A DNA stretch of 63,355 bases from Frankiaceae bacterium (GCA_030840525.1 JAVEEI010000134.1:1-63355), one strand, 5' to 3'. Shown: positions 1-63,355, numbered from the stretch's first letter. Numbers and translations: made by a program. The notes: generated from the letters alone by a model not told the origin.

Positions 1-70
1 GCGCGGGCCCCGCCCGGCGGTCAGTGACACCTCGTTCCATGTCCTGACCAAGCCCGGCAAGGGAGTACTT

Positions 71-427
71 GTGATGCAACCGACCCACGACGCGACGCGT
101 CCCGTCGCGGCGCCGCTGAGCACCGCCCAGCGCATCTGCCTGCACGACCTGCTCGACGAGGAGTGGCGCGCGCAGGTGCGCCAGCTGACCGGCCTCGCGA
201 CCGCCTACCACTCGGCCGAGAGCACCGGCGACACCGCGGCGGCGGAGCAGCTGTCCGCCGCGCTGGCCGTCGTACGCCGCCGGCTCGTCGACGTCGAGGC
301 CGCGCTCGCCCGGCTCGACGCGCGAACGTACGGCGAGTGCGGCGGCTGTGACCGCCGGCTGCCGTTCGAGCAGCTCGAGATGAACCCGCTCGCCCGGTTC
401 TGCACGCGCTGCCAACCGCTCGCCTGA
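71..427 (+). CDS. DksA/TraR-family C4-type zinc-finger protein
   Basis: 118-aa ORF with strong GC3 bias. C-terminal CGGC-x17-CTRC four-Cys motif after a helical N-half. Start is GTG 71 or ATG 74. Confidence 0.8.
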   Translation: MMQPTHDATRPVAAPLSTAQRICLHDLLDEEWRAQVRQLTGLATAYHSAESTGDTAAAEQLSAALAVVRRRLVDVEAALARLDARTYGECGGCDRRLPFEQLEMNPLARFCTRCQPLA

Positions 428-482
428 CCGCGGGCGGCGAAACCGCTACCCGCGGGTGGCGCGGTGGGCGTACGGTCAAGGC

Positions 483-623
483 ATGGGAAGCAAGGACAAA
501 GGCGGCCGCGAGGCGAAAAAGCCGAAGAAGGACAAGAAGGCCAAGGCCGTGCCGACGTCGGTGATTCCGCCGTCCGCGCACGCCTCGCACGGCGCGCAGC
601 CGGCGGACAAGCCGGCGCACTGA
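483..623 (+). CDS. small lysine-rich basic protein (46 aa), function unknown
   Basis: ATG 483 to TGA 621-623, peptide MGSKDKGGREAKKPKKDKKAK... 42 of 46 codons end in G/C. Too short for the supplied ORF track; the listed overlapping ORF 464..649 is in another frame and looks like a GC shadow. Confidence 0.5.
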   Translation: MGSKDKGGREAKKPKKDKKAKAVPTSVIPPSAHASHGAQPADKPAH

Positions 624-645
624 CCCGAGCGCTACCGTCGCCGGC

Positions 646-1533
646 ATGACGACCATCGCGACGCCCGAGACCGTGGCCGCCGCCTACTTCGCCGCGTGGA
701 ACGCGCACGACGGCGCCGCCGTCGCGGCCGCGGTCACCGGGACGTACGTCGACCCGACGCTGCCGGCTCCGATCAGCGGTGACGACCTCGCCGCGTACGC
801 CGACGGCTTGTGTGCGGCGTTCCCGGACCTCGCCTTCGTCTCCGAGCCGCCGCTCGTCGACGGCAGCACGGTCGTCGGGCGCTGGCGGATGACGGGGACC
901 AACGACGGCGCGCCGCTGCCGGGAGCGCCGGCCCCGACCGGTGGACGGATCGACCTCCCCGGTCTCGACATCCTGACCACTCGCGACGGCCGCGTCGTCG
1001 ACGTCGTCGGCTACTTCGACCAGAAGGCGTTCGTCGAGCAGCTCGGCCTCCGGGCCCTCGTCGTGCCGGCCGACGAGTGGCCGGTGTCGTTCGGCGTCGC
1101 GAGCCGCGTCGACATCGGGCACCTCACGCCGCCGGGCGCGATCTCGTTCACATGGATCGACGTCGGGCCGGACGAGATGGGCGAGCTGCAGCAACGCAGC
1201 CAGGAGATCATCACCGCGCTCGCGAGCGACCCCGCGTTCATCGGCTTCCGCGGCGCCGCGATCGAGGGCCGGTTCGCCACGACGACGTTCTGGACGTCGC
1301 CGGAGGCCGCCGTCGCGGCGCTCGGTCGCAACCGGCCGCACGACGACGCGATGTCGCGGCTGTGGCAGGACGGCCTCGGCGGCCGTGGCTTCACCAGCAT
1401 CTGGCAGCCGTACAAGGTCAACCAGCAGTTCGCCGGTTGCCCGGGCTGCGGCACGTACGTGCCGATCCCCGCCGGCGAGCCGGCCGCGACCTGCGCGTGC
1501 GGCGCCGACGTGGACGTCTCGTCGTACGTCTAG
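646..1533 (+). CDS. SnoaL/ester-cyclase-like (NTF2 fold) domain fused to ABM-like alpha-beta-barrel domain, with C-terminal Cys cluster
   Basis: 295-aa ORF. The N-half (AAYFAAWNAHD...GRWRMTGT) resembles SnoaL-like cyclases. The C-half (FTWIDVGPDE...TTFWTSPEAA) resembles antibiotic-biosynthesis-monooxygenase-like domains. It ends in CPGC-x14-CAC. Confidence 0.7.
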   Translation: MTTIATPETVAAAYFAAWNAHDGAAVAAAVTGTYVDPTLPAPISGDDLAAYADGLCAAFPDLAFVSEPPLVDGSTVVGRWRMTGTNDGAPLPGAPAPTGGRIDLPGLDILTTRDGRVVDVVGYFDQKAFVEQLGLRALVVPADEWPVSFGVASRVDIGHLTPPGAISFTWIDVGPDEMGELQQRSQEIITALASDPAFIGFRGAAIEGRFATTTFWTSPEAAVAALGRNRPHDDAMSRLWQDGLGGRGFTSIWQPYKVNQQFAGCPGCGTYVPIPAGEPAATCACGADVDVSSYV

Positions 1534-1735
1534 CCGCGCTCGGCGCGAAAGGTTCCGTCGTCGGCTTCACGCCCGAAAGTGGGCGACAACGCCATGATCA
1601 CGCCGAGGGTCACGACACCGTGCGCGCTCCTTCGACAGTCCTCTCGTTCTTGACGTTGGCGCTCTTGCTCGGCACGGTGCTACACCTCCGGTTCCGTTCA
1701 GCGACGGCTCAGGCGTACCCCGTAGGCTGACCCAA

Positions 1736-2086
1736 ATGTCTCTGCTCACCGACGTGGTGCGCCGCGGGGTCGACGTCACCGCCCGCGGCGTCGAGGTGGC
1801 GCTGGCGCTGCCCCGGATCGCGGTCGCGCTGGAGCGGCTCGCCGACTCGTCCGACGAGGTGCGCCGGTTCCTCAACACGCTCGAGAAGGACGACATCGAC
1901 GTCGCCCGCGAGACGCTCGAACGGCTCGCCGACGCGGTCGGCTCGCTCAACGGCGTCGTCGCGTCGCTGAACAGCACGATCTCGCCGCTGCAAGGCGCAA
2001 CCGAGCGGCTCGGCCGCTTCGTCGACCGGATCCCGGCGCGCGGCCGCGGGCGGGTGCTCGACGTTCCTGGCGGTACCCAGCCATGA
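1736..2086 (+). CDS. hypothetical helical protein
   Basis: 116-aa ORF with high GC3. Its stop overlaps the downstream start (ATGA at 2083-2086), suggesting translational coupling with the CPBP protease gene. Confidence 0.6.
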   Translation: MSLLTDVVRRGVDVTARGVEVALALPRIAVALERLADSSDEVRRFLNTLEKDDIDVARETLERLADAVGSLNGVVASLNSTISPLQGATERLGRFVDRIPARGRGRVLDVPGGTQP

Positions 2087-2664
2087 CATCGCTGGCGGTC
2101 GAGCGCCGCCGGCCGGTCGCCGGCGTGCCGCTGCTGCTCGCCTTCTTCGCCGCCGCGGTCGCCGTACGTTCCGTGTTGACCGGTCCGCCCGGCGCAGGTG
2201 CGCCGCTGTGGCCCGCGGTCGTATTCGGCGTACTCCTCGCGCTCGGCGCGCTCGCGGTCGGGACGCCGACGCGAGTCAGCGCGCGCGTCGTCGCCGTCGG
2301 CGCGGTCGCCACGGTCGCGCTCGTCGTCCCGGCCCTCGTCTTCGCCTCGGTGCGAGCGTCGCTGCCGCTCTCGTCGTTCCCGGTGTGGATGGCCGCGACC
2401 GCGCTGGTCGCACCGGCCGAGGAGGCGTTCCTGCGCGGCGCGGTCTACGACGCGGTCGCGCGGCGGTGGAGCGCGGACGTCGCGATCGGCGTCGCGGCAC
2501 TCGCGTTCGGCCTGATGCACGTGCCGCTCTACGGCTGGCACGCGCTGCCGCTCGACACCGCCGTCGGCGCCGTTCTCGGGGTGGCCCGGCTGGCGAGCGG
2601 CACCTGGGTCGCGCCGGCCATCGCGCACACCGCCGCCGACGCCGTCGGGTGGTTCATGCTGTGA
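2083..2664 (+). CDS. CPBP (CAAX) family intramembrane metalloprotease
   Basis: Multi-TM 193-aa protein with EEAFLRG (EExxxR), FGLMH (FxxxH) and HTAAD motifs. Confidence 0.85.
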   Translation: MTSLAVERRRPVAGVPLLLAFFAAAVAVRSVLTGPPGAGAPLWPAVVFGVLLALGALAVGTPTRVSARVVAVGAVATVALVVPALVFASVRASLPLSSFPVWMAATALVAPAEEAFLRGAVYDAVARRWSADVAIGVAALAFGLMHVPLYGWHALPLDTAVGAVLGVARLASGTWVAPAIAHTAADAVGWFML

Positions 2665-3401
2665 ACGTCTCCCGCCGGGCCGCGGTCGCGGTCCTCCTCC
2701 TCGTCGGCGCGTGGGTCGTCGGGCCGACCGTGATGCCGCTGTACGACGGCCCGGGCGCACCCGACGAGCCCTACCGGTACGTCGTCGCGCCGCCCGGCTA
2801 CACGAAGAAGACGCCGGCGCCGACGACGGCGACCGCGACGCTGCCGGTCAGCAACGGGCTCAACAACGCGGCGGCGTTCGCGGCCAGCGCCGAGGTCGGC
2901 CCGCAGGTGCGCGTCTTCATCCCGGCGGGGTGGCTGCGCGCGCCCGCCGGCGCGACCAGCATCCAGGTGACGGCGGTGCCGTCGGCAGCGAAGCCGCCGC
3001 TGCCGAGCGACGGCACGATCGTGAGCGACGTCTACACGGTCACCGCGACCGCCGACGGCGGACCAGTCGAGTACGTCGGCAAGAACAGTCAGGAGCAGCC
3101 GGTCCTGCAGATGCGCGCGCCGACCGCGCAGCAGCCCGGGCCGACGTTCGAGCAGTTCGACGGCAAGCACTGGAAGCCGGCCGAGACGACGAGGGTCCTG
3201 CAGGACGTCTACCAGACGTTCGCGCCGAAGTTCGGCGTGTGGGCGCTGGTCCAGCAGAAGCCCGCCGGTGCGGCGTTCGGCGGCGTCCAGCTGTTGCTAC
3301 TCGTGCTCGGGATCGTCATCCTGGCCGTGGTGGGCATCATCCTGCTGGTCCGGCTCGTCCGCCGGCCGCCGCCGCAGCCAGTGCGGCCTAAGAAACGCTG
3401 A
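2661..3401 (+). CDS. secreted protein with N-terminal signal/anchor and C-terminal TM anchor
   Basis: GTG 2661 overlaps the upstream stop (GTGA). It has an N-terminal hydrophobic segment, a Pro/Thr-rich region, a C-terminal TM (LLLLVLGIVILAVVGIILLV) and a basic tail. The longer listed ORF from 2208 lies inside the CPBP gene in another frame. Confidence 0.7.
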   Translation: MNVSRRAAVAVLLLVGAWVVGPTVMPLYDGPGAPDEPYRYVVAPPGYTKKTPAPTTATATLPVSNGLNNAAAFAASAEVGPQVRVFIPAGWLRAPAGATSIQVTAVPSAAKPPLPSDGTIVSDVYTVTATADGGPVEYVGKNSQEQPVLQMRAPTAQQPGPTFEQFDGKHWKPAETTRVLQDVYQTFAPKFGVWALVQQKPAGAAFGGVQLLLLVLGIVILAVVGIILLVRLVRRPPPQPVRPKKR

Positions 3402-3414
3402 GGGGAGGGGCCGG

Positions 3415-4233
3415 GTGGTCTACTCCCTCGTCAATACGCCCACGCTGGTCCGCGACCTCGCCCGGCTGCCGGCCGGCGCCGCCCTCGCCGCCGACCTGCT
3501 CCAGGCGTTCGCCCTCACGCCGCCGGACCTCGACGTCCTCGAGGCGCGCGCCCGCCGCCAGCCCGGCGACGGCGCCGCCCGCCGGGCGGCGTTGATTCGC
3601 GCGGACGGCGAGCGGGTCCGCGCCCATGCGGTGCTCGGGGCGGTGCGGTCCGCGGCGGACTCGCACGGGCTGGCGGCGTACCGCGGCTCGGTCGACCTAC
3701 TCGCGACGGCGACGATCGGCGGGCTCGACGACATCGTCCGGTTCCTGCGGCACGAGGTGCTTGCCGACGCCTGGGCGCGCACCGACGACGTTGCGGTCGG
3801 CACGCACCCGGCGGTGGTCGACGCCGTCACCGACGGCGTCGTGGCGACGTACGCCCGCCGGGCCGACATCGGCCGCGCCTGGCGGCACTGGTGCGCGGTC
3901 CACCCGGCCGCGCCGGCCCTCGCCTACCCGCTCGTCGTCGACCTGGTCCGCAGGATCGACCCCACCGCCAGGCGTCCGGTGGTGCCGGCGGACTGGGCCG
4001 CGCACGTGCACGAAGCCTGCTGGGCCGTGCACCTGGCCGGCCGCGAACGCGCTGCGGCCGTGACGCAACTCGCCGCGCTGCGGGCGCTGTTCGCGGTGAC
4101 CGCGCCGGCCCCGCCCGGCCACGCACTGGTCGCGACGGTCGTCGCCGCCGTACATGCCAGTGTGGGGTCGGACCTGCTCGCGCCGGACGGGTACGACGCG
4201 TTGATGCAGCCGTTCTTCAGCTTGCTGCCCTAA
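3415..4233 (+). CDS. hypothetical protein
   Basis: GTG 3415 is preceded by AGGGGAGGGG (3401-3410). High GC3. No family recognised. Confidence 0.6.
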   Translation: MVYSLVNTPTLVRDLARLPAGAALAADLLQAFALTPPDLDVLEARARRQPGDGAARRAALIRADGERVRAHAVLGAVRSAADSHGLAAYRGSVDLLATATIGGLDDIVRFLRHEVLADAWARTDDVAVGTHPAVVDAVTDGVVATYARRADIGRAWRHWCAVHPAAPALAYPLVVDLVRRIDPTARRPVVPADWAAHVHEACWAVHLAGRERAAAVTQLAALRALFAVTAPAPPGHALVATVVAAVHASVGSDLLAPDGYDALMQPFFSLLP

Positions 4234-4244
4234 CCTCTGCGGTC

Positions 4245-4643
4245 ATGGACGAGGCGACCGCGACGGACGTCGTCGAGCGGCTGCGGGCCCGGCGCATCTT
4301 CGCGAGCATCAACCGGCGGGCCGGCGTCTACAACGTCGGCGTACGGGTTGTGATCCCTGACGGCCGCGAGGCGATCTGGGACAACGACGGCGCGGCCGGG
4401 CTCGAGGCGATGGTGCTGCGCGACGGCGTACTGGTCGGCTTCGTGCCGCAGATCCCGGACAGCGACGACCTGTCCGCGGCCGAGATCGCCGACATCATCG
4501 CCGGCACCGACTACGACAAGCGGCCGGACCCGCTGCCCGCGCGGCCGAGCAGCGCGCCGCCGCCACCGGCCGGGTCGGCGCCCTCGGCGGCGCGGTCGAC
4601 GGCCGGCTGGCGGGCCAAGTTCCGCCGCGGCGGCCGCACCTGA
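4245..4643 (+). CDS. hypothetical protein
   Basis: ATG 4245, 132 aa, high GC3, Pro/Ala-rich basic tail. No family recognised. Confidence 0.6.
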   Translation: MDEATATDVVERLRARRIFASINRRAGVYNVGVRVVIPDGREAIWDNDGAAGLEAMVLRDGVLVGFVPQIPDSDDLSAAEIADIIAGTDYDKRPDPLPARPSSAPPPPAGSAPSAARSTAGWRAKFRRGGRT

Positions 4644-4644
4644 C

Positions 4645-4686
4645 CATTGCCGTCAGCGCGGCCTCTATCTCCCGCTGACGGCGATG
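4645..4686. terminator. bidirectional hairpin between convergent genes; copy 1 of a dispersed 32-nt element
   Basis: 14-bp stem (one G-U), 4645-4658 pairing with 4673-4686, with a 14-nt loop containing CCTCTAT. The right arm and adjacent GCGATGATCATGG also encode the C-terminus of the LOG-like gene. Confidence 0.5.
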
Positions 4687-5117
4687 ATCATGGCCTCTTC
4701 AGGGGTGCTGGCGCGCGGCACCGGGTCGGCCGGCCCGCTGACGTCCCAGCCGTAGAGCCAGACCACCGGCTTGCCGAGCCGGCGCGCGATCGCGATCTCG
4801 CTCAACGTCCCCCACGACCCACCGACCCCGACGACCGCGTCGGCCAGCTCGACGACCATCGCGTTGCGGGCCTGCCCGAGCCCGGTCGCGACGGCCTCGT
4901 CGACCCACTCGTTCGCGGCAGCGGGGTCGGCACCCGGAAGTACGCCGACGACCCGGCCGCCGGCCTCGTGCGCGCCGCGCGCCGCCGCGGCCATCACCCC
5001 GCCGAGTCCACCGGTCACGATGTGGTGGCCGGCCAGTACGGCGAGCCGGCCGACCTCGGCGGCGGCGCCGAGCACGGTCGCGTCGTCGGTGTCACCGGGC
5101 CCGACGATCGCGAGCAT
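4665..5117 (-). CDS. TIGR00725/LOG-family (SLOG) protein
   Basis: 150 aa with GGLGGVMAAAARGA and GGSWGTLSEI (PGGxGTxxE-like) motifs. Confidence 0.8.
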   Translation of the reverse strand: MLAIVGPGDTDDATVLGAAAEVGRLAVLAGHHIVTGGLGGVMAAAARGAHEAGGRVVGVLPGADPAAANEWVDEAVATGLGQARNAMVVELADAVVGVGGSWGTLSEIAIARRLGKPVVWLYGWDVSGPADPVPRASTPEEAMIIAVSGR

Positions 5118-5570
5118 TCAGCGCGTCGGCGCGACGGCGGCGCGGCCTTCGACGAGCACCTTCAGCCGCTGCAACGTCGCGGGGATCGCATGTTCGGCAT
5201 TGCGCACGAAACCGAGGCGGCGGTAGAGCCGCCCGGCCGGCGCACCGGCGTAGTCGAAGGTCTCGGTCACCTGCGTACCCGACTCGACCGGCTCCAGCTC
5301 GTAGCGCCACACGTGCCGGGCGAAGTGCCGCCATGCGACCCGCCGGTCCTCGTCGTACTCGACGACCGTGTTCGTGACGACGTATGGCGCACCCCAGCGC
5401 ATGCGCATCGCGAACCGCGCGCCGAGGTAGAGCCGCGGCGGGCCGTCGACCTTGCCGCGCACGGTGTCAGACCCGTCGAACAGCGAGTGCTGCGCCGGGT
5501 CGACGAGGACGTCGAACACCGTCGCCGGGTCGGCGTGGATGACGATGCGGTCGGTGACCGGAGCGGCCAT
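5118..5570 (-). CDS. SRPBCC (polyketide cyclase/dehydrase-like) family protein
   Basis: 150 aa with an IHADPATVFDVLVDP N-terminal signature typical of the SRPBCC fold. Its stop abuts the downstream ATG (TGAATG). Confidence 0.75.
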   Translation of the reverse strand: MAAPVTDRIVIHADPATVFDVLVDPAQHSLFDGSDTVRGKVDGPPRLYLGARFAMRMRWGAPYVVTNTVVEYDEDRRVAWRHFARHVWRYELEPVESGTQVTETFDYAGAPAGRLYRRLGFVRNAEHAIPATLQRLKVLVEGRAAVAPTR

Positions 5571-5592
5571 GACCCCACCCTAAGAGACGGCC

Positions 5593-6513
5593 TCAGCCCT
5601 GCAAGAAGCAGACGTCGACGTCCCACTTCGCGAAGCCGAGGCGCTCGTAGGTGCGGATCGCGTTGGTGTTGACCTCGTCGACGTAGAGCATGCACTGGGA
5701 CAACCCGCGGGCGCGCAGGTGTTGCAGTCCGCGCAGTGTCAGCGCCGGGCCGAGGCCGCGGCCCTGCATCGACGGGTCGATGCCGACGACGTACACCTCG
5801 CCGATCGGGTCGTGGCCGTGCTCGTGGCCGCCGCTGGGATCCGCGCCGTGCACCTTGGTCCAGTGGAACCCGACGAGCCGGCCTTCGGCCTCGGCGAGGA
5901 AGAACCCGCTCGGGTCGAACCACGGCTCGCTCTCGCGCATCCGCAGGTCGTCGAGGGTCCACGTGCCCTGGTCAGGGTGCGCGGCGAACGCGCGGTTGTT
6001 GACGTCGAGCCACTTCTCCTCGTCTTCGCCGACGACGAAGGTCCGGACCGTCACGCCCTCCGGCCACACCGGTGCCGGCACGGGCGCGTAGAGAGACCGG
6101 CGCATCTGCCACAGCACGCGCTCGCGCCGGAACCCCATCGACCGGGCGAGCTCGGCGGCGCCGGACGACTGGCCGTGTGCCCACAGCCGCATCCGCGCGC
6201 TGCTGCCGGTCTCCGCGACCAGCGCCTCGACCAGCGCCTTGCCGATGCCCATGCCGCGATGGCGCGGGCCGACCGCGAGCTCGGCGCTCGCGCCCTCGAC
6301 CGTGTCGGTCGTGTCGAGGTGCGCGTAACCGGCGAGGTCGTCGCCGTTCCAGGCGAGATAGTTCTTCGCCGGTGTGTCGCCGCCGTAACGCAGGTGCAGC
6401 ATCACGTGCTCGGACAGCGGGCGGGTGCCGTCGGCGTCGGTGACGTCGTCGACGAGTTGCAGCACCGCGCGCACTTCCTCCGGCGCGAGCCGCGACCGGG
6501 TGACGACGTTCAC
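5593..6513 (-). CDS. mshD: mycothiol synthase (tandem GNAT)
   Basis: 306 aa with two GNAT domains (RHRGMGIGKALV and MQGRGLGPALT acetyl-CoA loops). Adjacent to glnR, as in M. tuberculosis Rv0818-Rv0819. Confidence 0.88.
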   Translation of the reverse strand: MNVVTRSRLAPEEVRAVLQLVDDVTDADGTRPLSEHVMLHLRYGGDTPAKNYLAWNGDDLAGYAHLDTTDTVEGASAELAVGPRHRGMGIGKALVEALVAETGSSARMRLWAHGQSSGAAELARSMGFRRERVLWQMRRSLYAPVPAPVWPEGVTVRTFVVGEDEEKWLDVNNRAFAAHPDQGTWTLDDLRMRESEPWFDPSGFFLAEAEGRLVGFHWTKVHGADPSGGHEHGHDPIGEVYVVGIDPSMQGRGLGPALTLRGLQHLRARGLSQCMLYVDEVNTNAIRTYERLGFAKWDVDVCFLQG

Positions 6514-6517
6514 GCCC

Positions 6518-7243
6518 TCAACTTACGGGCGCGTACTCCTGCGGCTCGTCGACGGGCAGCGGATCGACCGTCTGTACGACGAACTTGTAGCCGACGTTGC
6601 GGACCGTGCCGATGAGGCCTTCGCGTTCCGGCCCGAGCTTCGCCCGCAGCCGCCGTACGTGCACGTCGACGGTGCGGGTGCCGCCGAAGTAGTCGTAACC
6701 CCAGACCTCTTGCAGGAGCTGCGCGCGGGTGAAGACCCGGCCCGGGTGCTGGGCGAGGAACTTCAGCAGCTCGAACTCCTTGAACGTGAGGTCGAGCGGC
6801 CGGCTGCCGACCTTCGCCTGGTACGTCGTCTCGTCGATCGCGAGGTCGCCGGAGCGGATCTCCTCGGAGCGCGCGGCCGGCGCGGAAGCCGCCTGCGCGC
6901 CGCCGAGCGCGAGCCGCAGCCGGGCCTCGACCTCCGCCGGGCCGGCGCTGTCGAGCAGGACGTCGTCGAGGCCCCAGTCGGCGGCGACCGCGGCCAGCCC
7001 GCCCTCGGTGACGACCGCGATTAGCGGCGCCGACGTGCCGGTCGAGCGCAGCACGCGGCTGGTGCCGCGGGTCGCGACCAGGTCACGCCGCCCGTCGAGC
7101 AGTACGACGTCGGCGGGCGCCGCGTCGACCAGCGCGGCAGCCTCCAGCGGCAGCACCTTCACGGTGTGGCTGAGCAGCCCGAGCGCCGGCAGCACGTCGG
7201 CGGACGCACCGGTGGCGTTGGTCAGGAGCAGCAGGAGGGCCAC
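6518..7243 (-). CDS. glnR: orphan OmpR-family response regulator GlnR (nitrogen regulator)
   Basis: 241 aa with an atypical receiver N-half. The winged-helix C-half ([53 protein letters not shown]) matches my recollection of actinobacterial GlnR. Synteny with mshD supports the call. Confidence 0.75.
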
Positions 7244-7304
7244 GCGACGTCACCTCTTCAGCGGGCGGAAATCGAAGCAGGTGGGCGGCGCTGCCCGAGG
7301 CGAG

Positions 7305-8087
7305 ATGTTCGTCTCCCACAATAGCCGAGTGCGGCCTAGCCCTCAGCGCGTTCTCACTTCGGACGGTGAGCGGCTGGCGGTCGCGCACGTGCCCGGACCC
7401 GGCGGGTCGCTCGGGGTCGTGCTCGCGCACGGCTTCACCGGCTCGCTCGCCCGGCCGCAGCTCGAGCGCGTGGCGCGGGCGCTGTCGTCGTACGCGGGGG
7501 TGGTCGCGTTCGACTTCCGCGGCCACGGCCTGTCGACGGGGCGGTCGACGCTCGGCGACAAGGAGGTGCTCGACCTCGACGCGGTCGTCGGGTACGCGCG
7601 CGGGCTCGGGTACGCCGAGGTGGTGACCTGTGGCTGGTCGATGGGCGGCTCGGTCGTGCTGCGGCACGCCGCGCTCCGCGGTGGCGTCGACGCGGTGGTC
7701 AGTGTCTCGGCGGTGAGCCGGTGGTTCTACCGCGACACCGCGCCGATGCGCCGCGTGCACTGGGCAATCGAGACGCGGCTCGGGCGGCTGGTCGCGCGAC
7801 ATGCGCTGCGCACCCGCATCTCGGCCGCCGGCTGGGACGTGCCGCCCGAGGCGCCGGTCGACGTGGTCGGGCGGATCAGCCCGATCCCGCTACTGCTGGT
7901 GCACGGCGACGCCGACCACTACTTCCCGGTCGAGCACCCGGAAGCGCTGTACGCCGCGGCGCGAGAGCCCAAGGAGCTGTGGCTGGTCGAGGGGTTCGGC
8001 CATGCCGAGAGCGGCGCGACGCCGGAGCTGCTCGCGCGTATCGGTGCCCACCTGCCGGCACTCGTCGCGCAGCGGGCGGCCGTCTGA
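7305..8087 (+). CDS. alpha/beta hydrolase
   Basis: GWSMGG nucleophile elbow and HG oxyanion motif (VLAHGFTG), with C-terminal GHAE. Start is ATG 7305 or in-frame GTG 7329. Confidence 0.8.
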   Translation: MFVSHNSRVRPSPQRVLTSDGERLAVAHVPGPGGSLGVVLAHGFTGSLARPQLERVARALSSYAGVVAFDFRGHGLSTGRSTLGDKEVLDLDAVVGYARGLGYAEVVTCGWSMGGSVVLRHAALRGGVDAVVSVSAVSRWFYRDTAPMRRVHWAIETRLGRLVARHALRTRISAAGWDVPPEAPVDVVGRISPIPLLLVHGDADHYFPVEHPEALYAAAREPKELWLVEGFGHAESGATPELLARIGAHLPALVAQRAAV

Positions 8088-8088
8088 C

Positions 8089-8343
8089 ATGGCGCGCGGA
8101 ACGCTGCGGTTCTGGGCGGCGGCTAAGGCGGCGGCGGGCGTCGCAGAGGAGCCGTACGACGCGGCGAACCTCGCCGAGGCGCTCGAGTCCGCGCGGTCAG
8201 CGCACGGCGACGCGCTCGCGAAGGTCATCGCGCGGTCGACCTTCGTCGTCGACGGCGCGCCGGTCGGCGGGCGCGCGCACGACAGCGTCGTACTCACCGA
8301 CGGCGGGACCGTCGAAGTCCTGCCGCCGTTCGCCGGCGGCTGA
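8089..8343 (+). CDS. MoaD/ThiS-family sulfur-carrier-like protein
   Basis: 84 aa ending in ...VLPPFAGG (C-terminal Gly-Gly), with a ubiquitin-like beta-grasp pattern. It starts 1 nt after the hydrolase stop. Confidence 0.75.
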   Translation: MARGTLRFWAAAKAAAGVAEEPYDAANLAEALESARSAHGDALAKVIARSTFVVDGAPVGGRAHDSVVLTDGGTVEVLPPFAGG

Positions 8344-8381
8344 CATGCAACCTCCGGCTGACGGGTGACGTTGGAGGAGGT

Positions 8382-8888
8382 GTGCGGATCGCGACCCCCG
8401 GGCGAGACTTCGACGACTTCGTCGTCGGTCGGTCCGCCGCGTTGCTGCGTACGGCGGTCCTGTTGTGCGGCGGCGACCGGCACGCCGGTGAGGACCTGCT
8501 CCAGCAGGCGCTGCTGAAGGTCGCGCTGCGCTGGCGGTCGGCGCAGGACAGCCCGGTGGCGTACACCCGGGCGGCGCTCGTCAACCTCGCGCACGACCGG
8601 CGCCGGTGGCTGCACCGGCGACCGGCCGAGGAGCCGTGGACGGCCGTCGCCGAGCGCGGCATGACCGCAGCGGTAGACGGCGCGCTCGCCCGCGACGAGG
8701 TCGTGACCGCGCTGCGCGAGCTGCCGGTGCGGCAGCGGGTCGCGGTCGTGCTCCGGTACTGGGAAGACCTGTCGGTCGAGGAGACCGCGCACCTCATGGC
8801 GTGCTCGACCGGGACGGTGAAGTCCAACGCGAGCCGCGGTCTCGACCGCTTGCGCACGCTGCTCGACAAAGCGGAGGTTGACCGATGA
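8382..8888 (+). CDS. ECF (sigma-70 family) RNA polymerase sigma factor
   Basis: Region 2 (EDLLQQALLKVALRW) and region 4 HTH (LSVEETAHLMACSTGTVKSNASRGLDRLR). Confidence 0.85.
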   Translation: MRIATPGRDFDDFVVGRSAALLRTAVLLCGGDRHAGEDLLQQALLKVALRWRSAQDSPVAYTRAALVNLAHDRRRWLHRRPAEEPWTAVAERGMTAAVDGALARDEVVTALRELPVRQRVAVVLRYWEDLSVEETAHLMACSTGTVKSNASRGLDRLRTLLDKAEVDR

Positions 8889-9724
8889 CCGACGACGCGA
8901 CGGGGCTCGCGCTGCGCGACCACCTCGACGGCGTGCTGGCCGGTGTCGTGCCGAGTGCGACGTTGCTGGACACCGTCCACGCGGCGCACCACCGCCGGGT
9001 CCGGCGCCGCGCGATGGCGCTGTCGAGCGGCGCCGCGCTGACGGTCGCGGCCGCGACCGCGGCGGTGGTAGTCGGCGCGGCGGGCGGCGCACCGACCACC
9101 CCGGATCACAAGGCGCACCAACCGATTCCGCCCGCGTCGGCGCCGAGCTACGGCACGCCGAAGCCGCAGGAGCGTTGGTTCGCCGGGCGCTTCGCGTTCC
9201 CACGCCCGAGCGGCGAGGTCGCGGTGTACCCGGTACATCCGGAGCGAAAGGACCCGGCGGACACCCGGCGGTCGTTGCTGGTCTGGTACTCCGCCCCGGC
9301 GAAGATGTACTGCGCACACGACGTCCTGCAGACCCCGGACCACCCCGACGGTGACGACGGTCCGACATCGGGCGGTAGCTGCGCGGCGTTGCCGCAGTCG
9401 ATGCCGCCGCGCACCTTGCTCTCGTCGTTCGGCGGCGAGTGCGGCAGCTTCGAGTTCGTGCTCGGCATCGTCGGCGTGGACGCGCCCAAGGTCGAGGCCC
9501 GTGCAGTCGGTGGGCCGAACCCGGACGTCATCATTCGGCGGCTCGACCAGGCGCCGGCGCCGTTCTTCCTCGTCGTCGACGCGAAGGCGCAGGCGCTGAT
9601 GATGCGTTACTACGACGCCGGCGGTCATTTCCTCCGCTACCAGATGGCGCGCATACCGGTGAATGCCCGCGCCGATGCGAACTGCGCCGCATCGCAGCTC
9701 ACCGCCGTCAAGCCGCCCGGCTGA
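8885..9724 (+). CDS. membrane-anchored extracytoplasmic protein, putative cognate anti-sigma/partner
   Basis: ATGA overlap with the sigma-factor stop. Short cytoplasmic N-terminus, one TM (ALSSGAALTVAAATAAVVVGAAG) and a Cys-containing C-terminal domain. Confidence 0.6.
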   Translation: MTDDATGLALRDHLDGVLAGVVPSATLLDTVHAAHHRRVRRRAMALSSGAALTVAAATAAVVVGAAGGAPTTPDHKAHQPIPPASAPSYGTPKPQERWFAGRFAFPRPSGEVAVYPVHPERKDPADTRRSLLVWYSAPAKMYCAHDVLQTPDHPDGDDGPTSGGSCAALPQSMPPRTLLSSFGGECGSFEFVLGIVGVDAPKVEARAVGGPNPDVIIRRLDQAPAPFFLVVDAKAQALMMRYYDAGGHFLRYQMARIPVNARADANCAASQLTAVKPPG

Positions 9725-9746
9725 GCCGCTCTGACACCATGGAGGC

Positions 9747-10550
9747 GTGACCCGCGCCGCGCTTCCCGTCGTCGGCAGCGGCCTCGCCGCCGGTGTCGTC
9801 GCCGCCGGGCTCGCCGGTCTTGCGCTGGTCGGTACGCCGGTCCTCGGCGCGGGGGTGTTCGTCGTACAGGTCGTCGTCGCGCTCGCCTGGCTCGCGGCGC
9901 TCGACGCGCGCGGCAGCCTCGGCGCGTTCGCCATCGCCATCGCCGCGGCCGGCACGATGGACGCCGTCATCGGGGCCAGCCAAGGCCCGTCGATCGGGCA
10001 GGCCGCGCCGGTCGTCGGGGTTGCGTTCTCGGTCAGCCTGTTGCACCAGCTCGCCCGCCGGCCGCGACCCGGCGTCACGCTGTCGCTCGCCGGGACGATG
10101 TCGGCCCTCGGCTTCGGCTTGTGCGCCGCGTCGTACGTCGCCCTGCGCGGCGAAGGCGGTGGTGACCAGGCCGTCGCCGCCGCGCTGCTCGGCGCCGGGG
10201 TCGCGCTCGCGGTCGGCCGGCTCGCCGATCTCGCAACCATCCGCCCGGCGGTCGCGCCGGGCAGCCGCCGTGGCCTGGTCGGCGTCGTCGCCGGCATCGC
10301 CGCCGCGGTCGGTGTCGGTGCGGCGTACGGGTCCGGCGCGTCGGCGCTCGGGACCGGCGTCGGCCTGCGGCTCGCGGTCATCGCCGCCGTACTCGCGGTC
10401 ATCGCCGACATCGCCGTCGACGCGGTACTCGCGCAGGCACCGCCTCCGGACGAGCGCAGGCTGTCGGCGCTGACGCCGCTCGGCGTGCTGCTGCCGGTGG
10501 TGCTCGCCGGGCCCGTCGCGTACATCGCCGGCCGCATCCTGCTGGGCTGA
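9747..10550 (+). CDS. polytopic integral membrane protein
   Basis: 267 aa, almost entirely hydrophobic Ala/Gly/Val/Leu helices. GTG start. Confidence 0.65.
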   Translation: MTRAALPVVGSGLAAGVVAAGLAGLALVGTPVLGAGVFVVQVVVALAWLAALDARGSLGAFAIAIAAAGTMDAVIGASQGPSIGQAAPVVGVAFSVSLLHQLARRPRPGVTLSLAGTMSALGFGLCAASYVALRGEGGGDQAVAAALLGAGVALAVGRLADLATIRPAVAPGSRRGLVGVVAGIAAAVGVGAAYGSGASALGTGVGLRLAVIAAVLAVIADIAVDAVLAQAPPPDERRLSALTPLGVLLPVVLAGPVAYIAGRILLG

Positions 10551-10554
10551 GCGC

Positions 10555-11199
10555 GTGCGCCGGCTCGTCATCTTGGTGGTCGTCCTCGCCGTCGTGCTCG
10601 TCGTCCTCGACCGGGTCGCGGTCGTCGCCGCGGACCACGTCGTCGCGGCGCGCATCCAGACCCAGGAGCATTTGTCGTCGCGGCCGTCGGTCTCGATCGG
10701 CGGCTTCCCGTTCCTCACCCAGGCGGCGGGTGGCAAGTACGACGACGTGACGCTGACGGTGCACCACTTCCACCGCTCGGTCGTCCCCGTCGACACGATC
10801 AGCGTCGAGCTGCGCGGGGTGCACGTGCCGCTGCGCTCGGTCTTCTCGCAGCACCTGTCGTCGATACCCGTCGACTCGGCGACTGCGCGCGTCCTGCTGT
10901 CGTACGGCGACCTCAACAGTTACTTGCGCGGCAAGGGGATCTCGGTCGCGTCCGCCGGTGGCAACCAAGTCCGGATCTCGGGGTCGGTGACCGTCGGCGG
11001 GCAGACGCTGTCGGCCAGTGGCACCGCGACCATCGACGTGCACTCCGACTCGTTGCTGCTGCGGGCGGCCAACGGGGTCGCGGTGTCCATCCCGCTCGCC
11101 GGCCTGCCGTTCGGCATCTCGCTGCGGTCGGCGACGGCGACAAAGCAGGGCATTGCGGTCACCGCGACCGCGCAAGGACTGGTTCTGCACCCACACTGA
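10555..11199 (+). CDS. LmeA/DUF2993-family lipid-binding envelope protein
   Basis: N-terminal TM followed by SIGGFPFLTQAAGGKYDDVTL, a hallmark of DUF2993. Confidence 0.75.
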   Translation: MRRLVILVVVLAVVLVVLDRVAVVAADHVVAARIQTQEHLSSRPSVSIGGFPFLTQAAGGKYDDVTLTVHHFHRSVVPVDTISVELRGVHVPLRSVFSQHLSSIPVDSATARVLLSYGDLNSYLRGKGISVASAGGNQVRISGSVTVGGQTLSASGTATIDVHSDSLLLRAANGVAVSIPLAGLPFGISLRSATATKQGIAVTATAQGLVLHPH

Positions 11200-11219
11200 A
11201 CCCGCGACGGCACGGGTTC

Positions 11220-11753
11220 GTGAACACGGAGGTGATGGTCGTCAGCGGAGCGGAGGACGTCGCGCTGCGTGCTCTGTACGAGCACCATGCCGCGCCGCTG
11301 CTCTCCTATGCGCTGCGCCTCACCGGCGGCGACCGCGGCCGGTCGGAAGACATCGTCCAGGAGACGTTGCTGCGGGCCTGGCGGCACCCGCAGGCACTCG
11401 ACCCGGAACGCGGCCCCGTCCGGTCGTGGCTGTTCACCGTCGCGCGCAACGTCGCCGTCGACGCGCACCGCGCCCGCCGCGCCCGGCCGAAAGAGATCGG
11501 CGACGAGCCGCTCGCGCTCGTCGCGGCCGCCGACGAGATCGAGCACGCCCTCGACTCCTGGCTCGTCGCCGACGCGATGGCAGCGTTGTCGAGCGACCAT
11601 CGCGCCGTCCTCGTCGAGACCTACTACCTGGGCCGTTCGGTCGCCGAAGCGGCCGCCGTGCTCGGTATCCCCGCGGGTACCGTCAAGTCCCGTACGTTCT
11701 ATGCGTTGCGAGCGCTCAAGCTCGCACTGGAGGAGCGGGGGGTGACCTCGTGA
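11220..11753 (+). CDS. ECF sigma factor
   Basis: Region 2 (EDIVQETLLRAWRH) and region 4 (SVAEAAAVLGIPAGTVKSRTFYALRALK). Confidence 0.85.
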   Translation: MNTEVMVVSGAEDVALRALYEHHAAPLLSYALRLTGGDRGRSEDIVQETLLRAWRHPQALDPERGPVRSWLFTVARNVAVDAHRARRARPKEIGDEPLALVAAADEIEHALDSWLVADAMAALSSDHRAVLVETYYLGRSVAEAAAVLGIPAGTVKSRTFYALRALKLALEERGVTS

Positions 11754-12385
11754 CCTCAGCCGAGCACGTCGCGCTGGGCGCCTACCTCCTCGGCGCGCTC
11801 GACCCCCGCGAGCGCGCCGAGGTCGAACGTCACCTCGGCGAGTGCCGCCGCTGCCGCGACGAGGTCGCGGAGCTCGCGCCGCTGCCAGGGCTCATGTCGC
11901 GGATCACCGTCGAGGAGGCGATCAGCGGGCCGCCGCCGGTCGACGACGCGATGCTCGAACGCGTCCTCGCCGCCGCGACCCACGAACGCCGTACGGCGGT
12001 CGTCCGGCAGCGAATGCTCGCGGTCGCAGCCGCCGTCGTACTGGTCTCGGGATCGGTCGGCGGGGTCGCGCTCTACCGGTCGGCTACCGCGCAGAGCACG
12101 CACGCGGTCTCCGCGTCGGCGGGCCGGGTGCACCTGCGGGTCGAGATGGCCGCGGCCTCGAACGGTACGGCGCTGACGATCTGGCTCTCCGGTGTGCGCG
12201 CCGAGGAGCACTGCGAGCTCATCGCCGTGTCCGACACCGGCGCGCGCGAGGTCGCGAGCTCGTGGGAGGCGACGTACTCCGGCTCGGCGGTCATCAAGGG
12301 CACGACCGCGATCCCGTACTCGCACCTGAAGCAGCTCGTCGTCCAGACCTACGGCGGAGTCGAGTTGTTGCGTACCAACGTCTAG
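11750..12385 (+). CDS. zinc-binding (zf-HC2/ZAS) anti-sigma factor
   Basis: GTG 11750 overlaps the sigma stop (GTGA). HLGECRRC matches the H-x3-C-x2-C motif. One TM (MLAVAAAVVLVSGSVGGVALY). Confidence 0.8.
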   Translation: MTSAEHVALGAYLLGALDPRERAEVERHLGECRRCRDEVAELAPLPGLMSRITVEEAISGPPPVDDAMLERVLAAATHERRTAVVRQRMLAVAAAVVLVSGSVGGVALYRSATAQSTHAVSASAGRVHLRVEMAAASNGTALTIWLSGVRAEEHCELIAVSDTGAREVASSWEATYSGSAVIKGTTAIPYSHLKQLVVQTYGGVELLRTNV

Positions 12386-12386
12386 C

Positions 12387-12815
12387 GTGGTTCGCGTCGT
12401 GTCTGTCGTCGGTCTCGTCGTCGTTGTCGTCGCGCTGGTCGCGGCGACGGCGTTCGGCGTACTGCGGCGTCGCCGGGCCGGCTCGCTGCGCGTGGCGGCG
12501 GCCACGGAAACGGTCGGCGCGGACGTGCTCGGCTCGTCGCTCGGCGAGCGCGCGACGCTGGTGCAGTTCTCGTCGGCGTTCTGCCGGCCGTGTGTCGCGA
12601 CCCGGCACGTGCTCGGCGGCGTCGCCGGGTCGGTGCCGGGCGTGCGGCACGTCGAGATCGACGCGGAGTCGAGGCTCGACCTCGTCCGCCGGCTCGACGT
12701 GACGAGTACGCCGACCACGCTGCTGCTCGACCGCGCCGGCCGGGAGCGCCGCCGGGCGACCGGAGTGCCGCGGCGCGACGCCGTACTGGCCGCGCTCGCC
12801 GACATCGTCGACTGA
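12387..12815 (+). CDS. membrane-anchored thioredoxin-fold protein (CxxC)
   Basis: N-terminal TM and a CRPC active-site motif. Positional equivalent of thiX (Rv0816c) in the mycobacterial block. Confidence 0.75.
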   Translation: MVRVVSVVGLVVVVVALVAATAFGVLRRRRAGSLRVAAATETVGADVLGSSLGERATLVQFSSAFCRPCVATRHVLGGVAGSVPGVRHVEIDAESRLDLVRRLDVTSTPTTLLLDRAGRERRRATGVPRRDAVLAALADIVD

Positions 12816-12841
12816 CCGCGCCGGCTCGGCTGCTACCCGCC

Positions 12842-12884
12842 TAGAGGTCGCGCCGCCACCGCGACCTCTATGTCGCGCTGGCGG
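12842..12884. terminator. two mutually exclusive hairpins between convergent genes; copy 2 of the dispersed 32-nt element
   Basis: Hairpin 1 is an 11-bp perfect stem, TAGAGGTCGCG (12842-12852) with CGCGACCTCTA (12860-12870). Hairpin 2 is a 13-bp stem with one mismatch, 12853-12865 with 12872-12884, loop CTCTAT. Confidence 0.5.
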
Positions 12885-12907
12885 CGATGATCATGGGCCG
12901 TGGTGGG

Positions 12908-14683
12908 TCAGTCGGTGGCCGCGGCCGGGGCACCGGCGCCGACCTCCTGCATCGCGACGTCGCCGGCTCCGGCGTACCCCTCGCCGCCGCCGCCGCCGGT
13001 CCGGCGCCGGCGGGTCGTCTCGGGCGAGCGCAGCCACGAGAACACCGCGCCGACGAAGCAGCACGCCGCCGCGACCGCGAAGGCGAGATGCAACCCGGTG
13101 CCGAACGGGCCGGCGATGAGCGAGGGGAAGAAACCGCGGCCGGTCAGGTAGGAGTAGTGCGCCGCCGACACGTGCGCGGCCGACGCCGACCCGAGCAACT
13201 GCTGGATCGGGTTGAAGCCGAGGAACGCCGCGAACAACGAGCCGATCGGCGGCAAGCCCGCGACTTGGTGCGCTTGCGCCGGCGGCACACCTTGCGCGGA
13301 CAGCCCGGCGTACAGGCTGTGCGGCAGGCCGGACGCGAGACCGAGCGTGATGATGGTGAAGAAGACGCCGATGGACAGCACCGACGCGCTGTTCTGGAAC
13401 GTGTTGAGCATCCCGGCGCCGGCGCCGCGCATGTCGGCCGGCAGCGAGTTCATCACCGACGACGTGTTGGGCGCGAAGAACAGCCCGAACGACAGCCCGA
13501 CGAGCAGCAACAGCAGCGCGAACCACACGTAGGAGAAGTTCATCGGCAGCAGGTCGAACAGCAGGAAGGTCACACCGGTCAGCGCGACACCGGCGGTGGC
13601 GAACGGGCGCGCCCCCAACCGGTCGGCGAGGCGTCCCGCGAGCGGGCCGGCGACGAGAAAGCCGACGGTCAACGGCACCATGTAGATGCCGGCCCAGAGC
13701 GGCGTCGATGCGAACGAATATCCGTGCAACGGCAACCAGATTCCCTGCAGCCAGATGATCAGCATGAACTGCAGGCCACCGCGCGCGAGCGCCGCGAGAA
13801 GCGCGGCGAGGTTGCCCATCGTGAACGTCCGGTTGGCGAACAGGTGTAGCTGGATCATCGGGTGGTCCGACCGCAGCTCGACGACGACGAACAGCACCAG
13901 CACGGCCGCGCCGCCGAACAGGCACACCAGCACGAACGGCTTCGTCCAACCCATCGTGTGACCGCCGTACGGCTGCAACCCATAGACGATCCCGGTGAGG
14001 ATCGCGACCAGGCCGAGCGCGAACGTGACGTTGCCGGTCCAGTCGATCCGCGCCGGCACGCGCACGCCGTTGTCCCGCAACTTGAGGTAGGCCCACACGG
14101 TGCCGAACAAGCCGAGCGGCACCGAGACGAGGAAGACGAGATGCCACTCCACCGGCGCGAGCACGCCGCCGACGAGCAGGCCGAGGAAGGACCCGGCGAT
14201 GGCCGCGACGCCGTTGATACCCAAGGCAAAACCGCGCTCGTCGGCCGGGAACGCGTCGGTGATGATGGCGCTCGAGTTCGCGAACAGGAACGCGCCGCCG
14301 ACACCTTGGCCGAGGCGCATCAGCACGATCCAGAGCGCGCCCGCCTGCCCGGTCATCCAGGTCGCCGCGAGCGCGACGGAGAACACCGTGAACACCGCGA
14401 AGCCGAGGTTGTACATGCGGACCCGGCCATACATGTCGCCGACCCGGCCGAGGCTCACCACGAGCACCGACGTCACGAGCATGAAGCCCATGAGAATCCA
14501 GAGAAAGTACGACGAGTTGCCGGGTGCGAGCGGGTCGAGCTTGATGCCGCGGAAGATGTCCGGCAGTGCGATCAGCAGGATTGAGCTGTTGATCGTCGCC
14601 ATGAGAATGCCCAACGTCGTGTTGGACAGCGCGATCCACTTGTAGTGAGTGCCCCGCTGGCCTTCGTCGGCAGATGTCGTCAT
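12908..14683 (-). CDS. MFS transporter, DHA2 (EmrB/QacA-like, 14-TM) family
   Basis: 591 aa. ATG 14683 is the first Met before TM1 (HYKWIALSNTTLGILMATINSSI). The N-terminus of the longer 692-aa listed ORF is Arg/Gly/Pro-rich and not protein-like. Confidence 0.88.
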   Translation of the reverse strand: MTTSADEGQRGTHYKWIALSNTTLGILMATINSSILLIALPDIFRGIKLDPLAPGNSSYFLWILMGFMLVTSVLVVSLGRVGDMYGRVRMYNLGFAVFTVFSVALAATWMTGQAGALWIVLMRLGQGVGGAFLFANSSAIITDAFPADERGFALGINGVAAIAGSFLGLLVGGVLAPVEWHLVFLVSVPLGLFGTVWAYLKLRDNGVRVPARIDWTGNVTFALGLVAILTGIVYGLQPYGGHTMGWTKPFVLVCLFGGAAVLVLFVVVELRSDHPMIQLHLFANRTFTMGNLAALLAALARGGLQFMLIIWLQGIWLPLHGYSFASTPLWAGIYMVPLTVGFLVAGPLAGRLADRLGARPFATAGVALTGVTFLLFDLLPMNFSYVWFALLLLLVGLSFGLFFAPNTSSVMNSLPADMRGAGAGMLNTFQNSASVLSIGVFFTIITLGLASGLPHSLYAGLSAQGVPPAQAHQVAGLPPIGSLFAAFLGFNPIQQLLGSASAAHVSAAHYSYLTGRGFFPSLIAGPFGTGLHLAFAVAAACCFVGAVFSWLRSPETTRRRRTGGGGGEGYAGAGDVAMQEVGAGAPAAATD

Positions 14684-14832
14684 GAGGGTGGGAGCACGCA
14701 CTTTCGTCGTCAACGCCGGGCCGCGGCGGTTGTTCCCCCGGCCGGGTGATGTAGTCGAACGGTAACCGTCGTACGGTGGACTCGCGGGGCCTCGGGACGT
14801 ACCCCCCCACGATCCCGGGGCCTCGCACCTCA

Positions 14833-14846
14833 CTTGCAGATGCAAG
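14833..14846. promoter_or_regulatory. 14-bp palindrome CTTGCA-GA-TGCAAG in divergent promoter region
   Basis: Perfect 6+6 inverted repeat in a locally AT-richer patch of the 331-bp MFS / DUF4395 intergenic region. Candidate operator only. Confidence 0.3.
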
Positions 14847-15014
14847 CATCCGAAACGTAAAGTCGAGTCGTGGACAGGTCCGGCCCGGTGCTGTGGAGCA
14901 GGCGCGCCGTGGACCTGTGCCGCGTGGCGACCTGCCTGTGTCGCATGCCCTGAGTCGAAGAGCCTGGTCCCGGGCCGCGCGCCCACCGTCTCCGCTCGTC
15001 AGGGAGCTTCCCCT

Positions 15015-15473
15015 ATGTACGTCGACCCTCGCGGTCCGCGTTTCGGCGCGGCCGTCACGACGGCGGTCCTCGCCGTCGTCCTGCTGACCGGCAACGGCTG
15101 GCTGCTCGCGGCCCAGGCGCTCGTGTTCGCCCTCGGTGCGTTCGGGGGGCTGCGGTTCGCGCCGTACGGCTTGCTGTTCCGGCTCTTCGTGCGGCCGCGG
15201 CTCGGCCCGCCCGCGCAGCTCGAAGCCGAGGCGCCACCGCGGTTCGCGCAGGGCGTCGGCTTCGGCTTCGCCGTCCTCGGTGCGGCCGGTTACCTGAGCG
15301 GGCTCACCGCGCTCGGCCTCGTCGCGACCGCGTTCGCGTTGGCGGCGGCGTTCCTGAACGCCGCGTTCGACTACTGCCTCGGCTGCGAGGTGCACCTTCG
15401 ACTGACCCGGCTGCTCGGCCGGCCGGTCACCCGCTACGTCACCGATAACCGGAGGAGAGAGGCACATGCCTAG
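15015..15473 (+). CDS. DUF4395-family membrane protein
   Basis: 152 aa with 4 TM and a conserved CLGC near the C-terminus. Overlaps the rhodanese start by 8 nt. Confidence 0.8.
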   Translation: MYVDPRGPRFGAAVTTAVLAVVLLTGNGWLLAAQALVFALGAFGGLRFAPYGLLFRLFVRPRLGPPAQLEAEAPPRFAQGVGFGFAVLGAAGYLSGLTALGLVATAFALAAAFLNAAFDYCLGCEVHLRLTRLLGRPVTRYVTDNRRREAHA

Positions 15474-16299
15474 AAACAACGTGCTCGTCGACGCGGAGTG
15501 GGTCGAGCAGCATCTCGACGACCCGAAGGTCGTCCTCGTCGAGGTCGACGAAGACACCGCCGCGTACGACAAGAACCACATCCGCGGCGCCGTTCGGATC
15601 GACTGGAAGAAGGACCTCCAGGACCCGGTCCGGCGCGACTTCGTCGACCAGGCGCAGTTCGAGAAGCTGTTGTCCGAGAAGGGCATCGGCAACGACGACA
15701 CCGTCGTGCTGTACGGCGGCAACAACAACTGGTTCGCGTCGTACGCGTACTGGTACTTCAAGCTGTACGGGCACCAGGACGTCAAGCTGCTCGACGGCGG
15801 CCGGAAGAAGTGGGAGCTCGACAGCCGCGAGCTCGTCGAGGACCAGCCGGAGCGGGCGCAGACGTCGTACAAGGCAGCGGTGCCCAACAACGACATCCGT
15901 GCGTTCCGCGACGAGGTCGTCGCGTCGATCGGCGTGAAGAACCTCGTCGACGTGCGTTCGCCGGACGAGTTCAGCGGCAAACTGCTCGCGCCGGCGCACC
16001 TGCCGCAAGAGCAGTCGCAGCGGGCCGGCCACGTGCCGACCGCGAAGAACATCCCGTGGAGCAAGGCGGCCAACGACGACGGCACGTTCCGCTCGGACGA
16101 CGAGCTGCGTCAGCTGTACGGCGACGAAGGCGTCGACTTCGGCAAGGACACGATCGCGTACTGCCGGATCGGCGAGCGCAGCGCGCACACGTGGTTCGTG
16201 CTGCACGAGATCCTCGACCAGCCGAACGTGAAGAACTACGACGGCTCGTGGACCGAGTACGGCTCCCTCGTCGGCGTCCCGATCGAGAAGGACGTCTGA
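15466..16299 (+). CDS. thiosulfate sulfurtransferase (tandem rhodanese, SseA/CysA type)
   Basis: 277 aa with two rhodanese domains and the active-site loop CRIGERS. Confidence 0.9.
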   Translation: MPRNNVLVDAEWVEQHLDDPKVVLVEVDEDTAAYDKNHIRGAVRIDWKKDLQDPVRRDFVDQAQFEKLLSEKGIGNDDTVVLYGGNNNWFASYAYWYFKLYGHQDVKLLDGGRKKWELDSRELVEDQPERAQTSYKAAVPNNDIRAFRDEVVASIGVKNLVDVRSPDEFSGKLLAPAHLPQEQSQRAGHVPTAKNIPWSKAANDDGTFRSDDELRQLYGDEGVDFGKDTIAYCRIGERSAHTWFVLHEILDQPNVKNYDGSWTEYGSLVGVPIEKDV

Positions 16300-16305
16300 G
16301 CACCC

Positions 16306-16602
16306 ATGTGTGGAGCACCTGCCCAAGACCTGTCACTGGAGGGGATCGACGTGGCCACTGAAACGGTCATCCAGGGCACCGTGACCCGCGGCGGCCAGCC
16401 CGAGGGCGGCGCGTACGTGCGGCTGCTCGACTCGACCGGCGAGTTCACCGCGGAGGTGGTGACCTCGGCGACCGGTGCGTTCCGGTTCTTCGCCCGGCCC
16501 GGGTCGTGGACGGTCCGCGCACTCGCGTCGGGTGACGCGGTCGCGGAGACGACCGTCGAGGCCGACCAGGGCGCCGTCACCGAAGCAGCGATTGCGCTGT
16601 AG
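16306..16602 (+). CDS. DUF1416 (SseC-like) protein
   Basis: 98 aa. Immediately follows the rhodanese gene, as in the mycobacterial cysA2-sseC2 arrangement. Confidence 0.8.
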   Translation: MCGAPAQDLSLEGIDVATETVIQGTVTRGGQPEGGAYVRLLDSTGEFTAEVVTSATGAFRFFARPGSWTVRALASGDAVAETTVEADQGAVTEAAIAL

Positions 16603-16688
16603 TCCACAGTTCGCGCTTGGCTGCGGTTGCGTCCACAGCCTGAGTCGAGGACGACGACGATGACGGTGGCGGCGGGCACGATGCGTAC

Positions 16689-17255
16689 ATGCGCAGATAC
16701 GCCGCCGCCATCGTCGCCCTCGTGGCGGTCGTCGGCGTGCTCGTCGCGGCCCGGCATCGGGTCGCCGCGGCCCCGCCGGTCGTCGACGTCGGGTCGGTGC
16801 CGGCGGTGGTGCCCTCGTCTGCGCTGTTCCGCGCCCAGGTCGTGCGGGTCGTCGACGGCGACACGTTCCTGGCTCGCCGCGACGGTCGCGGGCCTCCGGT
16901 CCGGGTCCGGATCATCGGCGCCGACACCCCGGAGACGGTCAAGCCCGGAGTCGCCGTGCGCTGTTACGGCCCGCAGGCGAGCGCCTTCACGAAGCACTTG
17001 CTCGGTGTGGGTGGCTGGGTGCGGGCGGCGTACGAGGGCGGCGGCTCGACCGACCGGTACGGCCGTCAGCTCTGGGACGTCTGGCTTCCCGACGGCCGGT
17101 TCCTCGAAGCCGTGCTCGTCGCCTCCGGTGCCGCGCGCGCGTACCCGTACGCGCCGCAGCTCGAGCACGCGGCGGTGCTCGCGGACCTGCAACAGCAAGC
17201 TCGGGCCGCCCGCCGCGGCCTGTGGGGTGCCCCCTGCAACGGCCACAGCTTCTAG
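16689..17255 (+). CDS. secreted/membrane-anchored thermonuclease (SNase) family protein
   Basis: N-terminal TM/signal and SNase-like motifs VVDGDTF, RIIGADTPE and GRQLWDV. Confidence 0.8.
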   Translation: MRRYAAAIVALVAVVGVLVAARHRVAAAPPVVDVGSVPAVVPSSALFRAQVVRVVDGDTFLARRDGRGPPVRVRIIGADTPETVKPGVAVRCYGPQASAFTKHLLGVGGWVRAAYEGGGSTDRYGRQLWDVWLPDGRFLEAVLVASGAARAYPYAPQLEHAAVLADLQQQARAARRGLWGAPCNGHSF

Positions 17256-17378
17256 CCGGCACCGCTCAAGACGTGGCTGGCTGCGTTCTCGTCGCCTTGC
17301 GGGCCTCGGCCCGCGGCGGCTCCTGCGGCCTTGCCGGCTGCGCTCCGAGCGCCGCCGGTCCCGCCGGACGCACCCCCC

Positions 17379-17439
17379 GTTGAGTGTGACGTTCTTCGCG
17401 TTTTCAGGCGCTGATAGGACGAACAACGTCGCACTCAAC
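17379..17439 (+). promoter_or_regulatory. large hairpin / inverted repeat in the cysD leader
   Basis: 15-bp stem GTTGAGTGTGACGTT (17379-17393) with AACGTCGCACTCAAC (17425-17439), one G-U pair. The 31-nt loop is AT-rich. The element ends 35 nt upstream of the cysD ATG. Confidence 0.5.
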
Positions 17440-17474
17440 GCAGGCAGGCGGGCGTCCGTAGTCTGGTTGGTCCC

Positions 17475-18383
17475 ATGACCGCACACGTCTACGAGCTGTC
17501 GCACCTCCAGGCGCTTGAGGCCGAGGCGATCCACATCACCCGCGAGGTCGCCGCCGAGTTCGAGCGTCCGGTGCTGCTGTTCTCCGGCGGCAAGGACTCG
17601 GTCGTGATGCTGCACCTCGCGGCGAAGGCGTTCTGGCCGGCACGGATCCCGTTCCCCGTCATGCACGTCGACACCGGGCACAACTTCCCGGAGGTGCTCG
17701 AGTTTCGCGACCGGACGGTCGAGCGGCTCGGGGTGAGGCTCGTCGTCGCCAGCGTCGAGGACTCCATCGCGCAAGGCCGCGTCCGCGAGCGGCCCGACGG
17801 CGTCCGCAACCCGCTGCAGACCGTCACGTTGCTCGACGCGATCAGCGCCGGCGGCTACGACGCGGTGTTCGGCGGCGCGCGCCGCGACGAGGAGAAGGCG
17901 CGGGCGAAGGAGCGGGTCTTCTCCTTCCGCGACGAGTTCGGCCAGTGGGACCCGAAGAACCAGCGGCCCGAGCTGTGGTCGCTCTACAACGGGCGGCACC
18001 ACCGCGGCGAGCACATCCGGGTGTTCCCGCTCTCCAACTGGACCGAGCTCGACATCTGGCAGTACCTCGCCGCCGAGAACATCGAGCTCCCGTCGATCTA
18101 CTTCGCCCACCAGCGCGAGGTCTTCCGCCGCGACAACATGTGGCTCGCGGTCAGCCCGTTCACCAGCCCGCGCGAGGGCGAGGAGGTCGCGACCCTCACC
18201 GTCCGCTACCGCACCGTCGGCGACGTCCCGGTCACTGGCGCGGTCGAGTCGACCGCCGCGTCGTACGACGAGGTCATCGCCGAGACCGCGGCGACCAGGC
18301 TGACCGAGCGCGGCGCGACCCGCGCCGACGACCGGCTGTCCGAAGCCGCGATGGAAGACCGCAAGCGCGAGGTTTACTTCTGA
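17475..18383 (+). CDS. cysD: sulfate adenylyltransferase subunit 2
   Basis: 302 aa with an SGGKDS PP-loop and a conserved CysD motif order throughout. Confidence 0.95.
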   Translation: MTAHVYELSHLQALEAEAIHITREVAAEFERPVLLFSGGKDSVVMLHLAAKAFWPARIPFPVMHVDTGHNFPEVLEFRDRTVERLGVRLVVASVEDSIAQGRVRERPDGVRNPLQTVTLLDAISAGGYDAVFGGARRDEEKARAKERVFSFRDEFGQWDPKNQRPELWSLYNGRHHRGEHIRVFPLSNWTELDIWQYLAAENIELPSIYFAHQREVFRRDNMWLAVSPFTSPREGEEVATLTVRYRTVGDVPVTGAVESTAASYDEVIAETAATRLTERGATRADDRLSEAAMEDRKREVYF

Positions 18384-18403
18384 TGCGCGCGACGGTTCAC
18401 GAG

Positions 18404-18447
18404 TTGTCAGCACCACGCGGGGCCATAGCCACGCCTGGTGCTGACAA
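18404..18447 (+). other. perfect 12-bp hairpin in the cysD-cysN spacer
   Basis: TTGTCAGCACCA (18404-18415) pairs with TGGTGCTGACAA (18436-18447); 20-nt loop. Confidence 0.6.
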
Positions 18448-18480
18448 GTCCGGGCGGGCGGGCAAGTCCGGGTGGGCGGG
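18445..18480 (+). repeat. tandem 18-nt duplication (2 copies, 1 mismatch)
   Basis: CAAGTCCGGGCGGGCGGG followed by CAAGTCCGGGTGGGCGGG, immediately upstream of the cysN start. Confidence 0.8.
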
Positions 18481-18483
18481 CTG

Positions 18484-19734
18484 ATGGAGCTCCTCCGCTT
18501 CGCCACCGCGGGCAGTGTCGACGACGGGAAGTCGACGCTGATCGGCCGGCTGCTCTACGACACCAAGAGCATCTTCGAAGACCAGCTCGAGTCGATCGAG
18601 CGCACGTCCCGCGACCGCGGCGACGAGCAGACCAACCTCGCGCTGCTCACCGACGGCCTGCGCGCCGAGCGCGAGCAGGGCATCACCATCGACGTCGCCT
18701 ACCGCTACTTCGCGACCCCCAAGCGCAAGTTCATCATCGCCGACACCCCGGGGCACATCCAGTACACCCGCAACATGGTCACCGGCGCATCGACCGCCAA
18801 CCTCGCACTGATCCTCGTCGACGCGCGCAACGGCCTCGTCGAGCAGTCGCGGCGGCACGCGTTCATCGCGAGCCTGCTCCGCGTCCCGCACCTCGTCCTC
18901 TGCGTCAACAAGATGGACCTCGTCGACTACGACGAGTCGGTCTTCGAGCGGATCAAGGCGGAGTTCCGCCAGTTCGCCACGAAGCTCGACATCACCGACC
19001 TGACCTTCGTCCCGGTCAGCGCACTGCACGGCGACAACATCGTGCACCGCAGCGCCAACATGCCGTGGTACGACGGCACCTCGCTGCTGCACCACCTCGA
19101 AGAGGTGCACATCGCCAGCGACCGCAACCTCATCGACGCGCGGTTCCCGGTGCAGTACGTCATCCGCCCGCAGGCCCAGACCAACCACGACCTGCACGAC
19201 TACCGCGGCTACGCCGGCACGGTCGCCGGCGGCGTCCTCAAGGCCGGCGACGAGGTCGTCGTACTCCCGAGCGGTCTCACCACGCGGATCGACGGCATCG
19301 ACACCGCCGACGGCCCGGTGTCCGAAGCCTTCGCGCCGATGTCCGTGACGGTACGGCTGACCGACGACGTCGACGTCTCCCGCGGCGACATGATCTGCCG
19401 AGTGCACAACCAGCCGCGGGTCACCCAAGACCTCGACGCGATGGTCTGCTGGCTCTCCGACCAGCCGCTGCACGTGCGCGGCATGTACGCCGTCAAGCAC
19501 ACGACCCGCAGCGTCCGCGCGCAGGTCCGCGACCTCACCTACCGGATCGATGTCAACTCGCTGCACCGCGACGAAGCCGCGACATCGTTGGGACTCAACG
19601 ACATCGGCCGGGTCAGCCTGCGCACGACGCAGCCGCTGTTCGTCGACGAGTACCGCCGCAACCGCACCACCGGGTCGTTCCTGCTGATCGACGAGTCGAC
19701 CGGCGCGACCGTCGGCGCCGGCATGCTCCTGTGA
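18484..19734 (+). CDS. cysN: sulfate adenylyltransferase subunit 1 (GTPase), without a fused APS kinase domain
   Basis: G1 AGSVDDGKST, G3 DTPGH, G4 NKMD. ATG 18484 is preferred over in-frame GTG 18472. Confidence 0.92.
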   Translation: MELLRFATAGSVDDGKSTLIGRLLYDTKSIFEDQLESIERTSRDRGDEQTNLALLTDGLRAEREQGITIDVAYRYFATPKRKFIIADTPGHIQYTRNMVTGASTANLALILVDARNGLVEQSRRHAFIASLLRVPHLVLCVNKMDLVDYDESVFERIKAEFRQFATKLDITDLTFVPVSALHGDNIVHRSANMPWYDGTSLLHHLEEVHIASDRNLIDARFPVQYVIRPQAQTNHDLHDYRGYAGTVAGGVLKAGDEVVVLPSGLTTRIDGIDTADGPVSEAFAPMSVTVRLTDDVDVSRGDMICRVHNQPRVTQDLDAMVCWLSDQPLHVRGMYAVKHTTRSVRAQVRDLTYRIDVNSLHRDEAATSLGLNDIGRVSLRTTQPLFVDEYRRNRTTGSFLLIDESTGATVGAGMLL

Positions 19735-20510
19735 CGCCCGCGCCGACCGCAGGCACGTACGACGACGCCGAGCTCGCCCGCGACCTCGCGACGCGCGCCG
19801 GCCACCTCTTGCTGCAGTTGCGCGCGCGGATGGGCTACGGCGATCCCGACGCGCTGCGCGCGGCCGGCGACCAGCACAGCCACGAGTTCCTCGCCGCCGA
19901 GCTGGCCACGCACCGGCCGGGCGACGCCGTACTGTCCGAGGAAGGCGCCGACGACCTGTCCCGCCTCGACGCCGACCGGCTCTGGATCGTCGACCCGCTC
20001 GACGGGACGTCCGAGTTCGGCGAGACCGACCGCACCGACTGGGCCGTCCACGTCGCGCTCTGGGAACGCGCCGCCGGCGGCCTCACCGCTGCCGCGGTCG
20101 CGCTCCCCGCGCGCCGTACGACGCTGTCGACCGACGGCGGTTTCCCGCCGCTGCCGCCGGTCGGCACGCCGCCGCGGATCGCGATGAGCCGGTCGCGCGC
20201 GCCGGCGTTCGTCGTCGACGTCGCCGAGCAGGTCGGCGCCGTACCGACACCGATCGGCTCCGCCGGGATGAAGGCGATGGCGATCCTGCTCGGCGAGGCC
20301 GACGCCTACCTGCACCGGGGCCGGATGAAGGAGTGGGACTCGGCCGCACCGGCAGCGGTCGCGGCCGCGGCCGGGCTGCACGTGAGCCGGCTCGACGGCT
20401 CGCCGCTCACGTTCAACACCGAGCACCGGCTCACCCTCGACCTGCTGATCTGCCAGCCGTCACTGGCCGAGCCGCTGCTCGCCGCGCTCGCCCGCACCGG
20501 ACGCGACTAG
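19731..20510 (+). CDS. cysQ: 3'(2'),5'-bisphosphate nucleotidase
   Basis: IMPase-fold motifs (SEEG, WIVDPLDGT, WDSAAP). GTG 19731 overlaps the cysN stop (GTGA). Confidence 0.82.
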   Translation: MTPAPTAGTYDDAELARDLATRAGHLLLQLRARMGYGDPDALRAAGDQHSHEFLAAELATHRPGDAVLSEEGADDLSRLDADRLWIVDPLDGTSEFGETDRTDWAVHVALWERAAGGLTAAAVALPARRTTLSTDGGFPPLPPVGTPPRIAMSRSRAPAFVVDVAEQVGAVPTPIGSAGMKAMAILLGEADAYLHRGRMKEWDSAAPAAVAAAAGLHVSRLDGSPLTFNTEHRLTLDLLICQPSLAEPLLAALARTGRD

Positions 20511-20526
20511 CGCGCACCGCACCCGA

Positions 20527-21051
20527 CTAGAGGTCGAGCGGGCCATCCCACGGCCGCGGTGGCTCGCCCGCGATCTGCCGGCGGAACTCGTCGAGGTACC
20601 ACTGGGAGAACCGGACCACCAGCGCCGGCCTGGCCAGCGAGAGCAGCCGCCGCTCGCGGCAGAACTCGTCGGCCTCGCTCATCAACGCGCTCAGCTCGTC
20701 CGCGGCGGCTTGGACGTGGTCGGGCACGTGGTAGGTCAGGTCGATCGAGGTCTCGCCGCGCGCCATCGCCGCGTCGACCTCGGCATCCGGCCGGGCGGCG
20801 GCCGCGGCGTACCGGCGACCGAGTACGTCGACCAGCTCGAGCAGCCGCTTCGGCGTGTGCTCGGCGTCGGCGTCCTCGGCCAGCGCGAGCATCGCGAACT
20901 CGCGCATCACGTCGTCGTGGTGCTCGCGGCCGGCGACGAGCAGCCGCACCGGCACGTTCAACAGCCGCACCTCGTGCAGCCCGTCGGTGCCGTCCGGGTC
21001 GTACCGGCCGAGCGGCGAGCCGTGCGGCTCGGCCGCTTCCCCGGCCGTCAT
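20527..21051 (-). CDS. uncharacterised ~170-aa helical protein, partner of the upstream RsbW-like ATPase
   Basis: 174 aa. ATG overlaps the upstream stop (ATGA at 21048-21051). Homologous by eye to the central region of the 53121..54353 product. Confidence 0.65.
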   Translation of the reverse strand: MTAGEAAEPHGSPLGRYDPDGTDGLHEVRLLNVPVRLLVAGREHHDDVMREFAMLALAEDADAEHTPKRLLELVDVLGRRYAAAAARPDAEVDAAMARGETSIDLTYHVPDHVQAAADELSALMSEADEFCRERRLLSLARPALVVRFSQWYLDEFRRQIAGEPPRPWDGPLDL

Positions 21052-21488
21052 CCCTGCGCCTCGTCGGTCGCGTCGTCGACACCCTGCCACGGGTCGCGGC
21101 CGCTGCTGAGTGCGAACCACACCGTCTTGCCGCCGTCGGACACCTCGGCGTCCCACTCGTCGGCGAGCCGGCTGAGCAGCAGCAGCCCGCGCCCGGTGGT
21201 CGCGCTCGACGACCGCGGCCGCACCGTCGGTACGACGGTGGACGCATCGGTGACCGCGATGCGGACGCCGGAGCCGGTGTGCTCGATCGTCAGCCGGATC
21301 GGGGACCGGGCGTGCAGCAGCGAGTTGGTCACGACCTCGCTGGTCAGCAGTTGAGCCGCGTCGCTGATGGAGTCGAGCTGCCAGTCCGCAAGGGTCGCGC
21401 GCACGTGCCGCCGGGCCTCGACCACCGACCGAGCGACCGGCGGCAGAGCCCAGCTCGCGGAGCTCGCGGTGCGTATCACTGGGCACAT
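21048..21488 (-). CDS. RsbW-like ATP-binding protein (HATPase_c_2, anti-sigma-factor/Ser kinase fold)
   Basis: 146 aa with N-box LTSEVVTNSLLHA and TGRGLLLLSRLADEW. The G1 box looks degenerate (VTDASTV). Confidence 0.72.
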   Translation of the reverse strand: MCPVIRTASSASWALPPVARSVVEARRHVRATLADWQLDSISDAAQLLTSEVVTNSLLHARSPIRLTIEHTGSGVRIAVTDASTVVPTVRPRSSSATTGRGLLLLSRLADEWDAEVSDGGKTVWFALSSGRDPWQGVDDATDEAQG

Positions 21489-21526
21489 CGTGACACGCGT
21501 CTAACGGTTGAGCTAGTCCGTACCGC

Positions 21527-22537
21527 CTACGCCGGCGACGAGTCGCTCGCATTCGTCGGGATTGTGCCGACCACCACCCGCACCGCGTCTTCGACCGACA
21601 TCGCACTGGTATCGACGACGACGTCGGCATCGTCGGGCGCCTCGTACGGGTCGTCGATCCCGGTGAACCCTTGGATCTCGCCGGCCCGCGCGCGGGCGTA
21701 CAGCCCTTTGACGTCGCGCGCCTCGCACACCTCGAGCGGCGTCGACACCCAGACGAGGACGAAGCTGCCGGCTCCCGCCGCGGCCTCGACGGTACGGCGC
21801 ACCCACTGCCGGGTCTCGGCGTACGGCGCGATCGGCGCGCACACCGCGATGCCGCCGTGCTTCGCGACCTCGGCGGCGACCCAGCCGATCCGCCGGATGT
21901 TCGTGTCGCGGTCCTCCCGGGAGAAGCCGAGCCCGCGGGACAGGTGCGTGCGGACGACATCGCCGTCGAGCAGCGTGACCGTGCGCTGCTCGGCGAGCCG
22001 GCCGACGAGGGCGCGCGCGACCGTCGACTTGCCCGAGCCGGACAGCCCGGTGAAGAACACGACCAATCCGCCGCAACCGGGCTGCTCGACCGTCGCGACG
22101 TCGACCCGGCCCGCCGACGAGTACGCCGCGGCCACCTCGTCGACCCGGTCGGCGGCGTCGTACGGGGTGAACGGGATCTCGACAACAGTCGGCGCGGTCG
22201 CGCGCCACGCGTGCGCCCACGTGACGAAGCGCGCGTCGTCGGGCCGTACCCCGCCGGTGGGCAGCAGCAGTACGGCGTCCGCGGTCGGCAGCGCACCCAC
22301 GGGAAGGGCGTCGGGTACGGCGACGACGACGGGTGCGTCCGTGCGTACCGCCGCTGGTGCCGGCCACGGGCTCGGCCGGCGCAACTGCACCTGGCCGTCG
22401 GCCAGGTGCGCGATCTCGTTGCCTTCGGCGTCGAGGTAGACGTCGGCCGGCGGCAACGCGGCGACGTCGAGCAAGCCGAGGGCGGCTTGGTGCAGCCGGG
22501 CGATCTGCCCGTCGTCGAGCGTTAGCCTGCGACTCAT
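21527..22537 (-). CDS. cysC: adenylyl-sulfate (APS) kinase with ~155-aa N-terminal extension
   Basis: The C-terminal ~180 aa carries P-loop [16 protein letters not shown] and FSREDR motifs. The N-terminal extension has high GC3 (so it is coding) and loosely resembles the PUA-like N-domain of ATP sulfurylase. Confidence 0.85.
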
Positions 22538-23570
22538 GGCGCCGATCATGCACCCCGCGACCCGCATGGCCGCCGCGGGTCTCGTCGCCATGCTCGCCCT
22601 GGCGGTGCCGGGCCGTGCCGCGGCCGAGCAGAGCGGCGTGTCGGTCACCCCGGTGCCGGGCGACAAGTACGCGTCCACGAGCGGCACCCACCTCGAGCTC
22701 GGTGTCGTCAACCCCGGGGTGCCGTTCGACGACCGGGTCCGCATCCTCAACGTCGGGTCGAACCCGACCACCATCGACGTCTACCCGGCCGACGCGATCC
22801 CCGCGTTCAACGGCGGCTTCGGGTTCACCGCGAAAGGCCAGCCGACGCACGACGTCGGGTCGTGGATCCGGATGGCCGCGACGAGGCTGCAACTGCCCGG
22901 CCACTCGTCGACCGTCGTACCGTTCCGGCTCGTCGTCCCGCCCGGCGCGGGCGGCGGCGAGCACGTCGGCGGCATCGTCGCCGAGCCGGTGACGGCCGGC
23001 AGCGGCGGCGGGGTGCAGACGAAGACGCGGTTCGCGATGGGGGTCTACCTGACCGTCCCCGGTACGCCGACGACGTCGCCGGCGCCGGCGCCCAGCGGGT
23101 CGCCGGGCGGGCACACCGGCCCGCCGCCCACGACGGTGACGGTCACGAAGCTCGTGCTGCATCCCGACGGCCGCTCGATCTGCCCGCGCGTGACGTACAC
23201 CAACCCCACCGGCGCGGTCATCGACCCGCGCGCGCGGCTCACCGTCGACTCGCCGCTCGGCCTCGGCACCCGTCGGGTCACCGTCGACCGGCTCGGCGCG
23301 CTGCTGCCCGGCGCGAGCGCGACGGTCACCCTGCCGTGCATCCACGGCCTGCCGCCGGGACCCGACTCGGTCAAGCTGACGCTGACCTCGCCGCAGGGCA
23401 CGACGACGGCGACGCAGGATGTGTTCGTCGACGGCTGGCCGCTGTTCTTCGCGCTGCTGTTCCTGCTGATCCTGCTGGTGCTGATCGGCTTCGAGCTGTG
23501 GCGCCGGCACCGCGCGCGGCAGCGCGAGCTCGAAGCCCTGCGCGCGGTGGTGGGCGGGCAGCAACCGTAG
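22536..23570 (+). CDS. DUF916/DUF3324-like cell-surface protein (WxL-locus partner) with C-terminal TM anchor
   Basis: Signal peptide ([20 protein letters not shown]), the pattern ...[12 protein letters not shown]..., and a C-terminal TM plus basic tail. Possible internal starts at 22548 and 22566. Confidence 0.65.
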
Positions 23571-23605
23571 CCAGGCACGCTCGCACTACGCCGTTCGCTC
23601 GGGGG

Positions 23606-23623
23606 CTAGTCACAAATGACTAG
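23606..23623. promoter_or_regulatory. 18-bp palindrome CTAGTCA-caaa-TGACTAG upstream of the WxL gene
   Basis: Perfect 7+7 inverted repeat in a low-GC patch. A related site, TGAC-c-TAGTCA, lies at 23693-23703, 33 nt before the ATG. Confidence 0.4.
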
Positions 23624-23735
23624 AGGACAAATGGTTAGCGCGAGCCATGCGCCTTGTCCGTTGGGTTCCCGATATCACCCGAGAAGAGGTTCTGACCTAG
23701 TCAATCCCGCGCCGTAGCGGCGCCAGGAGGTAGAG

Positions 23736-24293
23736 ATGATCCGCACCACGCGTTCCCGTCTGGTCGTCGCCGGTGTCGCCGGCGTCACGCTGGCGTGCAC
23801 GCCGCTCGCGGCGTTCGCCGGGTCGGGCACCGGGACCGTGACCACCACGGTCACGGCCACCGCGACGAGCGGTGCGCTCACGATCGCCGGCACCGGTGTC
23901 GCCGTCTCGGTGAGCACGGCGCCGGGCACCTTCAGCAGCTCCATCGGCGCGACCGTTCTGTCGGTCAGCGACCTCACCGGCACCACCAACGGCTGGGCGG
24001 TCACCGCGACCTACAGCGACCCGGCCGTCGGTGCCGGGCTCGGCGCGGACAACGTCGAGGTGAGCACCTCCAACGTCGTACCGAACGCGCTCGGCGGCGT
24101 CCTCGCGAGCAACGTGACGACCGTCACCGACCAGCTGCTGACCACGCCGGTGACGGTGCTGACGACCGGCAGCAACTCGGGCGCCGGCGTCACCGCCGCG
24201 ACCGCGGCGGTCAAGGTCCGGGTGCCGCAGACCGCGCAGACCGGCAGCGTCTACGGCGGCGTCGTCACCTACACGGTGGCCAGCGTCCGCTAG
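23736..24293 (+). CDS. WxL-domain-like secreted surface protein
   Basis: 185 aa with a signal peptide and a Thr/Val-rich beta pattern. GWAVTATYSD (WxL-type motif) and C-terminal YGGVVTYTV. RBS AGGAGG lies upstream. Confidence 0.65.
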   Translation: MIRTTRSRLVVAGVAGVTLACTPLAAFAGSGTGTVTTTVTATATSGALTIAGTGVAVSVSTAPGTFSSSIGATVLSVSDLTGTTNGWAVTATYSDPAVGAGLGADNVEVSTSNVVPNALGGVLASNVTTVTDQLLTTPVTVLTTGSNSGAGVTAATAAVKVRVPQTAQTGSVYGGVVTYTVASVR

Positions 24294-24301
24294 TCGGTTC
24301 G

Positions 24302-24664
24302 TCAGTAGACCAACGCTTGGGCGCCGTCCGCCAGCGCTTCGGCCACGAACGTCTGCGCACCGGCGACCCGTACGCCGGGCAGTACGTCGTCCGCGCCGAT
24401 GTCGCGGCGGGCGGCGCACTGCGTGCACAGGGTCAACGTCCCGTTCGCGAGCACCGCGTCGCGCATGCCGGCGAGCGGTGCGGAGTGCGGTAGCTCGAAC
24501 TCCTCGGCCCGCCCGGGCAGCGCCAGCCACGACGCTTCGCCGGTGAGCCACAGCGATACGTCGACGCCGCTCGCGACCGCGACGGACGCGACCGTGAACG
24601 CCTGCGCGCACCGCTCGGCGGCTTCGACGCCGGCGGTCAGCTTGACGACGAGGGAGCGGCTCAT
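24302..24664 (-). CDS. DsrE/DsrF-family sulfur-relay-like protein
   Basis: 120 aa. VVKLTAG...AFTVA N-terminus and a Cys-containing C-half typical of the DsrE fold. Confidence 0.72.
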   Translation of the reverse strand: MSRSLVVKLTAGVEAAERCAQAFTVASVAVASGVDVSLWLTGEASWLALPGRAEEFELPHSAPLAGMRDAVLANGTLTLCTQCAARRDIGADDVLPGVRVAGAQTFVAEALADGAQALVY

Positions 24665-24702
24665 CCGGCGAGCGTAGATCGCCGCGACGGTAAGTTGCAG
24701 GC

Positions 24703-25839
24703 GTGGACTTCTCGATCACCGACGAGCAGAAGGCGTTCCGCGCCAGCGTCCTGGAGTGGGCCGGCGACGTCGTCGCGCCGGGTGCGGCCGAGCGCGACCG
24801 CGAAGGCCGTTGGGACGCAGCGGTCTGGAAGTCGTTCGCCGGCTTCGGTCTCGCCGGGCTTCCGATCCCCGAGGAGTACGGCGGCGGCGGCGCGTCGATC
24901 CTCGACTGCTGCCTCGCCAACGAGGCCATCGCCGAGGGTGGGCACGACGGCGGGTTCAACCTCTCGCTCGGCGCGCACTGGGTCATCGGCACCGTGCCGA
25001 TCTGGTTGCACGGCACGGAAAAGCAGAAGCAGACCTACCTGCCGAGGCTGTGCGACGGGAGCTGGATCGGCGCGTGGGCGTCGACCGAGCCGGAGGCCGG
25101 CTCCGACGCCGCCGGGCTGCGCACGACCGCCGTGCGCGACGGTGACGAGTGGGTGCTCAACGGTACGAAGATCTTCATCACCAACGGTCCGATCGCGCAG
25201 CTCTGCACGGTGCTCGCGAAGACGTCGGACAAAGGCGCGACCGCGTTCCTCGTCGAGACCGACAACCCCGGCTTCCGGGTCGGCCGCGAGCTCGACAAGA
25301 TGGGCTGCCGCTCGTCGCCGACCGCGGAGATCGCGCTGGTCGACTGCCGGGTGCCGGCCGACGCCGTGCTCGGCGTGCACGACGAGGCGTTGTGGCGCAT
25401 CGCGTTCGAGTGCTTCGACTGGGAGCGCACCGTCATGATGGCGAGCGCCATCGGCGGCATGCAGAGCACGTTGAACGTCACGATCCGCTACGCGAAGGAG
25501 CGGCAGCAGTTCGGCCGGCCGATCGCGCATTTCCAGGCGATCGCGCACAAGCTCGCCGAGATGAAGGTGCGGCTCGAGGCGTGCCGCACCGCGGTCTACC
25601 GTGCGGCCTGGCTGAAGCAGAACGGGCAGCCACACCAGATGGAAGCGTCGATTGCGAAGTTCATGTGCGGCGAGATGTCCGTGCAGAACGCGCTCGACGC
25701 GATCCAGATCCACGGCGGCTACGGCTACCTGCGCGACTTCCCGGTGGAGCGGGCACTGCGCGACGCGAAGCTCGGCTCGATCGGCGGCGGTACGTCGGAG
25801 ATCCAGAAGCTCATCATCAGCCGGCTGTTGCTGGAGTAG
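24703..25839 (+). CDS. acyl-CoA dehydrogenase
   Basis: 378 aa with motifs AWASTEPEAGSD, ITNG, QIHGGYGY and GGTSEIQ. Confidence 0.9.
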   Translation: MDFSITDEQKAFRASVLEWAGDVVAPGAAERDREGRWDAAVWKSFAGFGLAGLPIPEEYGGGGASILDCCLANEAIAEGGHDGGFNLSLGAHWVIGTVPIWLHGTEKQKQTYLPRLCDGSWIGAWASTEPEAGSDAAGLRTTAVRDGDEWVLNGTKIFITNGPIAQLCTVLAKTSDKGATAFLVETDNPGFRVGRELDKMGCRSSPTAEIALVDCRVPADAVLGVHDEALWRIAFECFDWERTVMMASAIGGMQSTLNVTIRYAKERQQFGRPIAHFQAIAHKLAEMKVRLEACRTAVYRAAWLKQNGQPHQMEASIAKFMCGEMSVQNALDAIQIHGGYGYLRDFPVERALRDAKLGSIGGGTSEIQKLIISRLLLE

Positions 25840-25868
25840 CCCGTCTCTGCCAGCGGCCGGCAGCCTGG

Positions 25869-25935
25869 CAAGATCATCGCGGCCTCAGGCAGTCGCCGCG
25901 GACCGGAACGGCTGGCACAAGCCGCGATGATCTTG
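25869..25935. terminator. 15-bp perfect inverted repeat between convergent genes
   Basis: CAAGATCATCGCGGC (25869-25883) pairs with GCCGCGATGATCTTG (25921-25935); 37-nt loop. Confidence 0.5.
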
Positions 25936-25973
25936 GGAGACCGTGGCTGACGACTCGCGGCGTGCGCCCTGCG

Positions 25974-27986
25974 TCAGCGGCCGTGCCGCCGGGTCTGCAG
26001 CCCGAGCTGCGCGAGCTTCAACCGGTGCGCGACCCGCTTCGGCAGGAAGAACCCGACCCGGCCGAGCCGCCGTCGCTGGTTGACCCACAAGCCGAACTTG
26101 GCGGGCGGTCGCAGGTACGCCGGCGTCAGCGCGACCGAGGCGGGCAGCCACAGCCGCTTGCCCTCGTACGTCCGCCGGGTCGTCTTGTGCAGGAAGTCGC
26201 GCAGCTCGATCGGCGTCGCGAGCAGGTTGCGCGACGACGCGAGGATGTCGTCTTCGTAGACGTAGCGGCCCCACGCCTGCGCCTCCGCGCGGGTGGGCCG
26301 CAGCCAGAAGTCGCCGAGTACGGCGGCGACCGCGGGGCGCAGGTCGGCGCGTAGCTGCGCGATGTCGGCGTCGAGCACCCACTCGTCGACGAACCGGAAC
26401 ACGGCCTCGCGGTAGAGATCCCACGGCCACTCGTCGAGCGTCGGGTTGGTCGGGCTGGCGAGCACCGGCTCGACCCGGTCGCCGTCGCGGCGGAAGCCGA
26501 CCGTCACGCCGTGGTTGGCGACGGTGAACGTCTCCAGCGGCCCGTACGCCTCGTCGAAGTCGCCGACGTGGCCGGTCTCGGCGACCTCGTCGAACAGGTA
26601 GCCCTTGACGACGGACGGGTCCTGGTGGCCGTCCAAGCGCTTCATGTAGCCGAAGAACCACACCCGGCTGATCGGCGTCGCGTCCGGCGGCAGGTTCTCC
26701 GTCAGCGCCTTGACGATGCGTCCGGACCAGCCGGTGTCGACGAGGGCGTACGGGACGCCATCGCAGAAGCCTTCCTGCCGCAGGTAGTCGTGCAGCAGGT
26801 CGTGCAGCTCGACCGCATGCCGGCGTACGTCTTCGGCGAGCACGGTGTCCGCAATGATCGCGTCGATCATCCACTGCTCGACCAGCTCGTCCGGCGCGGT
26901 CGGGCGGGGCAGCCGCTCGCGCGCCGCGTTGGCTTCCTCGGGGGTGAGACCGAGCCGCTGGAAGACCTGGCCGACCGGCACGCGGTACATCGCCTTCCAC
27001 GCCCACGACGCCTCGTCCAGGCCGCGGGTGGCCTGCCCGGCGCGGTGGTAGACGCTGCGGCTGCCGTAGAGGTAGCGCAGGTCGAGGTCGAGGCCGAGCT
27101 GCGCGCACAGCCGCTGCGCGATCAGGTAGAGAATCTCGCCGTCGCGCGCGACGAAGTAGAGCCGGCGAATGCCTTCGCGCTGCGCGTTGTTGAGCACCCA
27201 CAACACGTACGCCGACAGGATCGGCGCCGCGACGCTGGTGGCGACGTCGACGATCGGGCGCAGCTCGGCCGGTGCCTCGACGCTGAGCCGGGCGAGCCGC
27301 GACGCGCCGGCGACCAGTGCGCTCAGGCCACCGGTCTCGTAGCGCGCGTCGTCCCACGCCTGCTCGTAGCGGTTCAGCGACGCGGCGCCGGCGTGCTCCG
27401 CCCGCAACCCCAGCAGCCGCGGCACCCGTACGTCGCTGCCGAGGTTGTCGCCGGTGTGCCGCACGTCGCGCGCGGACACGTCGAAGTGGGTCAGCAGGTG
27501 GTGGAACAGGTGGCCGTCGGACTTGGTGAGACCGTGGTCGGCGGAGACGACGACGTCGTCGAGCAGGTCCTCGAGGCCGCTCTGCGCGAGCAGGCTGCGG
27601 ACGACGTCGGTCGGCAGGTACATGTCGGACACCGCGACGCGGCGGCCGCCAGCCGACTTCAGCAGGTCGACGGCGCCGGGCACCGCGCGCGACAGCCGGT
27701 GTTCGAGCTGCACCTCGAGCTCTTGCAGTCGCCGTGCCGACGGCTCGTCGAGGCCGAGGCTTACCGCGATCTCGTCGTAGATGCGGGTCAGCGTCGTCTC
27801 TGGCCGGCCGCGGCGCGACCGCCGCTCGGCCGCGATGCGCACCCGCGCGAACTCCTCGGCGCCGCAGCCCGTGATCGCCGCTACCTCGGCGGTCCGGCCG
27901 AGCAGCAAGAAGACGGCGGTCGGGCTGCCGACGACACGGGTGAGCAGCGTGTCGAAGACGTCGAAGCTGTGTACCTGGTGGCTCAT
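25974..27986 (-). CDS. large HAD-superfamily protein (COG5610-like) with ~450-aa uncharacterised C-terminal region
   Basis: 670 aa. N-terminal FDVFDTLLTR (DxDxT) and a later VSDMY / GDN motif. ATG 27986 overlaps the upstream stop (ATGA). Confidence 0.78.
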   Translation of the reverse strand: MSHQVHSFDVFDTLLTRVVGSPTAVFLLLGRTAEVAAITGCGAEEFARVRIAAERRSRRGRPETTLTRIYDEIAVSLGLDEPSARRLQELEVQLEHRLSRAVPGAVDLLKSAGGRRVAVSDMYLPTDVVRSLLAQSGLEDLLDDVVVSADHGLTKSDGHLFHHLLTHFDVSARDVRHTGDNLGSDVRVPRLLGLRAEHAGAASLNRYEQAWDDARYETGGLSALVAGASRLARLSVEAPAELRPIVDVATSVAAPILSAYVLWVLNNAQREGIRRLYFVARDGEILYLIAQRLCAQLGLDLDLRYLYGSRSVYHRAGQATRGLDEASWAWKAMYRVPVGQVFQRLGLTPEEANAARERLPRPTAPDELVEQWMIDAIIADTVLAEDVRRHAVELHDLLHDYLRQEGFCDGVPYALVDTGWSGRIVKALTENLPPDATPISRVWFFGYMKRLDGHQDPSVVKGYLFDEVAETGHVGDFDEAYGPLETFTVANHGVTVGFRRDGDRVEPVLASPTNPTLDEWPWDLYREAVFRFVDEWVLDADIAQLRADLRPAVAAVLGDFWLRPTRAEAQAWGRYVYEDDILASSRNLLATPIELRDFLHKTTRRTYEGKRLWLPASVALTPAYLRPPAKFGLWVNQRRRLGRVGFFLPKRVAHRLKLAQLGLQTRRHGR

Positions 27987-29509
27987 GCCGGGACTCCACT
28001 GCGGATCTGGGCGTCGATCGAAACCTGCGGCTCGGCCGGTGCCGGTACGACGGCCTCGTCCGGCGTCGGGTCCGGATGGCGCGCGGCCTGCCAGAGCGCG
28101 CGGAACGGTTGCAGCGCAACGGGTACGGCGACTGCGAGGCTGACGAGCAGAGCGACCGCCGCGGCGGTCAGCGTCGGCGCGACCCAACCGTTCGTCTGCG
28201 CCGCGACGAGGTTAGCGACGCCGCGGCCGGCGAGGAACGCGGCCGCGAAGACACCGACCGGCGCCGCGGTGGGCCCGCCGAGCGGCAGGCCGAGGATGCG
28301 CCGGCACGCGACGACGACGATCGTCGACTCGATGACCGCCATGCCGACCCATGCGAGCGCACCGGCCGCGACCCCACCGAGCGGCAGCAGCAGCGCCATC
28401 GAGCCCATGAACCATGCGGTGCAGCCGGCGACGGCCATCGCGGCGACGCCGAGCCGGCGCGCGGCGACGAGCAGGCCGACGCCGAGGCTGTTGATCGGGC
28501 CGGCGATGACGAGAGCCACCGCGATCGCCGCGACGGCCGGGACCGCTTCGTTCCACCGGTGCCCGAACACGGCCGGCACGATCCACGGCGCCGGCGCGGC
28601 GACGACGGCGAGCACGATGGCCGTGACGGTGCCGGTGACGAGGAACCCCGATCGCATCTGCGTGCGGGCACCGTCGTCGCGCCGCAACGCGCGCGCGCCG
28701 ACCGGCACCGCGAGCGCGGCGATCGACTGGAAGACGACGAACACCGGACTCAGCACGCGGTACGCGAACTGCAACAGGCCGAGGTCGCGGGTGCCGACGA
28801 GCAGCGACACGAAGCTCGCCGTGACCAGGTCGCGGAACGCGACGAGCAGGCTGAATCCTTGGAACGGCGCGGCTTCCCGCACCATCGCGCGGACGGTGAC
28901 CGGTGTCGCGTCGTCGAGCGGTCGCGGTGCGCCGCGGCGTAGCCAGAGCAGGATGACGGCGCTGCCGGCGAGCGAGCCGGCGAGGTCGCCGCCGATGATC
29001 GCGCCCGGTCCGCGGTCGACGACGACGAGACTGAGCGCGACCGCTGCTTGGGTGAGCTGGCCGATGCCGTCGGCGAACGCGAGCCCGCGGAAGTCGAGTG
29101 TCCGTTGCAGCCCAACGCGGATCGGCAGGCTCGACGCGCGCACCGGCAGCTTGACCGAGCTGAGTACGACGAGCGGCGCGAGCTGCGGGACGACGAGTGC
29201 GGCCGCGGCGGCCAGTACGACGATCCCGACGCCGAGGCCGACTTGCAACCGCGTCGCGGCCCGCAGTTGCGCGCGGCTCGGCTCGGCCGGCTGGCGGACG
29301 AGGCTCGTGGTCAACCCCGCGTCGATCAGCGTCATCGCGATGCCGGTGATGCTGAGCACGATCGCGGCCTTGCCCAGGTCGCTCGGGACCAACAACCGCG
29401 CGACGACGAGCGTCGAGACGAACGTCAGGCACCGCTCCCACGCCGTACGGACGGCGAGCGCGAACGCCGACGCGAACACGCGCCGGGTGACGTTGAGGTG
29501 TCGGTCCAT
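27983..29509 (-). CDS. MOP-superfamily oligo/polysaccharide flippase (Wzx-like)
   Basis: 508 aa from ATG 29509 (MDRHLNVTRRVF...), about 12-14 TM helices. Confidence 0.78.
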   Translation of the reverse strand: MDRHLNVTRRVFASAFALAVRTAWERCLTFVSTLVVARLLVPSDLGKAAIVLSITGIAMTLIDAGLTTSLVRQPAEPSRAQLRAATRLQVGLGVGIVVLAAAAALVVPQLAPLVVLSSVKLPVRASSLPIRVGLQRTLDFRGLAFADGIGQLTQAAVALSLVVVDRGPGAIIGGDLAGSLAGSAVILLWLRRGAPRPLDDATPVTVRAMVREAAPFQGFSLLVAFRDLVTASFVSLLVGTRDLGLLQFAYRVLSPVFVVFQSIAALAVPVGARALRRDDGARTQMRSGFLVTGTVTAIVLAVVAAPAPWIVPAVFGHRWNEAVPAVAAIAVALVIAGPINSLGVGLLVAARRLGVAAMAVAGCTAWFMGSMALLLPLGGVAAGALAWVGMAVIESTIVVVACRRILGLPLGGPTAAPVGVFAAAFLAGRGVANLVAAQTNGWVAPTLTAAAVALLVSLAVAVPVALQPFRALWQAARHPDPTPDEAVVPAPAEPQVSIDAQIRSGVPA

Positions 29510-29523
29510 CGAACGCGAGCCGA

Positions 29524-30297
29524 TCAGGCGGCCTGGCGCAGCGCCACGCGGGCGAGGCACTCGGCCAGTTGCTCGCCGACGATGCGGTGCACGTCGACCG
29601 ACATGTGCAGCCCGTCGGGCAACGCGTCCGGCCCCTGTGCCGCGACGATGTCGTCGAGCGGGAACACGGTCGCGTTCTGGGCGGCGGCGACGCGAAGGAT
29701 CGCGGCGTTGATCAGGTCGACGCGGCGCAGCAGCGTCGGGTTCAGGAACGGCGTCGGCGCTGTCGCCGGGTATGCCGTCATCAGCACGAGGCGGCTGCCG
29801 ACCTGCTCGCGGATGCGCGTGCAGAGCGCGTTGAGCTCAGACTCGAACCGGGGCACCGGCGTGCGGGACCAGTTCACCGGCAGGTGCGGGTCGACCCGGC
29901 GTTCCATCCGGTGGATCGTCATCAGCGCGGATTTTGCCCGCCGCCAGTACGCGTCGCGGACCCGGCTGCTGTGCCGCTCGACCCCGAGCAGGTGCATGAT
30001 CAGCGCGCGCGGCACGACCCGCGGGAACGCCTCGCCGAGACCGAACTGCAGCACCACGACGTCGGGTCGCGTCTGCGAAAGCGGGACCGACCAGATGCCG
30101 GCAAAGTCGTTGATGAGCCCGTAGATCCGGGAGTCGTTCGACACGTCGAACCGCCGGCCGTCGACCTCCTGCCGGGCGAGGACCGCGGGGTAGGTGAGGT
30201 GCAGCTCGCCGTCCGGGCGCGGGCCGGTGACGAGCTGCGTCACGGACGCGCCGAACACCGCGACCGACAGCGGCCGGCTCCGGTCGTCGACGTTCAT
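29524..30297 (-). CDS. SGNH/GDSL-type hydrolase (esterase/acyl-modifying enzyme)
   Basis: 257 aa. Block I VAVFGASVT and block V PDGLH (DxxH). ATG overlaps the upstream stop (ATGA). Confidence 0.68.
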   Translation of the reverse strand: MNVDDRSRPLSVAVFGASVTQLVTGPRPDGELHLTYPAVLARQEVDGRRFDVSNDSRIYGLINDFAGIWSVPLSQTRPDVVVLQFGLGEAFPRVVPRALIMHLLGVERHSSRVRDAYWRRAKSALMTIHRMERRVDPHLPVNWSRTPVPRFESELNALCTRIREQVGSRLVLMTAYPATAPTPFLNPTLLRRVDLINAAILRVAAAQNATVFPLDDIVAAQGPDALPDGLHMSVDVHRIVGEQLAECLARVALRQAA

Positions 30298-31163
30298 CGC
30301 ATGACCTTCAGGTGACGCATGCTGATGACCGTGCGCTCGGCCTCGTCGGTGAGCCGCTCGGCCTCGAGGTCCTGTAGCTCGATCACGTGCAGCAGCAGGT
30401 CGAGACGGTTGCGTTCGGCCGCTTCCAGCGTCGGGTTGCCGACGTACGGCGCCATCAGCGTCTCGATGTCGGACCACTGCGGGTGCGTCTTGTCGCCGAT
30501 GACGCCGAGGCCGAACACCATCGGCGTGGTGAGCATCGCGAGCGACGGGTCGGCGGCAAGCACGTCCTCGATGGCGGTGCGTACGCCGTTGCGCGGACCG
30601 CCTTCGTGCAGCGCGAACGCGAATGCGCCCTCGCCGCGGAAGCCGCGTCCTTCGCGGGTGAGCTCGGTCGAGTCGAGGGTCGCGCCGCGGGTGAACGAGT
30701 GCGGCCAGACGGCCTCGGCCGGCAGCCGGTCCGGCGCGTAGTACTGGTCGCGGCGGCCGCTGGGCCAGCCGACGTCGTGCATGACCGCGATGGCGCCGCG
30801 CGGGCCACCCTGGCTGCTCGCGGCGAAAATCGCCTCGACCTCACCGCGCACGGTCACGTAGTTGTGGTCGCCGTCGACGACGTACAGGCCCGCCGGCGGC
30901 AGGCCGGCGAGTGCCTCGGGCGAGTAGCCCTCGACGACGACGACGTTCGAATGCTCGGCGGCGAAGGCGCGCAGCAACTCCGACGGCGCGGGCTCGACGA
31001 CGTACAGCGAGCCGCCGCGCCGCGCGGCCGCGGTCGCGAGCCGCACCGACATCTCGCCGCTCTCGCTGCCGATCTCGACGACGTCGGGGCAGGCTGGCAA
31101 CGCCGCCAACCGCTCGATCAGGTCGGCGTAGAACGTCAGTGAGTGCAACATCAGCGGCGGCAT
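30294..31163 (-). CDS. class I SAM-dependent methyltransferase (Methyltransf_24-like)
   Basis: 289 aa. VVEIGSESGEMS glycine-rich loop and YVVDGDHNY. First gene of a four-gene coupled minus-strand operon. Confidence 0.68.
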   Translation of the reverse strand: MPPLMLHSLTFYADLIERLAALPACPDVVEIGSESGEMSVRLATAAARRGGSLYVVEPAPSELLRAFAAEHSNVVVVEGYSPEALAGLPPAGLYVVDGDHNYVTVRGEVEAIFAASSQGGPRGAIAVMHDVGWPSGRRDQYYAPDRLPAEAVWPHSFTRGATLDSTELTREGRGFRGEGAFAFALHEGGPRNGVRTAIEDVLAADPSLAMLTTPMVFGLGVIGDKTHPQWSDIETLMAPYVGNPTLEAAERNRLDLLLHVIELQDLEAERLTDEAERTVISMRHLKVMR

Positions 31164-31479
31164 GGCCGGCGTACTCCTCGCTGGGGTGAGGGCAGGCGGA
31201 ATCGAGGCCTGCACCCAGGAGAACGAACGGACCGCCGAAACGTCGCGGGATCGGTGTGATCGGTCACCCGGACGTGAGGCTGGTGTGACGTATGCCGGAT
31301 ATATCCCGGTCTCTCCCACGAGTTGGTCACGGATTGCGAGCAACCGCGCGATTTTTTCGCGACAGGCCCGTTGTCCCCGGCAACACCGCAAGAACCCTGT
31401 CCCAGTTTTTACCGGTACCTCCGTTCGCCGACCCAGCGTTCGACGGTCTCCCGGACCGGATGCGACCAGGAGCACAACC

Positions 31480-32388
31480 ATGTCTTCCTCAACCGCGCTG
31501 CGCTCTCCACACGGCAAGGGCCGTGCGGTGCACCACCCTGCGGACGTCCTCTCGCTGCCGGCGAGCCTCGACCCGAACGGGCCGCGGGTGAGCGTCGTCA
31601 TCCCGACGAAGAACGAGGCGGAAAACCTGCCGTGGGTCTTCGAGCGGCTGCCAGCGGGGGTCGCCGAGGTCATCGTCGTCGACGCCCAGAGCACCGACGG
31701 CACGGTCGAGCTCGCCCGATCGCTGCGCGAGGACGTCGTCATCGTTCAGCAGACGCGGCGCGGGAAGGGCAACGCGCTTGCCTGCGCGTTCGAGGTCGCG
31801 ACCGGTGACATCCTCGTCATGCTCGACGCCGACGGCTCGGCGCACCCCGCCGAGATCCTGCACTTCGTCCGCGCGCTCGAGGACGGCGCCGACTTCGCGA
31901 AGGGCTCGCGATTCGTCGGCGGCGGCGGCAGCGCCGACATCACCCGGCTGCGCCGGATGGGCAACGCGGCGCTGTCCCGCATGGTCAACGTGCTCTTCGG
32001 CACCCGGTTCACCGATCTTTGCTACGGCTACAACGCCTTCTGGGCGCACTGCCTGCCGTACCTCGAGCTGCCGTCGGTGGCGGGCGATGAGGCGATGCCC
32101 GGTGACGGCTTCGAGATCGAGACGCTGATCAACATCCGGGTCGCGCAGTCGCCGCTCGCGGTGACCGAGGTGGCGAGCTACGAGTCGGAGCGGCTCAACG
32201 GCGTCAGCAACCTCAACGCGTGGCGCGACGGCTGGCGCGTCCTCGGCGTGATCCTCGCCGAGCGCCGCGCCCACCGCCGGGCCCGCCGCGCCGCCGAGCT
32301 GCCGCGCGTGTTCGTCCCGTACCCGACCGAGACGCCGGTCATCGAGAGGGCGAACCGCCGGGTGGCCTTCGCGGAAGACGTCGCGTAA
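31480..32388 (+). CDS. GT2 glycosyltransferase, polyprenyl-phosphate sugar synthase-like (Dpm1/GtrB/AglD type)
   Basis: 302 aa. VSVVIPTKNEAENL and the DxD motif in VMLDADGS. RBS AGGAG lies 8 nt upstream of ATG 31480. Confidence 0.85.
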   Translation: MSSSTALRSPHGKGRAVHHPADVLSLPASLDPNGPRVSVVIPTKNEAENLPWVFERLPAGVAEVIVVDAQSTDGTVELARSLREDVVIVQQTRRGKGNALACAFEVATGDILVMLDADGSAHPAEILHFVRALEDGADFAKGSRFVGGGGSADITRLRRMGNAALSRMVNVLFGTRFTDLCYGYNAFWAHCLPYLELPSVAGDEAMPGDGFEIETLINIRVAQSPLAVTEVASYESERLNGVSNLNAWRDGWRVLGVILAERRAHRRARRAAELPRVFVPYPTETPVIERANRRVAFAEDVA

Positions 32389-32488
32389 GCGACGAACCGA
32401 CCGAGACCCCCCAGCACATGTCCCGCGCAACATCTGAGCGGGCCTCGCTGGTCGCGGCGCCGTGCATCCGAGCCGTCGAGGCCCGAAG

Positions 32489-34357
32489 ATGGCAGTGATG
32501 ACCGAGGTCGCGCCGCTACCCGTCGTGTCGCCGCCGCACCGGCCGCGCCGCCTCCGCGCCGCCGCCGGCCTGCTGCTCCTGCTCGCCACCGTCGCGGCCG
32601 GCGTGACCCTGATCGTCGTCGCGTACGCGATGGCGAAGCACTCGACCAGCGTCGAGCACTTCCACGTCTTCTGGCTCGGGTTCGCCCTCGTGCTGGTCCC
32701 GATCACCGTCGCCGGCGGTCGCGCGCCGGGGCGGTGGACCGCGGCGGGACTGCTCGTGGCGTACGGCGTCATCACGATGCTCCCGAAGTTCCTGATGAGC
32801 CCCAACGGGCCGGTCTTCTTCGACGAGTTCGGGCACATCCGGCATGCGAACGACATCGTCGCCTCGGGCCACCTCGACGTGCCGAGCGCGTACCTGCCGA
32901 TCCTGCGCGGCTACCCCGGCCTCGAAGTGCTGACCGCGTGGGTGCACGACGTGACCGGCGTCTCCACCTGGCACGTCGGCCAAGCCATCGTGCTGGTCGC
33001 GCACTGCGCCGTGCTGCTCGTCGTCCGGTGGATCGCGCGGATGGCCGGGCTCGGCGACCGCGCCGCCTTCTTCGCCGCGATCGTCTACTCGCTCAACCCG
33101 AGTTACGTGTACTTCGACACGCAGTACGCGTACGAGTCGCTCGGGCTGCCGCTGTGCTTCGCCGCGATCGCGCTCGCGTTCGCCATCATGCGGACGCGGA
33201 CGGTGCGAGCCGGCCTGTTCTTCATGGCCGCCGCGCTCGCCGCGGTCGGCGCGTGCATCGTCACGCACCACGTTTCCGCGGCCGTGATGGTCATCATGCT
33301 CGAGCTCGTCTCCGTCATCACGCCGGTCGCGGGCCGGCGTTCGCTTACGCCGATCGCGCGCTGGGGCGCGCCCGTCGTCGCGTTCCTCGGTCTCGTCGGC
33401 CTCGCGCTATGGGTGACGTTCGTCGCGCCGACGACGCTCGACTACATCACCCCGCACGTGCGCGGCGGCATCCGCGGTGTCGTCGAGATCTTCACCGGGC
33501 ACTCGACGACCACGACCGGCTCCGCGCGCCATCAGCTCTTTTCCGGGAGCACCGTCCCGTCGTACGAGAAGGTGTTCGCGTACGTCGCTCCCGCGCTCGC
33601 CGGTCTTGCCGTGCTCGGCGCGCTGATCCAGGCGGTGCGCGACCGTCGCGACAGCCGCCGGATCGTGCTGGTCACGCCGTTCATCGCGCTGGCCGCGCTG
33701 TACTTCGTGTCGCTGCCGCTCGCGCTCACCGTCGACGGCGGCGAGACCGCGCACCGCGCGTGGGGGTACGGCTACCTCGGCATCGCGATCTGCGCGGCGT
33801 ACGCGGCGCCGTTCTGGACCCGGCTCCGGGTGCTGCGGATGCGGTGGGGCTGGCCGATCGTCGGCATCGTGGCGCTGTTCTCCGCGGGAGTCGGCAACGT
33901 CGCGGCCGGCGAGAACGTGGGGTACCGCTTCCCGGGGCCGTACCAGTTCGGCACCGACACGCGTTCGCAGACACCGGAGCTGCACCGGCTGGCGGCGTGG
34001 ATCCGCGACAACCTGCCGCAAGGCGCGAAGGTCGTCACCGACCGGTTCACCGGCGAGGTCGTGACCAGCGAGACGACGCTCGACGTGCCCAACCCCGACG
34101 AGTCGCGCGCGTACGGGCTCTACCGTGAAGGCGACAACGCGTCGCCGTCGTTGCGCGCGTTCCTCGCCCGGCACGGATTTCGCTACTGGATCCTCGACAA
34201 GCGCATCGTCAGCGAGCTGCCGCAGGGCAAGTTCTTCGAGGGCTACATCGGTCCGGCGAGTGTCAACCAGGCCGCCCTGGCCGGGCTCGGTACGTCGAGC
34301 TTCCTGTCCGCCGAGTACTCGAGCGCGCACTACGTCGTGCTCGTCATCGCACCGTGA
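32489..34357 (+). CDS. polytopic GT-C-like membrane glycosyltransferase with extracytoplasmic C-terminal domain
   Basis: About 622 aa with at least 11 hydrophobic helices followed by a ~170-aa soluble C-terminus. Immediately downstream of the GT2 gene. Alternative GTG start at 32462. Confidence 0.68.
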   Translation: MAVMTEVAPLPVVSPPHRPRRLRAAAGLLLLLATVAAGVTLIVVAYAMAKHSTSVEHFHVFWLGFALVLVPITVAGGRAPGRWTAAGLLVAYGVITMLPKFLMSPNGPVFFDEFGHIRHANDIVASGHLDVPSAYLPILRGYPGLEVLTAWVHDVTGVSTWHVGQAIVLVAHCAVLLVVRWIARMAGLGDRAAFFAAIVYSLNPSYVYFDTQYAYESLGLPLCFAAIALAFAIMRTRTVRAGLFFMAAALAAVGACIVTHHVSAAVMVIMLELVSVITPVAGRRSLTPIARWGAPVVAFLGLVGLALWVTFVAPTTLDYITPHVRGGIRGVVEIFTGHSTTTTGSARHQLFSGSTVPSYEKVFAYVAPALAGLAVLGALIQAVRDRRDSRRIVLVTPFIALAALYFVSLPLALTVDGGETAHRAWGYGYLGIAICAAYAAPFWTRLRVLRMRWGWPIVGIVALFSAGVGNVAAGENVGYRFPGPYQFGTDTRSQTPELHRLAAWIRDNLPQGAKVVTDRFTGEVVTSETTLDVPNPDESRAYGLYREGDNASPSLRAFLARHGFRYWILDKRIVSELPQGKFFEGYIGPASVNQAALAGLGTSSFLSAEYSSAHYVVLVIAP

Positions 34358-35571
34358 GGGTGCTGCTCGTCAGCGACTTCTTCCCGCCGGTGCGCGGTGG
34401 GCTCGAGGTCCACGTGGACGAGCTCGCGGCGGAGCTGTCCGCGCGCGGCCACGACGTGCACGTCGCGACGCTGACACCGGACGCCACGCCGACCGCCGAC
34501 TCGGTGCAGGTGCACGTGGTCACGACGCTGTCGAGCGCCGTAGTCCGGCACGAGCACGCGGACCGCCCGTTCCACCCGCCGGTGCCGGACCCGCGCGCGC
34601 ACACCGCTCTCGCCACGCTGGTCACGAAGCTCCGGCCCGACGTCGTGCACGCGCACAGCTGGCTCGGCGTCTCGCTGCCGCGGCGGCACCGGCCGCCGGT
34701 CGTGTTCACCGCGCACGACTACGCGCTCATCTGCCAGCTGCACACCCTCCTGCGTACGACGGGGCTGCGTACGACGGGGCTGCGTACGACGGGCGAGCGG
34801 TGCGGCGGGCCCTCGGCGCGCGCGTGCGTGCCGTGCGGGGCGAGGCGGCACGGCGTGGTGCGCTCGGTCGCGCTCGCCACGTCCACGCCGGTCGGCCGCC
34901 GGCTGCTGCCCGCCGACCGGGTGCTGACGCTGAGCGCGCACGTCGCGGCCACGATCCGCCCGTACCTGCGGGTCCCGGTCGAGACCGTCGGCGGCTTCGT
35001 TCGCGCAGTCCGCACCGCCGCGCCGAACGGGAACGTCGAGCTGCCGGCGCTGCCGGCCGGGCCGTTCGTGCTGTACGCCGGCGACCCCGGGCCGCACAAG
35101 GGTCTCGACCTGCTGCTCGACCTCTGGGCCGGGTCGGCGGTGCCGGCGCCGCTCGTCGTCGCGACCACGAAACCATTGGTACGCAACGTTTCCGGCGACG
35201 TCACCGTCGTGACACTGAGCCGCGATCAGATGGCCGTCGCGCAACGTCGCGCGGCCGTCGCCGTCGTGCCGTCGCAGTGGGACGAGCCGTACGGGATGGT
35301 CGCCGCCGAGGCGCTCACGGCCGGCGTGCCGGTCGTCGCCAGCCGGGTCGGTGCGCTGCCGGAGCTGGTGACCGACGGCGTCGACGGCGTGCTCGTGCCG
35401 GCCGGCGACCGCGACGCCCTCGGCGCCGCGCTCACCGGGCTGGTCACCGACGAGCCGCGGCGCGCGGCGTTCGCGGCGGCGGCGGTGCGCGGCGCCGTAC
35501 GGTTCGGCCCGGACGCGGTGCTGCCGCGGATCGAAGCCGCATACCGCGCCGCGATGCAGCGGGCCGCGTGA
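34354..35571 (+). CDS. GT4 glycosyltransferase
   Basis: 405 aa. N-terminal MRVLLVSDFFPPVRGG and E-x7-E (EPYGMVAAE). GTGA overlap with the upstream stop. Confidence 0.87.
   Translation: MRVLLVSDFFPPVRGGLEVHVDELAAELSARGHDVHVATLTPDATPTADSVQVHVVTTLSSAVVRHEHADRPFHPPVPDPRAHTALATLVTKLRPDVVHAHSWLGVSLPRRHRPPVVFTAHDYALICQLHTLLRTTGLRTTGLRTTGERCGGPSARACVPCGARRHGVVRSVALATSTPVGRRLLPADRVLTLSAHVAATIRPYLRVPVETVGGFVRAVRTAAPNGNVELPALPAGPFVLYAGDPGPHKGLDLLLDLWAGSAVPAPLVVATTKPLVRNVSGDVTVVTLSRDQMAVAQRRAAVAVVPSQWDEPYGMVAAEALTAGVPVVASRVGALPELVTDGVDGVLVPAGDRDALGAALTGLVTDEPRRAAFAAAAVRGAVRFGPDAVLPRIEAAYRAAMQRAA
34750..34794 (+). repeat. in-frame 15-bp x3 tandem repeat (LRTTG x3) inside the GT4 gene
   Basis: CTGCGTACGACGGGG occurs three times; the last copy ends in C. 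Confidence 0.9.
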
Positions 35572-36284
35572 GTACGCCGATCGACCGCCGCCGCGCGGTG
35601 AAGCCGATCGACTGCTGGTGGACGGTCGCGGTCGTCGACCCGGTCGCCGTCCGGGTGCTGCCGTGGGTCGCCGGCCGGCGGTCGGTCACGCCCAACCGGA
35701 TCACGGCGGTCGCGTTCGTCGTCGGCTGCGTGAGCGTCGGGTTGTTCGCGACTGGGCATCTCGTCGCCGGCGCGCTGTGTTACGAGCTCCGCTTCTTCCT
35801 CGACTGCCTCGACGGCAAGCTCGCGCGGGTGCGGCAGGTGAGCTCGGCGTTCGGCGCCGCGTTCGACCGGCTCGCCGACAGCATCACGGTGCCGGCGGCC
35901 TACGCGGCGATCGGCTGGACGCTCGCGGAGCACCACGGCTGGTCGCACACGTGGGTGTTCGCGGTCGCGTTGATGGCCGCGATGGTGACGGTCTGCGAGC
36001 TGTCGCTGGAAGCGGCCAAGTCGTCGACCGGCCACGGCGCGGCGACGGCACCCGCACCCGCGTCGGGCGGGGTCGTCGGCTGGATGCGGGCGCACCGGCT
36101 CACCCTGCGGCCGTGGACCGTCGAGGCGGAGACGTTGGGCTTGTTTCTCGGGCCGTTGCTGGTGCGCGGCAGCACGCTCGCGCAGGTGCAGTGGGCGGTG
36201 GCGGCCGTCTACGTCGTCTTCGCCGCGGCCGACGTCATGCTCATGGCGCGGGTGTTCGGGTCGTCGACGAGGTCGAGCTCGTGA
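35568..36284 (+). CDS. CDP-alcohol phosphatidyl/phosphotransferase family membrane protein
   Basis: 238 aa. Perfect D-x2-DG-x2-AR-x8-G-x3-D-x3-D motif (DCLDGKLARVRQVSSAFGAAFDRLAD). GTG 35568 overlaps the GT4 stop. Confidence 0.85.
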   Translation: MSTPIDRRRAVKPIDCWWTVAVVDPVAVRVLPWVAGRRSVTPNRITAVAFVVGCVSVGLFATGHLVAGALCYELRFFLDCLDGKLARVRQVSSAFGAAFDRLADSITVPAAYAAIGWTLAEHHGWSHTWVFAVALMAAMVTVCELSLEAAKSSTGHGAATAPAPASGGVVGWMRAHRLTLRPWTVEAETLGLFLGPLLVRGSTLAQVQWAVAAVYVVFAAADVMLMARVFGSSTRSSS

Positions 36285-37606
36285 GGCGTGCCGTCGTCGC
36301 CGTGCACCGCGCCGCGGCCGACCATGACCGCGACCCAGACGCAGCCGACGAGCTGCGCCACGGCCCAGCACCAGCCGACCGCGTCGATGCCCCACGACCG
36401 CAGGAAGACGGCCGAGCCGCCGACCGCGATTGCCGCGACGACGAAGTTCAGCGTCGCGACCTCGACCAGGCGATGCTGCGCGTTGCGCACGCCGACGTAG
36501 CAGTTGGTCACCGCGTCGGCCAGCGCGCCGACCGCGAAGATGCGCAGCAGCATCGTCCCGTGCGCGGCGTACTCGTGCCCGAACAGCGACAGGATGCGGC
36601 CGGCGAGGACCAGCATCACCGCGGTCAACGGGACCAGGACGAGGGCCATGGTCTTCGCGGCGAGCTTGCTCTGCCGGCGCAGGTCCTCGCGGTGCGAGCC
36701 TTCGGCAAACAGCGCCAGCCCGATCGAGGTCGACACCGTGAACAGGATCCCGGCGATCGACCAGGTGAAGTAGACGTACGCGTTCTGCCGGGTGCCGAGC
36801 AGGCCGATCACCAAGGCCGGGAACAGGAACGGCGGCAGCGAGGCGCCGAGCGATCCGACCTGGTAGCCGAGCATCGTGTGCCGGTGCACGAACAGCCGGC
36901 GCAGGCCGGAGCGGCGTGGCACCGCGAGGTGCATGCCGAGCCGTTCGAGCAGCACGACCGCGAGGATGGCCGACGCGAACAGCGCGGCGTCCCACGTCCA
37001 GAGGATGCTCGCCGCGCCGGGCCGGCGCAGCACCAGGACGGGCCCGACCAGCAGCGCCATCTTCACGACCGCGAACGCCAAATTGCGGCCGAACTGCCCG
37101 CTGCTGCGCCGCAGCGCGACGAAGCACCCGTCGAGCGCGACGCCCGTCGTACTCAGGCCGCAACCGGCGACGAACGCGGCCGCGATCGACGGCTGCCGCA
37201 GCTCGTGGAAGTGCGGCGCCCACGTCGGCAACAGCAGCACCACGAGCACGCCGGCGACGACACTCGCGGCGGTCGTCGTGACCAGCCCGCTGGAGAAGAA
37301 CTGGTCGAGCTCGGACCGGTCGGTGAAGCGCGGCAGCATCCGGACGTACGCCGGCGCCACCCCGAGGCTGAACACGAAACCCACGAGGGTGAACGTGCTG
37401 ATCGCGCCGGCCGCGAACCCGACGCTCGCGCTCGACCAGTGGTGCGCCGCGATCAACCAGTACGCATAACCCAGGGCCGACGTCATCACCGTCGTACCCA
37501 TCAGGAAGCCGCTGTTGCGCAGCAGCGACAGCCGCATCGCCGCGCGCAGCGGGCCGAGCGGCGCCGGCCGGGCACGCCGCTGTCGCGACGATGCTCGCGG
37601 CGACAT
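36209..37606 (-). CDS. second MOP-superfamily flippase (Wzx-like)
   Basis: 465 aa from ATG 37606 (RBS GAGGGAG), multi-TM. The 3' end overlaps the convergent CDP-alcohol transferase gene by 76 nt. Confidence 0.78.
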   Translation of the reverse strand: MSPRASSRQRRARPAPLGPLRAAMRLSLLRNSGFLMGTTVMTSALGYAYWLIAAHHWSSASVGFAAGAISTFTLVGFVFSLGVAPAYVRMLPRFTDRSELDQFFSSGLVTTTAASVVAGVLVVLLLPTWAPHFHELRQPSIAAAFVAGCGLSTTGVALDGCFVALRRSSGQFGRNLAFAVVKMALLVGPVLVLRRPGAASILWTWDAALFASAILAVVLLERLGMHLAVPRRSGLRRLFVHRHTMLGYQVGSLGASLPPFLFPALVIGLLGTRQNAYVYFTWSIAGILFTVSTSIGLALFAEGSHREDLRRQSKLAAKTMALVLVPLTAVMLVLAGRILSLFGHEYAAHGTMLLRIFAVGALADAVTNCYVGVRNAQHRLVEVATLNFVVAAIAVGGSAVFLRSWGIDAVGWCWAVAQLVGCVWVAVMVGRGAVHGDDGTPHELDLVDDPNTRAMSMTSAAAKTT

Positions 37607-37665
37607 GCGGTGCTCCCTCGGGCGGCGTTGGCTGGGCTGGGCTGCGACGGGCTGGGGGGCGGAGC

Positions 37666-38898
37666 ATGAGTACGAACCCGCCAGTTGATACGGCGGTATC
37701 GTCCTCCGTGTCCGTCTTCCCGACAAGAGGGGTTACCGGCGCAGACGGCTCTTCCTTACGCAGCTACTGCGTCGTCGGTTCCGGCTGGGCGTTCACCAGC
37801 GGCCTGAGCTACTACACGTGCCGGCTCGCGCACGCCTTCGCCGAACAGCACCGCACGTCGGTGATCTTGATGCGCCGGCTCATCCCGCGAGTGTTCTACC
37901 CGGGCCGCGACCGCGTCGGCCAGCCGGTCAACAACCTCGACTACGGCGACCACGTCCCGGTCTTCGACGGCATCGACTGGTGGTGGCTGCCGTCGCTGTG
38001 GCGGGCCGCCCGGTTCCTGCGCGCGCAGCGGCCCGACGTGCTCGTCCTGCAGTGGTGGACCGCCGCGGTCGCGCACAGCTACCTCGTGCTCGCCGTCGTC
38101 GCGCGCCGGCTCGGCGCGACCGTCGTCGTCGAGTTCCACGAGACGGCAGACACCGGCGAGAGCCGGCTGCCGCTCGTCGGGCGGTACGTGCGCCTGATCG
38201 GCCGCGCGATCTTCCGCCGGTGCGACGGCATCGTCGTGCACTCCGAGTTCGACCGGGCGGAGGTCGCGGCGCACTACCCGGTCGGCGACCTGCCGGTGCG
38301 GGTCGCGCCGCACGGGCCGTTCGACCATCACGTGGCCGGCGAGCCCGCCGCAAGCACCGAGAGCCGCGAGACCGACGACTTCACCGTGCTGTTCTTCGGC
38401 ACCATCCGGCCGTACAAAGGCCTAGAGCACCTCGTCGAGGCGTTCGACTCCCTCGACGACGACACCGTCGCCGCGATGCGGTTGGTCGTCGTCGGCGAGC
38501 CGTGGGAGGGCTGGACCCGGCCGCTCGAACTCATCGCCGCGAGCCGGCACCGCGACCGGATCACCTTGGTCGACCGGTACGTGCACGACGACGAGGTCGC
38601 GTCGTTCTTCGCGCAGGCGGACGCGGTCGCGCTGCCCTACCTGCGCTCCTCCGCGAGCGGGCCGCTGCACATCGCGATGGCCGCCGGCCTTCCCGTCGTA
38701 CTGACCGACGTCGGCGGGCTGCGCGCCGCCGCCGGCGACTACGAAGGTGTCGTGTGGGTGCCGCCGGCCGACCCCGGCGCGTTGCGTACGGCGCTGTCGC
38801 AGTTGCTGTCGCGACGCGGCGAGCGGTACGCCGACCCGCGGTCCTGGGCCGACACGGTCACGGCGTACGACGAGCTCGCGCGCGAGGCCGGCCGCTGA
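37666..38898 (+). CDS. GT4-like glycosyltransferase
   Basis: 410 aa with GT-B architecture (FFGTIRPYKGLEHLV). No canonical E-x7-E. Confidence 0.8.
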   Translation: MSTNPPVDTAVSSSVSVFPTRGVTGADGSSLRSYCVVGSGWAFTSGLSYYTCRLAHAFAEQHRTSVILMRRLIPRVFYPGRDRVGQPVNNLDYGDHVPVFDGIDWWWLPSLWRAARFLRAQRPDVLVLQWWTAAVAHSYLVLAVVARRLGATVVVEFHETADTGESRLPLVGRYVRLIGRAIFRRCDGIVVHSEFDRAEVAAHYPVGDLPVRVAPHGPFDHHVAGEPAASTESRETDDFTVLFFGTIRPYKGLEHLVEAFDSLDDDTVAAMRLVVVGEPWEGWTRPLELIAASRHRDRITLVDRYVHDDEVASFFAQADAVALPYLRSSASGPLHIAMAAGLPVVLTDVGGLRAAAGDYEGVVWVPPADPGALRTALSQLLSRRGERYADPRSWADTVTAYDELAREAGR

Positions 38899-39971
38899 TG
38901 CGGGTCGCCGTCGTCGCGCCCAACTACGCGCCGGTCGTCGGCGGCGTCGAGACCGTCGTCACGCACGTGGCCCGAGCACTCGTCGAGCGCGGCTGCACCG
39001 TCGAGGTCTGGACGCATCGCCGCGCCGGCCTTCCGGCGTACGAGGTCGACGAGGGTGTCGTCGTGCGGCGGTTCGCGACGACGCGGTCGGCGCGCTACCC
39101 GCTGTCGCCGTCGCTGTGGTCGCACCCGCGGCGGGCGGCGCGCGGGTTCGACGTCGTGCATGCGCACAGCTATCACTCGACCGCGGCGCTCGGCGCGGCG
39201 CTGGCCCGCACGCCGGTGCCGCTCGTCGTCACGCCGCACTACCACGGCGTCGGGCACACCCGCGCGGCCCGGCTGATGCACGTCGGCTACCGGCCGCTCG
39301 GCGCGCGCCTGCTCACTCGCGCCGCCGCCGTCGTCGCGGTGTCGGCAGCCGAGGAAGCCTTGCTACGCAACGACTTTCCGGTGTTGGCGGCGACGACCTG
39401 CGTCGTGCCGAACGGCGCCGACACCGCTGCGATCGCCGCCGCCGAGCCGTGGCCGGGGGCGGCGCCGACCGTGCTCGTCGCGGGCCGGCTCGAGCCGTAC
39501 AAACGGGTCGACCGCGTCGTCGCGGCGTTCGACCGCTGCACCGCTCCCGGGCGCGTCGTCGTCGTCGGCGACGGGCCGGACCGGCAGCGGCTTGAGCGGC
39601 TCGCCTCCGGGGCGCGGCGCGCCCGCGACGTCGCGTTCCTCGGCCGGGTGCCGGACGGCGACCTGGCGCGCTGGCTGCGGACCGCGCGCGCCGTCGTCTC
39701 GCTGTCGGCGCACGAGGCGTTCGGTCTCGTCGCGGCGGAAGGAGTCGCGGCCGGTGCGGTCGCGGTGCTGTCCGACATCCCCGCGCACCGCGAGGTCGCG
39801 GCGATGCTCGGTACGGCGGCGAGAGTGGTCGCGGCCGACGACATCGCGGCGGTGACCGCTGCCATCGACGCGGCGTTGACGACTCCGAACGAAGGCCCGC
39901 GAGCCGTACGGAGTTGGGACGACGTCGCGGCCGACTACCTCGCGCTCTACGAGCGCGTCGTCACCAGGTGA
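38898..39971 (+). CDS. GT4 glycosyltransferase
   Basis: 357 aa. MRVAVVAPNYAPVVGGVE and E-x7-E (EAFGLVAAE). TGATG overlap with the upstream gene. Confidence 0.87.
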   Translation: MRVAVVAPNYAPVVGGVETVVTHVARALVERGCTVEVWTHRRAGLPAYEVDEGVVVRRFATTRSARYPLSPSLWSHPRRAARGFDVVHAHSYHSTAALGAALARTPVPLVVTPHYHGVGHTRAARLMHVGYRPLGARLLTRAAAVVAVSAAEEALLRNDFPVLAATTCVVPNGADTAAIAAAEPWPGAAPTVLVAGRLEPYKRVDRVVAAFDRCTAPGRVVVVGDGPDRQRLERLASGARRARDVAFLGRVPDGDLARWLRTARAVVSLSAHEAFGLVAAEGVAAGAVAVLSDIPAHREVAAMLGTAARVVAADDIAAVTAAIDAALTTPNEGPRAVRSWDDVAADYLALYERVVTR

Positions 39972-41550
39972 TGGCGGTGTCGTCGTAGCAGGCGCGGCCG
40001 GACTCGTACGGCGCCTTCAGGTGCACCTGCACGGTGCTCGCGCCGGCCGGCGCGGTCGCGCTGACGGTGAGCGGCTGCCAGACGTTCGACGCGTCGGCTC
40101 GCGGCGACTCGGCCTGGCCGAGGTACTGGCCGGCGCTGCCGAACCACGCGAGCGCGACCCGCTCCGCACCGGTGGGAACGATCCGGTCGACGTACGTCGT
40201 GACGGTGAACCGCTCGCCCGCGGTGAGCACCGGCAGCTTCTGCATGACCGACGGCACCGCGGTCGCGCGCCCGCCGGTGCCGCTGAAGCACACCGCCTGC
40301 AGGCCGGTGCGGACGATGTCGCCCGCGACCTGGCCGGCGCCGTCCGCGGTGTCGTACGGCGTCCATGCGCCGAGCCGCGCGCCACCGTTGTTGGTCTCGC
40401 GCTCGAACCCGCCGTCGAGGTCGTTGTCGACGGTGCCGGCGAAGCTCTCCCGCACCACGTCGGCGGCCGGCTTCCACGTCCCGTCGAGGCGGCGCAGGCC
40501 GTAGTGGTACTCGTTCGTCCCCGGTGAGTTGGGGATCGCGGCGGCGGCGAAGTCGTTGAGCGTCCACGGCGCCGCGGGCGGCAGGCCGAGCGCCGCCGTC
40601 GTACGTCCGAGCACCCGGTAGAACCGTGCTTGCGCCTCTTCGCCGGCCGCGCCGTCCGGCGTGCTGAGACCGGCTTCGCCGACGATGACCGGCCGGCCGC
40701 CAGCGACGGCTTGCGCCTGCCGCAGCACGTCCGCCGCGCCGGACGCGTCGCCGTAGTAGTGCACGTCCACGACATCGATCGACGACGGCGCGAGATCCGC
40801 GAGCAGCGTGGCGATCCCGTTAGCTCCGGTGCTGCCCGCGACGGTCAGCGTGCGCGGTACACCGGGCAGCACGTCGGCGAGGTAGGGCAGCAAGGTGTTC
40901 GCCCAGCCGACCGCGCTCGCGTTGCCGACCGGCAACTCGTTCTGCAGCTCGACCAGCGCGAGCGTCGGGTTGTCGGCCTGGCCGGCGAGCAGGCTGCGCA
41001 ACCATGCCTCGGACCCGGCGACGTCGGCGTACGAGCTCCACCAGTCGAACAGCGTCAGCTGCACGCTGAGACCGGCCGCGCGCGCCGTCGCGAGCAGGTC
41101 GCGGAAGTTGGCCAGCATCGCGGCGCTGACGGTGGGGTAGCCGACCGCGCTCGGCTGCACGATGACGCGCACGGCGTTACCGCCGAGTGACGCGATCGCC
41201 TGCATGTCGGCCGCAGTCTGCGCGTGCGAGTAGTGCGTCCACATCAACGTCCAGCCGTTGGCGGCCGGGTAGTAGTTGACCAGCCGCAGCTGGCTCACCG
41301 GGACGCGGGCAGCGGTGGTCGCAGTCGCGGTCGTGCTTGAGCGCAGGAACAGCCCGGTGCGCTGGCTGATCGTCGTGCGGCTCGCCGCGAGCGCGTCGGT
41401 CACGCCGACGGTGCCGACGGCGACGATGGCGGCGGCGAGCAGGGCGCGCAGCACGCGTCGCCGTGGCACCACCGTGTCTCCCACGCGCGAAGTTTCGTCC
41501 GGAAGTCGTGCGAACTGAGGCGAATCGGCGCGAAATGGCCAAATGATCAT
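39961..41550 (-). CDS. secreted clan GH-A (GH5-like) glycoside hydrolase with C-terminal CBM4/9-like carbohydrate-binding module
   Basis: Tat-like PRRRVLRALLAAA signal. ELQNELP (acid/base region) and VIVGEAG (nucleophile region). C-terminal NDLDGGFE...W module. The start is uncertain (ATG 41550 or downstream GTGs). Confidence 0.75.
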   Translation of the reverse strand: MIIWPFRADSPQFARLPDETSRVGDTVVPRRRVLRALLAAAIVAVGTVGVTDALAASRTTISQRTGLFLRSSTTATATTAARVPVSQLRLVNYYPAANGWTLMWTHYSHAQTAADMQAIASLGGNAVRVIVQPSAVGYPTVSAAMLANFRDLLATARAAGLSVQLTLFDWWSSYADVAGSEAWLRSLLAGQADNPTLALVELQNELPVGNASAVGWANTLLPYLADVLPGVPRTLTVAGSTGANGIATLLADLAPSSIDVVDVHYYGDASGAADVLRQAQAVAGGRPVIVGEAGLSTPDGAAGEEAQARFYRVLGRTTAALGLPPAAPWTLNDFAAAAIPNSPGTNEYHYGLRRLDGTWKPAADVVRESFAGTVDNDLDGGFERETNNGGARLGAWTPYDTADGAGQVAGDIVRTGLQAVCFSGTGGRATAVPSVMQKLPVLTAGERFTVTTYVDRIVPTGAERVALAWFGSAGQYLGQAESPRADASNVWQPLTVSATAPAGASTVQVHLKAPYESGRACYDDTAITW

Positions 41551-41630
41551 TCCGATGGGCTAGCGGCGGTAGTCACCGCGCGGCGCGGCGACCGATAACC
41601 TCACCGCGTGCGTGTCGGGGCCGGCCTCCG

Positions 41631-42368
41631 GTGATCGGGCTCGTCCTCGCGGCCGGTGCCGGTCGCCGGCTCGCGCCCCTCACCGACGACCTGCCGAAGG
41701 CGCTCGTCCCCGTCCTCGGCGACACGACGTCGATCCTCGACGTCACGGTGGCGCACTTCGCCGCGGCGGGCCTCGATCGCGTCGTCATCGTCACGGGGCA
41801 CGCGGCGGACCGGGTCGCCGCGCGGGTGCCCGCATGGACGTCGGCGTACGCCGGCCTGTCGGTCGAGCTGGTGCACAACGACCACGCGCTCGACTGGAAC
41901 AACGCGTACTCGTTGTGGTGCGCGCGCGAGCACTACCGCGCCGGCGCGTTGCTGTGCAACGGCGACACGTTGCACCCGCTCGGCGTGCAGCGACAGTTGC
42001 TCGACGTGCGCGGCGACAGTGTGTGCCTCGCGGTCGACCGGCACAAGACGCTCGGCGAGGAGGAGATGAAGGTCCAGCTCGACGCCGCCGGCCGGCTACG
42101 GCGGATCAGCAAGCGGCTCGACCCCGCGACGGCGGACGGCGAGTACATCGGCGTGACCTCGATCCCGCCCGGTGCCGCGGCCGCGTTGACCGCGGCGCTG
42201 GAGACGACATGGCGGCGCGACCCGCAGCTCTACTACGAGGACGCGTACCAAGAGCTCGTCGACACCGGCACCGACGTGACGACGGCCGACATCGGCGTCG
42301 TCGAGTGGACCGAGGTCGACGACCACACCGACCTCGCCCGGGCCCGGGAAATCGCATGCCGCTACTGA
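41631..42368 (+). CDS. LicC/IPCT-like nucleotidyl(cytidylyl)transferase (NTP_transf_3)
   Basis: 245 aa. LAAGAGRRLAPLT...PKALV N-terminus, NNAYSLW, and EVDDHTDL near the C-terminus. Confidence 0.82.
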   Translation: MIGLVLAAGAGRRLAPLTDDLPKALVPVLGDTTSILDVTVAHFAAAGLDRVVIVTGHAADRVAARVPAWTSAYAGLSVELVHNDHALDWNNAYSLWCAREHYRAGALLCNGDTLHPLGVQRQLLDVRGDSVCLAVDRHKTLGEEEMKVQLDAAGRLRRISKRLDPATADGEYIGVTSIPPGAAAALTAALETTWRRDPQLYYEDAYQELVDTGTDVTTADIGVVEWTEVDDHTDLARAREIACRY

Positions 42369-43429
42369 CGCGCATGGTCGGCGTGCCGTTGCTCGTCGAC
42401 ATCAGGCCCGGCGCGGTCGACGCACTCGCGCCACTTCTCGCCGACCACCGCATCTCGTCCGGCGGCCGGGTCGCCGTCGCGGTCGGGCCCGGCCAGGGCG
42501 AGGCGATCGCGCAACGGCTGGCCGGCGCGCTGCCGCACGCGCAGGTCGTGCACGTCGACGGCGGCACGCTCGCGGCCGGCCAGGCGCTCGCGACGACACT
42601 GCGCGGCGACTTCTTCGACGCGGTCGTCGGCATCGGCGGCGGCCGGTTGCTCGACACCGTCAAGTGGTCGGCGACCCTCACGGGGCTGCCGATGGTCGCG
42701 GTCGCCACCAACCTCGCGCACGACGGCATCGCCTCGCCGGTCGCGTCGCTGGAAGACGAAGGCCGCAAGGGCTCGTACGGCGTGCAGCTCCCGGTCGCGG
42801 TCGTCGTGGATCTCGACTACGTGCGGCAGTCGCCGGCGCGGATGCGGCGCAGCGGAATCGGCGACGCGGTCAGCAACCTCTCGGCCATCGCCGACTGGGA
42901 GCTGGCGCGTGCGAAGCGCGGCGAGACCGTCGACGGCATCGCCGTCACGCTCGCCCGTACCGCCGCGCTCGCGGTGCTCGACCATCCCGGCACGATCGAC
43001 GACGACGAGTTCCTCGTCGTGCTCGCCGAGGCGCTCGTGCTGTCCGGGCTCGCGATGGCGGTCGCCGGTACCAGCCGCCCGTGCAGCGGTGGCGACCACG
43101 AGATCCTGCACGCGGTCAACCATCTGTACCCGGCGGCCGGCAACCACGGCGAGCTCGCCGGCATCGGCGCGCTGTTCTGCACGTGGCTGCGCGACGACTC
43201 CGGGCTGGCCGCGCGGCTGTCGGCCTGCCTCGCCCGGCACGGCCTGCCGCGCACCCCCGCGGAGGTCGGCCTCACCGACGACGAGTTCGCCGCTGCCGTG
43301 TCATACGCACCGCGCACCCGGCCCGACCGCTACACCGTGCTCGAACATCTCGACCTCGACGACGCGGCGGTGCGCGACCGCGTCGCGTCGTACGTCGCCT
43401 TCTGCGACGTACCCTCGCGAGGTGCATGA
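42356..43429 (+). CDS. sn-glycerol-1-phosphate dehydrogenase-like Fe/Zn-ADH superfamily protein (EgsA/AraM type)
   Basis: 357 aa. GIGGGRLLDTVK, ATNLAHDGIASP, GIGDAVSN..DWELA and TSRPCSGGDHEILH motifs. Overlaps the upstream gene by 13 nt; alternative ATG at 42374. Confidence 0.72.
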   Translation: MPLLTRMVGVPLLVDIRPGAVDALAPLLADHRISSGGRVAVAVGPGQGEAIAQRLAGALPHAQVVHVDGGTLAAGQALATTLRGDFFDAVVGIGGGRLLDTVKWSATLTGLPMVAVATNLAHDGIASPVASLEDEGRKGSYGVQLPVAVVVDLDYVRQSPARMRRSGIGDAVSNLSAIADWELARAKRGETVDGIAVTLARTAALAVLDHPGTIDDDEFLVVLAEALVLSGLAMAVAGTSRPCSGGDHEILHAVNHLYPAAGNHGELAGIGALFCTWLRDDSGLAARLSACLARHGLPRTPAEVGLTDDEFAAAVSYAPRTRPDRYTVLEHLDLDDAAVRDRVASYVAFCDVPSRGA

Positions 43430-43901
43430 GCTGCTGGTGCCGTTCGCCGACTTCATCGGGACGTGGGAAGGCGAAGGGGTCGGTGGCTACCCGACCCTCG
43501 ACGCGGACTTCCCGTTCCGCGAGCGGATCGTGATCGCCGACTACGGCAAGCCGGTTCTGCAGTTCAGCAGCGAGTCGTGGAGCGTCGACGACGGCCGGCC
43601 GCTGGCCCGGCAGTCCGGGTTCTGGCGGCCGACCTCGGCGACCGAGCTCGAGGTCGTGCTCGTCGTCGCGTCCGGGTTCGCCGAGATCCTCTACGGCGGC
43701 CTCGTCAGCGGCCCGGCCGGCGTGCACGTCGAGCTGGCGACCGATGTCGTCGCCCGCACCGTCACCGCGAAGGAAGTCACCGCGGAGAGGCGGATGTACG
43801 CCGTGCGCGCGGGCAAGCTGATGTACGCCGTCGACATGGCCGCCGTCGGGCACGAGCTGGCGCCGCACCTGTCCGCGGCGCTCGACCGGGTCAGCGGCTG
43901 A
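43422..43901 (+). CDS. nitrobindin/FABP-like beta-barrel (DUF1794) protein
   Basis: 159 aa with GTWEGEGVGGYPT and GKPVLQFSSESW motifs. GTG 43422 overlaps the upstream gene by 8 nt. Confidence 0.72.
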   Translation: MHELLVPFADFIGTWEGEGVGGYPTLDADFPFRERIVIADYGKPVLQFSSESWSVDDGRPLARQSGFWRPTSATELEVVLVVASGFAEILYGGLVSGPAGVHVELATDVVARTVTAKEVTAERRMYAVRAGKLMYAVDMAAVGHELAPHLSAALDRVSG

Positions 43902-46866
43902 CGGCCGGTAACTCCGTCGCCAGGTGCCACGACCGGGGGCCGCGCGCGACGTCGAGCGCGTCCGACCACGGTGCCGGCCGGGCCATGTAGAAACCCTGCA
44001 CGAGGTCGGTGCCGAGCGCGCGCAACGCGAGGTACTGCGCGGCGGTCTCGACGCCTTCCGCGACGACCCGAAGGCCGAGGCTGCGGGCAAGTTGCAGGAT
44101 GGTCTGGACGACGGCGAGCGCGTCGTCGTCCTGCGGAATGCCGGCGATGAAACTCTTGTCGATCTTCAGCTCGTCGACCGGGAAGGCGCGTAGGTAGGCG
44201 AGCGACGAGTAGCCGATGCCGAAGTCGTCGATCGCGAGCCGGACGCCGAGCTCGCGCAGCCGGCGGAGCCGGCGCATGTTCGCCTCGGAGTCGTGCATGA
44301 GCACGCTCTCGGTGATCTCGAGGGTGAGCCGTTGCGGTGCGAGACCGGAGACGGCCAGCGCGTCCCGCACGTGCTCGACGATGTTCGGGTCGGCGAGCTG
44401 CCGGCTCGACAGGTTGATGTTGACCCAGCCGCCGCCGCTCCAGCGCGCCATCGCCGTACAGGCCGCGCGCAACACCCACGCACCGATCGGCACGATCAGG
44501 CCGGAGTCCTCGGCCACCGGGATGAACTCGGCCGGGTCGAGCAACCCGAGATCCGGATGCGACCAGCGCAGCAGCGCTTCCATGCCGAGGACGTCGCCGG
44601 TGTCGAGCGCGATGATCGGCTGGTAGTGCAACACGAACTGCTCGCCGTCGAGCGCTTGCTGCAGCGCGGCCGACAGCTCCATCTGGCGCAGCGCGGCGGC
44701 GTACATCGCCGGCTGGAACACCTCGAACCGCCCGCCGCCGGCGGACTTGGCCCGATACATCGCGACGTCCGCGTTGCGCAGCAGGTCGCCCGCGCTGATG
44801 CCGGACGTCGCGACCGCGATGCCGATGCTCGCGGTCACGGTGACCTGCTGGCCGCCGATCACCATCGGTACGGCGAGTGCGTCGAGCAGCCGTGCGGCCT
44901 GCTGCTGCGGTCGCCCGGCCGGGCAGTCGTCGAGGAGTACGGCGAACTCGTCGCCACCGAGACGGGCGACCGTGTCGCCGCCGCGAACCGCGTCCTCCAG
45001 CCGGTGCGCGACCTCGACCAGCATCTCGTCGCCGACCGCGTGGCCGAGCGAGTCGTTGACCAGCTTGAACCGGTCGAGGTCGAGCAGCAGCACGACCGGC
45101 ATGTCCGCGCCGGTACGCCGGCCCAGCGCGTGCTCGACGCGGTCGTTGAACAGCGCCCGGTTGGACAGGCCGGTAAGGCTGTCGTGGAACGCCTGGTGCC
45201 GCAGTTGCGCGTCCAGCGCGTTGCGGTCGGTGACGTCCTTCACCGCGACGAGGACAGCGTCCCGGCCGGCGAACTCCAGCCGGTGGGACGTGACCTCGAC
45301 GTCGATCAACCGGCCGTCGGCGAGCACGTGCCGGGTGGCCAGCCCGTCGGACCGGCCGCCGGTGTCGGCGGCGAGACTGTCGAGCAGCGGCACGACGTCG
45401 GCGTCCGGGCGGAGGTCGACGATTCGCATGCCGAGGAAGCGCTCGCGGCTGTAGCCGTAGTGGCGTACGGCGGCTTCGTTGACCTCGACGAACGTCAGCG
45501 TCGCCTGGTCGTACACCAACATCGGTTGCGGGTTCGCGGCGAACAGCAGCCGGAATCCGGTCTCGCTGTCCGCGAGCGCCTTGCGCGCGCGGACCTGGTC
45601 GGTCACGTCGCGGGCGATGCCGGCGAACGCCGCGATCTCGCCGTTGCCGTCCCGGATAGGCGACAGCGACAGCGAGACGTCGACGAGCGTTCCGTCCTTG
45701 CGCCGGCGTTGGGTGTCGACCGGTGCGAGCCGTTCGCCCCGGCTGGCTCGGCGCATCAACTCGTCGAGCTCGCCGAGACGTTCGGCCGGCACGAGGCGGC
45801 GGATGTCCGCGCCGAGCATCTCCGCGGCCGTGTACCCGTACATCCGCTCGGCGGCGCCGTTCCACGACAGGACAGTGCCGTCGAGGTCCTGGCCGAGGAT
45901 CGCGTCCGACGACGACTCGACGATCGCCGCGAGCTGCCGCCGTACCCGCTCGGCATGGTGGCGTTCGGTGACGTCGGTGTAGTTGACGACGAGACCGTTG
46001 ACGGCCGGTTCGTGCATGAGGTTGCGCACCCGCGCTTCGCACCAGCGCCAACCGCCCTCCGCGTCGCGCACCCGCAGCTCGACGGTGGCGGTCGCGTCGG
46101 GTCGGTCGAGTGCCGCTAACGCTGCCCGCGCGACGCCGAGGTCGTCGGGGTGTACGTAGTCCAGCCCGTCGCGGCCGAGCCGTTCGGTCGGCTCGTAGCC
46201 GAACACGTCGAGGATCGAGGGGCTGTCCCACCGGATGACCGCGCCGGCATCGACGACGGAGATGACGTCGGTGGACTTTTCGACGAGTGCGCGCAGCCGC
46301 CGTTCGCTGTCCCGGACGGCGGCCTCCGTCGCGAGGAGGCGCGAGGCGACGAGCGAGCCGCTCTCCCCGACGAGCAGGCACACCGGCAGTGCGTACGAGA
46401 GGCCACCGGCGAGGGTGCCGAGATCGTGTACGGCGAAGCCGGGCGCGAGGTACGCGATCACCAGCAACGGCGCCGATTTCAGCGACGTCCCGCTCGGGTG
46501 CATCAGTCCGACCCATGCGTAGACGACGAAGAAGAACACGTCGTAGCGAAGCCCGTTGTCGCCGGCGAACAGGTTGTGCACGCTGATCAAGCCGAGGGCC
46601 AGCGGGATCAGCCACAACGAAGAACTGCGCTGCCACCGTTCCCACGGCAGCGTGCCGATCACGATGCCGGCCAGTGCCGCGACCAGGCCGACCGCGACGA
46701 GGCCGAGCCGATGCACGTGCGGCCCCGCCGGGATCAGCGGCGCGAGGCCGGTGACAAGCAACCCGCACAGGCAGAACAGCACGCTGGAGAGCAGGCCGGC
46801 CATCTTCGCCGTACCGAACTCCGGCAGCGCGAAGCGGCCGGGCTCGAGCCGCATCCGCATCGCCAC
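43891..46866 (-). CDS. membrane sensor, PAS x3 - GGDEF - EAL (diguanylate cyclase/phosphodiesterase)
   Basis: 991 aa with an N-terminal multi-TM region. Intact RLGGDEF with an RGGD I-site, and EAL motifs (MEALLRW, DDFGIGYSS). Confidence 0.9.
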   Translation of the reverse strand: MAMRMRLEPGRFALPEFGTAKMAGLLSSVLFCLCGLLVTGLAPLIPAGPHVHRLGLVAVGLVAALAGIVIGTLPWERWQRSSSLWLIPLALGLISVHNLFAGDNGLRYDVFFFVVYAWVGLMHPSGTSLKSAPLLVIAYLAPGFAVHDLGTLAGGLSYALPVCLLVGESGSLVASRLLATEAAVRDSERRLRALVEKSTDVISVVDAGAVIRWDSPSILDVFGYEPTERLGRDGLDYVHPDDLGVARAALAALDRPDATATVELRVRDAEGGWRWCEARVRNLMHEPAVNGLVVNYTDVTERHHAERVRRQLAAIVESSSDAILGQDLDGTVLSWNGAAERMYGYTAAEMLGADIRRLVPAERLGELDELMRRASRGERLAPVDTQRRRKDGTLVDVSLSLSPIRDGNGEIAAFAGIARDVTDQVRARKALADSETGFRLLFAANPQPMLVYDQATLTFVEVNEAAVRHYGYSRERFLGMRIVDLRPDADVVPLLDSLAADTGGRSDGLATRHVLADGRLIDVEVTSHRLEFAGRDAVLVAVKDVTDRNALDAQLRHQAFHDSLTGLSNRALFNDRVEHALGRRTGADMPVVLLLDLDRFKLVNDSLGHAVGDEMLVEVAHRLEDAVRGGDTVARLGGDEFAVLLDDCPAGRPQQQAARLLDALAVPMVIGGQQVTVTASIGIAVATSGISAGDLLRNADVAMYRAKSAGGGRFEVFQPAMYAAALRQMELSAALQQALDGEQFVLHYQPIIALDTGDVLGMEALLRWSHPDLGLLDPAEFIPVAEDSGLIVPIGAWVLRAACTAMARWSGGGWVNINLSSRQLADPNIVEHVRDALAVSGLAPQRLTLEITESVLMHDSEANMRRLRRLRELGVRLAIDDFGIGYSSLAYLRAFPVDELKIDKSFIAGIPQDDDALAVVQTILQLARSLGLRVVAEGVETAAQYLALRALGTDLVQGFYMARPAPWSDALDVARGPRSWHLATELPAVSR

Positions 46867-47013
46867 CGCTCACGACCAATCGGCACATTCGGGTCGAGTG
46901 CCGCTCGGTCTTTATCGGCCATCGCCGTGCCGCGTGTCAGCGTTCGCGTGCGTAATCCCCGCAACGGACGATGCGGCCTTAGTTCCTCTGCGCGACGCCG
47001 TAGTCCGTTGTCG

Positions 47014-47616
47014 TCACATCGGCGGGGAGTGCGTGTGCCGCTGTGTCACCCGGTGGGTGAAGTAGTCCGGTGCGTGCCCTAGTGCCGCTTCGCCGAGGTC
47101 GGTGCGCTCGCCGCTGACCCACAGCCGCGGCCAGCCGCGGGCGGCGACGTACCCGCCCGCGACGGCGAACAGCTTGCGGCCGATGCCGCGGCGGCGATGC
47201 TCCGGCCCGACGTAGAGCTGGTGGATCTGCCCGTTCGCCGGCCACCACCGGATGGCAGCGACCTGCGCGTCGCTGCGGACCGGCATCGCCGTGAACGTCG
47301 GGTTGTCGATGACCGTCCCGTCCGCGAGGTCGGCCGAGGCGTACGCGATCAGCACCATCGCCGGCGGGTCCGCCGCGGTCTCGGGCACCTCGACGTACCA
47401 CAGCGGCGGCGCGCCGCCGGCGAGCTCGGTAGCGATGGCGATGCGGGTCACCCGCCCTGCGGGGTCGAGTTGCGCGGTGATGACCGGCGGGCGCGGCGGC
47501 TCGCCGTCGAGGTCGACGAGCGTGCCGTCCGGGTGCTCGTCACCCGGTACGACGAGGACCTCGTGCGCACCGGGTGGGGACGCCGCCGGGCGGCGCCCCC
47601 ACCACAGGCCGGACAC
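47014..47616 (-). CDS. GNAT-family N-acetyltransferase
   Basis: QLYVGPEHRRRGIGRKLF acetyl-CoA loop. The start is uncertain; GTG 47616, 8 nt after the upstream stop, was chosen. Confidence 0.6.
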   Translation of the reverse strand: MSGLWWGRRPAASPPGAHEVLVVPGDEHPDGTLVDLDGEPPRPPVITAQLDPAGRVTRIAIATELAGGAPPLWYVEVPETAADPPAMVLIAYASADLADGTVIDNPTFTAMPVRSDAQVAAIRWWPANGQIHQLYVGPEHRRRGIGRKLFAVAGGYVAARGWPRLWVSGERTDLGEAALGHAPDYFTHRVTQRHTHSPPM

Positions 47617-47624
47617 GGTGTCGG

Positions 47625-49055
47625 CTAGTGCGCGCGCTGCCGGCCGTAGCGGCGGCGGCGGCCGGCGAAGAGCAGCAGCCCGCCGAGCGAAAGCGCACCG
47701 GTGCCGAGCTCGGCTTCGATCCACGACGCCTGACCGGTCATCGCCAGCCGGTCACCGAGCACGCCGGTGCGGATGACGGTGACCGTCACGGTCGCGGTGT
47801 CGGTGCCGCCCAACGCGTTGCGGACCGCATACGTGAACGTGTCGGTGCCGGAGAAGCCGGTGTTGGGCTTGTACGTCACCGTGCCGTCGGGGTTGGCGAC
47901 CGCGGTGCCGTGGTGCGCCTTGCCGACCGACGCGATCGTCAGCGGCGCCGACACGGCCGTGTCGTTGTGGAGCACCTTGACGACCGCCGCCTTGTTCTCC
48001 GCCGTTGACGTGGAGTCGTTGACCGCGGTCGGCGGCAGCGGCGCCAGCTTGACGTGGACGTCGTACTCCTTGCCCGCGTCGCTCGCCTTCGTGACCGCCG
48101 GCACCTTCACCGCGAGCGGTGCGCCGAGCGGAGCGAACCCGGTCGGTGACGTCTTCTGGGTCAGCCCGAAGTTGCCGCCCTGGTAGATGCCGGGGAACGT
48201 CAGGTGCCCCGACCCGTCGGTCTTCGCGGTGCCGAGCTTGGTCTTCCCCTGGCTCAGGGCGAACGTCGTGTTGGCGAGCGGCTTGCCGGTGGCCTTGTTG
48301 GTGAGGTTGAGGCCGATCGGCCGCCAGGCGCCCGGCACCTTGACGGTGATGGAGTTGCTGCAGATCAGCACCGGCGGGCTGGACGGGACGGTGAGACAGC
48401 CGACCGGGATGTTCGGCGGCAGCGCGTGCGCGCTGAAGTTCGTCGCGAAGTTCGGCCCGAGCCGAGGCAGGCTCGACGAGACCGTGTCGGTGACGCTGGC
48501 CGGCGGGAGGAAGCCGCTCGGCAGCGTCGAGCCCGCGGCGTTGTAGTTGATCGTGAACGGCTGGTCGATCTGCAGCGGCGCGTCGAGGTTGCCGCACGGC
48601 GTCAGCGGGTCGGTCGGGCCGGACGAGTCGTTGTTGCAGGCGATGTCGACGTCTTGCGTGGTCACGCCGTCGCTCATCGTCTGGTGGAAGTTGAACGTCA
48701 CCTTGGTGAGGTCCGGGGTCATGCCGGCCGGGAACGTGCCGGCCTGCGGCTCGACGTAGACGACTTCCTTGCCCCCGCCGAACGTCGGGGTGGCCTGCTG
48801 GCCGGTGCCCGCGACCACGGGCAGGCCCTGGTTCGACAGGATGTCGCGCGGGCTCAGGTGGTTGGCGAGCCCGGTGTGGATCGCGTTGACGATCGCGCGG
48901 TACGTCGACTTGGCCGGCACCGGCAGCCGGTGCGCGCCCGTCGAGCCCGAGGCCGCGGCCGGCCCGGCGAAGCCGATGGTCGTGAGCGCGGTGACCGACA
49001 AGACCGTGATGCCCGGCTTGACCCAAGCTGCCGTGGGCAGGCTGACGCGTTGCAT
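47625..49055 (-). CDS. LAxTG-anchored surface adhesin (SpaA/CnaB-like plus cadherin-like Ig domains)
   Basis: Signal peptide from ATG 49055. NLTNKATGKPLANTTFAL...DGSGHLTF (prealbumin/CnaB-like) and VNDSTST...VLHNDT...GFSGTDTFTY (cadherin-like). C-terminal LAMTG, then a hydrophobic stretch and RRRR sorting signal. Confidence 0.8.
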   Translation of the reverse strand: MQRVSLPTAAWVKPGITVLSVTALTTIGFAGPAAASGSTGAHRLPVPAKSTYRAIVNAIHTGLANHLSPRDILSNQGLPVVAGTGQQATPTFGGGKEVVYVEPQAGTFPAGMTPDLTKVTFNFHQTMSDGVTTQDVDIACNNDSSGPTDPLTPCGNLDAPLQIDQPFTINYNAAGSTLPSGFLPPASVTDTVSSSLPRLGPNFATNFSAHALPPNIPVGCLTVPSSPPVLICSNSITVKVPGAWRPIGLNLTNKATGKPLANTTFALSQGKTKLGTAKTDGSGHLTFPGIYQGGNFGLTQKTSPTGFAPLGAPLAVKVPAVTKASDAGKEYDVHVKLAPLPPTAVNDSTSTAENKAAVVKVLHNDTAVSAPLTIASVGKAHHGTAVANPDGTVTYKPNTGFSGTDTFTYAVRNALGGTDTATVTVTVIRTGVLGDRLAMTGQASWIEAELGTGALSLGGLLLFAGRRRRYGRQRAH

Positions 49056-49142
49056 GACGAACCCCCGTCCGTGGCTCCCCTGCGAAGCCGTGTGCAACGT
49101 AGCCCTTCGCGGGCCGCAGGTTTGGCGAAACGCGCGAATTCG

Positions 49143-51356
49143 TCAGCCGACGCGCTGCGGCGGCACACCCTCGTCGCCGTAGCTGAACAGCGGTCCCGAG
49201 CGGTCGCTCTCGAGCAGCCGCGAGATGTGCGACGGCGGCTGCGGCGTGGTGAAGAAGTACCCCTGCGCGAGGTCGCAGCCGAGCCGGCGCAGCGCGCGTA
49301 GCTGGTCGAGGTTCTCGACGCCTTCGGCGATGGTCGTCAACCGCAGTGCACGAGCCATGCCGGCGACCGCCGCGACGATCGCCGAGTCGTCGCCGTCGAC
49401 CGCGAGCCCGTCGACGAACGACCGGTCGATCTTCACCGCGTCGACCGGCAACCGCTTGAGGTAGGACAGCGACGAGTAGCCGGTGCCGAAGTCGTCGACC
49501 GCGAGCCGGACGCCGAGCTCGCGCAGCGACGACAGTGCGGTGACCGCGCCCTCGGCGTCTTCGAGCAGCGCGCTCTCGGTGATCTCGAGGCCGAGCTGCG
49601 ACGCCTCGACCCCGTGCCGCCGCAACGACGACGCGACCAGGTCGACGAGGCCCGGGTCGCCGAGCTGCCGGGCGGAGAGGTTGACCCATACGGCGACCGC
49701 GGCGCCGTCGTGGCGCGCGGCGGACCACGCGGCCGCCTGCGCGAGTGCGGTGTCGAGCACCCACTCGCCGATACCGGCGATGAGCCCGGTCTGCTCGGCC
49801 AGCGGGATGAACTCGGCCGGCGGGACGAGGCCGCGCTCGGGGTGGTGCCAGCGCACCAGCGCCTCGACGCCGGTGACGTGCCCGGTACGCAGGTCGACCT
49901 CGGGCTGGTAGACGACCCGGAACTCGTGCTCGGTGAGCGCGCGGTGCAGGTCGTTCGCCGTACGCAGCCGGTGCACGGCGGTCGCGCGGTAGTCCTCGAC
50001 GAACAGCTCGCTGCGCGCGCGGCCGCGGTCTTTCGCCCGGTGCAGGGCTGCGTCGGCGTCGCGCAGCAACGTCTCCGCGGTGGCCAGCGTGCCGCCGGAC
50101 CCCGACAGCGCGATGCCGGCCGACACACTGACGAACACCTCGTCGCCGTCGAGCTGGAACGGCGTCGACATCGTCGAGTTGATGTGGTCGGCGATCGCCA
50201 GTGCGTCCGCCTCGCCGGTGACCCCGGGCACGAGCAGGCAGAAGACGTCGCCGCCGAAGCGGGCGAGCAGGTCGGTCGGCCCGGCGACGCTCTTCAGCCG
50301 GTCGGTGACGAGCCGCAGCATGAGGTCGCCGGACGCGTGCCCGAACGAGTCGTTGACCAGCTTGAAGTGGTCGAGCCCGAGCAGCAGTACGGCGACCTGG
50401 TGCGACTGTTCGAGCGCCGCCTCCATCGACGTGCCGAGTGCGTCGACGAGGACCGCGCGGCCGGGCAGCCCGGTGAGGGCGTCGTACAGGCTGGCCTGCA
50501 CGAGCTGCTCTTCGAACGCGCGCTGCTCGGACAGGTCGCGGGTGATCGAGGAGTAGTAGTCGATCGACCCGTCGGGGCGGCGGTGCGCGACGACGACCTG
50601 CGAGACCGGCACCTCCGAGCCGTCCGGCAGCAGCAGGTCGACCTCGCCGGTCCAGACGCCGACCTTGTTGGCGGTCGGCAGCGCCTCGCCGATGAAGCGG
50701 GCGCGCGACGACGGCGCGTAGACGTCGATCGCTTGCAGCGCAAGCACTTCTTCGTCGGTCGTGACGCCGAAGCGGGCGCGGGCCGCGGCGTTCGCGTAGG
50801 TGAAGGCACCCTTGGTGTCGACCATCGCGACGAGGTCCGGGGTCGCTTCGAGGATCTCGCCGAACCGGCGCAGGTCGGCGATCGCCGTCGTCTCCTCGGT
50901 GACGTCGACCGTCGAGCCGACCCAGCTCGTCACCTCGCCGTCGGCGTCGAGCAGCGGGCGCGCGTCGACGTGCACCCAACGCACCGACCCGTCGTCCATC
51001 CGCCGGATCCGGAACGTGATGTGCACGTCGGTCTTGGCCTCGGCCGCCGCGCGCCACTCGCGCTGGAGCAGCGCCATGTCGGGCTCGTAGACCAGCCACG
51101 CCCGCGCGTCGCCGGGCGCGACGGTCGGGTCGCCGGTGATCTCGGTGAGCTTCGGGTTGACGTAGAGCCGGCGGCCCTCGGTGTCGACGTGGAAGATCCC
51201 GGCCGGCACGGTCTCGGCCATCATCCGCAGCCGCGACTCGCTCTCGGCGAGCATCGCGGTCGTCGCGGCGAGCCGCCTGCGGTCGCGGCGGCTGACGCCG
51301 AGGACGGCGGCGAGCACGATCACGGCAGCGAATGCCACCACGGTGATCGTGATCAT
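49143..51356 (-). CDS. TM - PAS x2 - degenerate GGDEF - EAL protein (probable c-di-GMP phosphodiesterase)
   Basis: 737 aa. The A-site reads RFGGDVF, and the I-site position is GPTD rather than RxxD. EAL motifs are intact (VEALVRW, DDFGTGYSS, EGVE). Confidence 0.9.
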   Translation of the reverse strand: MITITVVAFAAVIVLAAVLGVSRRDRRRLAATTAMLAESESRLRMMAETVPAGIFHVDTEGRRLYVNPKLTEITGDPTVAPGDARAWLVYEPDMALLQREWRAAAEAKTDVHITFRIRRMDDGSVRWVHVDARPLLDADGEVTSWVGSTVDVTEETTAIADLRRFGEILEATPDLVAMVDTKGAFTYANAAARARFGVTTDEEVLALQAIDVYAPSSRARFIGEALPTANKVGVWTGEVDLLLPDGSEVPVSQVVVAHRRPDGSIDYYSSITRDLSEQRAFEEQLVQASLYDALTGLPGRAVLVDALGTSMEAALEQSHQVAVLLLGLDHFKLVNDSFGHASGDLMLRLVTDRLKSVAGPTDLLARFGGDVFCLLVPGVTGEADALAIADHINSTMSTPFQLDGDEVFVSVSAGIALSGSGGTLATAETLLRDADAALHRAKDRGRARSELFVEDYRATAVHRLRTANDLHRALTEHEFRVVYQPEVDLRTGHVTGVEALVRWHHPERGLVPPAEFIPLAEQTGLIAGIGEWVLDTALAQAAAWSAARHDGAAVAVWVNLSARQLGDPGLVDLVASSLRRHGVEASQLGLEITESALLEDAEGAVTALSSLRELGVRLAVDDFGTGYSSLSYLKRLPVDAVKIDRSFVDGLAVDGDDSAIVAAVAGMARALRLTTIAEGVENLDQLRALRRLGCDLAQGYFFTTPQPPSHISRLLESDRSGPLFSYGDEGVPPQRVG

Positions 51357-51690
51357 GCGCTCTACTTCGCCTTTGCGCGGGGGGAAAGTTCACGAAGGCC
51401 CGGCGGGCCCCGTCGGTGCGAGTGCGAAAACCACGGTCAGCGTAAGGCGGGCCGACCCACACCATTGGCTACTGGCGGGAAATGAGTAGCCCGGACTAGG
51501 CCACGTTGTCCCTTATAGGTAAGGTCTCGTCCGCGATGTCGGAATTACCCCGACTCCGGTCAAGACCCGGTCGCCATCCGCCGAGACATCACCAGTGACC
51601 TCGAGTCACAGCAGCCACAGCCGCACCCGCCGTCACGGCGCGCCACTTGGCCGCCGGCGGCAGGCCAGATCGAAAGGAGCCCGGTCTCCG

Positions 51691-52956
51691 ATGCTCGTCG
51701 CCCGACGCGCCGCCACCGCCGTCCTGGTCGGAGTCCTCGGCTTCGGCTCGTTCGCGGCCGCCGGCCCGAGCGCCCCGGCCGCCCCGACGGCCAACTGCGC
51801 GGCGGTCGCACTCGGCAGTCACGGCCCTGCGGTGCAGACGCTGCAGCGCGCCGTCGGTGCGACCCCGGACGGCGACTTCGGCCCGCTGACGCAGAAGGCG
51901 GTCACCTCCTGGCAGGCGGCGCACAAGGTCAAGGCGACCGGCGTGGTCGACGCGGCGACCTGGAAGGCGCTGCCGGTCGCGGACGCGGTCGCCGCCTGCC
52001 GCCAGCAGGTCAAGGGCTCTGGCGTGACCTCGACCTGTACGACGCTGACCCGCAACGACACCGGCCCGGCCGTCGCCGTGCTGCAGAACGCCATCCGTGC
52101 GACCGGCCCGAAGATCGTCGTCGACGCGCAGTACGGCGACCAGACTCGGGCCGCGGTCGTCGCGCTCCAGACCGCCCGCAAGCTGCCGGCGAGCGGCGTC
52201 GTCGACGCCGCGACCTGGGCCGCTCTCGGGCTCACCGGTACGCCGGCCTGCATGCTCGCCGCGGCGCCCGCCGCCGTCGTCACCCCCGCCCCGCCCGCCG
52301 ACGCGGCCGCCCAGGCGGCCATCCGGGCACAGGTCACGAAGCTCGCCGCGGCGCTCCCCTCCGCTCCCGGCACCACGACCAGCCCGGTCGCCCAGCAGGC
52401 GGTCGCGTTCGCGAAGGCCCAGACCGGCAAGCCCTACAAGTGGGGCGCCACCGGGCCGGCGTCGTACGACTGCTCGGGGCTGGTGCTCGCGGCGTACCGC
52501 GCGGCGGGGATCACCACCCCGCGGGTCGCCGCGGACCAGTACGGCACCGGCGTCTCGGTGCCGCTCGACAAGGCGCAGGCCGGCGACCTGCTGTTCTACG
52601 CCGGCGACGTCGCGAAGCCGGCCACGATCTACCACGTCGTCATCTACCTCGGCGCCGGCAAGATCATCGACGCCCCGTACACCGGCGCGTTCGTCGGCGC
52701 CCGCTCGCTCTGGACCAAGGACCTGCTGCCGGTGGCCTGGCGCCCGGTGGCCTCGCTGGCGCTGCCGACGAAGCCCGGCGCGACCGGCTGGACGGTCGCG
52801 CAGCTCCAGCAGGCGCTCGACCGGCACGGCGCGAAGCTCGCGGTGGACGGCGGGTATGGCGCCGCGACGCTGTCCGCGGTGAAGGCGTGGCAGCAGGCAC
52901 ACAAGCTGGCGGCGAACGGCGTCGTCGACGTCACGACCTGGCTCACGCTCGGCTGA
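51691..52956 (+). CDS. NlpC/P60 peptidoglycan endopeptidase with three PG_binding_1 repeats
   Basis: RBS GAAAGGAG, then ATG 51691 and a signal peptide. Three PGBD repeats (GPAVQTLQ...DGDFGP). Catalytic YKWGATGPASYDCSGLV ... HVVIYLG. Confidence 0.9.
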   Translation: MLVARRAATAVLVGVLGFGSFAAAGPSAPAAPTANCAAVALGSHGPAVQTLQRAVGATPDGDFGPLTQKAVTSWQAAHKVKATGVVDAATWKALPVADAVAACRQQVKGSGVTSTCTTLTRNDTGPAVAVLQNAIRATGPKIVVDAQYGDQTRAAVVALQTARKLPASGVVDAATWAALGLTGTPACMLAAAPAAVVTPAPPADAAAQAAIRAQVTKLAAALPSAPGTTTSPVAQQAVAFAKAQTGKPYKWGATGPASYDCSGLVLAAYRAAGITTPRVAADQYGTGVSVPLDKAQAGDLLFYAGDVAKPATIYHVVIYLGAGKIIDAPYTGAFVGARSLWTKDLLPVAWRPVASLALPTKPGATGWTVAQLQQALDRHGAKLAVDGGYGAATLSAVKAWQQAHKLAANGVVDVTTWLTLG

Positions 52957-52973
52957 GACCCCGCTGGGCCGGT

Positions 52974-52993
52974 CCGCCCGCTAGCTCGGGCGG
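52974..52993 (+). terminator. hairpin after the NlpC/P60 gene
   Basis: CCGCCCG-ctagct-CGGGCGG, 18 nt after the stop. No U-tract, which is common in high-GC actinobacteria. Confidence 0.4.
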
Positions 52994-53120
52994 CAGAAAA
53001 TCCTTGCTGCGCCACGTTTCAGCCGCGTCTATCCTTCGGTAGAACACAAGCAGACCCGACCGGTCTGTCCGGACGGGTGCTCGTCATTCGGGTTAACGAG
53101 GGACAGCGGAGGGTCCAGCC

Positions 53121-54353
53121 GTGCACACCGGCGGGGTACAGCGTCTGGTCACGCTGCCCCCTGCGCCCGACAGCGCGCGCCAGGCGCGTCGTTTCGTCGG
53201 TGAGGTGCTGATGGTGGCCGGCGTCGACAGCGACCGCCGTGACACCGCCGTGCTGCTCACCTCCGAGCTCGTCACCAACGGCATCGTGCACGCGCTGACC
53301 GACTTGCAGGTCACCGTCGAGGCGACCGAGTCGTGGGTACGCGTCGAGGTCGTCGACGGCAACCCCAGCCTGCCGCAGCGCCGCGACTACGACCACGAGG
53401 CCATGACCGGCCGCGGTCTCGAGATGCTCGAGCTGCTCGCCGACGAGGTCGGGATGCAGCCGCTCGCCGACGAGGGCAAGCGGGTGTGGTTCCGGCTCGG
53501 CGAGCCGTCGGCCGACAAGGAGCCGGAGCCGGTGGCCCCGCCGGTGCCGGCCGCCACCACCGTCCTGCTGCGCAACGTCCCGGTCGCCCTCTACTGCGCG
53601 TGGCAACAGCACGCGTCGGCAATCCTGCGCGAGGCCCTGATCGCCGAGCTCGACGACCGCCCCAAGGGCGTGCCGGACGACCTCGCGATGGCCAACGACG
53701 CGATGGCCGCGCTGGCCGGTGGTACGGCGCAGGCGTTCGCGCTGCGCGACGCCGGCGTGCACCACGCCGACATCACCCTCTCGCTGCCCACGAAGGCGGT
53801 GCAGCACTTCCCGGTGATGCGCGACGTGCTCCGGCGTTGCTCGGCGATGTCGCTCGTCGGCCAGCTGTTGGTCCCGCCCGCTCTGCCCGAGATCCAGGCG
53901 GTGCGCAACTGGGTGGCGGGCGAGGTCATGCGCCAGGCGACCGGCCTCGACCCGTCGCCGTACGTCGAGCAGCCGGACGACCATTTCATCCTCGACGAGA
54001 TCGCACCGACGACGCTCGACGTCGTCCGCAGCGCTCAGGTCGGGATGATCGCGGCCGACCGGAGCAACCGGATCGTCGCGGTCAGTCGCACCGCCGCCGA
54101 CATCGTCGGCTGGGACCCGGACGTGCTCGAGGGCCACCGGCTGATCACCCTCATCCCGCCCGCGCTGCGCGACGCGCACGTCGCCGGCTTCACCCGCTAC
54201 CTCCTCGACGGCACCACGTCGTACTTCGGCCGGTGGGTCGAGATGCCGGCGCTGCACCGCGACGGTCGCGAGGTGCCGGTGCGGATGTTCGTCGGCCGGG
54301 CCGTCGACGAGGGCGAGCGCGAGTACTTCGTCGCGACCGTCGAGCCCGCCTGA
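53121..54353 (+). CDS. fusion protein: RsbW-like ATPase + uncharacterised ~170-aa domain + C-terminal PAS
   Basis: 410 aa. N-box LTSELVTNGIVHA and TGRGLEMLELLADE. The central region aligns by eye with the 20527..21051 product (LLRNVPVALY.. versus LLNVPVRLLV..). The C-terminus is PAS-like (VGMIAADRSNRIVAVSRTAADIVGW). Confidence 0.8.
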   Translation: MHTGGVQRLVTLPPAPDSARQARRFVGEVLMVAGVDSDRRDTAVLLTSELVTNGIVHALTDLQVTVEATESWVRVEVVDGNPSLPQRRDYDHEAMTGRGLEMLELLADEVGMQPLADEGKRVWFRLGEPSADKEPEPVAPPVPAATTVLLRNVPVALYCAWQQHASAILREALIAELDDRPKGVPDDLAMANDAMAALAGGTAQAFALRDAGVHHADITLSLPTKAVQHFPVMRDVLRRCSAMSLVGQLLVPPALPEIQAVRNWVAGEVMRQATGLDPSPYVEQPDDHFILDEIAPTTLDVVRSAQVGMIAADRSNRIVAVSRTAADIVGWDPDVLEGHRLITLIPPALRDAHVAGFTRYLLDGTTSYFGRWVEMPALHRDGREVPVRMFVGRAVDEGEREYFVATVEPA

Positions 54354-54384
54354 CCGCCGCTCCCAGGGGTCGGCGCGGCTTAGC

Positions 54385-55563
54385 TCAGCTCTGGTCGAGC
54401 GAGGGCTGGAACACCTCGTGCCGGATCAGGTCGAGCGCGGCTGCGACCGGTACGGCGATGAGCGCGCCGACGATGCCGAGCAGCGCGCCGCCGATGAGCA
54501 CGCTGACGACGGTGAGAATCGGCGCCACTTCGACGGTCTTCTTCATCACCCGCGGCGACAGCAGGTAGTCCTCGAGCAACCGGAACACGATCGTGAACGC
54601 GACCGTCGCGATGGCGGTCGGAAGCGACACCGACAGCGCGATCAGCGCGACGACGATACCGGCGATCGGCGCGCCGATCATCGGGATCAGGTCGAACAGC
54701 GCGACCAGCAGACCGAGGAACACCGCGTCCGGCACACCCATCGACAGCAGGAAGATCGCCATCGCCGCGCCGGCGATCATCGACGTGATGACGTTGCCGA
54801 GCAGGTAGCCGCCGACGAGGCGCAGGATCTCGTCGCTCAGCAGCCCGACCCGCGCCCGGCGCGACCGCGGCACCAAGCGGTACGCCGACCGCTTGAGCAC
54901 GGGCAGGTTGGCGAGGAAGTAACAGGTCAGCACGATGATCGTCAGCGTCGTGACGACCGTCGACAGGATGGTCTTGCTGAGGCTGACGACTCCCTTGTAG
55001 GACAACGCATTCGAGATCTGCTTCGAGCTGAGGTGCACCTTGCGGGCGAGGTTGCCGATCGAGTCGTGCCGGAGCTGCAGCCGGTGCAGGTACTCCGGCA
55101 GGTTCTTGTGCAGGCTGTTGTACTCGCTCGTGATCGCCGGCACCGCGGTCGCGACGAACAGCCCGAGGACCCCCAGCGCGGCGAGGAGCACCGCGCCGAC
55201 CGCGAGCCCGCGCCGCCAGCCGCGGTCGGTGAGCCAGCCCACGACCGGGTCGAGACCGACGGCGAAGAACGCCGCGACGAGGATCAGGATCAGGACGCCC
55301 CACGCCCTGATGACCGCCTCGCAGATCAGCAGCGCCGCCGCGACACCGAACGTCGCGACGAACGCGATGTAGAACGGCGAGCGCTGCGACATCGGCTGGC
55401 CGGGGATACCGAACGGCCGCTCCGGACTGACCCCCGCCGCGGCCTCGCGGACGATGTCGTCGCGCATGAACGTCTGGGTGTCGGCGTGCTCATGCACGAG
55501 CTGCGCCAGGTCGCGCGCCTCGGCGTCCGCGCTGTCCTGCGGGAGGTCGGCGTCCTCGGTCAC
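54385..55563 (-). CDS. AI-2E family (PerM/UPF0118) transporter
   Basis: 392 aa, 7-8 TM, typical ...LIPMIGAPIAG... region. Confidence 0.88.
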   Translation of the reverse strand: MTEDADLPQDSADAEARDLAQLVHEHADTQTFMRDDIVREAAAGVSPERPFGIPGQPMSQRSPFYIAFVATFGVAAALLICEAVIRAWGVLILILVAAFFAVGLDPVVGWLTDRGWRRGLAVGAVLLAALGVLGLFVATAVPAITSEYNSLHKNLPEYLHRLQLRHDSIGNLARKVHLSSKQISNALSYKGVVSLSKTILSTVVTTLTIIVLTCYFLANLPVLKRSAYRLVPRSRRARVGLLSDEILRLVGGYLLGNVITSMIAGAAMAIFLLSMGVPDAVFLGLLVALFDLIPMIGAPIAGIVVALIALSVSLPTAIATVAFTIVFRLLEDYLLSPRVMKKTVEVAPILTVVSVLIGGALLGIVGALIAVPVAAALDLIRHEVFQPSLDQS

Positions 55564-55778
55564 GCCATCACTCTGCCCGGAGTAGCGGGCTTGACGCCAA
55601 TCGGTCTAGTCCGCCGGCGAATTGTCGGACATCTCCGCCGGAAACGCGCACGCTCGCGGCGTCAATAGTTCCTCTGGGGGGTGAAAAAACGGCCTCACAT
55701 TGACGACAACGTGCCATGTGCCGGTCCGTGCTCGGCTCCGAAAGAAATCGAGAGCCACCGGATTGGGCGACCCGAGGG

Positions 55779-57683
55779 ATGATGATGGAAGCCACTAAGC
55801 AGCTGCTCCCCCGCAAGACGGCAATCCTCGCGGCGGCGGTCATGACGACCGCCCTCGCCGGTACGACGTCCTCGCCGGCACAAGCCGGTACGACGTGGGA
55901 ACGGTCGGTGGTCGGCATCGTCGACAGCGGTCTGGCCCACGCGAAGGGCGCCGTCCACGTCATCGTGACGGCGACGACCGGCGGGGTCGGCACGGCCACC
56001 CGCGCGGTCACCGCGTCGCACGGCAGCGTGCACGCACCGTTGCCGATCGTCGACGGCGTCGCCGCGACGGTCCCGGCCTCCGACCTCGGCGTGCTCGCCC
56101 GGCAGCCCGGCGTCAAGGCGGTCACCCTCGACCGGGTCGCTCACTTCAGCGGCTACTCCTTCGACGGCGGTACGACGGTCAGCGGCTCCAACTTCGTCAC
56201 CACGACCGGCGCCGGTCAGGCGTGGCAGCACGGCTACACCGGCCAGGGCGTCGGCGTCGCCGTCATCGACACCGGCATCTCGCCGATGCCGGATGTCGCC
56301 GGCCGGGTGGTCTACGGCCCGGACCTCTCCGGTGAAGGCACGCTCGTCGACACCTACGGGCACGGCACCGTGATGGGCGGCATCATCGCCGGCAACGGCG
56401 CCGACTCGGTCAACCAGGCCGGTGGTGCCTACACCGGTGTCGCGCCGCGCGCGACTCTCGTCTCCGTCAAGACCGCCGGCGCCAACGGCGCCGTCGACGT
56501 CTCGACGATCCTGCAGGCGATGACGTGGGTAAGCGCCTACCAGAGCCAGTTCAACATCCGCGTGCTCAACCTGTCGTTCGGCACGCCGAGCACGCAGGAC
56601 CCGAGCGTCGACCCGCTCGACTATGCGGTCGAGCGGCTGTGGAAGCAGGGCATCGTCGTCGTCGTAGCGGCCGGCAACAGCGGTCCGAACGCCGGCACGA
56701 TCACCAAGCCCGGCGACGACCCGACCGTCCTGACGGTGGGCGCGTACGACGACAAGCAGACCCCCAGCGGCGGCGACGACGTCATCGCCAGCTGGTCGTC
56801 GCGCGGTCAGACGGCGCAGGGTGTGACCAAGCCCGACGTCGTCGCGCCCGGTCGCTACATCATCGCGCAGCGGTCGTACGGATCGACGATCGAGCAGCAG
56901 TTCCCGAACGCGCTCTTCGCGCCGTCGTACATCCGCGGTTCCGGTACGAGCGAGGCGACCGCGGTCACGTCCGGCCTCGTTGCGCTGATCGTTCAGGCGC
57001 ACCCGAACTGGACGCCGGACCAGATCAAGTGGGCGCTGCGGCACACCGCTCAGCCGCTGTCCGGGCAGGTCTCGGCGAACAGCCAGGGCCAGGGCCGGGT
57101 GAACGTCGGGGCCGCGATCGGCTCGAACCCCGGCTCGTACGCCCAGCAGCCGCCGTCGAGCTCCGGCCTCGGGTCGATCGAGAACAGCCGCGGCGGCCAG
57201 CATGTCGTCACGAGTTGTGACGGTGGCAACACCACGACCGTCATCCAGAATGAGATGGACGTCCGGTGCGAGGCGTGGGACGGCTCGGCGTGGACCGGCA
57301 GCGCATGGACCGGCTCCGCATGGACCGGCTCGGCCTGGACAGGCTCGGCGTGGACCGGCAGCGCGTGGACCGGCTCGGCCTGGACCGGCGCAGCCTGGAC
57401 CGGCTCGGCCTGGACCGGTGGCACGTGGACCGGTGGCTCGTGGCAGGGCAGCGCGTGGACCGGCTCGGCCTGGACCGGCTCGGCGTGGACCGGCAGCGCG
57501 TGGACCGGCTCGGCCTGGACCGGCAGCGCGTGGACCGGCTCGGCCTGGACCGGCAGCGCGTGGACGAGCTCCGGCTACGACGGCGACTTCCTGACGGCGT
57601 TCTGGGGCAACCACACGCCTTGGTGGAAGGGCCTGCCCGGCGAGGTCCGCGGCCCGCGGCCCGGCTTCGCGCAGAGTCCGTGA
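55779..57683 (+). CDS. secreted S8 (subtilisin-family) serine peptidase with C-terminal 20x Trp-pentapeptide repeat
   Basis: Signal peptide. Catalytic residues in AVIDTGI (Asp), HGTVMGG (His) and GTSEATAV (Ser). Three consecutive ATGs at 55779, 55782 and 55785 after GAGGG. Confidence 0.9.
   Translation: MMMEATKQLLPRKTAILAAAVMTTALAGTTSSPAQAGTTWERSVVGIVDSGLAHAKGAVHVIVTATTGGVGTATRAVTASHGSVHAPLPIVDGVAATVPASDLGVLARQPGVKAVTLDRVAHFSGYSFDGGTTVSGSNFVTTTGAGQAWQHGYTGQGVGVAVIDTGISPMPDVAGRVVYGPDLSGEGTLVDTYGHGTVMGGIIAGNGADSVNQAGGAYTGVAPRATLVSVKTAGANGAVDVSTILQAMTWVSAYQSQFNIRVLNLSFGTPSTQDPSVDPLDYAVERLWKQGIVVVVAAGNSGPNAGTITKPGDDPTVLTVGAYDDKQTPSGGDDVIASWSSRGQTAQGVTKPDVVAPGRYIIAQRSYGSTIEQQFPNALFAPSYIRGSGTSEATAVTSGLVALIVQAHPNWTPDQIKWALRHTAQPLSGQVSANSQGQGRVNVGAAIGSNPGSYAQQPPSSSGLGSIENSRGGQHVVTSCDGGNTTTVIQNEMDVRCEAWDGSAWTGSAWTGSAWTGSAWTGSAWTGSAWTGSAWTGAAWTGSAWTGGTWTGGSWQGSAWTGSAWTGSAWTGSAWTGSAWTGSAWTGSAWTGSAWTSSGYDGDFLTAFWGNHTPWWKGLPGEVRGPRPGFAQSP
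57273..57572 (+). repeat. 20 tandem copies of a 15-bp unit (GCSTGGACCGGCWSS) encoding (A-W-T-G-S)n
   Basis: Read directly: AWDGS, AWTGS x6, AWTGA, AWTGS, AWTGG, TWTGG, SWQGS, AWTGS x7, AWTSS. Confidence 0.95.
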
Positions 57684-57723
57684 TCTGAGCAACCGCACGA
57701 CCGGTTCGGTCTGAGGAGTCGAA

Positions 57724-60264
57724 GTGTTCGCATCGCTGAGCGGCAGCCCACGCCGCCTGCGGAACCTTGTCCTCACGGTGTACGTGCTGGGCTTCGGCTG
57801 CATGGCCGTGGCGGCGCTGTACGCCCGCCAGAGCAACGCGAAGGTCAGCGGGACGCACCTGCTGCTGGCCGCGTTCCTCGTCGCGGCGAGCGAGCTCGCG
57901 GTGATGCACCTGCGCTTCGGCGGCGAGCGGTACACGTACACCTGGAGCGAAGCGGCGGTCGTCCTCGGCCTCGTGCTGGTGCCATATCCGCACCTCGTGC
58001 TGGTCGCGCCGCTCGCCGTCGCGCTGACGCACAGCCTCAGCGGCCGCCAGCCGATGAAGGTGTACTACAACGCGACGTCGGCGGCGATCGCGGTGACGGT
58101 CGCGCGGATGACGATGGTGCTCGTCAGCGGCCACCGGGACGTGTCCGCGAGCACCGGCTGGCGGCACTGGGTCGGGCTGGCATGTGCGGCCGCCGTCTTC
58201 TCGGCGGTCAACTCGGCGACGACGACCGCCGCCGTCAGCGCGTCGCAGGGTCTGCCGTTGGGTGCGGTCCTGCGCCGCCACCTGCCGGCGACGCTGGGTG
58301 TCCTCGGTGGCAACACTCTCGTCGCCGCGTTGCTGTTGCAGATCCGGTGGAACGCCGCGACCGTCGCGATGCTGCCGGTGCTGCTCGGCCTGCTCTACAC
58401 GACGTACCGGGGCAACCTGTCGGCGCGCGAAGACCGCGACACATGGCGTGAGCTGGAGGCGGCGAGCAAGGATCTCGCGAGCCTCGACGTCGACCAGGTC
58501 GCGCGCGTCGCGGTCGCGCGGTCGCTGCGTCTCGCCCGCGCCGACGAGGTCGAGATCCTGTTGCGTGCCAGCGATGGTTCGGGGATCACCCGCTACCACC
58601 TGGGCGCGACCGGCGAGCTCACGCAGACCCGCACCGACGCGGGCGTCCTCGACGTACTCGACCTGCAGAGCGGCGCGCTGGTGAGCTCCGTGTCGGAGTC
58701 GCTCACGGCCGGCGCGGCGACGTCGTCGCACTCGCTGGTGCTGCGGCTCGACAGCCCGGAGAACGACGAGGCGCTCGGCGCCGTGCGGCTGCAGTTCCGG
58801 TCAGGCGTACGGCTGACCGACCGCGAGCGCCAGGTGCTCGTGACGTTCGGCCGCTCGGTCGCCGCGAGCGTCTACAACGCGCAGCTGTACGAGCAGACCC
58901 GCGAGGCGTCCCGCCGGCACGAGCACGAGGCGACGCACGACTCGTTGACCGGGCTGCCCAACCGCACCCTGCTGATCCGCCGCGCGGCCGAGTACTTGTC
59001 TGCGCCGGATGCCGCGGTCAGCCTGCTGCTCGTCGACCTCGACCACTTCAAGAGCATCAACGACACCCTCGGCCACCCGACCGGCGACCGCCTGCTGCAG
59101 GCCGCGGCGCACCGGCTCGAGGCCGTGCTACGCCAGACCGACACGATCGCTCGCCTCGGCGGCGACGAGTTCGCGATCCTGCTGCCGGACACCGACGACG
59201 CGGACGCCGCCGAGCGCGTCGCGAAGTCCGTGTTGGCGGCGCTCGCGACCCCGGTCATCGTCGACGGCCTGCGGCTGTCGGTCGAGGGCAGCGTCGGCAT
59301 CGCGCACTACCCGGCCGACTCGATGAACGTCGACGAGCTGCTCGCGCACGCGGACATCGCGCTGTACCAGGCGAAGACCGCGCGCGGGTCGTCGCGTACC
59401 TACAGCCGCGACCACGACGACAGCTCGGTGTCGCGGCTCACGCTCGCGGCCGAGTTGCGTACGGCGCTGGCTCGCGACGAGCTCGTGCTGCACTTCCAGC
59501 CGCAGCACTCGGTCGCGGACGGCCGGCTCGTCGCGGCCGAGGCGCTGGTGCGGTGGCACCACCCGCAGCGCGGGCTGCTGCCGCCGTCGGAGTTCATCAG
59601 CCTCGCCGAGGACTCGGGCCTGGCGCACGACTTCACGATGTACGTGCTCAGCAAGGCGATCCGCGAAGCTGCGACGTGGCACGACCTCGGCGCCGACCTG
59701 CACGTCGCGGTCAACCTGTCGGCCCGCAACCTGCTCGACCCGGCGTTGCCGTCGGCCGTCGCGTCCGCGCTGCAGCGGCACGGCCTGCCGGCGAAGGCGC
59801 TCGTGCTCGAGATCACCGAGCGCACGATGATGAGCGAGCTGGACATCGTCGAGCGGGTGCTCGGCGAGCTGCGGCAGCTCGGCGTACAGCTCTCGGTCGA
59901 CGACTTCGGCACCGGCTACTCGTCGATGACGTTCCTGACCCGCGCCGCGGTCAACGAGCTCAAGGTCGACCGCGACTTCGTCTCGCGCATGACCGTGTCG
60001 GAGAGCGACGCGGCGATCGTCCGCGCGACCGTCGAGCTGGCGCACGGCCTCGGCCTGCGCGTCGTCGCCGAAGGCGTCGAGGACGCCAAGACGCTCGCCG
60101 CGTTGCACGCGCTCGGTTGCGACATCGCCCAGGGCTTCCACCTCGACCGGCCGATGCCGGCGGACGTGTTCCGCGCCCGGATCCTCGCGAGCGAATCGCC
60201 GATGCGGATTGCTGCCCAGCGGGCGCCGCGCGACGCGCAAGTGGTCGCCCTGCGTCAGCGGTAA
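57724..60264 (+). CDS. multi-TM sensor - GAF-like - GGDEF - EAL protein
   Basis: 846 aa. RBS GAGGAG before GTG 57724. RLGGDEF with an RQTD I-site. EAL motifs AEALVRW and DDFGTGYSS. Confidence 0.9.
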   Translation: MFASLSGSPRRLRNLVLTVYVLGFGCMAVAALYARQSNAKVSGTHLLLAAFLVAASELAVMHLRFGGERYTYTWSEAAVVLGLVLVPYPHLVLVAPLAVALTHSLSGRQPMKVYYNATSAAIAVTVARMTMVLVSGHRDVSASTGWRHWVGLACAAAVFSAVNSATTTAAVSASQGLPLGAVLRRHLPATLGVLGGNTLVAALLLQIRWNAATVAMLPVLLGLLYTTYRGNLSAREDRDTWRELEAASKDLASLDVDQVARVAVARSLRLARADEVEILLRASDGSGITRYHLGATGELTQTRTDAGVLDVLDLQSGALVSSVSESLTAGAATSSHSLVLRLDSPENDEALGAVRLQFRSGVRLTDRERQVLVTFGRSVAASVYNAQLYEQTREASRRHEHEATHDSLTGLPNRTLLIRRAAEYLSAPDAAVSLLLVDLDHFKSINDTLGHPTGDRLLQAAAHRLEAVLRQTDTIARLGGDEFAILLPDTDDADAAERVAKSVLAALATPVIVDGLRLSVEGSVGIAHYPADSMNVDELLAHADIALYQAKTARGSSRTYSRDHDDSSVSRLTLAAELRTALARDELVLHFQPQHSVADGRLVAAEALVRWHHPQRGLLPPSEFISLAEDSGLAHDFTMYVLSKAIREAATWHDLGADLHVAVNLSARNLLDPALPSAVASALQRHGLPAKALVLEITERTMMSELDIVERVLGELRQLGVQLSVDDFGTGYSSMTFLTRAAVNELKVDRDFVSRMTVSESDAAIVRATVELAHGLGLRVVAEGVEDAKTLAALHALGCDIAQGFHLDRPMPADVFRARILASESPMRIAAQRAPRDAQVVALRQR

Positions 60265-60310
60265 GCACGTTCGGGTAGCGCGGCACGACCGCAGCGGGCA
60301 CAGTGAGGGG

Positions 60311-60883
60311 ATGGACGACTTCCCCGACGTGCTGGCTCGCGCCCAGCACGGTGACGAGGGGGCGTTCACGGTCGTCTTCCGCGCCATGCAGCCCATGCTG
60401 TTGCGCTACCTCACGGTGCTCGCCGGCCCCGCGGCCGCCGACGACCTCGCGGCCGAGACGTGGGTGGCTGCGTTGCGCGGGCTGGTGAAGTTCCGCGGCA
60501 ACGAAAGCGACTTACGCGGCTGGCTGGTCACGATCGCGCGGGCCCGCTGGGTCGACATGGTCCGCGCGTCCGCCCGGCGGCCGGAAGAGCTGACCGACGA
60601 GCCGCCCGAGCAGCGCGCCGCGGACGACGTCGCCGCGGCGGTCGTCGAGCGCGCCGCGTCCGCGGAGGCGATCGCGATGATCGCCCGGTTGCCCCAGGAG
60701 CAGGCCGAGATCGTGACCCTGCGCGTGGTCGCGCAGCTCGAGGTCGCCGAGGTCGCCGAGATCACCGGCAAGACCGCCAACCACGTCCGGGTGCTCTGCC
60801 ACCGAGGGCTGCGCCGGCTCGCGGCGATGCTGCCCGCTCCCGGCGTAATGCCCGCGCTCGTTTCGACGATGGACGAATCGTGA
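60311..60883 (+). CDS. ECF sigma factor
   Basis: RBS GAGGGG then ATG 60311. Region 2 (DDLAAETWVAALRG) and region 4 (EVAEVAEITGKTANHVRVLCHRGLRRL). Confidence 0.83.
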   Translation: MDDFPDVLARAQHGDEGAFTVVFRAMQPMLLRYLTVLAGPAAADDLAAETWVAALRGLVKFRGNESDLRGWLVTIARARWVDMVRASARRPEELTDEPPEQRAADDVAAAVVERAASAEAIAMIARLPQEQAEIVTLRVVAQLEVAEVAEITGKTANHVRVLCHRGLRRLAAMLPAPGVMPALVSTMDES

Positions 60884-61557
60884 CCGTGCCCGAGCAGAAG
60901 AGCGCTGCTGGCAGCCTGCCCGACGACGCGCTCGACCGGCTGCTCGCGACCGTCGCCGCCGGCGACGAACCGGCCGCCGAGCTGGCCTCGCTCTACGCCG
61001 TGCTCCGGGCCGCGTCGGCACCGGCCGAGCCGGGCGCGCAGCCGGGGGAGTCGGCCGCCCTCGCGGCGTTCGCGGCGAGCGTCCCGGTCCGCCGGATGCG
61101 CCGTACGCCGGCCCGGTGGCTGACCGAGAGCCGAACCCGGCTCGCGGTGGCCACCAGCGCCTTCGCCCTCGTCCTCGGCGGCGGGGTTGCCGCGGCCGCG
61201 ACCGGGTCCCTGCCCGGTCCCGCGCAAGGCGCGGCGCACGACGTGCTCGGCGCCATCGGCGTACACGTGCCGAAGAGCGACGACAGCGGCGCGAGTGGCT
61301 CGCACGGCAACGGCACCTCGGACACGGCGCCCGGCCACACGGGCGCGCACCCGAGCCCGCGGCCGTCCGGGTCGACCGGCAAGCCCGCCCACCCGGTGCA
61401 CCCGACGCACCCGAGCCACCCGGCGCACCCCGCACACCCGACGCACCCCGCGCACCCGGCGGCGACCGCGCACCCGACGCCGCACGCGACCTCGCACGGG
61501 GTGCCGCACCGGCCGGTCCCGGTGCCGACGCTGCGCCCGCACCTCCGCGTGCGCTGA
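60880..61557 (+). CDS. putative single-pass anti-sigma factor with His-Pro-rich extracytoplasmic tail
   Basis: GTG 60880 overlaps the sigma stop (GTGA). One TM (LAVATSAFALVLGGGVAAAATG). The tail carries (HPx)8. Confidence 0.62.
   Translation: MTVPEQKSAAGSLPDDALDRLLATVAAGDEPAAELASLYAVLRAASAPAEPGAQPGESAALAAFAASVPVRRMRRTPARWLTESRTRLAVATSAFALVLGGGVAAAATGSLPGPAQGAAHDVLGAIGVHVPKSDDSGASGSHGNGTSDTAPGHTGAHPSPRPSGSTGKPAHPVHPTHPSHPAHPAHPTHPAHPAATAHPTPHATSHGVPHRPVPVPTLRPHLRVR
61390..61461 (+). repeat. 8 tandem 9-nt units CAC-CCS-NNN encoding (His-Pro-x)8
   Basis: HPV HPT HPS HPA HPA HPT HPA HPA, read in frame. Confidence 0.85.
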
Positions 61558-61654
61558 CTAGTCCGTTTGTAATGGACCGGCGACCCCGGTCGATGGACGG
61601 TCGAGCCCGCTGCGTCACGGCGGGAACGCCCCCTCGCTCGGAGGTACCGACACC

Positions 61655-62209
61655 ATGAGCTTGTCCACTCTTACCGCGCTGGCCGGCGCCCATGCGAAGA
61701 CGGCCGCCGCGGTCCTCGCCGTCAGCGCCGCTACCGGTGGCGGCCTCGCCGTCGCCACGACGGCGGCCAACTCGCACGCCGCACCCGGGCTGGCGCGGGC
61801 GCAGGCCGCCGTCGCGAGCGCGCACCCGACCCCGTCTGCCGACAGCTCCGTTGCGGCCGCCGCGGGCACCACCGCGGCTACGACGGCCGCGCCGACCGGC
61901 GCTCCGTCGCCGGTGACCTGCGACAACGCGAAGAACCACGGCGCGTACGTCTCCTCGGTCGCGCACGCGACCCCGAGCGGTACGGCGCCGAACGCGCACG
62001 GCAAGGCGGTCAGCGCGGCCGCGCACTCCTCGTGCGGCAAGAAGGCCGGCGCGGGCGGCAACGACGCTGCCGATGCGACGGACTCGGGCGATGCGACGGA
62101 CTCGGGCGACGCGACGGACTCGACCGACTCGGGCGACGGCGGCAAGCCGTCCTCGGTGCCGACGCACGCTCCCCACTCGAAGCACAGCGGGCACAAGCCC
62201 GGTCACTGA
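61655..62209 (+). CDS. secreted Ala/Thr-rich protein with paired-Cys NHGAYVSSVAH motif and His-rich C-terminus
   Basis: 184 aa with a signal-like N-terminus. Motif C-DNAKNHGAYVSSVAH...AHGKAVSAAAHSSC, then DATDSG repeats, ending ..HAPHSKHSGHKPGH. Confidence 0.6.
   Translation: MSLSTLTALAGAHAKTAAAVLAVSAATGGGLAVATTAANSHAAPGLARAQAAVASAHPTPSADSSVAAAAGTTAATTAAPTGAPSPVTCDNAKNHGAYVSSVAHATPSGTAPNAHGKAVSAAAHSSCGKKAGAGGNDAADATDSGDATDSGDATDSTDSGDGGKPSSVPTHAPHSKHSGHKPGH
62072..62125 (+). repeat. 18-nt tandem repeat (about 3 copies) encoding DATDSG
   Basis: GATGCGACGGACTCGGGC occurs twice, followed by a diverged third copy. Confidence 0.8.
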
Positions 62210-62223
62210 GCTTCCCGCCTCGT

Positions 62224-62259
62224 CCGGCGGCGGCCCCTGCGCATCTGTGCCGCCGCCGG
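62224..62259 (+). terminator. 10-bp perfect hairpin after the 61655..62209 gene
   Basis: CCGGCGGCGG (62224-62233) pairs with CCGCCGCCGG (62250-62259). Confidence 0.5.
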
Positions 62260-62267
62260 GCTCGACC

Positions 62268-62313
62268 GGCGTGGCCCTGACAGCAGTTCCCCCGCCGCGG
62301 CCAGGGCCACGCC
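62268..62313 (+). terminator. second hairpin, 12-bp perfect stem
   Basis: GGCGTGGCCCTG (62268-62279) pairs with CAGGGCCACGCC (62302-62313); 22-nt loop. Confidence 0.45.
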
Positions 62314-62446
62314 TCTGTCCGGACGATGACTGTCCGTGACTCAACGCTTCCCAACGCGACCGGTGCCGGTGCGGTGGTGTTGAGGCGAACCAACGGTCAT
62401 ATCGGGCCGAACCCGGGCGGCGGGCTATCCGAAAGTAGTCACCGAA

Positions 62447-62494
62447 GCTCATAGCCGGTCGTCGTACGGCTGAGGGCTCATCGACCGGTCGTGT
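62447..62494 (+). promoter_or_regulatory. two imperfect 19-nt direct repeats (GCTCAT-N2/3-CCGGTCGT), period 29 nt
   Basis: GCTCATAGCCGGTCGTCGT (62447-62465) and GCTCATCGACCGGTCGTGT (62476-62494), about 200 nt upstream of the TasA-like gene. Confidence 0.3.
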
Positions 62495-62686
62495 GCGGAC
62501 AGTGACGTGACGTCCGATGTGGAACGCCTTCGTCCGCGACAAGGTGCTCGGGTAAGGCCGAACCGCAGGGGGTCGGCCAGAGCGAGCATTGATCCGTCGG
62601 GCGACATTGGTCGCCTACAGGCCCGGCGGGGAGCAGAGGCGAAACCGGCGCTCTTCCAGATCAGTCTCCTGGAAGGGGAGCCGAAG

Positions 62687-63157
62687 ATGAAGCTCAACAA
62701 GAAGGTCGCCGCCGGTCTGGCCGCAGGCGCTGTCGCCGTCGCCGGTAGCGGCGTCGCCTACGCGTACTGGAGCAGCACGGGCACGGGCAGCGACAGCAGC
62801 ACGAGCACCGCGACTGTCGGCACCGTCACCTACAAGAGCACGTTCAACGCCGCGTCGCTTCAGCCCGGCACCAAGGTCTCGGTGACCTGGTCGGCGTCGA
62901 ACAGCACCCCGACCTCGCTGCAGGTCTCGGCTCCGAGCGTCGTCATCACGTCGGACAAGAACTGGTCGACCGGCCACAGCTGCGCCGAGTTCCTCAGCCT
63001 CGACGCGTCGCCCACCGGCGGCCTCGTTCCCGGCGGCTCGGTTGCGTCTCCCGGCACCTTGTCGCTCGGTTCGGCGAACCTGTCGATGAGCGACCCGTCG
63101 GACAAGGACCAGACGCCGTGCGCCGGCCAGCAGGTCACGATCGCGCTGCACAACTGA
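62687..63157 (+). CDS. TasA/camelysin-like protein with SipW-type (alternate-type) signal peptide
   Basis: RBS GGAAGGGGAG then ATG 62687. MKLNKKVAAGLAAGAVAVAGSGVAYAYWSS matches the K-K...hydrophobic...A-Y-W-S/T-D class of signal peptide. Beta-rich Ser/Thr mature part. Confidence 0.68.
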   Translation: MKLNKKVAAGLAAGAVAVAGSGVAYAYWSSTGTGSDSSTSTATVGTVTYKSTFNAASLQPGTKVSVTWSASNSTPTSLQVSAPSVVITSDKNWSTGHSCAEFLSLDASPTGGLVPGGSVASPGTLSLGSANLSMSDPSDKDQTPCAGQQVTIALHN

Positions 63158-63173
63158 CGCTGCTGATTCGCCT

Positions 63174-63204
63174 GGGGGCGAGGCGAGACGGACGCCTCGC
63201 CCCC
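63174..63204 (+). terminator. 12-bp perfect GC-rich hairpin after the TasA-like gene
   Basis: GGGGGCGAGGCG-agacgga-CGCCTCGCCCCC. Confidence 0.55.
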
Positions 63205-63244
63205 ATCGGCACTACCCCACCCCGCACAAGCTGAGGAGACGACC

Positions 63245-63355
63245 GTGAGCCTGTCGAAAGGTCTAGGGGCTTGGGCCCTGACGCCTGTCGGCGGGCTCGT
63301 TGTCGCGACCGTGGCCGCGATCACGGCGACCAGCGGTCTCATTCTCACCGGCTCG
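63245..63355 (+). CDS. 5' fragment of a membrane/secreted protein gene running off the window
   Basis: RBS GAGGAG then GTG 63245. VSLSKGLGAWALTPVGGLVVATVAAITATSGLILTGS... is open to the window end with high GC3. Confidence 0.35.
   Translation, partial: MSLSKGLGAWALTPVGGLVVATVAAITATSGLILTGS

Follow-up and report, generated by a model that had tools for sequence, protein, structure and literature searches.

A Conserved Cytidylyltransferase and Glycerol-1-Phosphate Dehydrogenase-Like Gene Pair in Actinobacterial Glycan Islands: a Candidate CDP-sn-1-Glycerol Branch

Described systems and the locus

In teichoic acid systems of the TagD/TarD plus TagF and TarJ/TarI types, an alditol phosphate is nucleotide-activated in the cytoplasm and moved to a lipid-linked polymer, with export by TagGH-like ABC transporters and attachment by LCP proteins. 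The glycerol phosphate of TagD/TagF-type systems is the sn-3 enantiomer. A further route operates in S. pneumoniae, in which the Gtp1-3 proteins, as reportedly described by Wang et al. in 2010, act via free glycerol and a separate phosphotransferase that generates glycerol-2-phosphate. This CDP-2-glycerol pathway is specified by three genes, gtp1-3, together with the transferase WchX (PMC1391919). The IPCT/DIPPS system and the glycerophosphoinositol pathway of Aquifex and Archaeoglobus each combine a small-polyol-phosphate cytidylyltransferase with a CDP-alcohol phosphotransferase; IPCT/DIPPS-type systems depend on inositol-1-phosphate and yield stress solutes of the cytoplasm in (hyper)thermophiles. 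The glycerol-1-phosphate (G1P) dehydrogenases EgsA and B. subtilis AraM feed ether-lipid synthesis via GGGPS/PcrB. In the 'lipid divide' debate, homologues of archaeal G1P dehydrogenase in bacteria are repeatedly brought up as signs that archaeal-type lipids may occur there. An actinobacterial clade of the dehydrogenase is known, without an assigned function in the studies concerned (PMC6431249, PMC5059525). Known bacterial Gro1P moieties derive from phosphatidylglycerol, and CDP-1-glycerol was considered "likely absent" from bacteria in 2021 (PMC8262930).

The window, a stretch of 63,355 nucleotides from a Frankiaceae bacterium (GCA_030840525.1 JAVEEI010000134.1:1-63355), carries three genes on the plus strand that overlap by 13 nt (g1/g2, 42356-42368) and 8 nt (g2/g3, 43422-43429), as a first-pass annotation had described. 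The first gene, g1 (41631-42368; GTG start), specifies a 245-aa nucleotidyl(cytidylyl)transferase of the LicC/IPCT/PntC type, g2 (42356-43429; ATG start) a 357-aa oxidoreductase of the G1P-dehydrogenase clan (Fe-ADH_2), and g3 (43422-43901; GTG start) a 159-aa nitrobindin/THAP4 heme-binding β-barrel protein. Third-codon-position GC indicated that all three frames are coding, and the N-termini of g1 and g2 agree with the consensus starts of their homologues, MIGxVLAAGAGRRL and MPLLxRMVG, respectively. The motifs that the annotation had cited for these proteins and for a CDP-alcohol phosphotransferase located 5.3 kb from the g1-g2 pair all were found in the sequence, and its four family assignments were upheld by Pfam and further comparisons.

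The locus shares features with each described system. The g1 protein is neither of the TagD type (HxGH) nor of the IspD/TarI type, the transferases are integral-membrane CDP-OH_P_transf proteins, and the predicted enantiomer is sn-1 as opposed to sn-3. Pfam scans of the window island and of related loci L001, L002, L007, L060, and L084 revealed neither TagD-type (CTP_transf_like) nor TagF-type (Glyphos_transf) proteins; a TagD/TagF-type CDP-glycerol teichoic acid system thus is not indicated in these loci. As in the Gtp1-3/WchX system, which adds glycerol phosphate to a polysaccharide and which had been missing from the considerations of the first-pass annotation, a reductase and a LicC-like cytidylyltransferase are encoded within a polysaccharide locus. 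However, when the two systems are compared by description and not by sequence, the pneumococcal pathway has a third, phosphorylating enzyme whereas the g1-g2 loci instead conserve a CDP-alcohol phosphotransferase. An IPCT/DIPPS di-myo-inositol-phosphate system is not indicated: the NCBIfam profile NF041135 scored 36–41 bits with the window proteins and ≤60 bits in relatives, far short of its cut-off of 580, and Pfam scanning of the window island, L001, L002, L007, and L060 revealed no inositol-1-phosphate synthase. In contrast to those systems, the window has a dedicated G1P dehydrogenase-like enzyme and a glycan assembly and export context. Although g2 is like EgsA and AraM in its Fe-ADH_2/DHQS-like fold, metal ligands, and SRPxSG/R/R residues, its partner is a cytidylyltransferase, and neither GGGPS/PcrB nor a UbiA-type prenyltransferase was found in the window island, L001, or L002. 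Limited literature checks retrieved no description of a trio comprising a cytidylyltransferase, a G1P dehydrogenase-like enzyme, and a CDP-alcohol transferase, in agreement with the earlier view that no such bacterial pathway had been described.

The cytidylyltransferase and the dehydrogenase-like protein

The g1 protein possesses the N-terminal nucleotide-binding motif (L)AAGxGxRL as VLAAGAGRRL, followed by DWNNAYSLW, and matches Pfam families NTP_transf_3 and NTP_transferase. When a profile of the g1 family was compared with the PDB, the best solved relative was LicC (1JYK; 71 bits), followed by a Thermotoga maritima IPCT (4JD0; 70 bits over the full length), PntC (6PD1; 69 bits), and a further IPCT (2XME; 42 bits). 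Sugar-1-phosphate nucleotidyltransferases reached ≤39 bits with matches to the N-terminus only, which speaks against assignment of g1 as a hexose-1-phosphate enzyme. The protein attains no NCBIfam equivalog, the best score being 54 bits against cut-offs of ≥290. Judged by sequence, g1 groups with the LicC/IPCT/PntC phospho-alcohol and phosphonate cytidylyltransferases, in line with the LicC/IPCT-like label that it had been given. We propose that it is a CTP:glycerol-1-phosphate cytidylyltransferase, with specificity for CTP and G1P as the predicted substrates.

The g2 protein contains the motifs ATNLAHDGIASP, GIGDAVSNLSAIADW, and TSRPCSGGDHEILH, which had been taken to ally it with EgsA and AraM rather than with GldA or dehydroquinate synthase (DHQS). 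This placement was borne out by several approaches. Pfam Fe-ADH_2 matched with 99 bits, and among NCBIfam profiles the G1P dehydrogenase family NF002022 scored 222.3 bits compared to 49 for GldA and 17 for DHQS. In the PDB, the G1P dehydrogenases of Methanocaldococcus jannaschii (148 bits) and Pyrobaculum calidifontis (137 bits) were closest, AraM was more distant than these archaeal enzymes (81 bits), and GldA scored ~40 bits. The AlphaFold model of g2 (pLDDT 88.9) has as its top Foldseek matches 3CE9, 4RGQ, which is a G1P dehydrogenase with dihydroxyacetone phosphate (DHAP), and 5FB3, with TM values of 0.77–0.87. Thus, Pfam, the model, and Foldseek concur on the two-domain Fe-ADH_2/DHQS-like fold. 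A neighbor-joining tree of 168 columns, without bootstrap, positions g2 within the G1P dehydrogenase clan, which a long branch separates from E. coli GldA and AroB. Together the scores and the tree group g2 with EgsA and AraM and not with GldA or DHQS.

The metal ligands of g2, D170/H248/H264, are conserved. These residues are common to the M. jannaschii, P. calidifontis, and AraM proteins, as are D123, S127, S240-R241-P242, S244-G245, H252, E266, R322, and R325. The SRPxSG segment (240–245), R322, and R325 are near-universal in the clan and absent from E. coli GldA; R241, R322, and R325 may have a role in phosphate binding. Distant homologues of g2 (32–44% identity) occur in unrelated gene contexts, and a Streptomyces-like homologue at locus L085 adjoins a gene for a PlsC-type acyltransferase.

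The best solved relatives of g2 are biochemically validated G1P dehydrogenases, but identity with these enzymes is only ~28% and the NF002022 score lies below the curated equivalog cut-off of 413 bits. Hence g2 is a member of the clan and not a certified G1P dehydrogenase equivalog. The protein is proposed to convert DHAP to sn-glycerol-1-phosphate, the substrate and the sn-1 stereochemistry being those expected from its relatives. Because of the low score and identity, the substrate may instead be shifted to unphosphorylated dihydroxyacetone, as with pneumococcal Gtp1, or to another keto-phosphate. The latter would apply if g2 reduced a different keto-sugar phosphate and g1 made the matching CDP-alditol, as TarJ and TarI do for CDP-ribitol. 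The divergence of g2 from the validated enzymes is compatible with such a scheme, and the logic of pairing a dehydrogenase with a cytidylyltransferase is generic. Nevertheless, g2 keeps all of the metal ligands and clan-specific motifs, and its changes at positions invariant among the three validated enzymes are mostly conservative. The exceptions are P117A, S121A, Y192V, and S193D, and the apparently divergent pair at positions 192–193 varies across the whole clan. As glycerophosphodiesterase genes also recur beside the trio, a CDP-alditol other than CDP-glycerol appears very improbable.

Conserved neighborhood and proposed pathway

A cytidylyltransferase gene is positioned directly upstream of the G1P dehydrogenase-like gene in 82 of 83 related loci, and this recurrence signifies that the g1-g2 arrangement is not due to chance. 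The loci derive from Solirubrobacterales, Frankiales, Micromonospora, Streptosporangiaceae, Nocardioidaceae, and Nitriliruptorales, and a relative is present in at least 564 species genomes. A CDP-alcohol phosphotransferase gene is located within seven genes of the dehydrogenase-like gene in 75 of the 83 loci, being immediately downstream in 65; the eight loci without a nearby copy include several short or truncated contigs. The predicted co-occurrence of the three families outside the Frankiaceae genome thus was observed, in glycopolymer contexts. Within seven genes on either side, GT4 (58/83) and GT2 (47/83) glycosyltransferases and ABC ATPases (55/83) and permeases (54/83) are frequent, and glycerophosphodiester phosphodiesterase, LCP ligase, Wzy_C, and sulfotransferase genes also recur. 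The usual neighbors accordingly are glycosyltransferases, Wzm/Wzt-type ABC exporters or flippases, LCP ligases, and glycerophosphodiesterases, so that the export and attachment types known from teichoic acid systems both are represented beside the trio.

In most relatives, one or two CDP-alcohol phosphotransferase paralogues flank the g1-g2 pair, whereas the window has a single, non-adjacent copy (35568-36284, plus strand). Its product is a 238-aa membrane protein with hydrophobic segments evident in a crude hydropathy scan, a match to Pfam CDP-OH_P_transf (PF01066; 57 bits, cut-off 22), and the complete D(x)2DG(x)2AR(x)8G(x)3D(x)3D motif, DCLDGKLARVRQVSSAFGAAFDRLAD. It most resembles the upstream, long paralogue of the conserved cluster (~36% identity). 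The glycan island has a left part (25974-35571) and a right part (36209-41550), the latter situated between this gene and the operon. Pfam and codon-position GC gene calls in the left part identified, on the minus strand, genes for a HAD-fusion protein (25974-27986), a Wzx-type flippase (27983-29509), a GDSL esterase/acyltransferase (29524-30297), and a methyltransferase (30294-31163), and, on the plus strand, GT2 (31528-32388) and GT4 (34354-35571) genes. Between the last two lies a plus-strand gene (32489-34357) that, on hydropathy profile and codon-position GC, specifies a 622-aa protein with ~12 transmembrane segments and no family match. In the right part, Pfam detected a MatE/MOP-type flippase-like gene (36209-37537, minus strand), two GT4 genes (37708-38898 and 38898-39971, plus strand), and a GH5 glycoside hydrolase gene (39961-41454/41550, minus strand) that is divergent from g1. 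The island totals two flippase-type genes, four glycosyltransferase genes, and one GH5 gene; Pfam scans of it showed no initiating phosphoglycosyl transferase. The order GT4, CDP-alcohol phosphotransferase, MatE-like, GT4, GT4, gene at the GH5 position, nucleotidyltransferase, and dehydrogenase-like gene is syntenic with locus L002, and the gene order of the right part is the same in L002/L003 and L092.

On these grounds, g1 and g2 would act together as two enzymes that draw on central metabolism to produce a CDP-activated glycerol phosphate. The g2 protein, as a metal-dependent NAD(P)H oxidoreductase, would reduce DHAP to sn-glycerol-1-phosphate, and g1 would combine this product with CTP to yield CDP-glycerol with the sn-1-phosphate ('archaeal') enantiomer. 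At the cytoplasmic face, the membrane CDP-alcohol phosphotransferase would release CMP and attach glycerophosphate to a hydroxyl group on a lipid-linked glycan or on a growing polymer. In the window this step would fall to the 35568-36284 product, which is proposed to be a CDP-glycerol:acceptor glycerophosphotransferase. Export would be Wzx/Wzy-like in the window, and in most relatives a Wzm/Wzt-type ABC transporter, frequently accompanied by an LCP ligase, would take this role. The result would be a glycopolymer, in the envelope or extracellular, that carries glycerophosphate. The sequence from DHAP through sn-G1P and CDP-glycerol to a glycopolymer is favored with moderate confidence, its substrate, stereochemistry, and acceptor being predictions. 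Counting against it are the low score and identity of g2, the single and distant transferase gene of the window, the lack of an initiating phosphoglycosyl transferase in the scans of the island, and the unrelated contexts of the more distant g2 homologues. The setting in a polysaccharide island and the presence in hundreds of actinobacterial genomes make it probable that the trio decorates sugar polymers of the cell envelope with mirror-image glycerol phosphate, by a route so far undemonstrated in bacteria.

The neighborhoods also bear on whether the pair follows the pneumococcal logic, in which g2 would reduce dihydroxyacetone to glycerol, a separate phosphotransferase would form glycerol-2-phosphate, and g1 would produce CDP-2-glycerol for a side group. 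The combination of a reductase and a LicC-like cytidylyltransferase within a capsule or exopolysaccharide locus is the same, and the position of g2 under the G1P dehydrogenase cut-off is in keeping with this option. However, no kinase, phosphotransferase, or phosphatase gene is conserved with the pair among the neighbors in the 83 loci, which favors direct handover of a phosphorylated alcohol by the dehydrogenase. Moreover, the window HAD-fusion protein is without a homologue in the related loci, and retention of R241, R322, and R325, which GldA lacks, is as expected for a phosphorylated substrate. The CDP-2-glycerol route therefore is considered unlikely.

The identity of the acceptor is less constrained. 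The CDP-alcohol phosphotransferases are similar to enzymes of soluble phosphodiester or phospholipid head-group synthesis, so that either a small molecule or a lipid might serve instead. The window protein falls below every NCBIfam cut-off, with phosphatidylinositol phosphate (PIP) synthase (48) and AIP synthase (46) as best matches. With a profile to which the short, downstream paralogue contributed most of the sequences, the best solved relative was A. fulgidus AF2299 (82 bits), then IPCT/DIPPS (4MND), with eukaryotic CPT1/CEPT1 also among the matches (35–37 bits). The earlier description of a DIPPS-like enzyme hence stands as regards a CDP-alcohol transferase with a complete motif, but DIPPS-like is a loose term, as no protein of the family reaches an NCBIfam cut-off and AF2299 is the nearer relative of the profile. 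In the long paralogue, as in IPCT/DIPPS, a nucleotidyltransferase-like domain, here degenerate, occupies the N-terminal part. This two-domain layout, the affinities with AF2299, IPCT/DIPPS, and PIP/AIP synthases, and the resemblance of g1 to IPCT are features anticipated if CDP-glycerol and either glycerol phosphate or inositol-1-phosphate were condensed and the product, once dephosphorylated, were a soluble solute akin to diglycerol phosphate or glycerophosphoinositol, like the stress solutes of Archaeoglobus and Aquifex. Synthesis of glycerophosphoinositol from CDP-glycerol in these two genera is mentioned in PMC8262930, which cites Rodrigues 2017. Set against this, most loci embed the trio in clusters of glycosyltransferase, exporter, and LCP genes, neither a phosphatase nor an inositol-1-phosphate synthase is conserved nearby, and the carriers are soil mesophiles. 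As a cytoplasmic solute needs no pair of paralogous transferases, glycosyltransferases, or ABC exporter, a solute is rather improbable.

Transfer of glycerophosphate to diacylglycerol or a glycolipid, in a Kennedy-type reaction akin to those of choline and ethanolamine phosphotransferases, instead would yield phosphatidylglycerol or a glycerophospho-glycolipid anchor. Most characterized CDP-OH_P_transf members are lipid makers, and the CPT1/CEPT1 matches and the acyltransferase gene at L085 accord with a lipid product. The head group of phosphatidylglycerol moreover is an sn-glycerol-1-phosphate moiety (PMC8262930). Yet genes for glycan assembly and export, not lipid synthesis, dominate the neighborhoods, and the prenyltransferases sought in the window island, L001, and L002 are absent. 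A lipid product thus is doubtful, although a lipid anchor and glycan decoration are not mutually exclusive.

Returning to glycopolymer modification, a broader formulation is offered tentatively. The trio might represent the first bacterial CDP-sn-1-glycerol pathway, in which a dedicated G1P dehydrogenase and a LicC-type enzyme feed CDP-alcohol phosphotransferases. Serving as glycerophosphate transferases or polymerases independent of TagF, the latter would assemble envelope polymers that resemble teichoic acids and have 'archaeal' glycerophosphate handedness across Actinomycetota. The actinobacterial G1P dehydrogenase clade then also would be explained by glycopolymers and not by archaeal-type lipids. 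The occurrence of the trio in hundreds of species within glycan-assembly neighborhoods provides a concrete, testable function for this clade that is unrelated to membrane lipids. If the stereochemistry is as predicted, the view that CDP-1-glycerol is likely absent from bacteria would change. Alongside TagF-like and LtaS-like enzymes, CDP-alcohol phosphotransferases would become a further class that builds glycerophosphate polymers. How readily stereospecific glycerophosphodiesterases cleave the polymer, and how phages and immune receptors recognize it, would be affected by its handedness.

The nitrobindin gene g3

The g3 protein carries IGTWEGEGVGGYPT and matches Pfam THAP4_heme-bd over the full domain length with 147 bits, while its score with the NCBIfam peroxynitrite isomerase profile (128 bits) is below the equivalog cut-off of 225. 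The family and the operon position assigned to this gene in the first-pass annotation hold for the window, but a role in the pathway does not, since the gene is not conserved with the module. Searched by tblastn at E ≤ 1, all fetched loci apart from L092/L093 yielded no homologue, and the gene is absent from L002, the syntenic, 82%-identical relative. Thus, g3 is co-transcribed in the window and translationally coupled to g2 but is no part of the mechanism. It is a lineage-specific passenger that is present in the operon only in the lineage of the window, where it is shared with the 99%-identical strain represented by L092.

Gene structure and family placement

Three consecutive forward-strand genes were judged to be coding by codon-position GC in the window (G+C ~72%): a cytidylyltransferase-like gene (g1; 41631-42368, 245 amino acids), a glycerol-1-phosphate dehydrogenase (G1PDH)-like gene (g2; 42356-43429, 357 amino acids), and a nitrobindin-like gene (g3; 43422-43901, 159 amino acids). 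They overlap by 13 nt (g1 and g2) and 8 nt (g2 and g3), as had been reported in the first-pass annotation, whose quoted motifs all were found and whose observation as a whole was confirmed. The predicted N-termini match consensus starts among homologues. A scan for promoters and terminators between 41300 and 44200 yielded no useful signal.

The g1 product matched the Pfam families NTP_transf_3 and NTP_transferase. Among solved structures, a g1-family profile scored highest with LicC (71 bits), with T. maritima 4JD0 (70 bits, full-length alignment), and with PntC (69 bits); its score with A. fulgidus IPCT was 42 bits. Sugar-1-phosphate enzymes reached at most 39 bits, with the alignment confined to the N-terminal nucleotide-binding region. 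As judged by the best-scoring structures, the nearest solved kin of the g1 family are phospho-alcohol or phosphonate cytidylyltransferases.

The g2 product matched Fe-ADH_2 in Pfam (99 bits) and scored 222 bits with the NCBIfam G1PDH model, which is below the equivalog cut-off of 413 bits, compared to 49 bits for glycerol dehydrogenase (GldA) and 17 bits for dehydroquinate synthase (DHQS). Against solved structures the scores were 148 bits for M. jannaschii G1PDH, 142 for C. acetobutylicum 3CE9, and 137 for P. calidifontis G1PDH; B. subtilis AraM scored 81 bits and GldA proteins ~40. An AlphaFold model of g2 (pLDDT 88.9) had as its first fold matches 3CE9, 4RGQ (M. jannaschii G1PDH in complex with DHAP), and 5FB3. 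A neighbor-joining tree, for which E. coli GldA and AroB served as outgroups, had few labelled anchors and no bootstraps; in it, g2 and its relatives formed their own clade inside the G1PDH clan. The metal ligands D170/H248/H264 are retained in g2, as are the clan-specific S240-R241-P242-x-S244-G245, R322, and R325 which are missing from GldA. When positions invariant among M. jannaschii G1PDH, P. calidifontis G1PDH, and AraM were taken as the reference, g2 departed at P117A, S121A, Y192V, and S193D. The Y192/S193 pair, invariant in the three validated enzymes, was considered as a discriminator and set aside as it varies clan-wide, including in sequences that group with the archaeal enzymes. 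Thus, residues, scores, fold matches, and tree agree in placing g2 within the EgsA/AraM clan, as had been proposed, and clustering with GldA or DHQS was not found.

The bacterial G1PDH clan, found 'mainly' in Firmicutes and Actinobacteria, was noted previously in phylogenetic studies that assigned no function to the actinobacterial members (PMC6431249, PMC5059525). Within it AraM alone has been characterized, and feeds PcrB (PMC6431249, PMC5059525, PMC4244643). The structural-genomics entry 3CE9, labelled a 'glycerol dehydrogenase', is itself a clan member and an outlier at clan-conserved positions, with serine for R241, lysine for R322, and isoleucine for E266; its substrate may be different, perhaps unphosphorylated.

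Conservation of the cytidylyltransferase-dehydrogenase-phosphotransferase trio

Searches with g2 produced 4836 matches at E ≤ 1e-10, of which the best 120 all are 64-99% identical, and at least 564 species-representative genomes carry a relative. The gene neighborhoods of 82 of these relatives were analyzed with the window, with genes called by codon-position GC and products clustered. In 82 of the 83 loci, the gene just upstream of the g2 homologue is a g1 homologue; the single exception is truncated by a contig end. A CDP-alcohol phosphotransferase detected by HMM lies no more than seven genes away in 75 of the 83; it is the next gene after the dehydrogenase in 65 loci and occupies position -2 or -3 in 49. 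Among the eight loci without this gene, several lie on short contigs or are flanked by few genes. Co-occurrence therefore supports the core trio strongly, and the module is far more widespread than one window suggests.

The canonical cluster order is GT4, long CDP-alcohol phosphotransferase, DUF5941, cytidylyltransferase, G1PDH-like, short CDP-alcohol phosphotransferase, GT2, Wzm-like permease, and ABC ATPase. Other recurrent neighbors are glycerophosphodiester phosphodiesterase, LCP ligases, a Wzy_C protein, sulfotransferases, and sulfatase/LtaS-fold proteins. A compact variant in Micromonospora includes a downstream phosphotransferase gene, with a phosphoglycosyl transferase close by. The trio also is intact at 5267-7823 of locus L084, around a 37%-identical g2 homologue, on a contig of 44.6% G+C that is unlikely to be actinobacterial; PMT-like transferases, a Wzx flippase, APS kinase, and another CDP-alcohol phosphotransferase gene accompany it. 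More distant g2 homologues occur in unrelated gene contexts. On a Streptomyces-like contig with SsgA nearby (L085, 6001-10754), genes for a PlsC-type acyltransferase, a HAD hydrolase, and a sulfatase/LtaS-fold protein come after that of a G1PDH homologue of 44% identity. This arrangement may reflect another way in which bacteria use glycerol-1-phosphate, possibly in an acylated lipid.

The nitrobindin gene had been grouped with g1 and g2 in one operon. The g3 product is a nitrobindin-type beta-barrel (147 bits) that falls under the peroxynitrite-isomerase cut-off. Its gene follows g2 in just two cases, the window and a strain that is 99% identical (L092), and a homologue is missing from the syntenic, 82%-identical locus L002 and from all other loci searched. 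Hence g3 was ruled out as a pathway member and is treated as a passenger. The earlier interpretation is supported in part: co-occurrence backs the core trio and not nitrobindin, and the chemistry is a prediction.

A putative route from DHAP to a glycerophosphate-decorated glycopolymer

CDP-alcohol phosphotransferases use a CDP-activated alcohol or lipid and release CMP. The window encodes a single such protein (35568-36284, forward strand, 238 amino acids) with a complete catalytic motif. It is nearer to the upstream, long paralogue of the canonical cluster (~36% identity) and is without the N-terminal domain and DUF5941. The long paralogue (~570-620 amino acids), usually followed by the DUF5941 membrane protein, has an N-terminal domain remotely like the g1 family (hhalign probability 64%, E 6.6e-5) and shares its two-domain layout with IPCT/DIPPS. 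In the long paralogues at 6962-9285 of L007 and 4739-7285 of L001, this nucleotidyltransferase-like domain is degenerate. A profile built mainly from short paralogues had as its best solved relative A. fulgidus AF2299 (82 bits), followed by IPCT/DIPPS (55) and PIP synthase (53), and none of the CDP-alcohol phosphotransferases reached an NCBIfam cut-off.

That a G1PDH-clan reductase is tightly and almost always coupled with a phospho-alcohol cytidylyltransferase implies that the g2 product is the g1 substrate. A conserved kinase beside the g1-g2 pair was not detected in the neighborhoods analyzed. In the most economical pathway, DHAP would be reduced to sn-glycerol-1-phosphate, which would be activated to CDP-glycerol, from which glycerophosphate would be moved onto an acceptor. 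To judge from neighboring glycosyltransferases, exporters, LCP ligases, and glycerophosphodiesterases, that acceptor would be an envelope glycopolymer. What the analysis establishes is gene structure, homology, conserved residues, and neighborhood; the substrates, stereochemistry, and acceptor are inferred, and the core proposal is plausible: with moderate confidence, this sequence of reactions is the best explanation of the trio. Pneumococcal gtp1-3 provide CDP-2-glycerol for capsules (PMC1391919), and a Gtp1-3-like route is one possible alternative; others are a soluble solute of the diglycerol-phosphate or glycerophosphoinositol type, a lipid product, and another CDP-alditol. All four are weaker than transfer of glycerophosphate to a glycopolymer on grounds of context or residues.

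CDP-1-glycerol was considered 'likely absent' from bacteria in a 2021 study, with bacterial Gro1P moieties derived from other donors, and no enzyme had by then been assigned to the cytidylyltransferase activity in A. fulgidus that prefers Gro1P (PMC8262930). A limited literature search found no published description of the trio, of DUF5941/PF19365, or of glycerol-1-phosphate cytidylyltransferase or CDP-1-glycerol variants. The trio is classed as a variant within a known process, the nucleotide-activated alditol-phosphate decoration of glycopolymers.

The glycan island and its flanks

The window and L002 share the order GT4, CDP-alcohol phosphotransferase, MatE-like flippase, GT4, GT4, GH5-position gene, cytidylyltransferase, and G1PDH-like gene. 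The island also includes a Wzx flippase, a GDSL protein, a methyltransferase, GT2, a 622-amino acid membrane protein, and a HAD-fusion protein, a gene content that indicates a Wzx/Wzy-type heteropolysaccharide locus. The 622-amino acid protein (32489-34357), with ~12 predicted transmembrane segments and no Pfam or NCBIfam match, occupies the place expected for a Wzy polymerase or PMT-like transferase. The HAD-fusion protein (25974-27986, reverse strand, 670 amino acids) combines an N-terminal HAD phosphatase-like domain with a ~450-residue C-terminal part without a family match; a role as a Gtp3-like partner is unsupported, as no homologue was present in any related locus.

The island is flanked by PAPS-synthesis genes and c-di-GMP signaling proteins. 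The former specify CysD-like (17475-18383), CysN-like GTPase (18472-19734), CysQ/inositol-monophosphatase-like (19731-20510), and APS-kinase fusion (21527-22648, reverse strand) proteins. As these genes adjoin the island, and sulfotransferases and APS kinase adjoin the trio in L001, L007, and L084, the glycopolymer may be sulfated. Three GGDEF-EAL proteins, two with PAS domains, are encoded at 43891-46866 and 49143-51356 on the reverse strand and at 57724-60264 on the forward strand, which suggests that the exopolysaccharide is under c-di-GMP control. The first of these genes is convergent with g3, and the two overlap by 11 nt. The CDP-alcohol phosphotransferase gene and the reverse-strand MatE-like flippase gene also are convergent, with an unusually long 3′ overlap of 76 nt (36209-36284).
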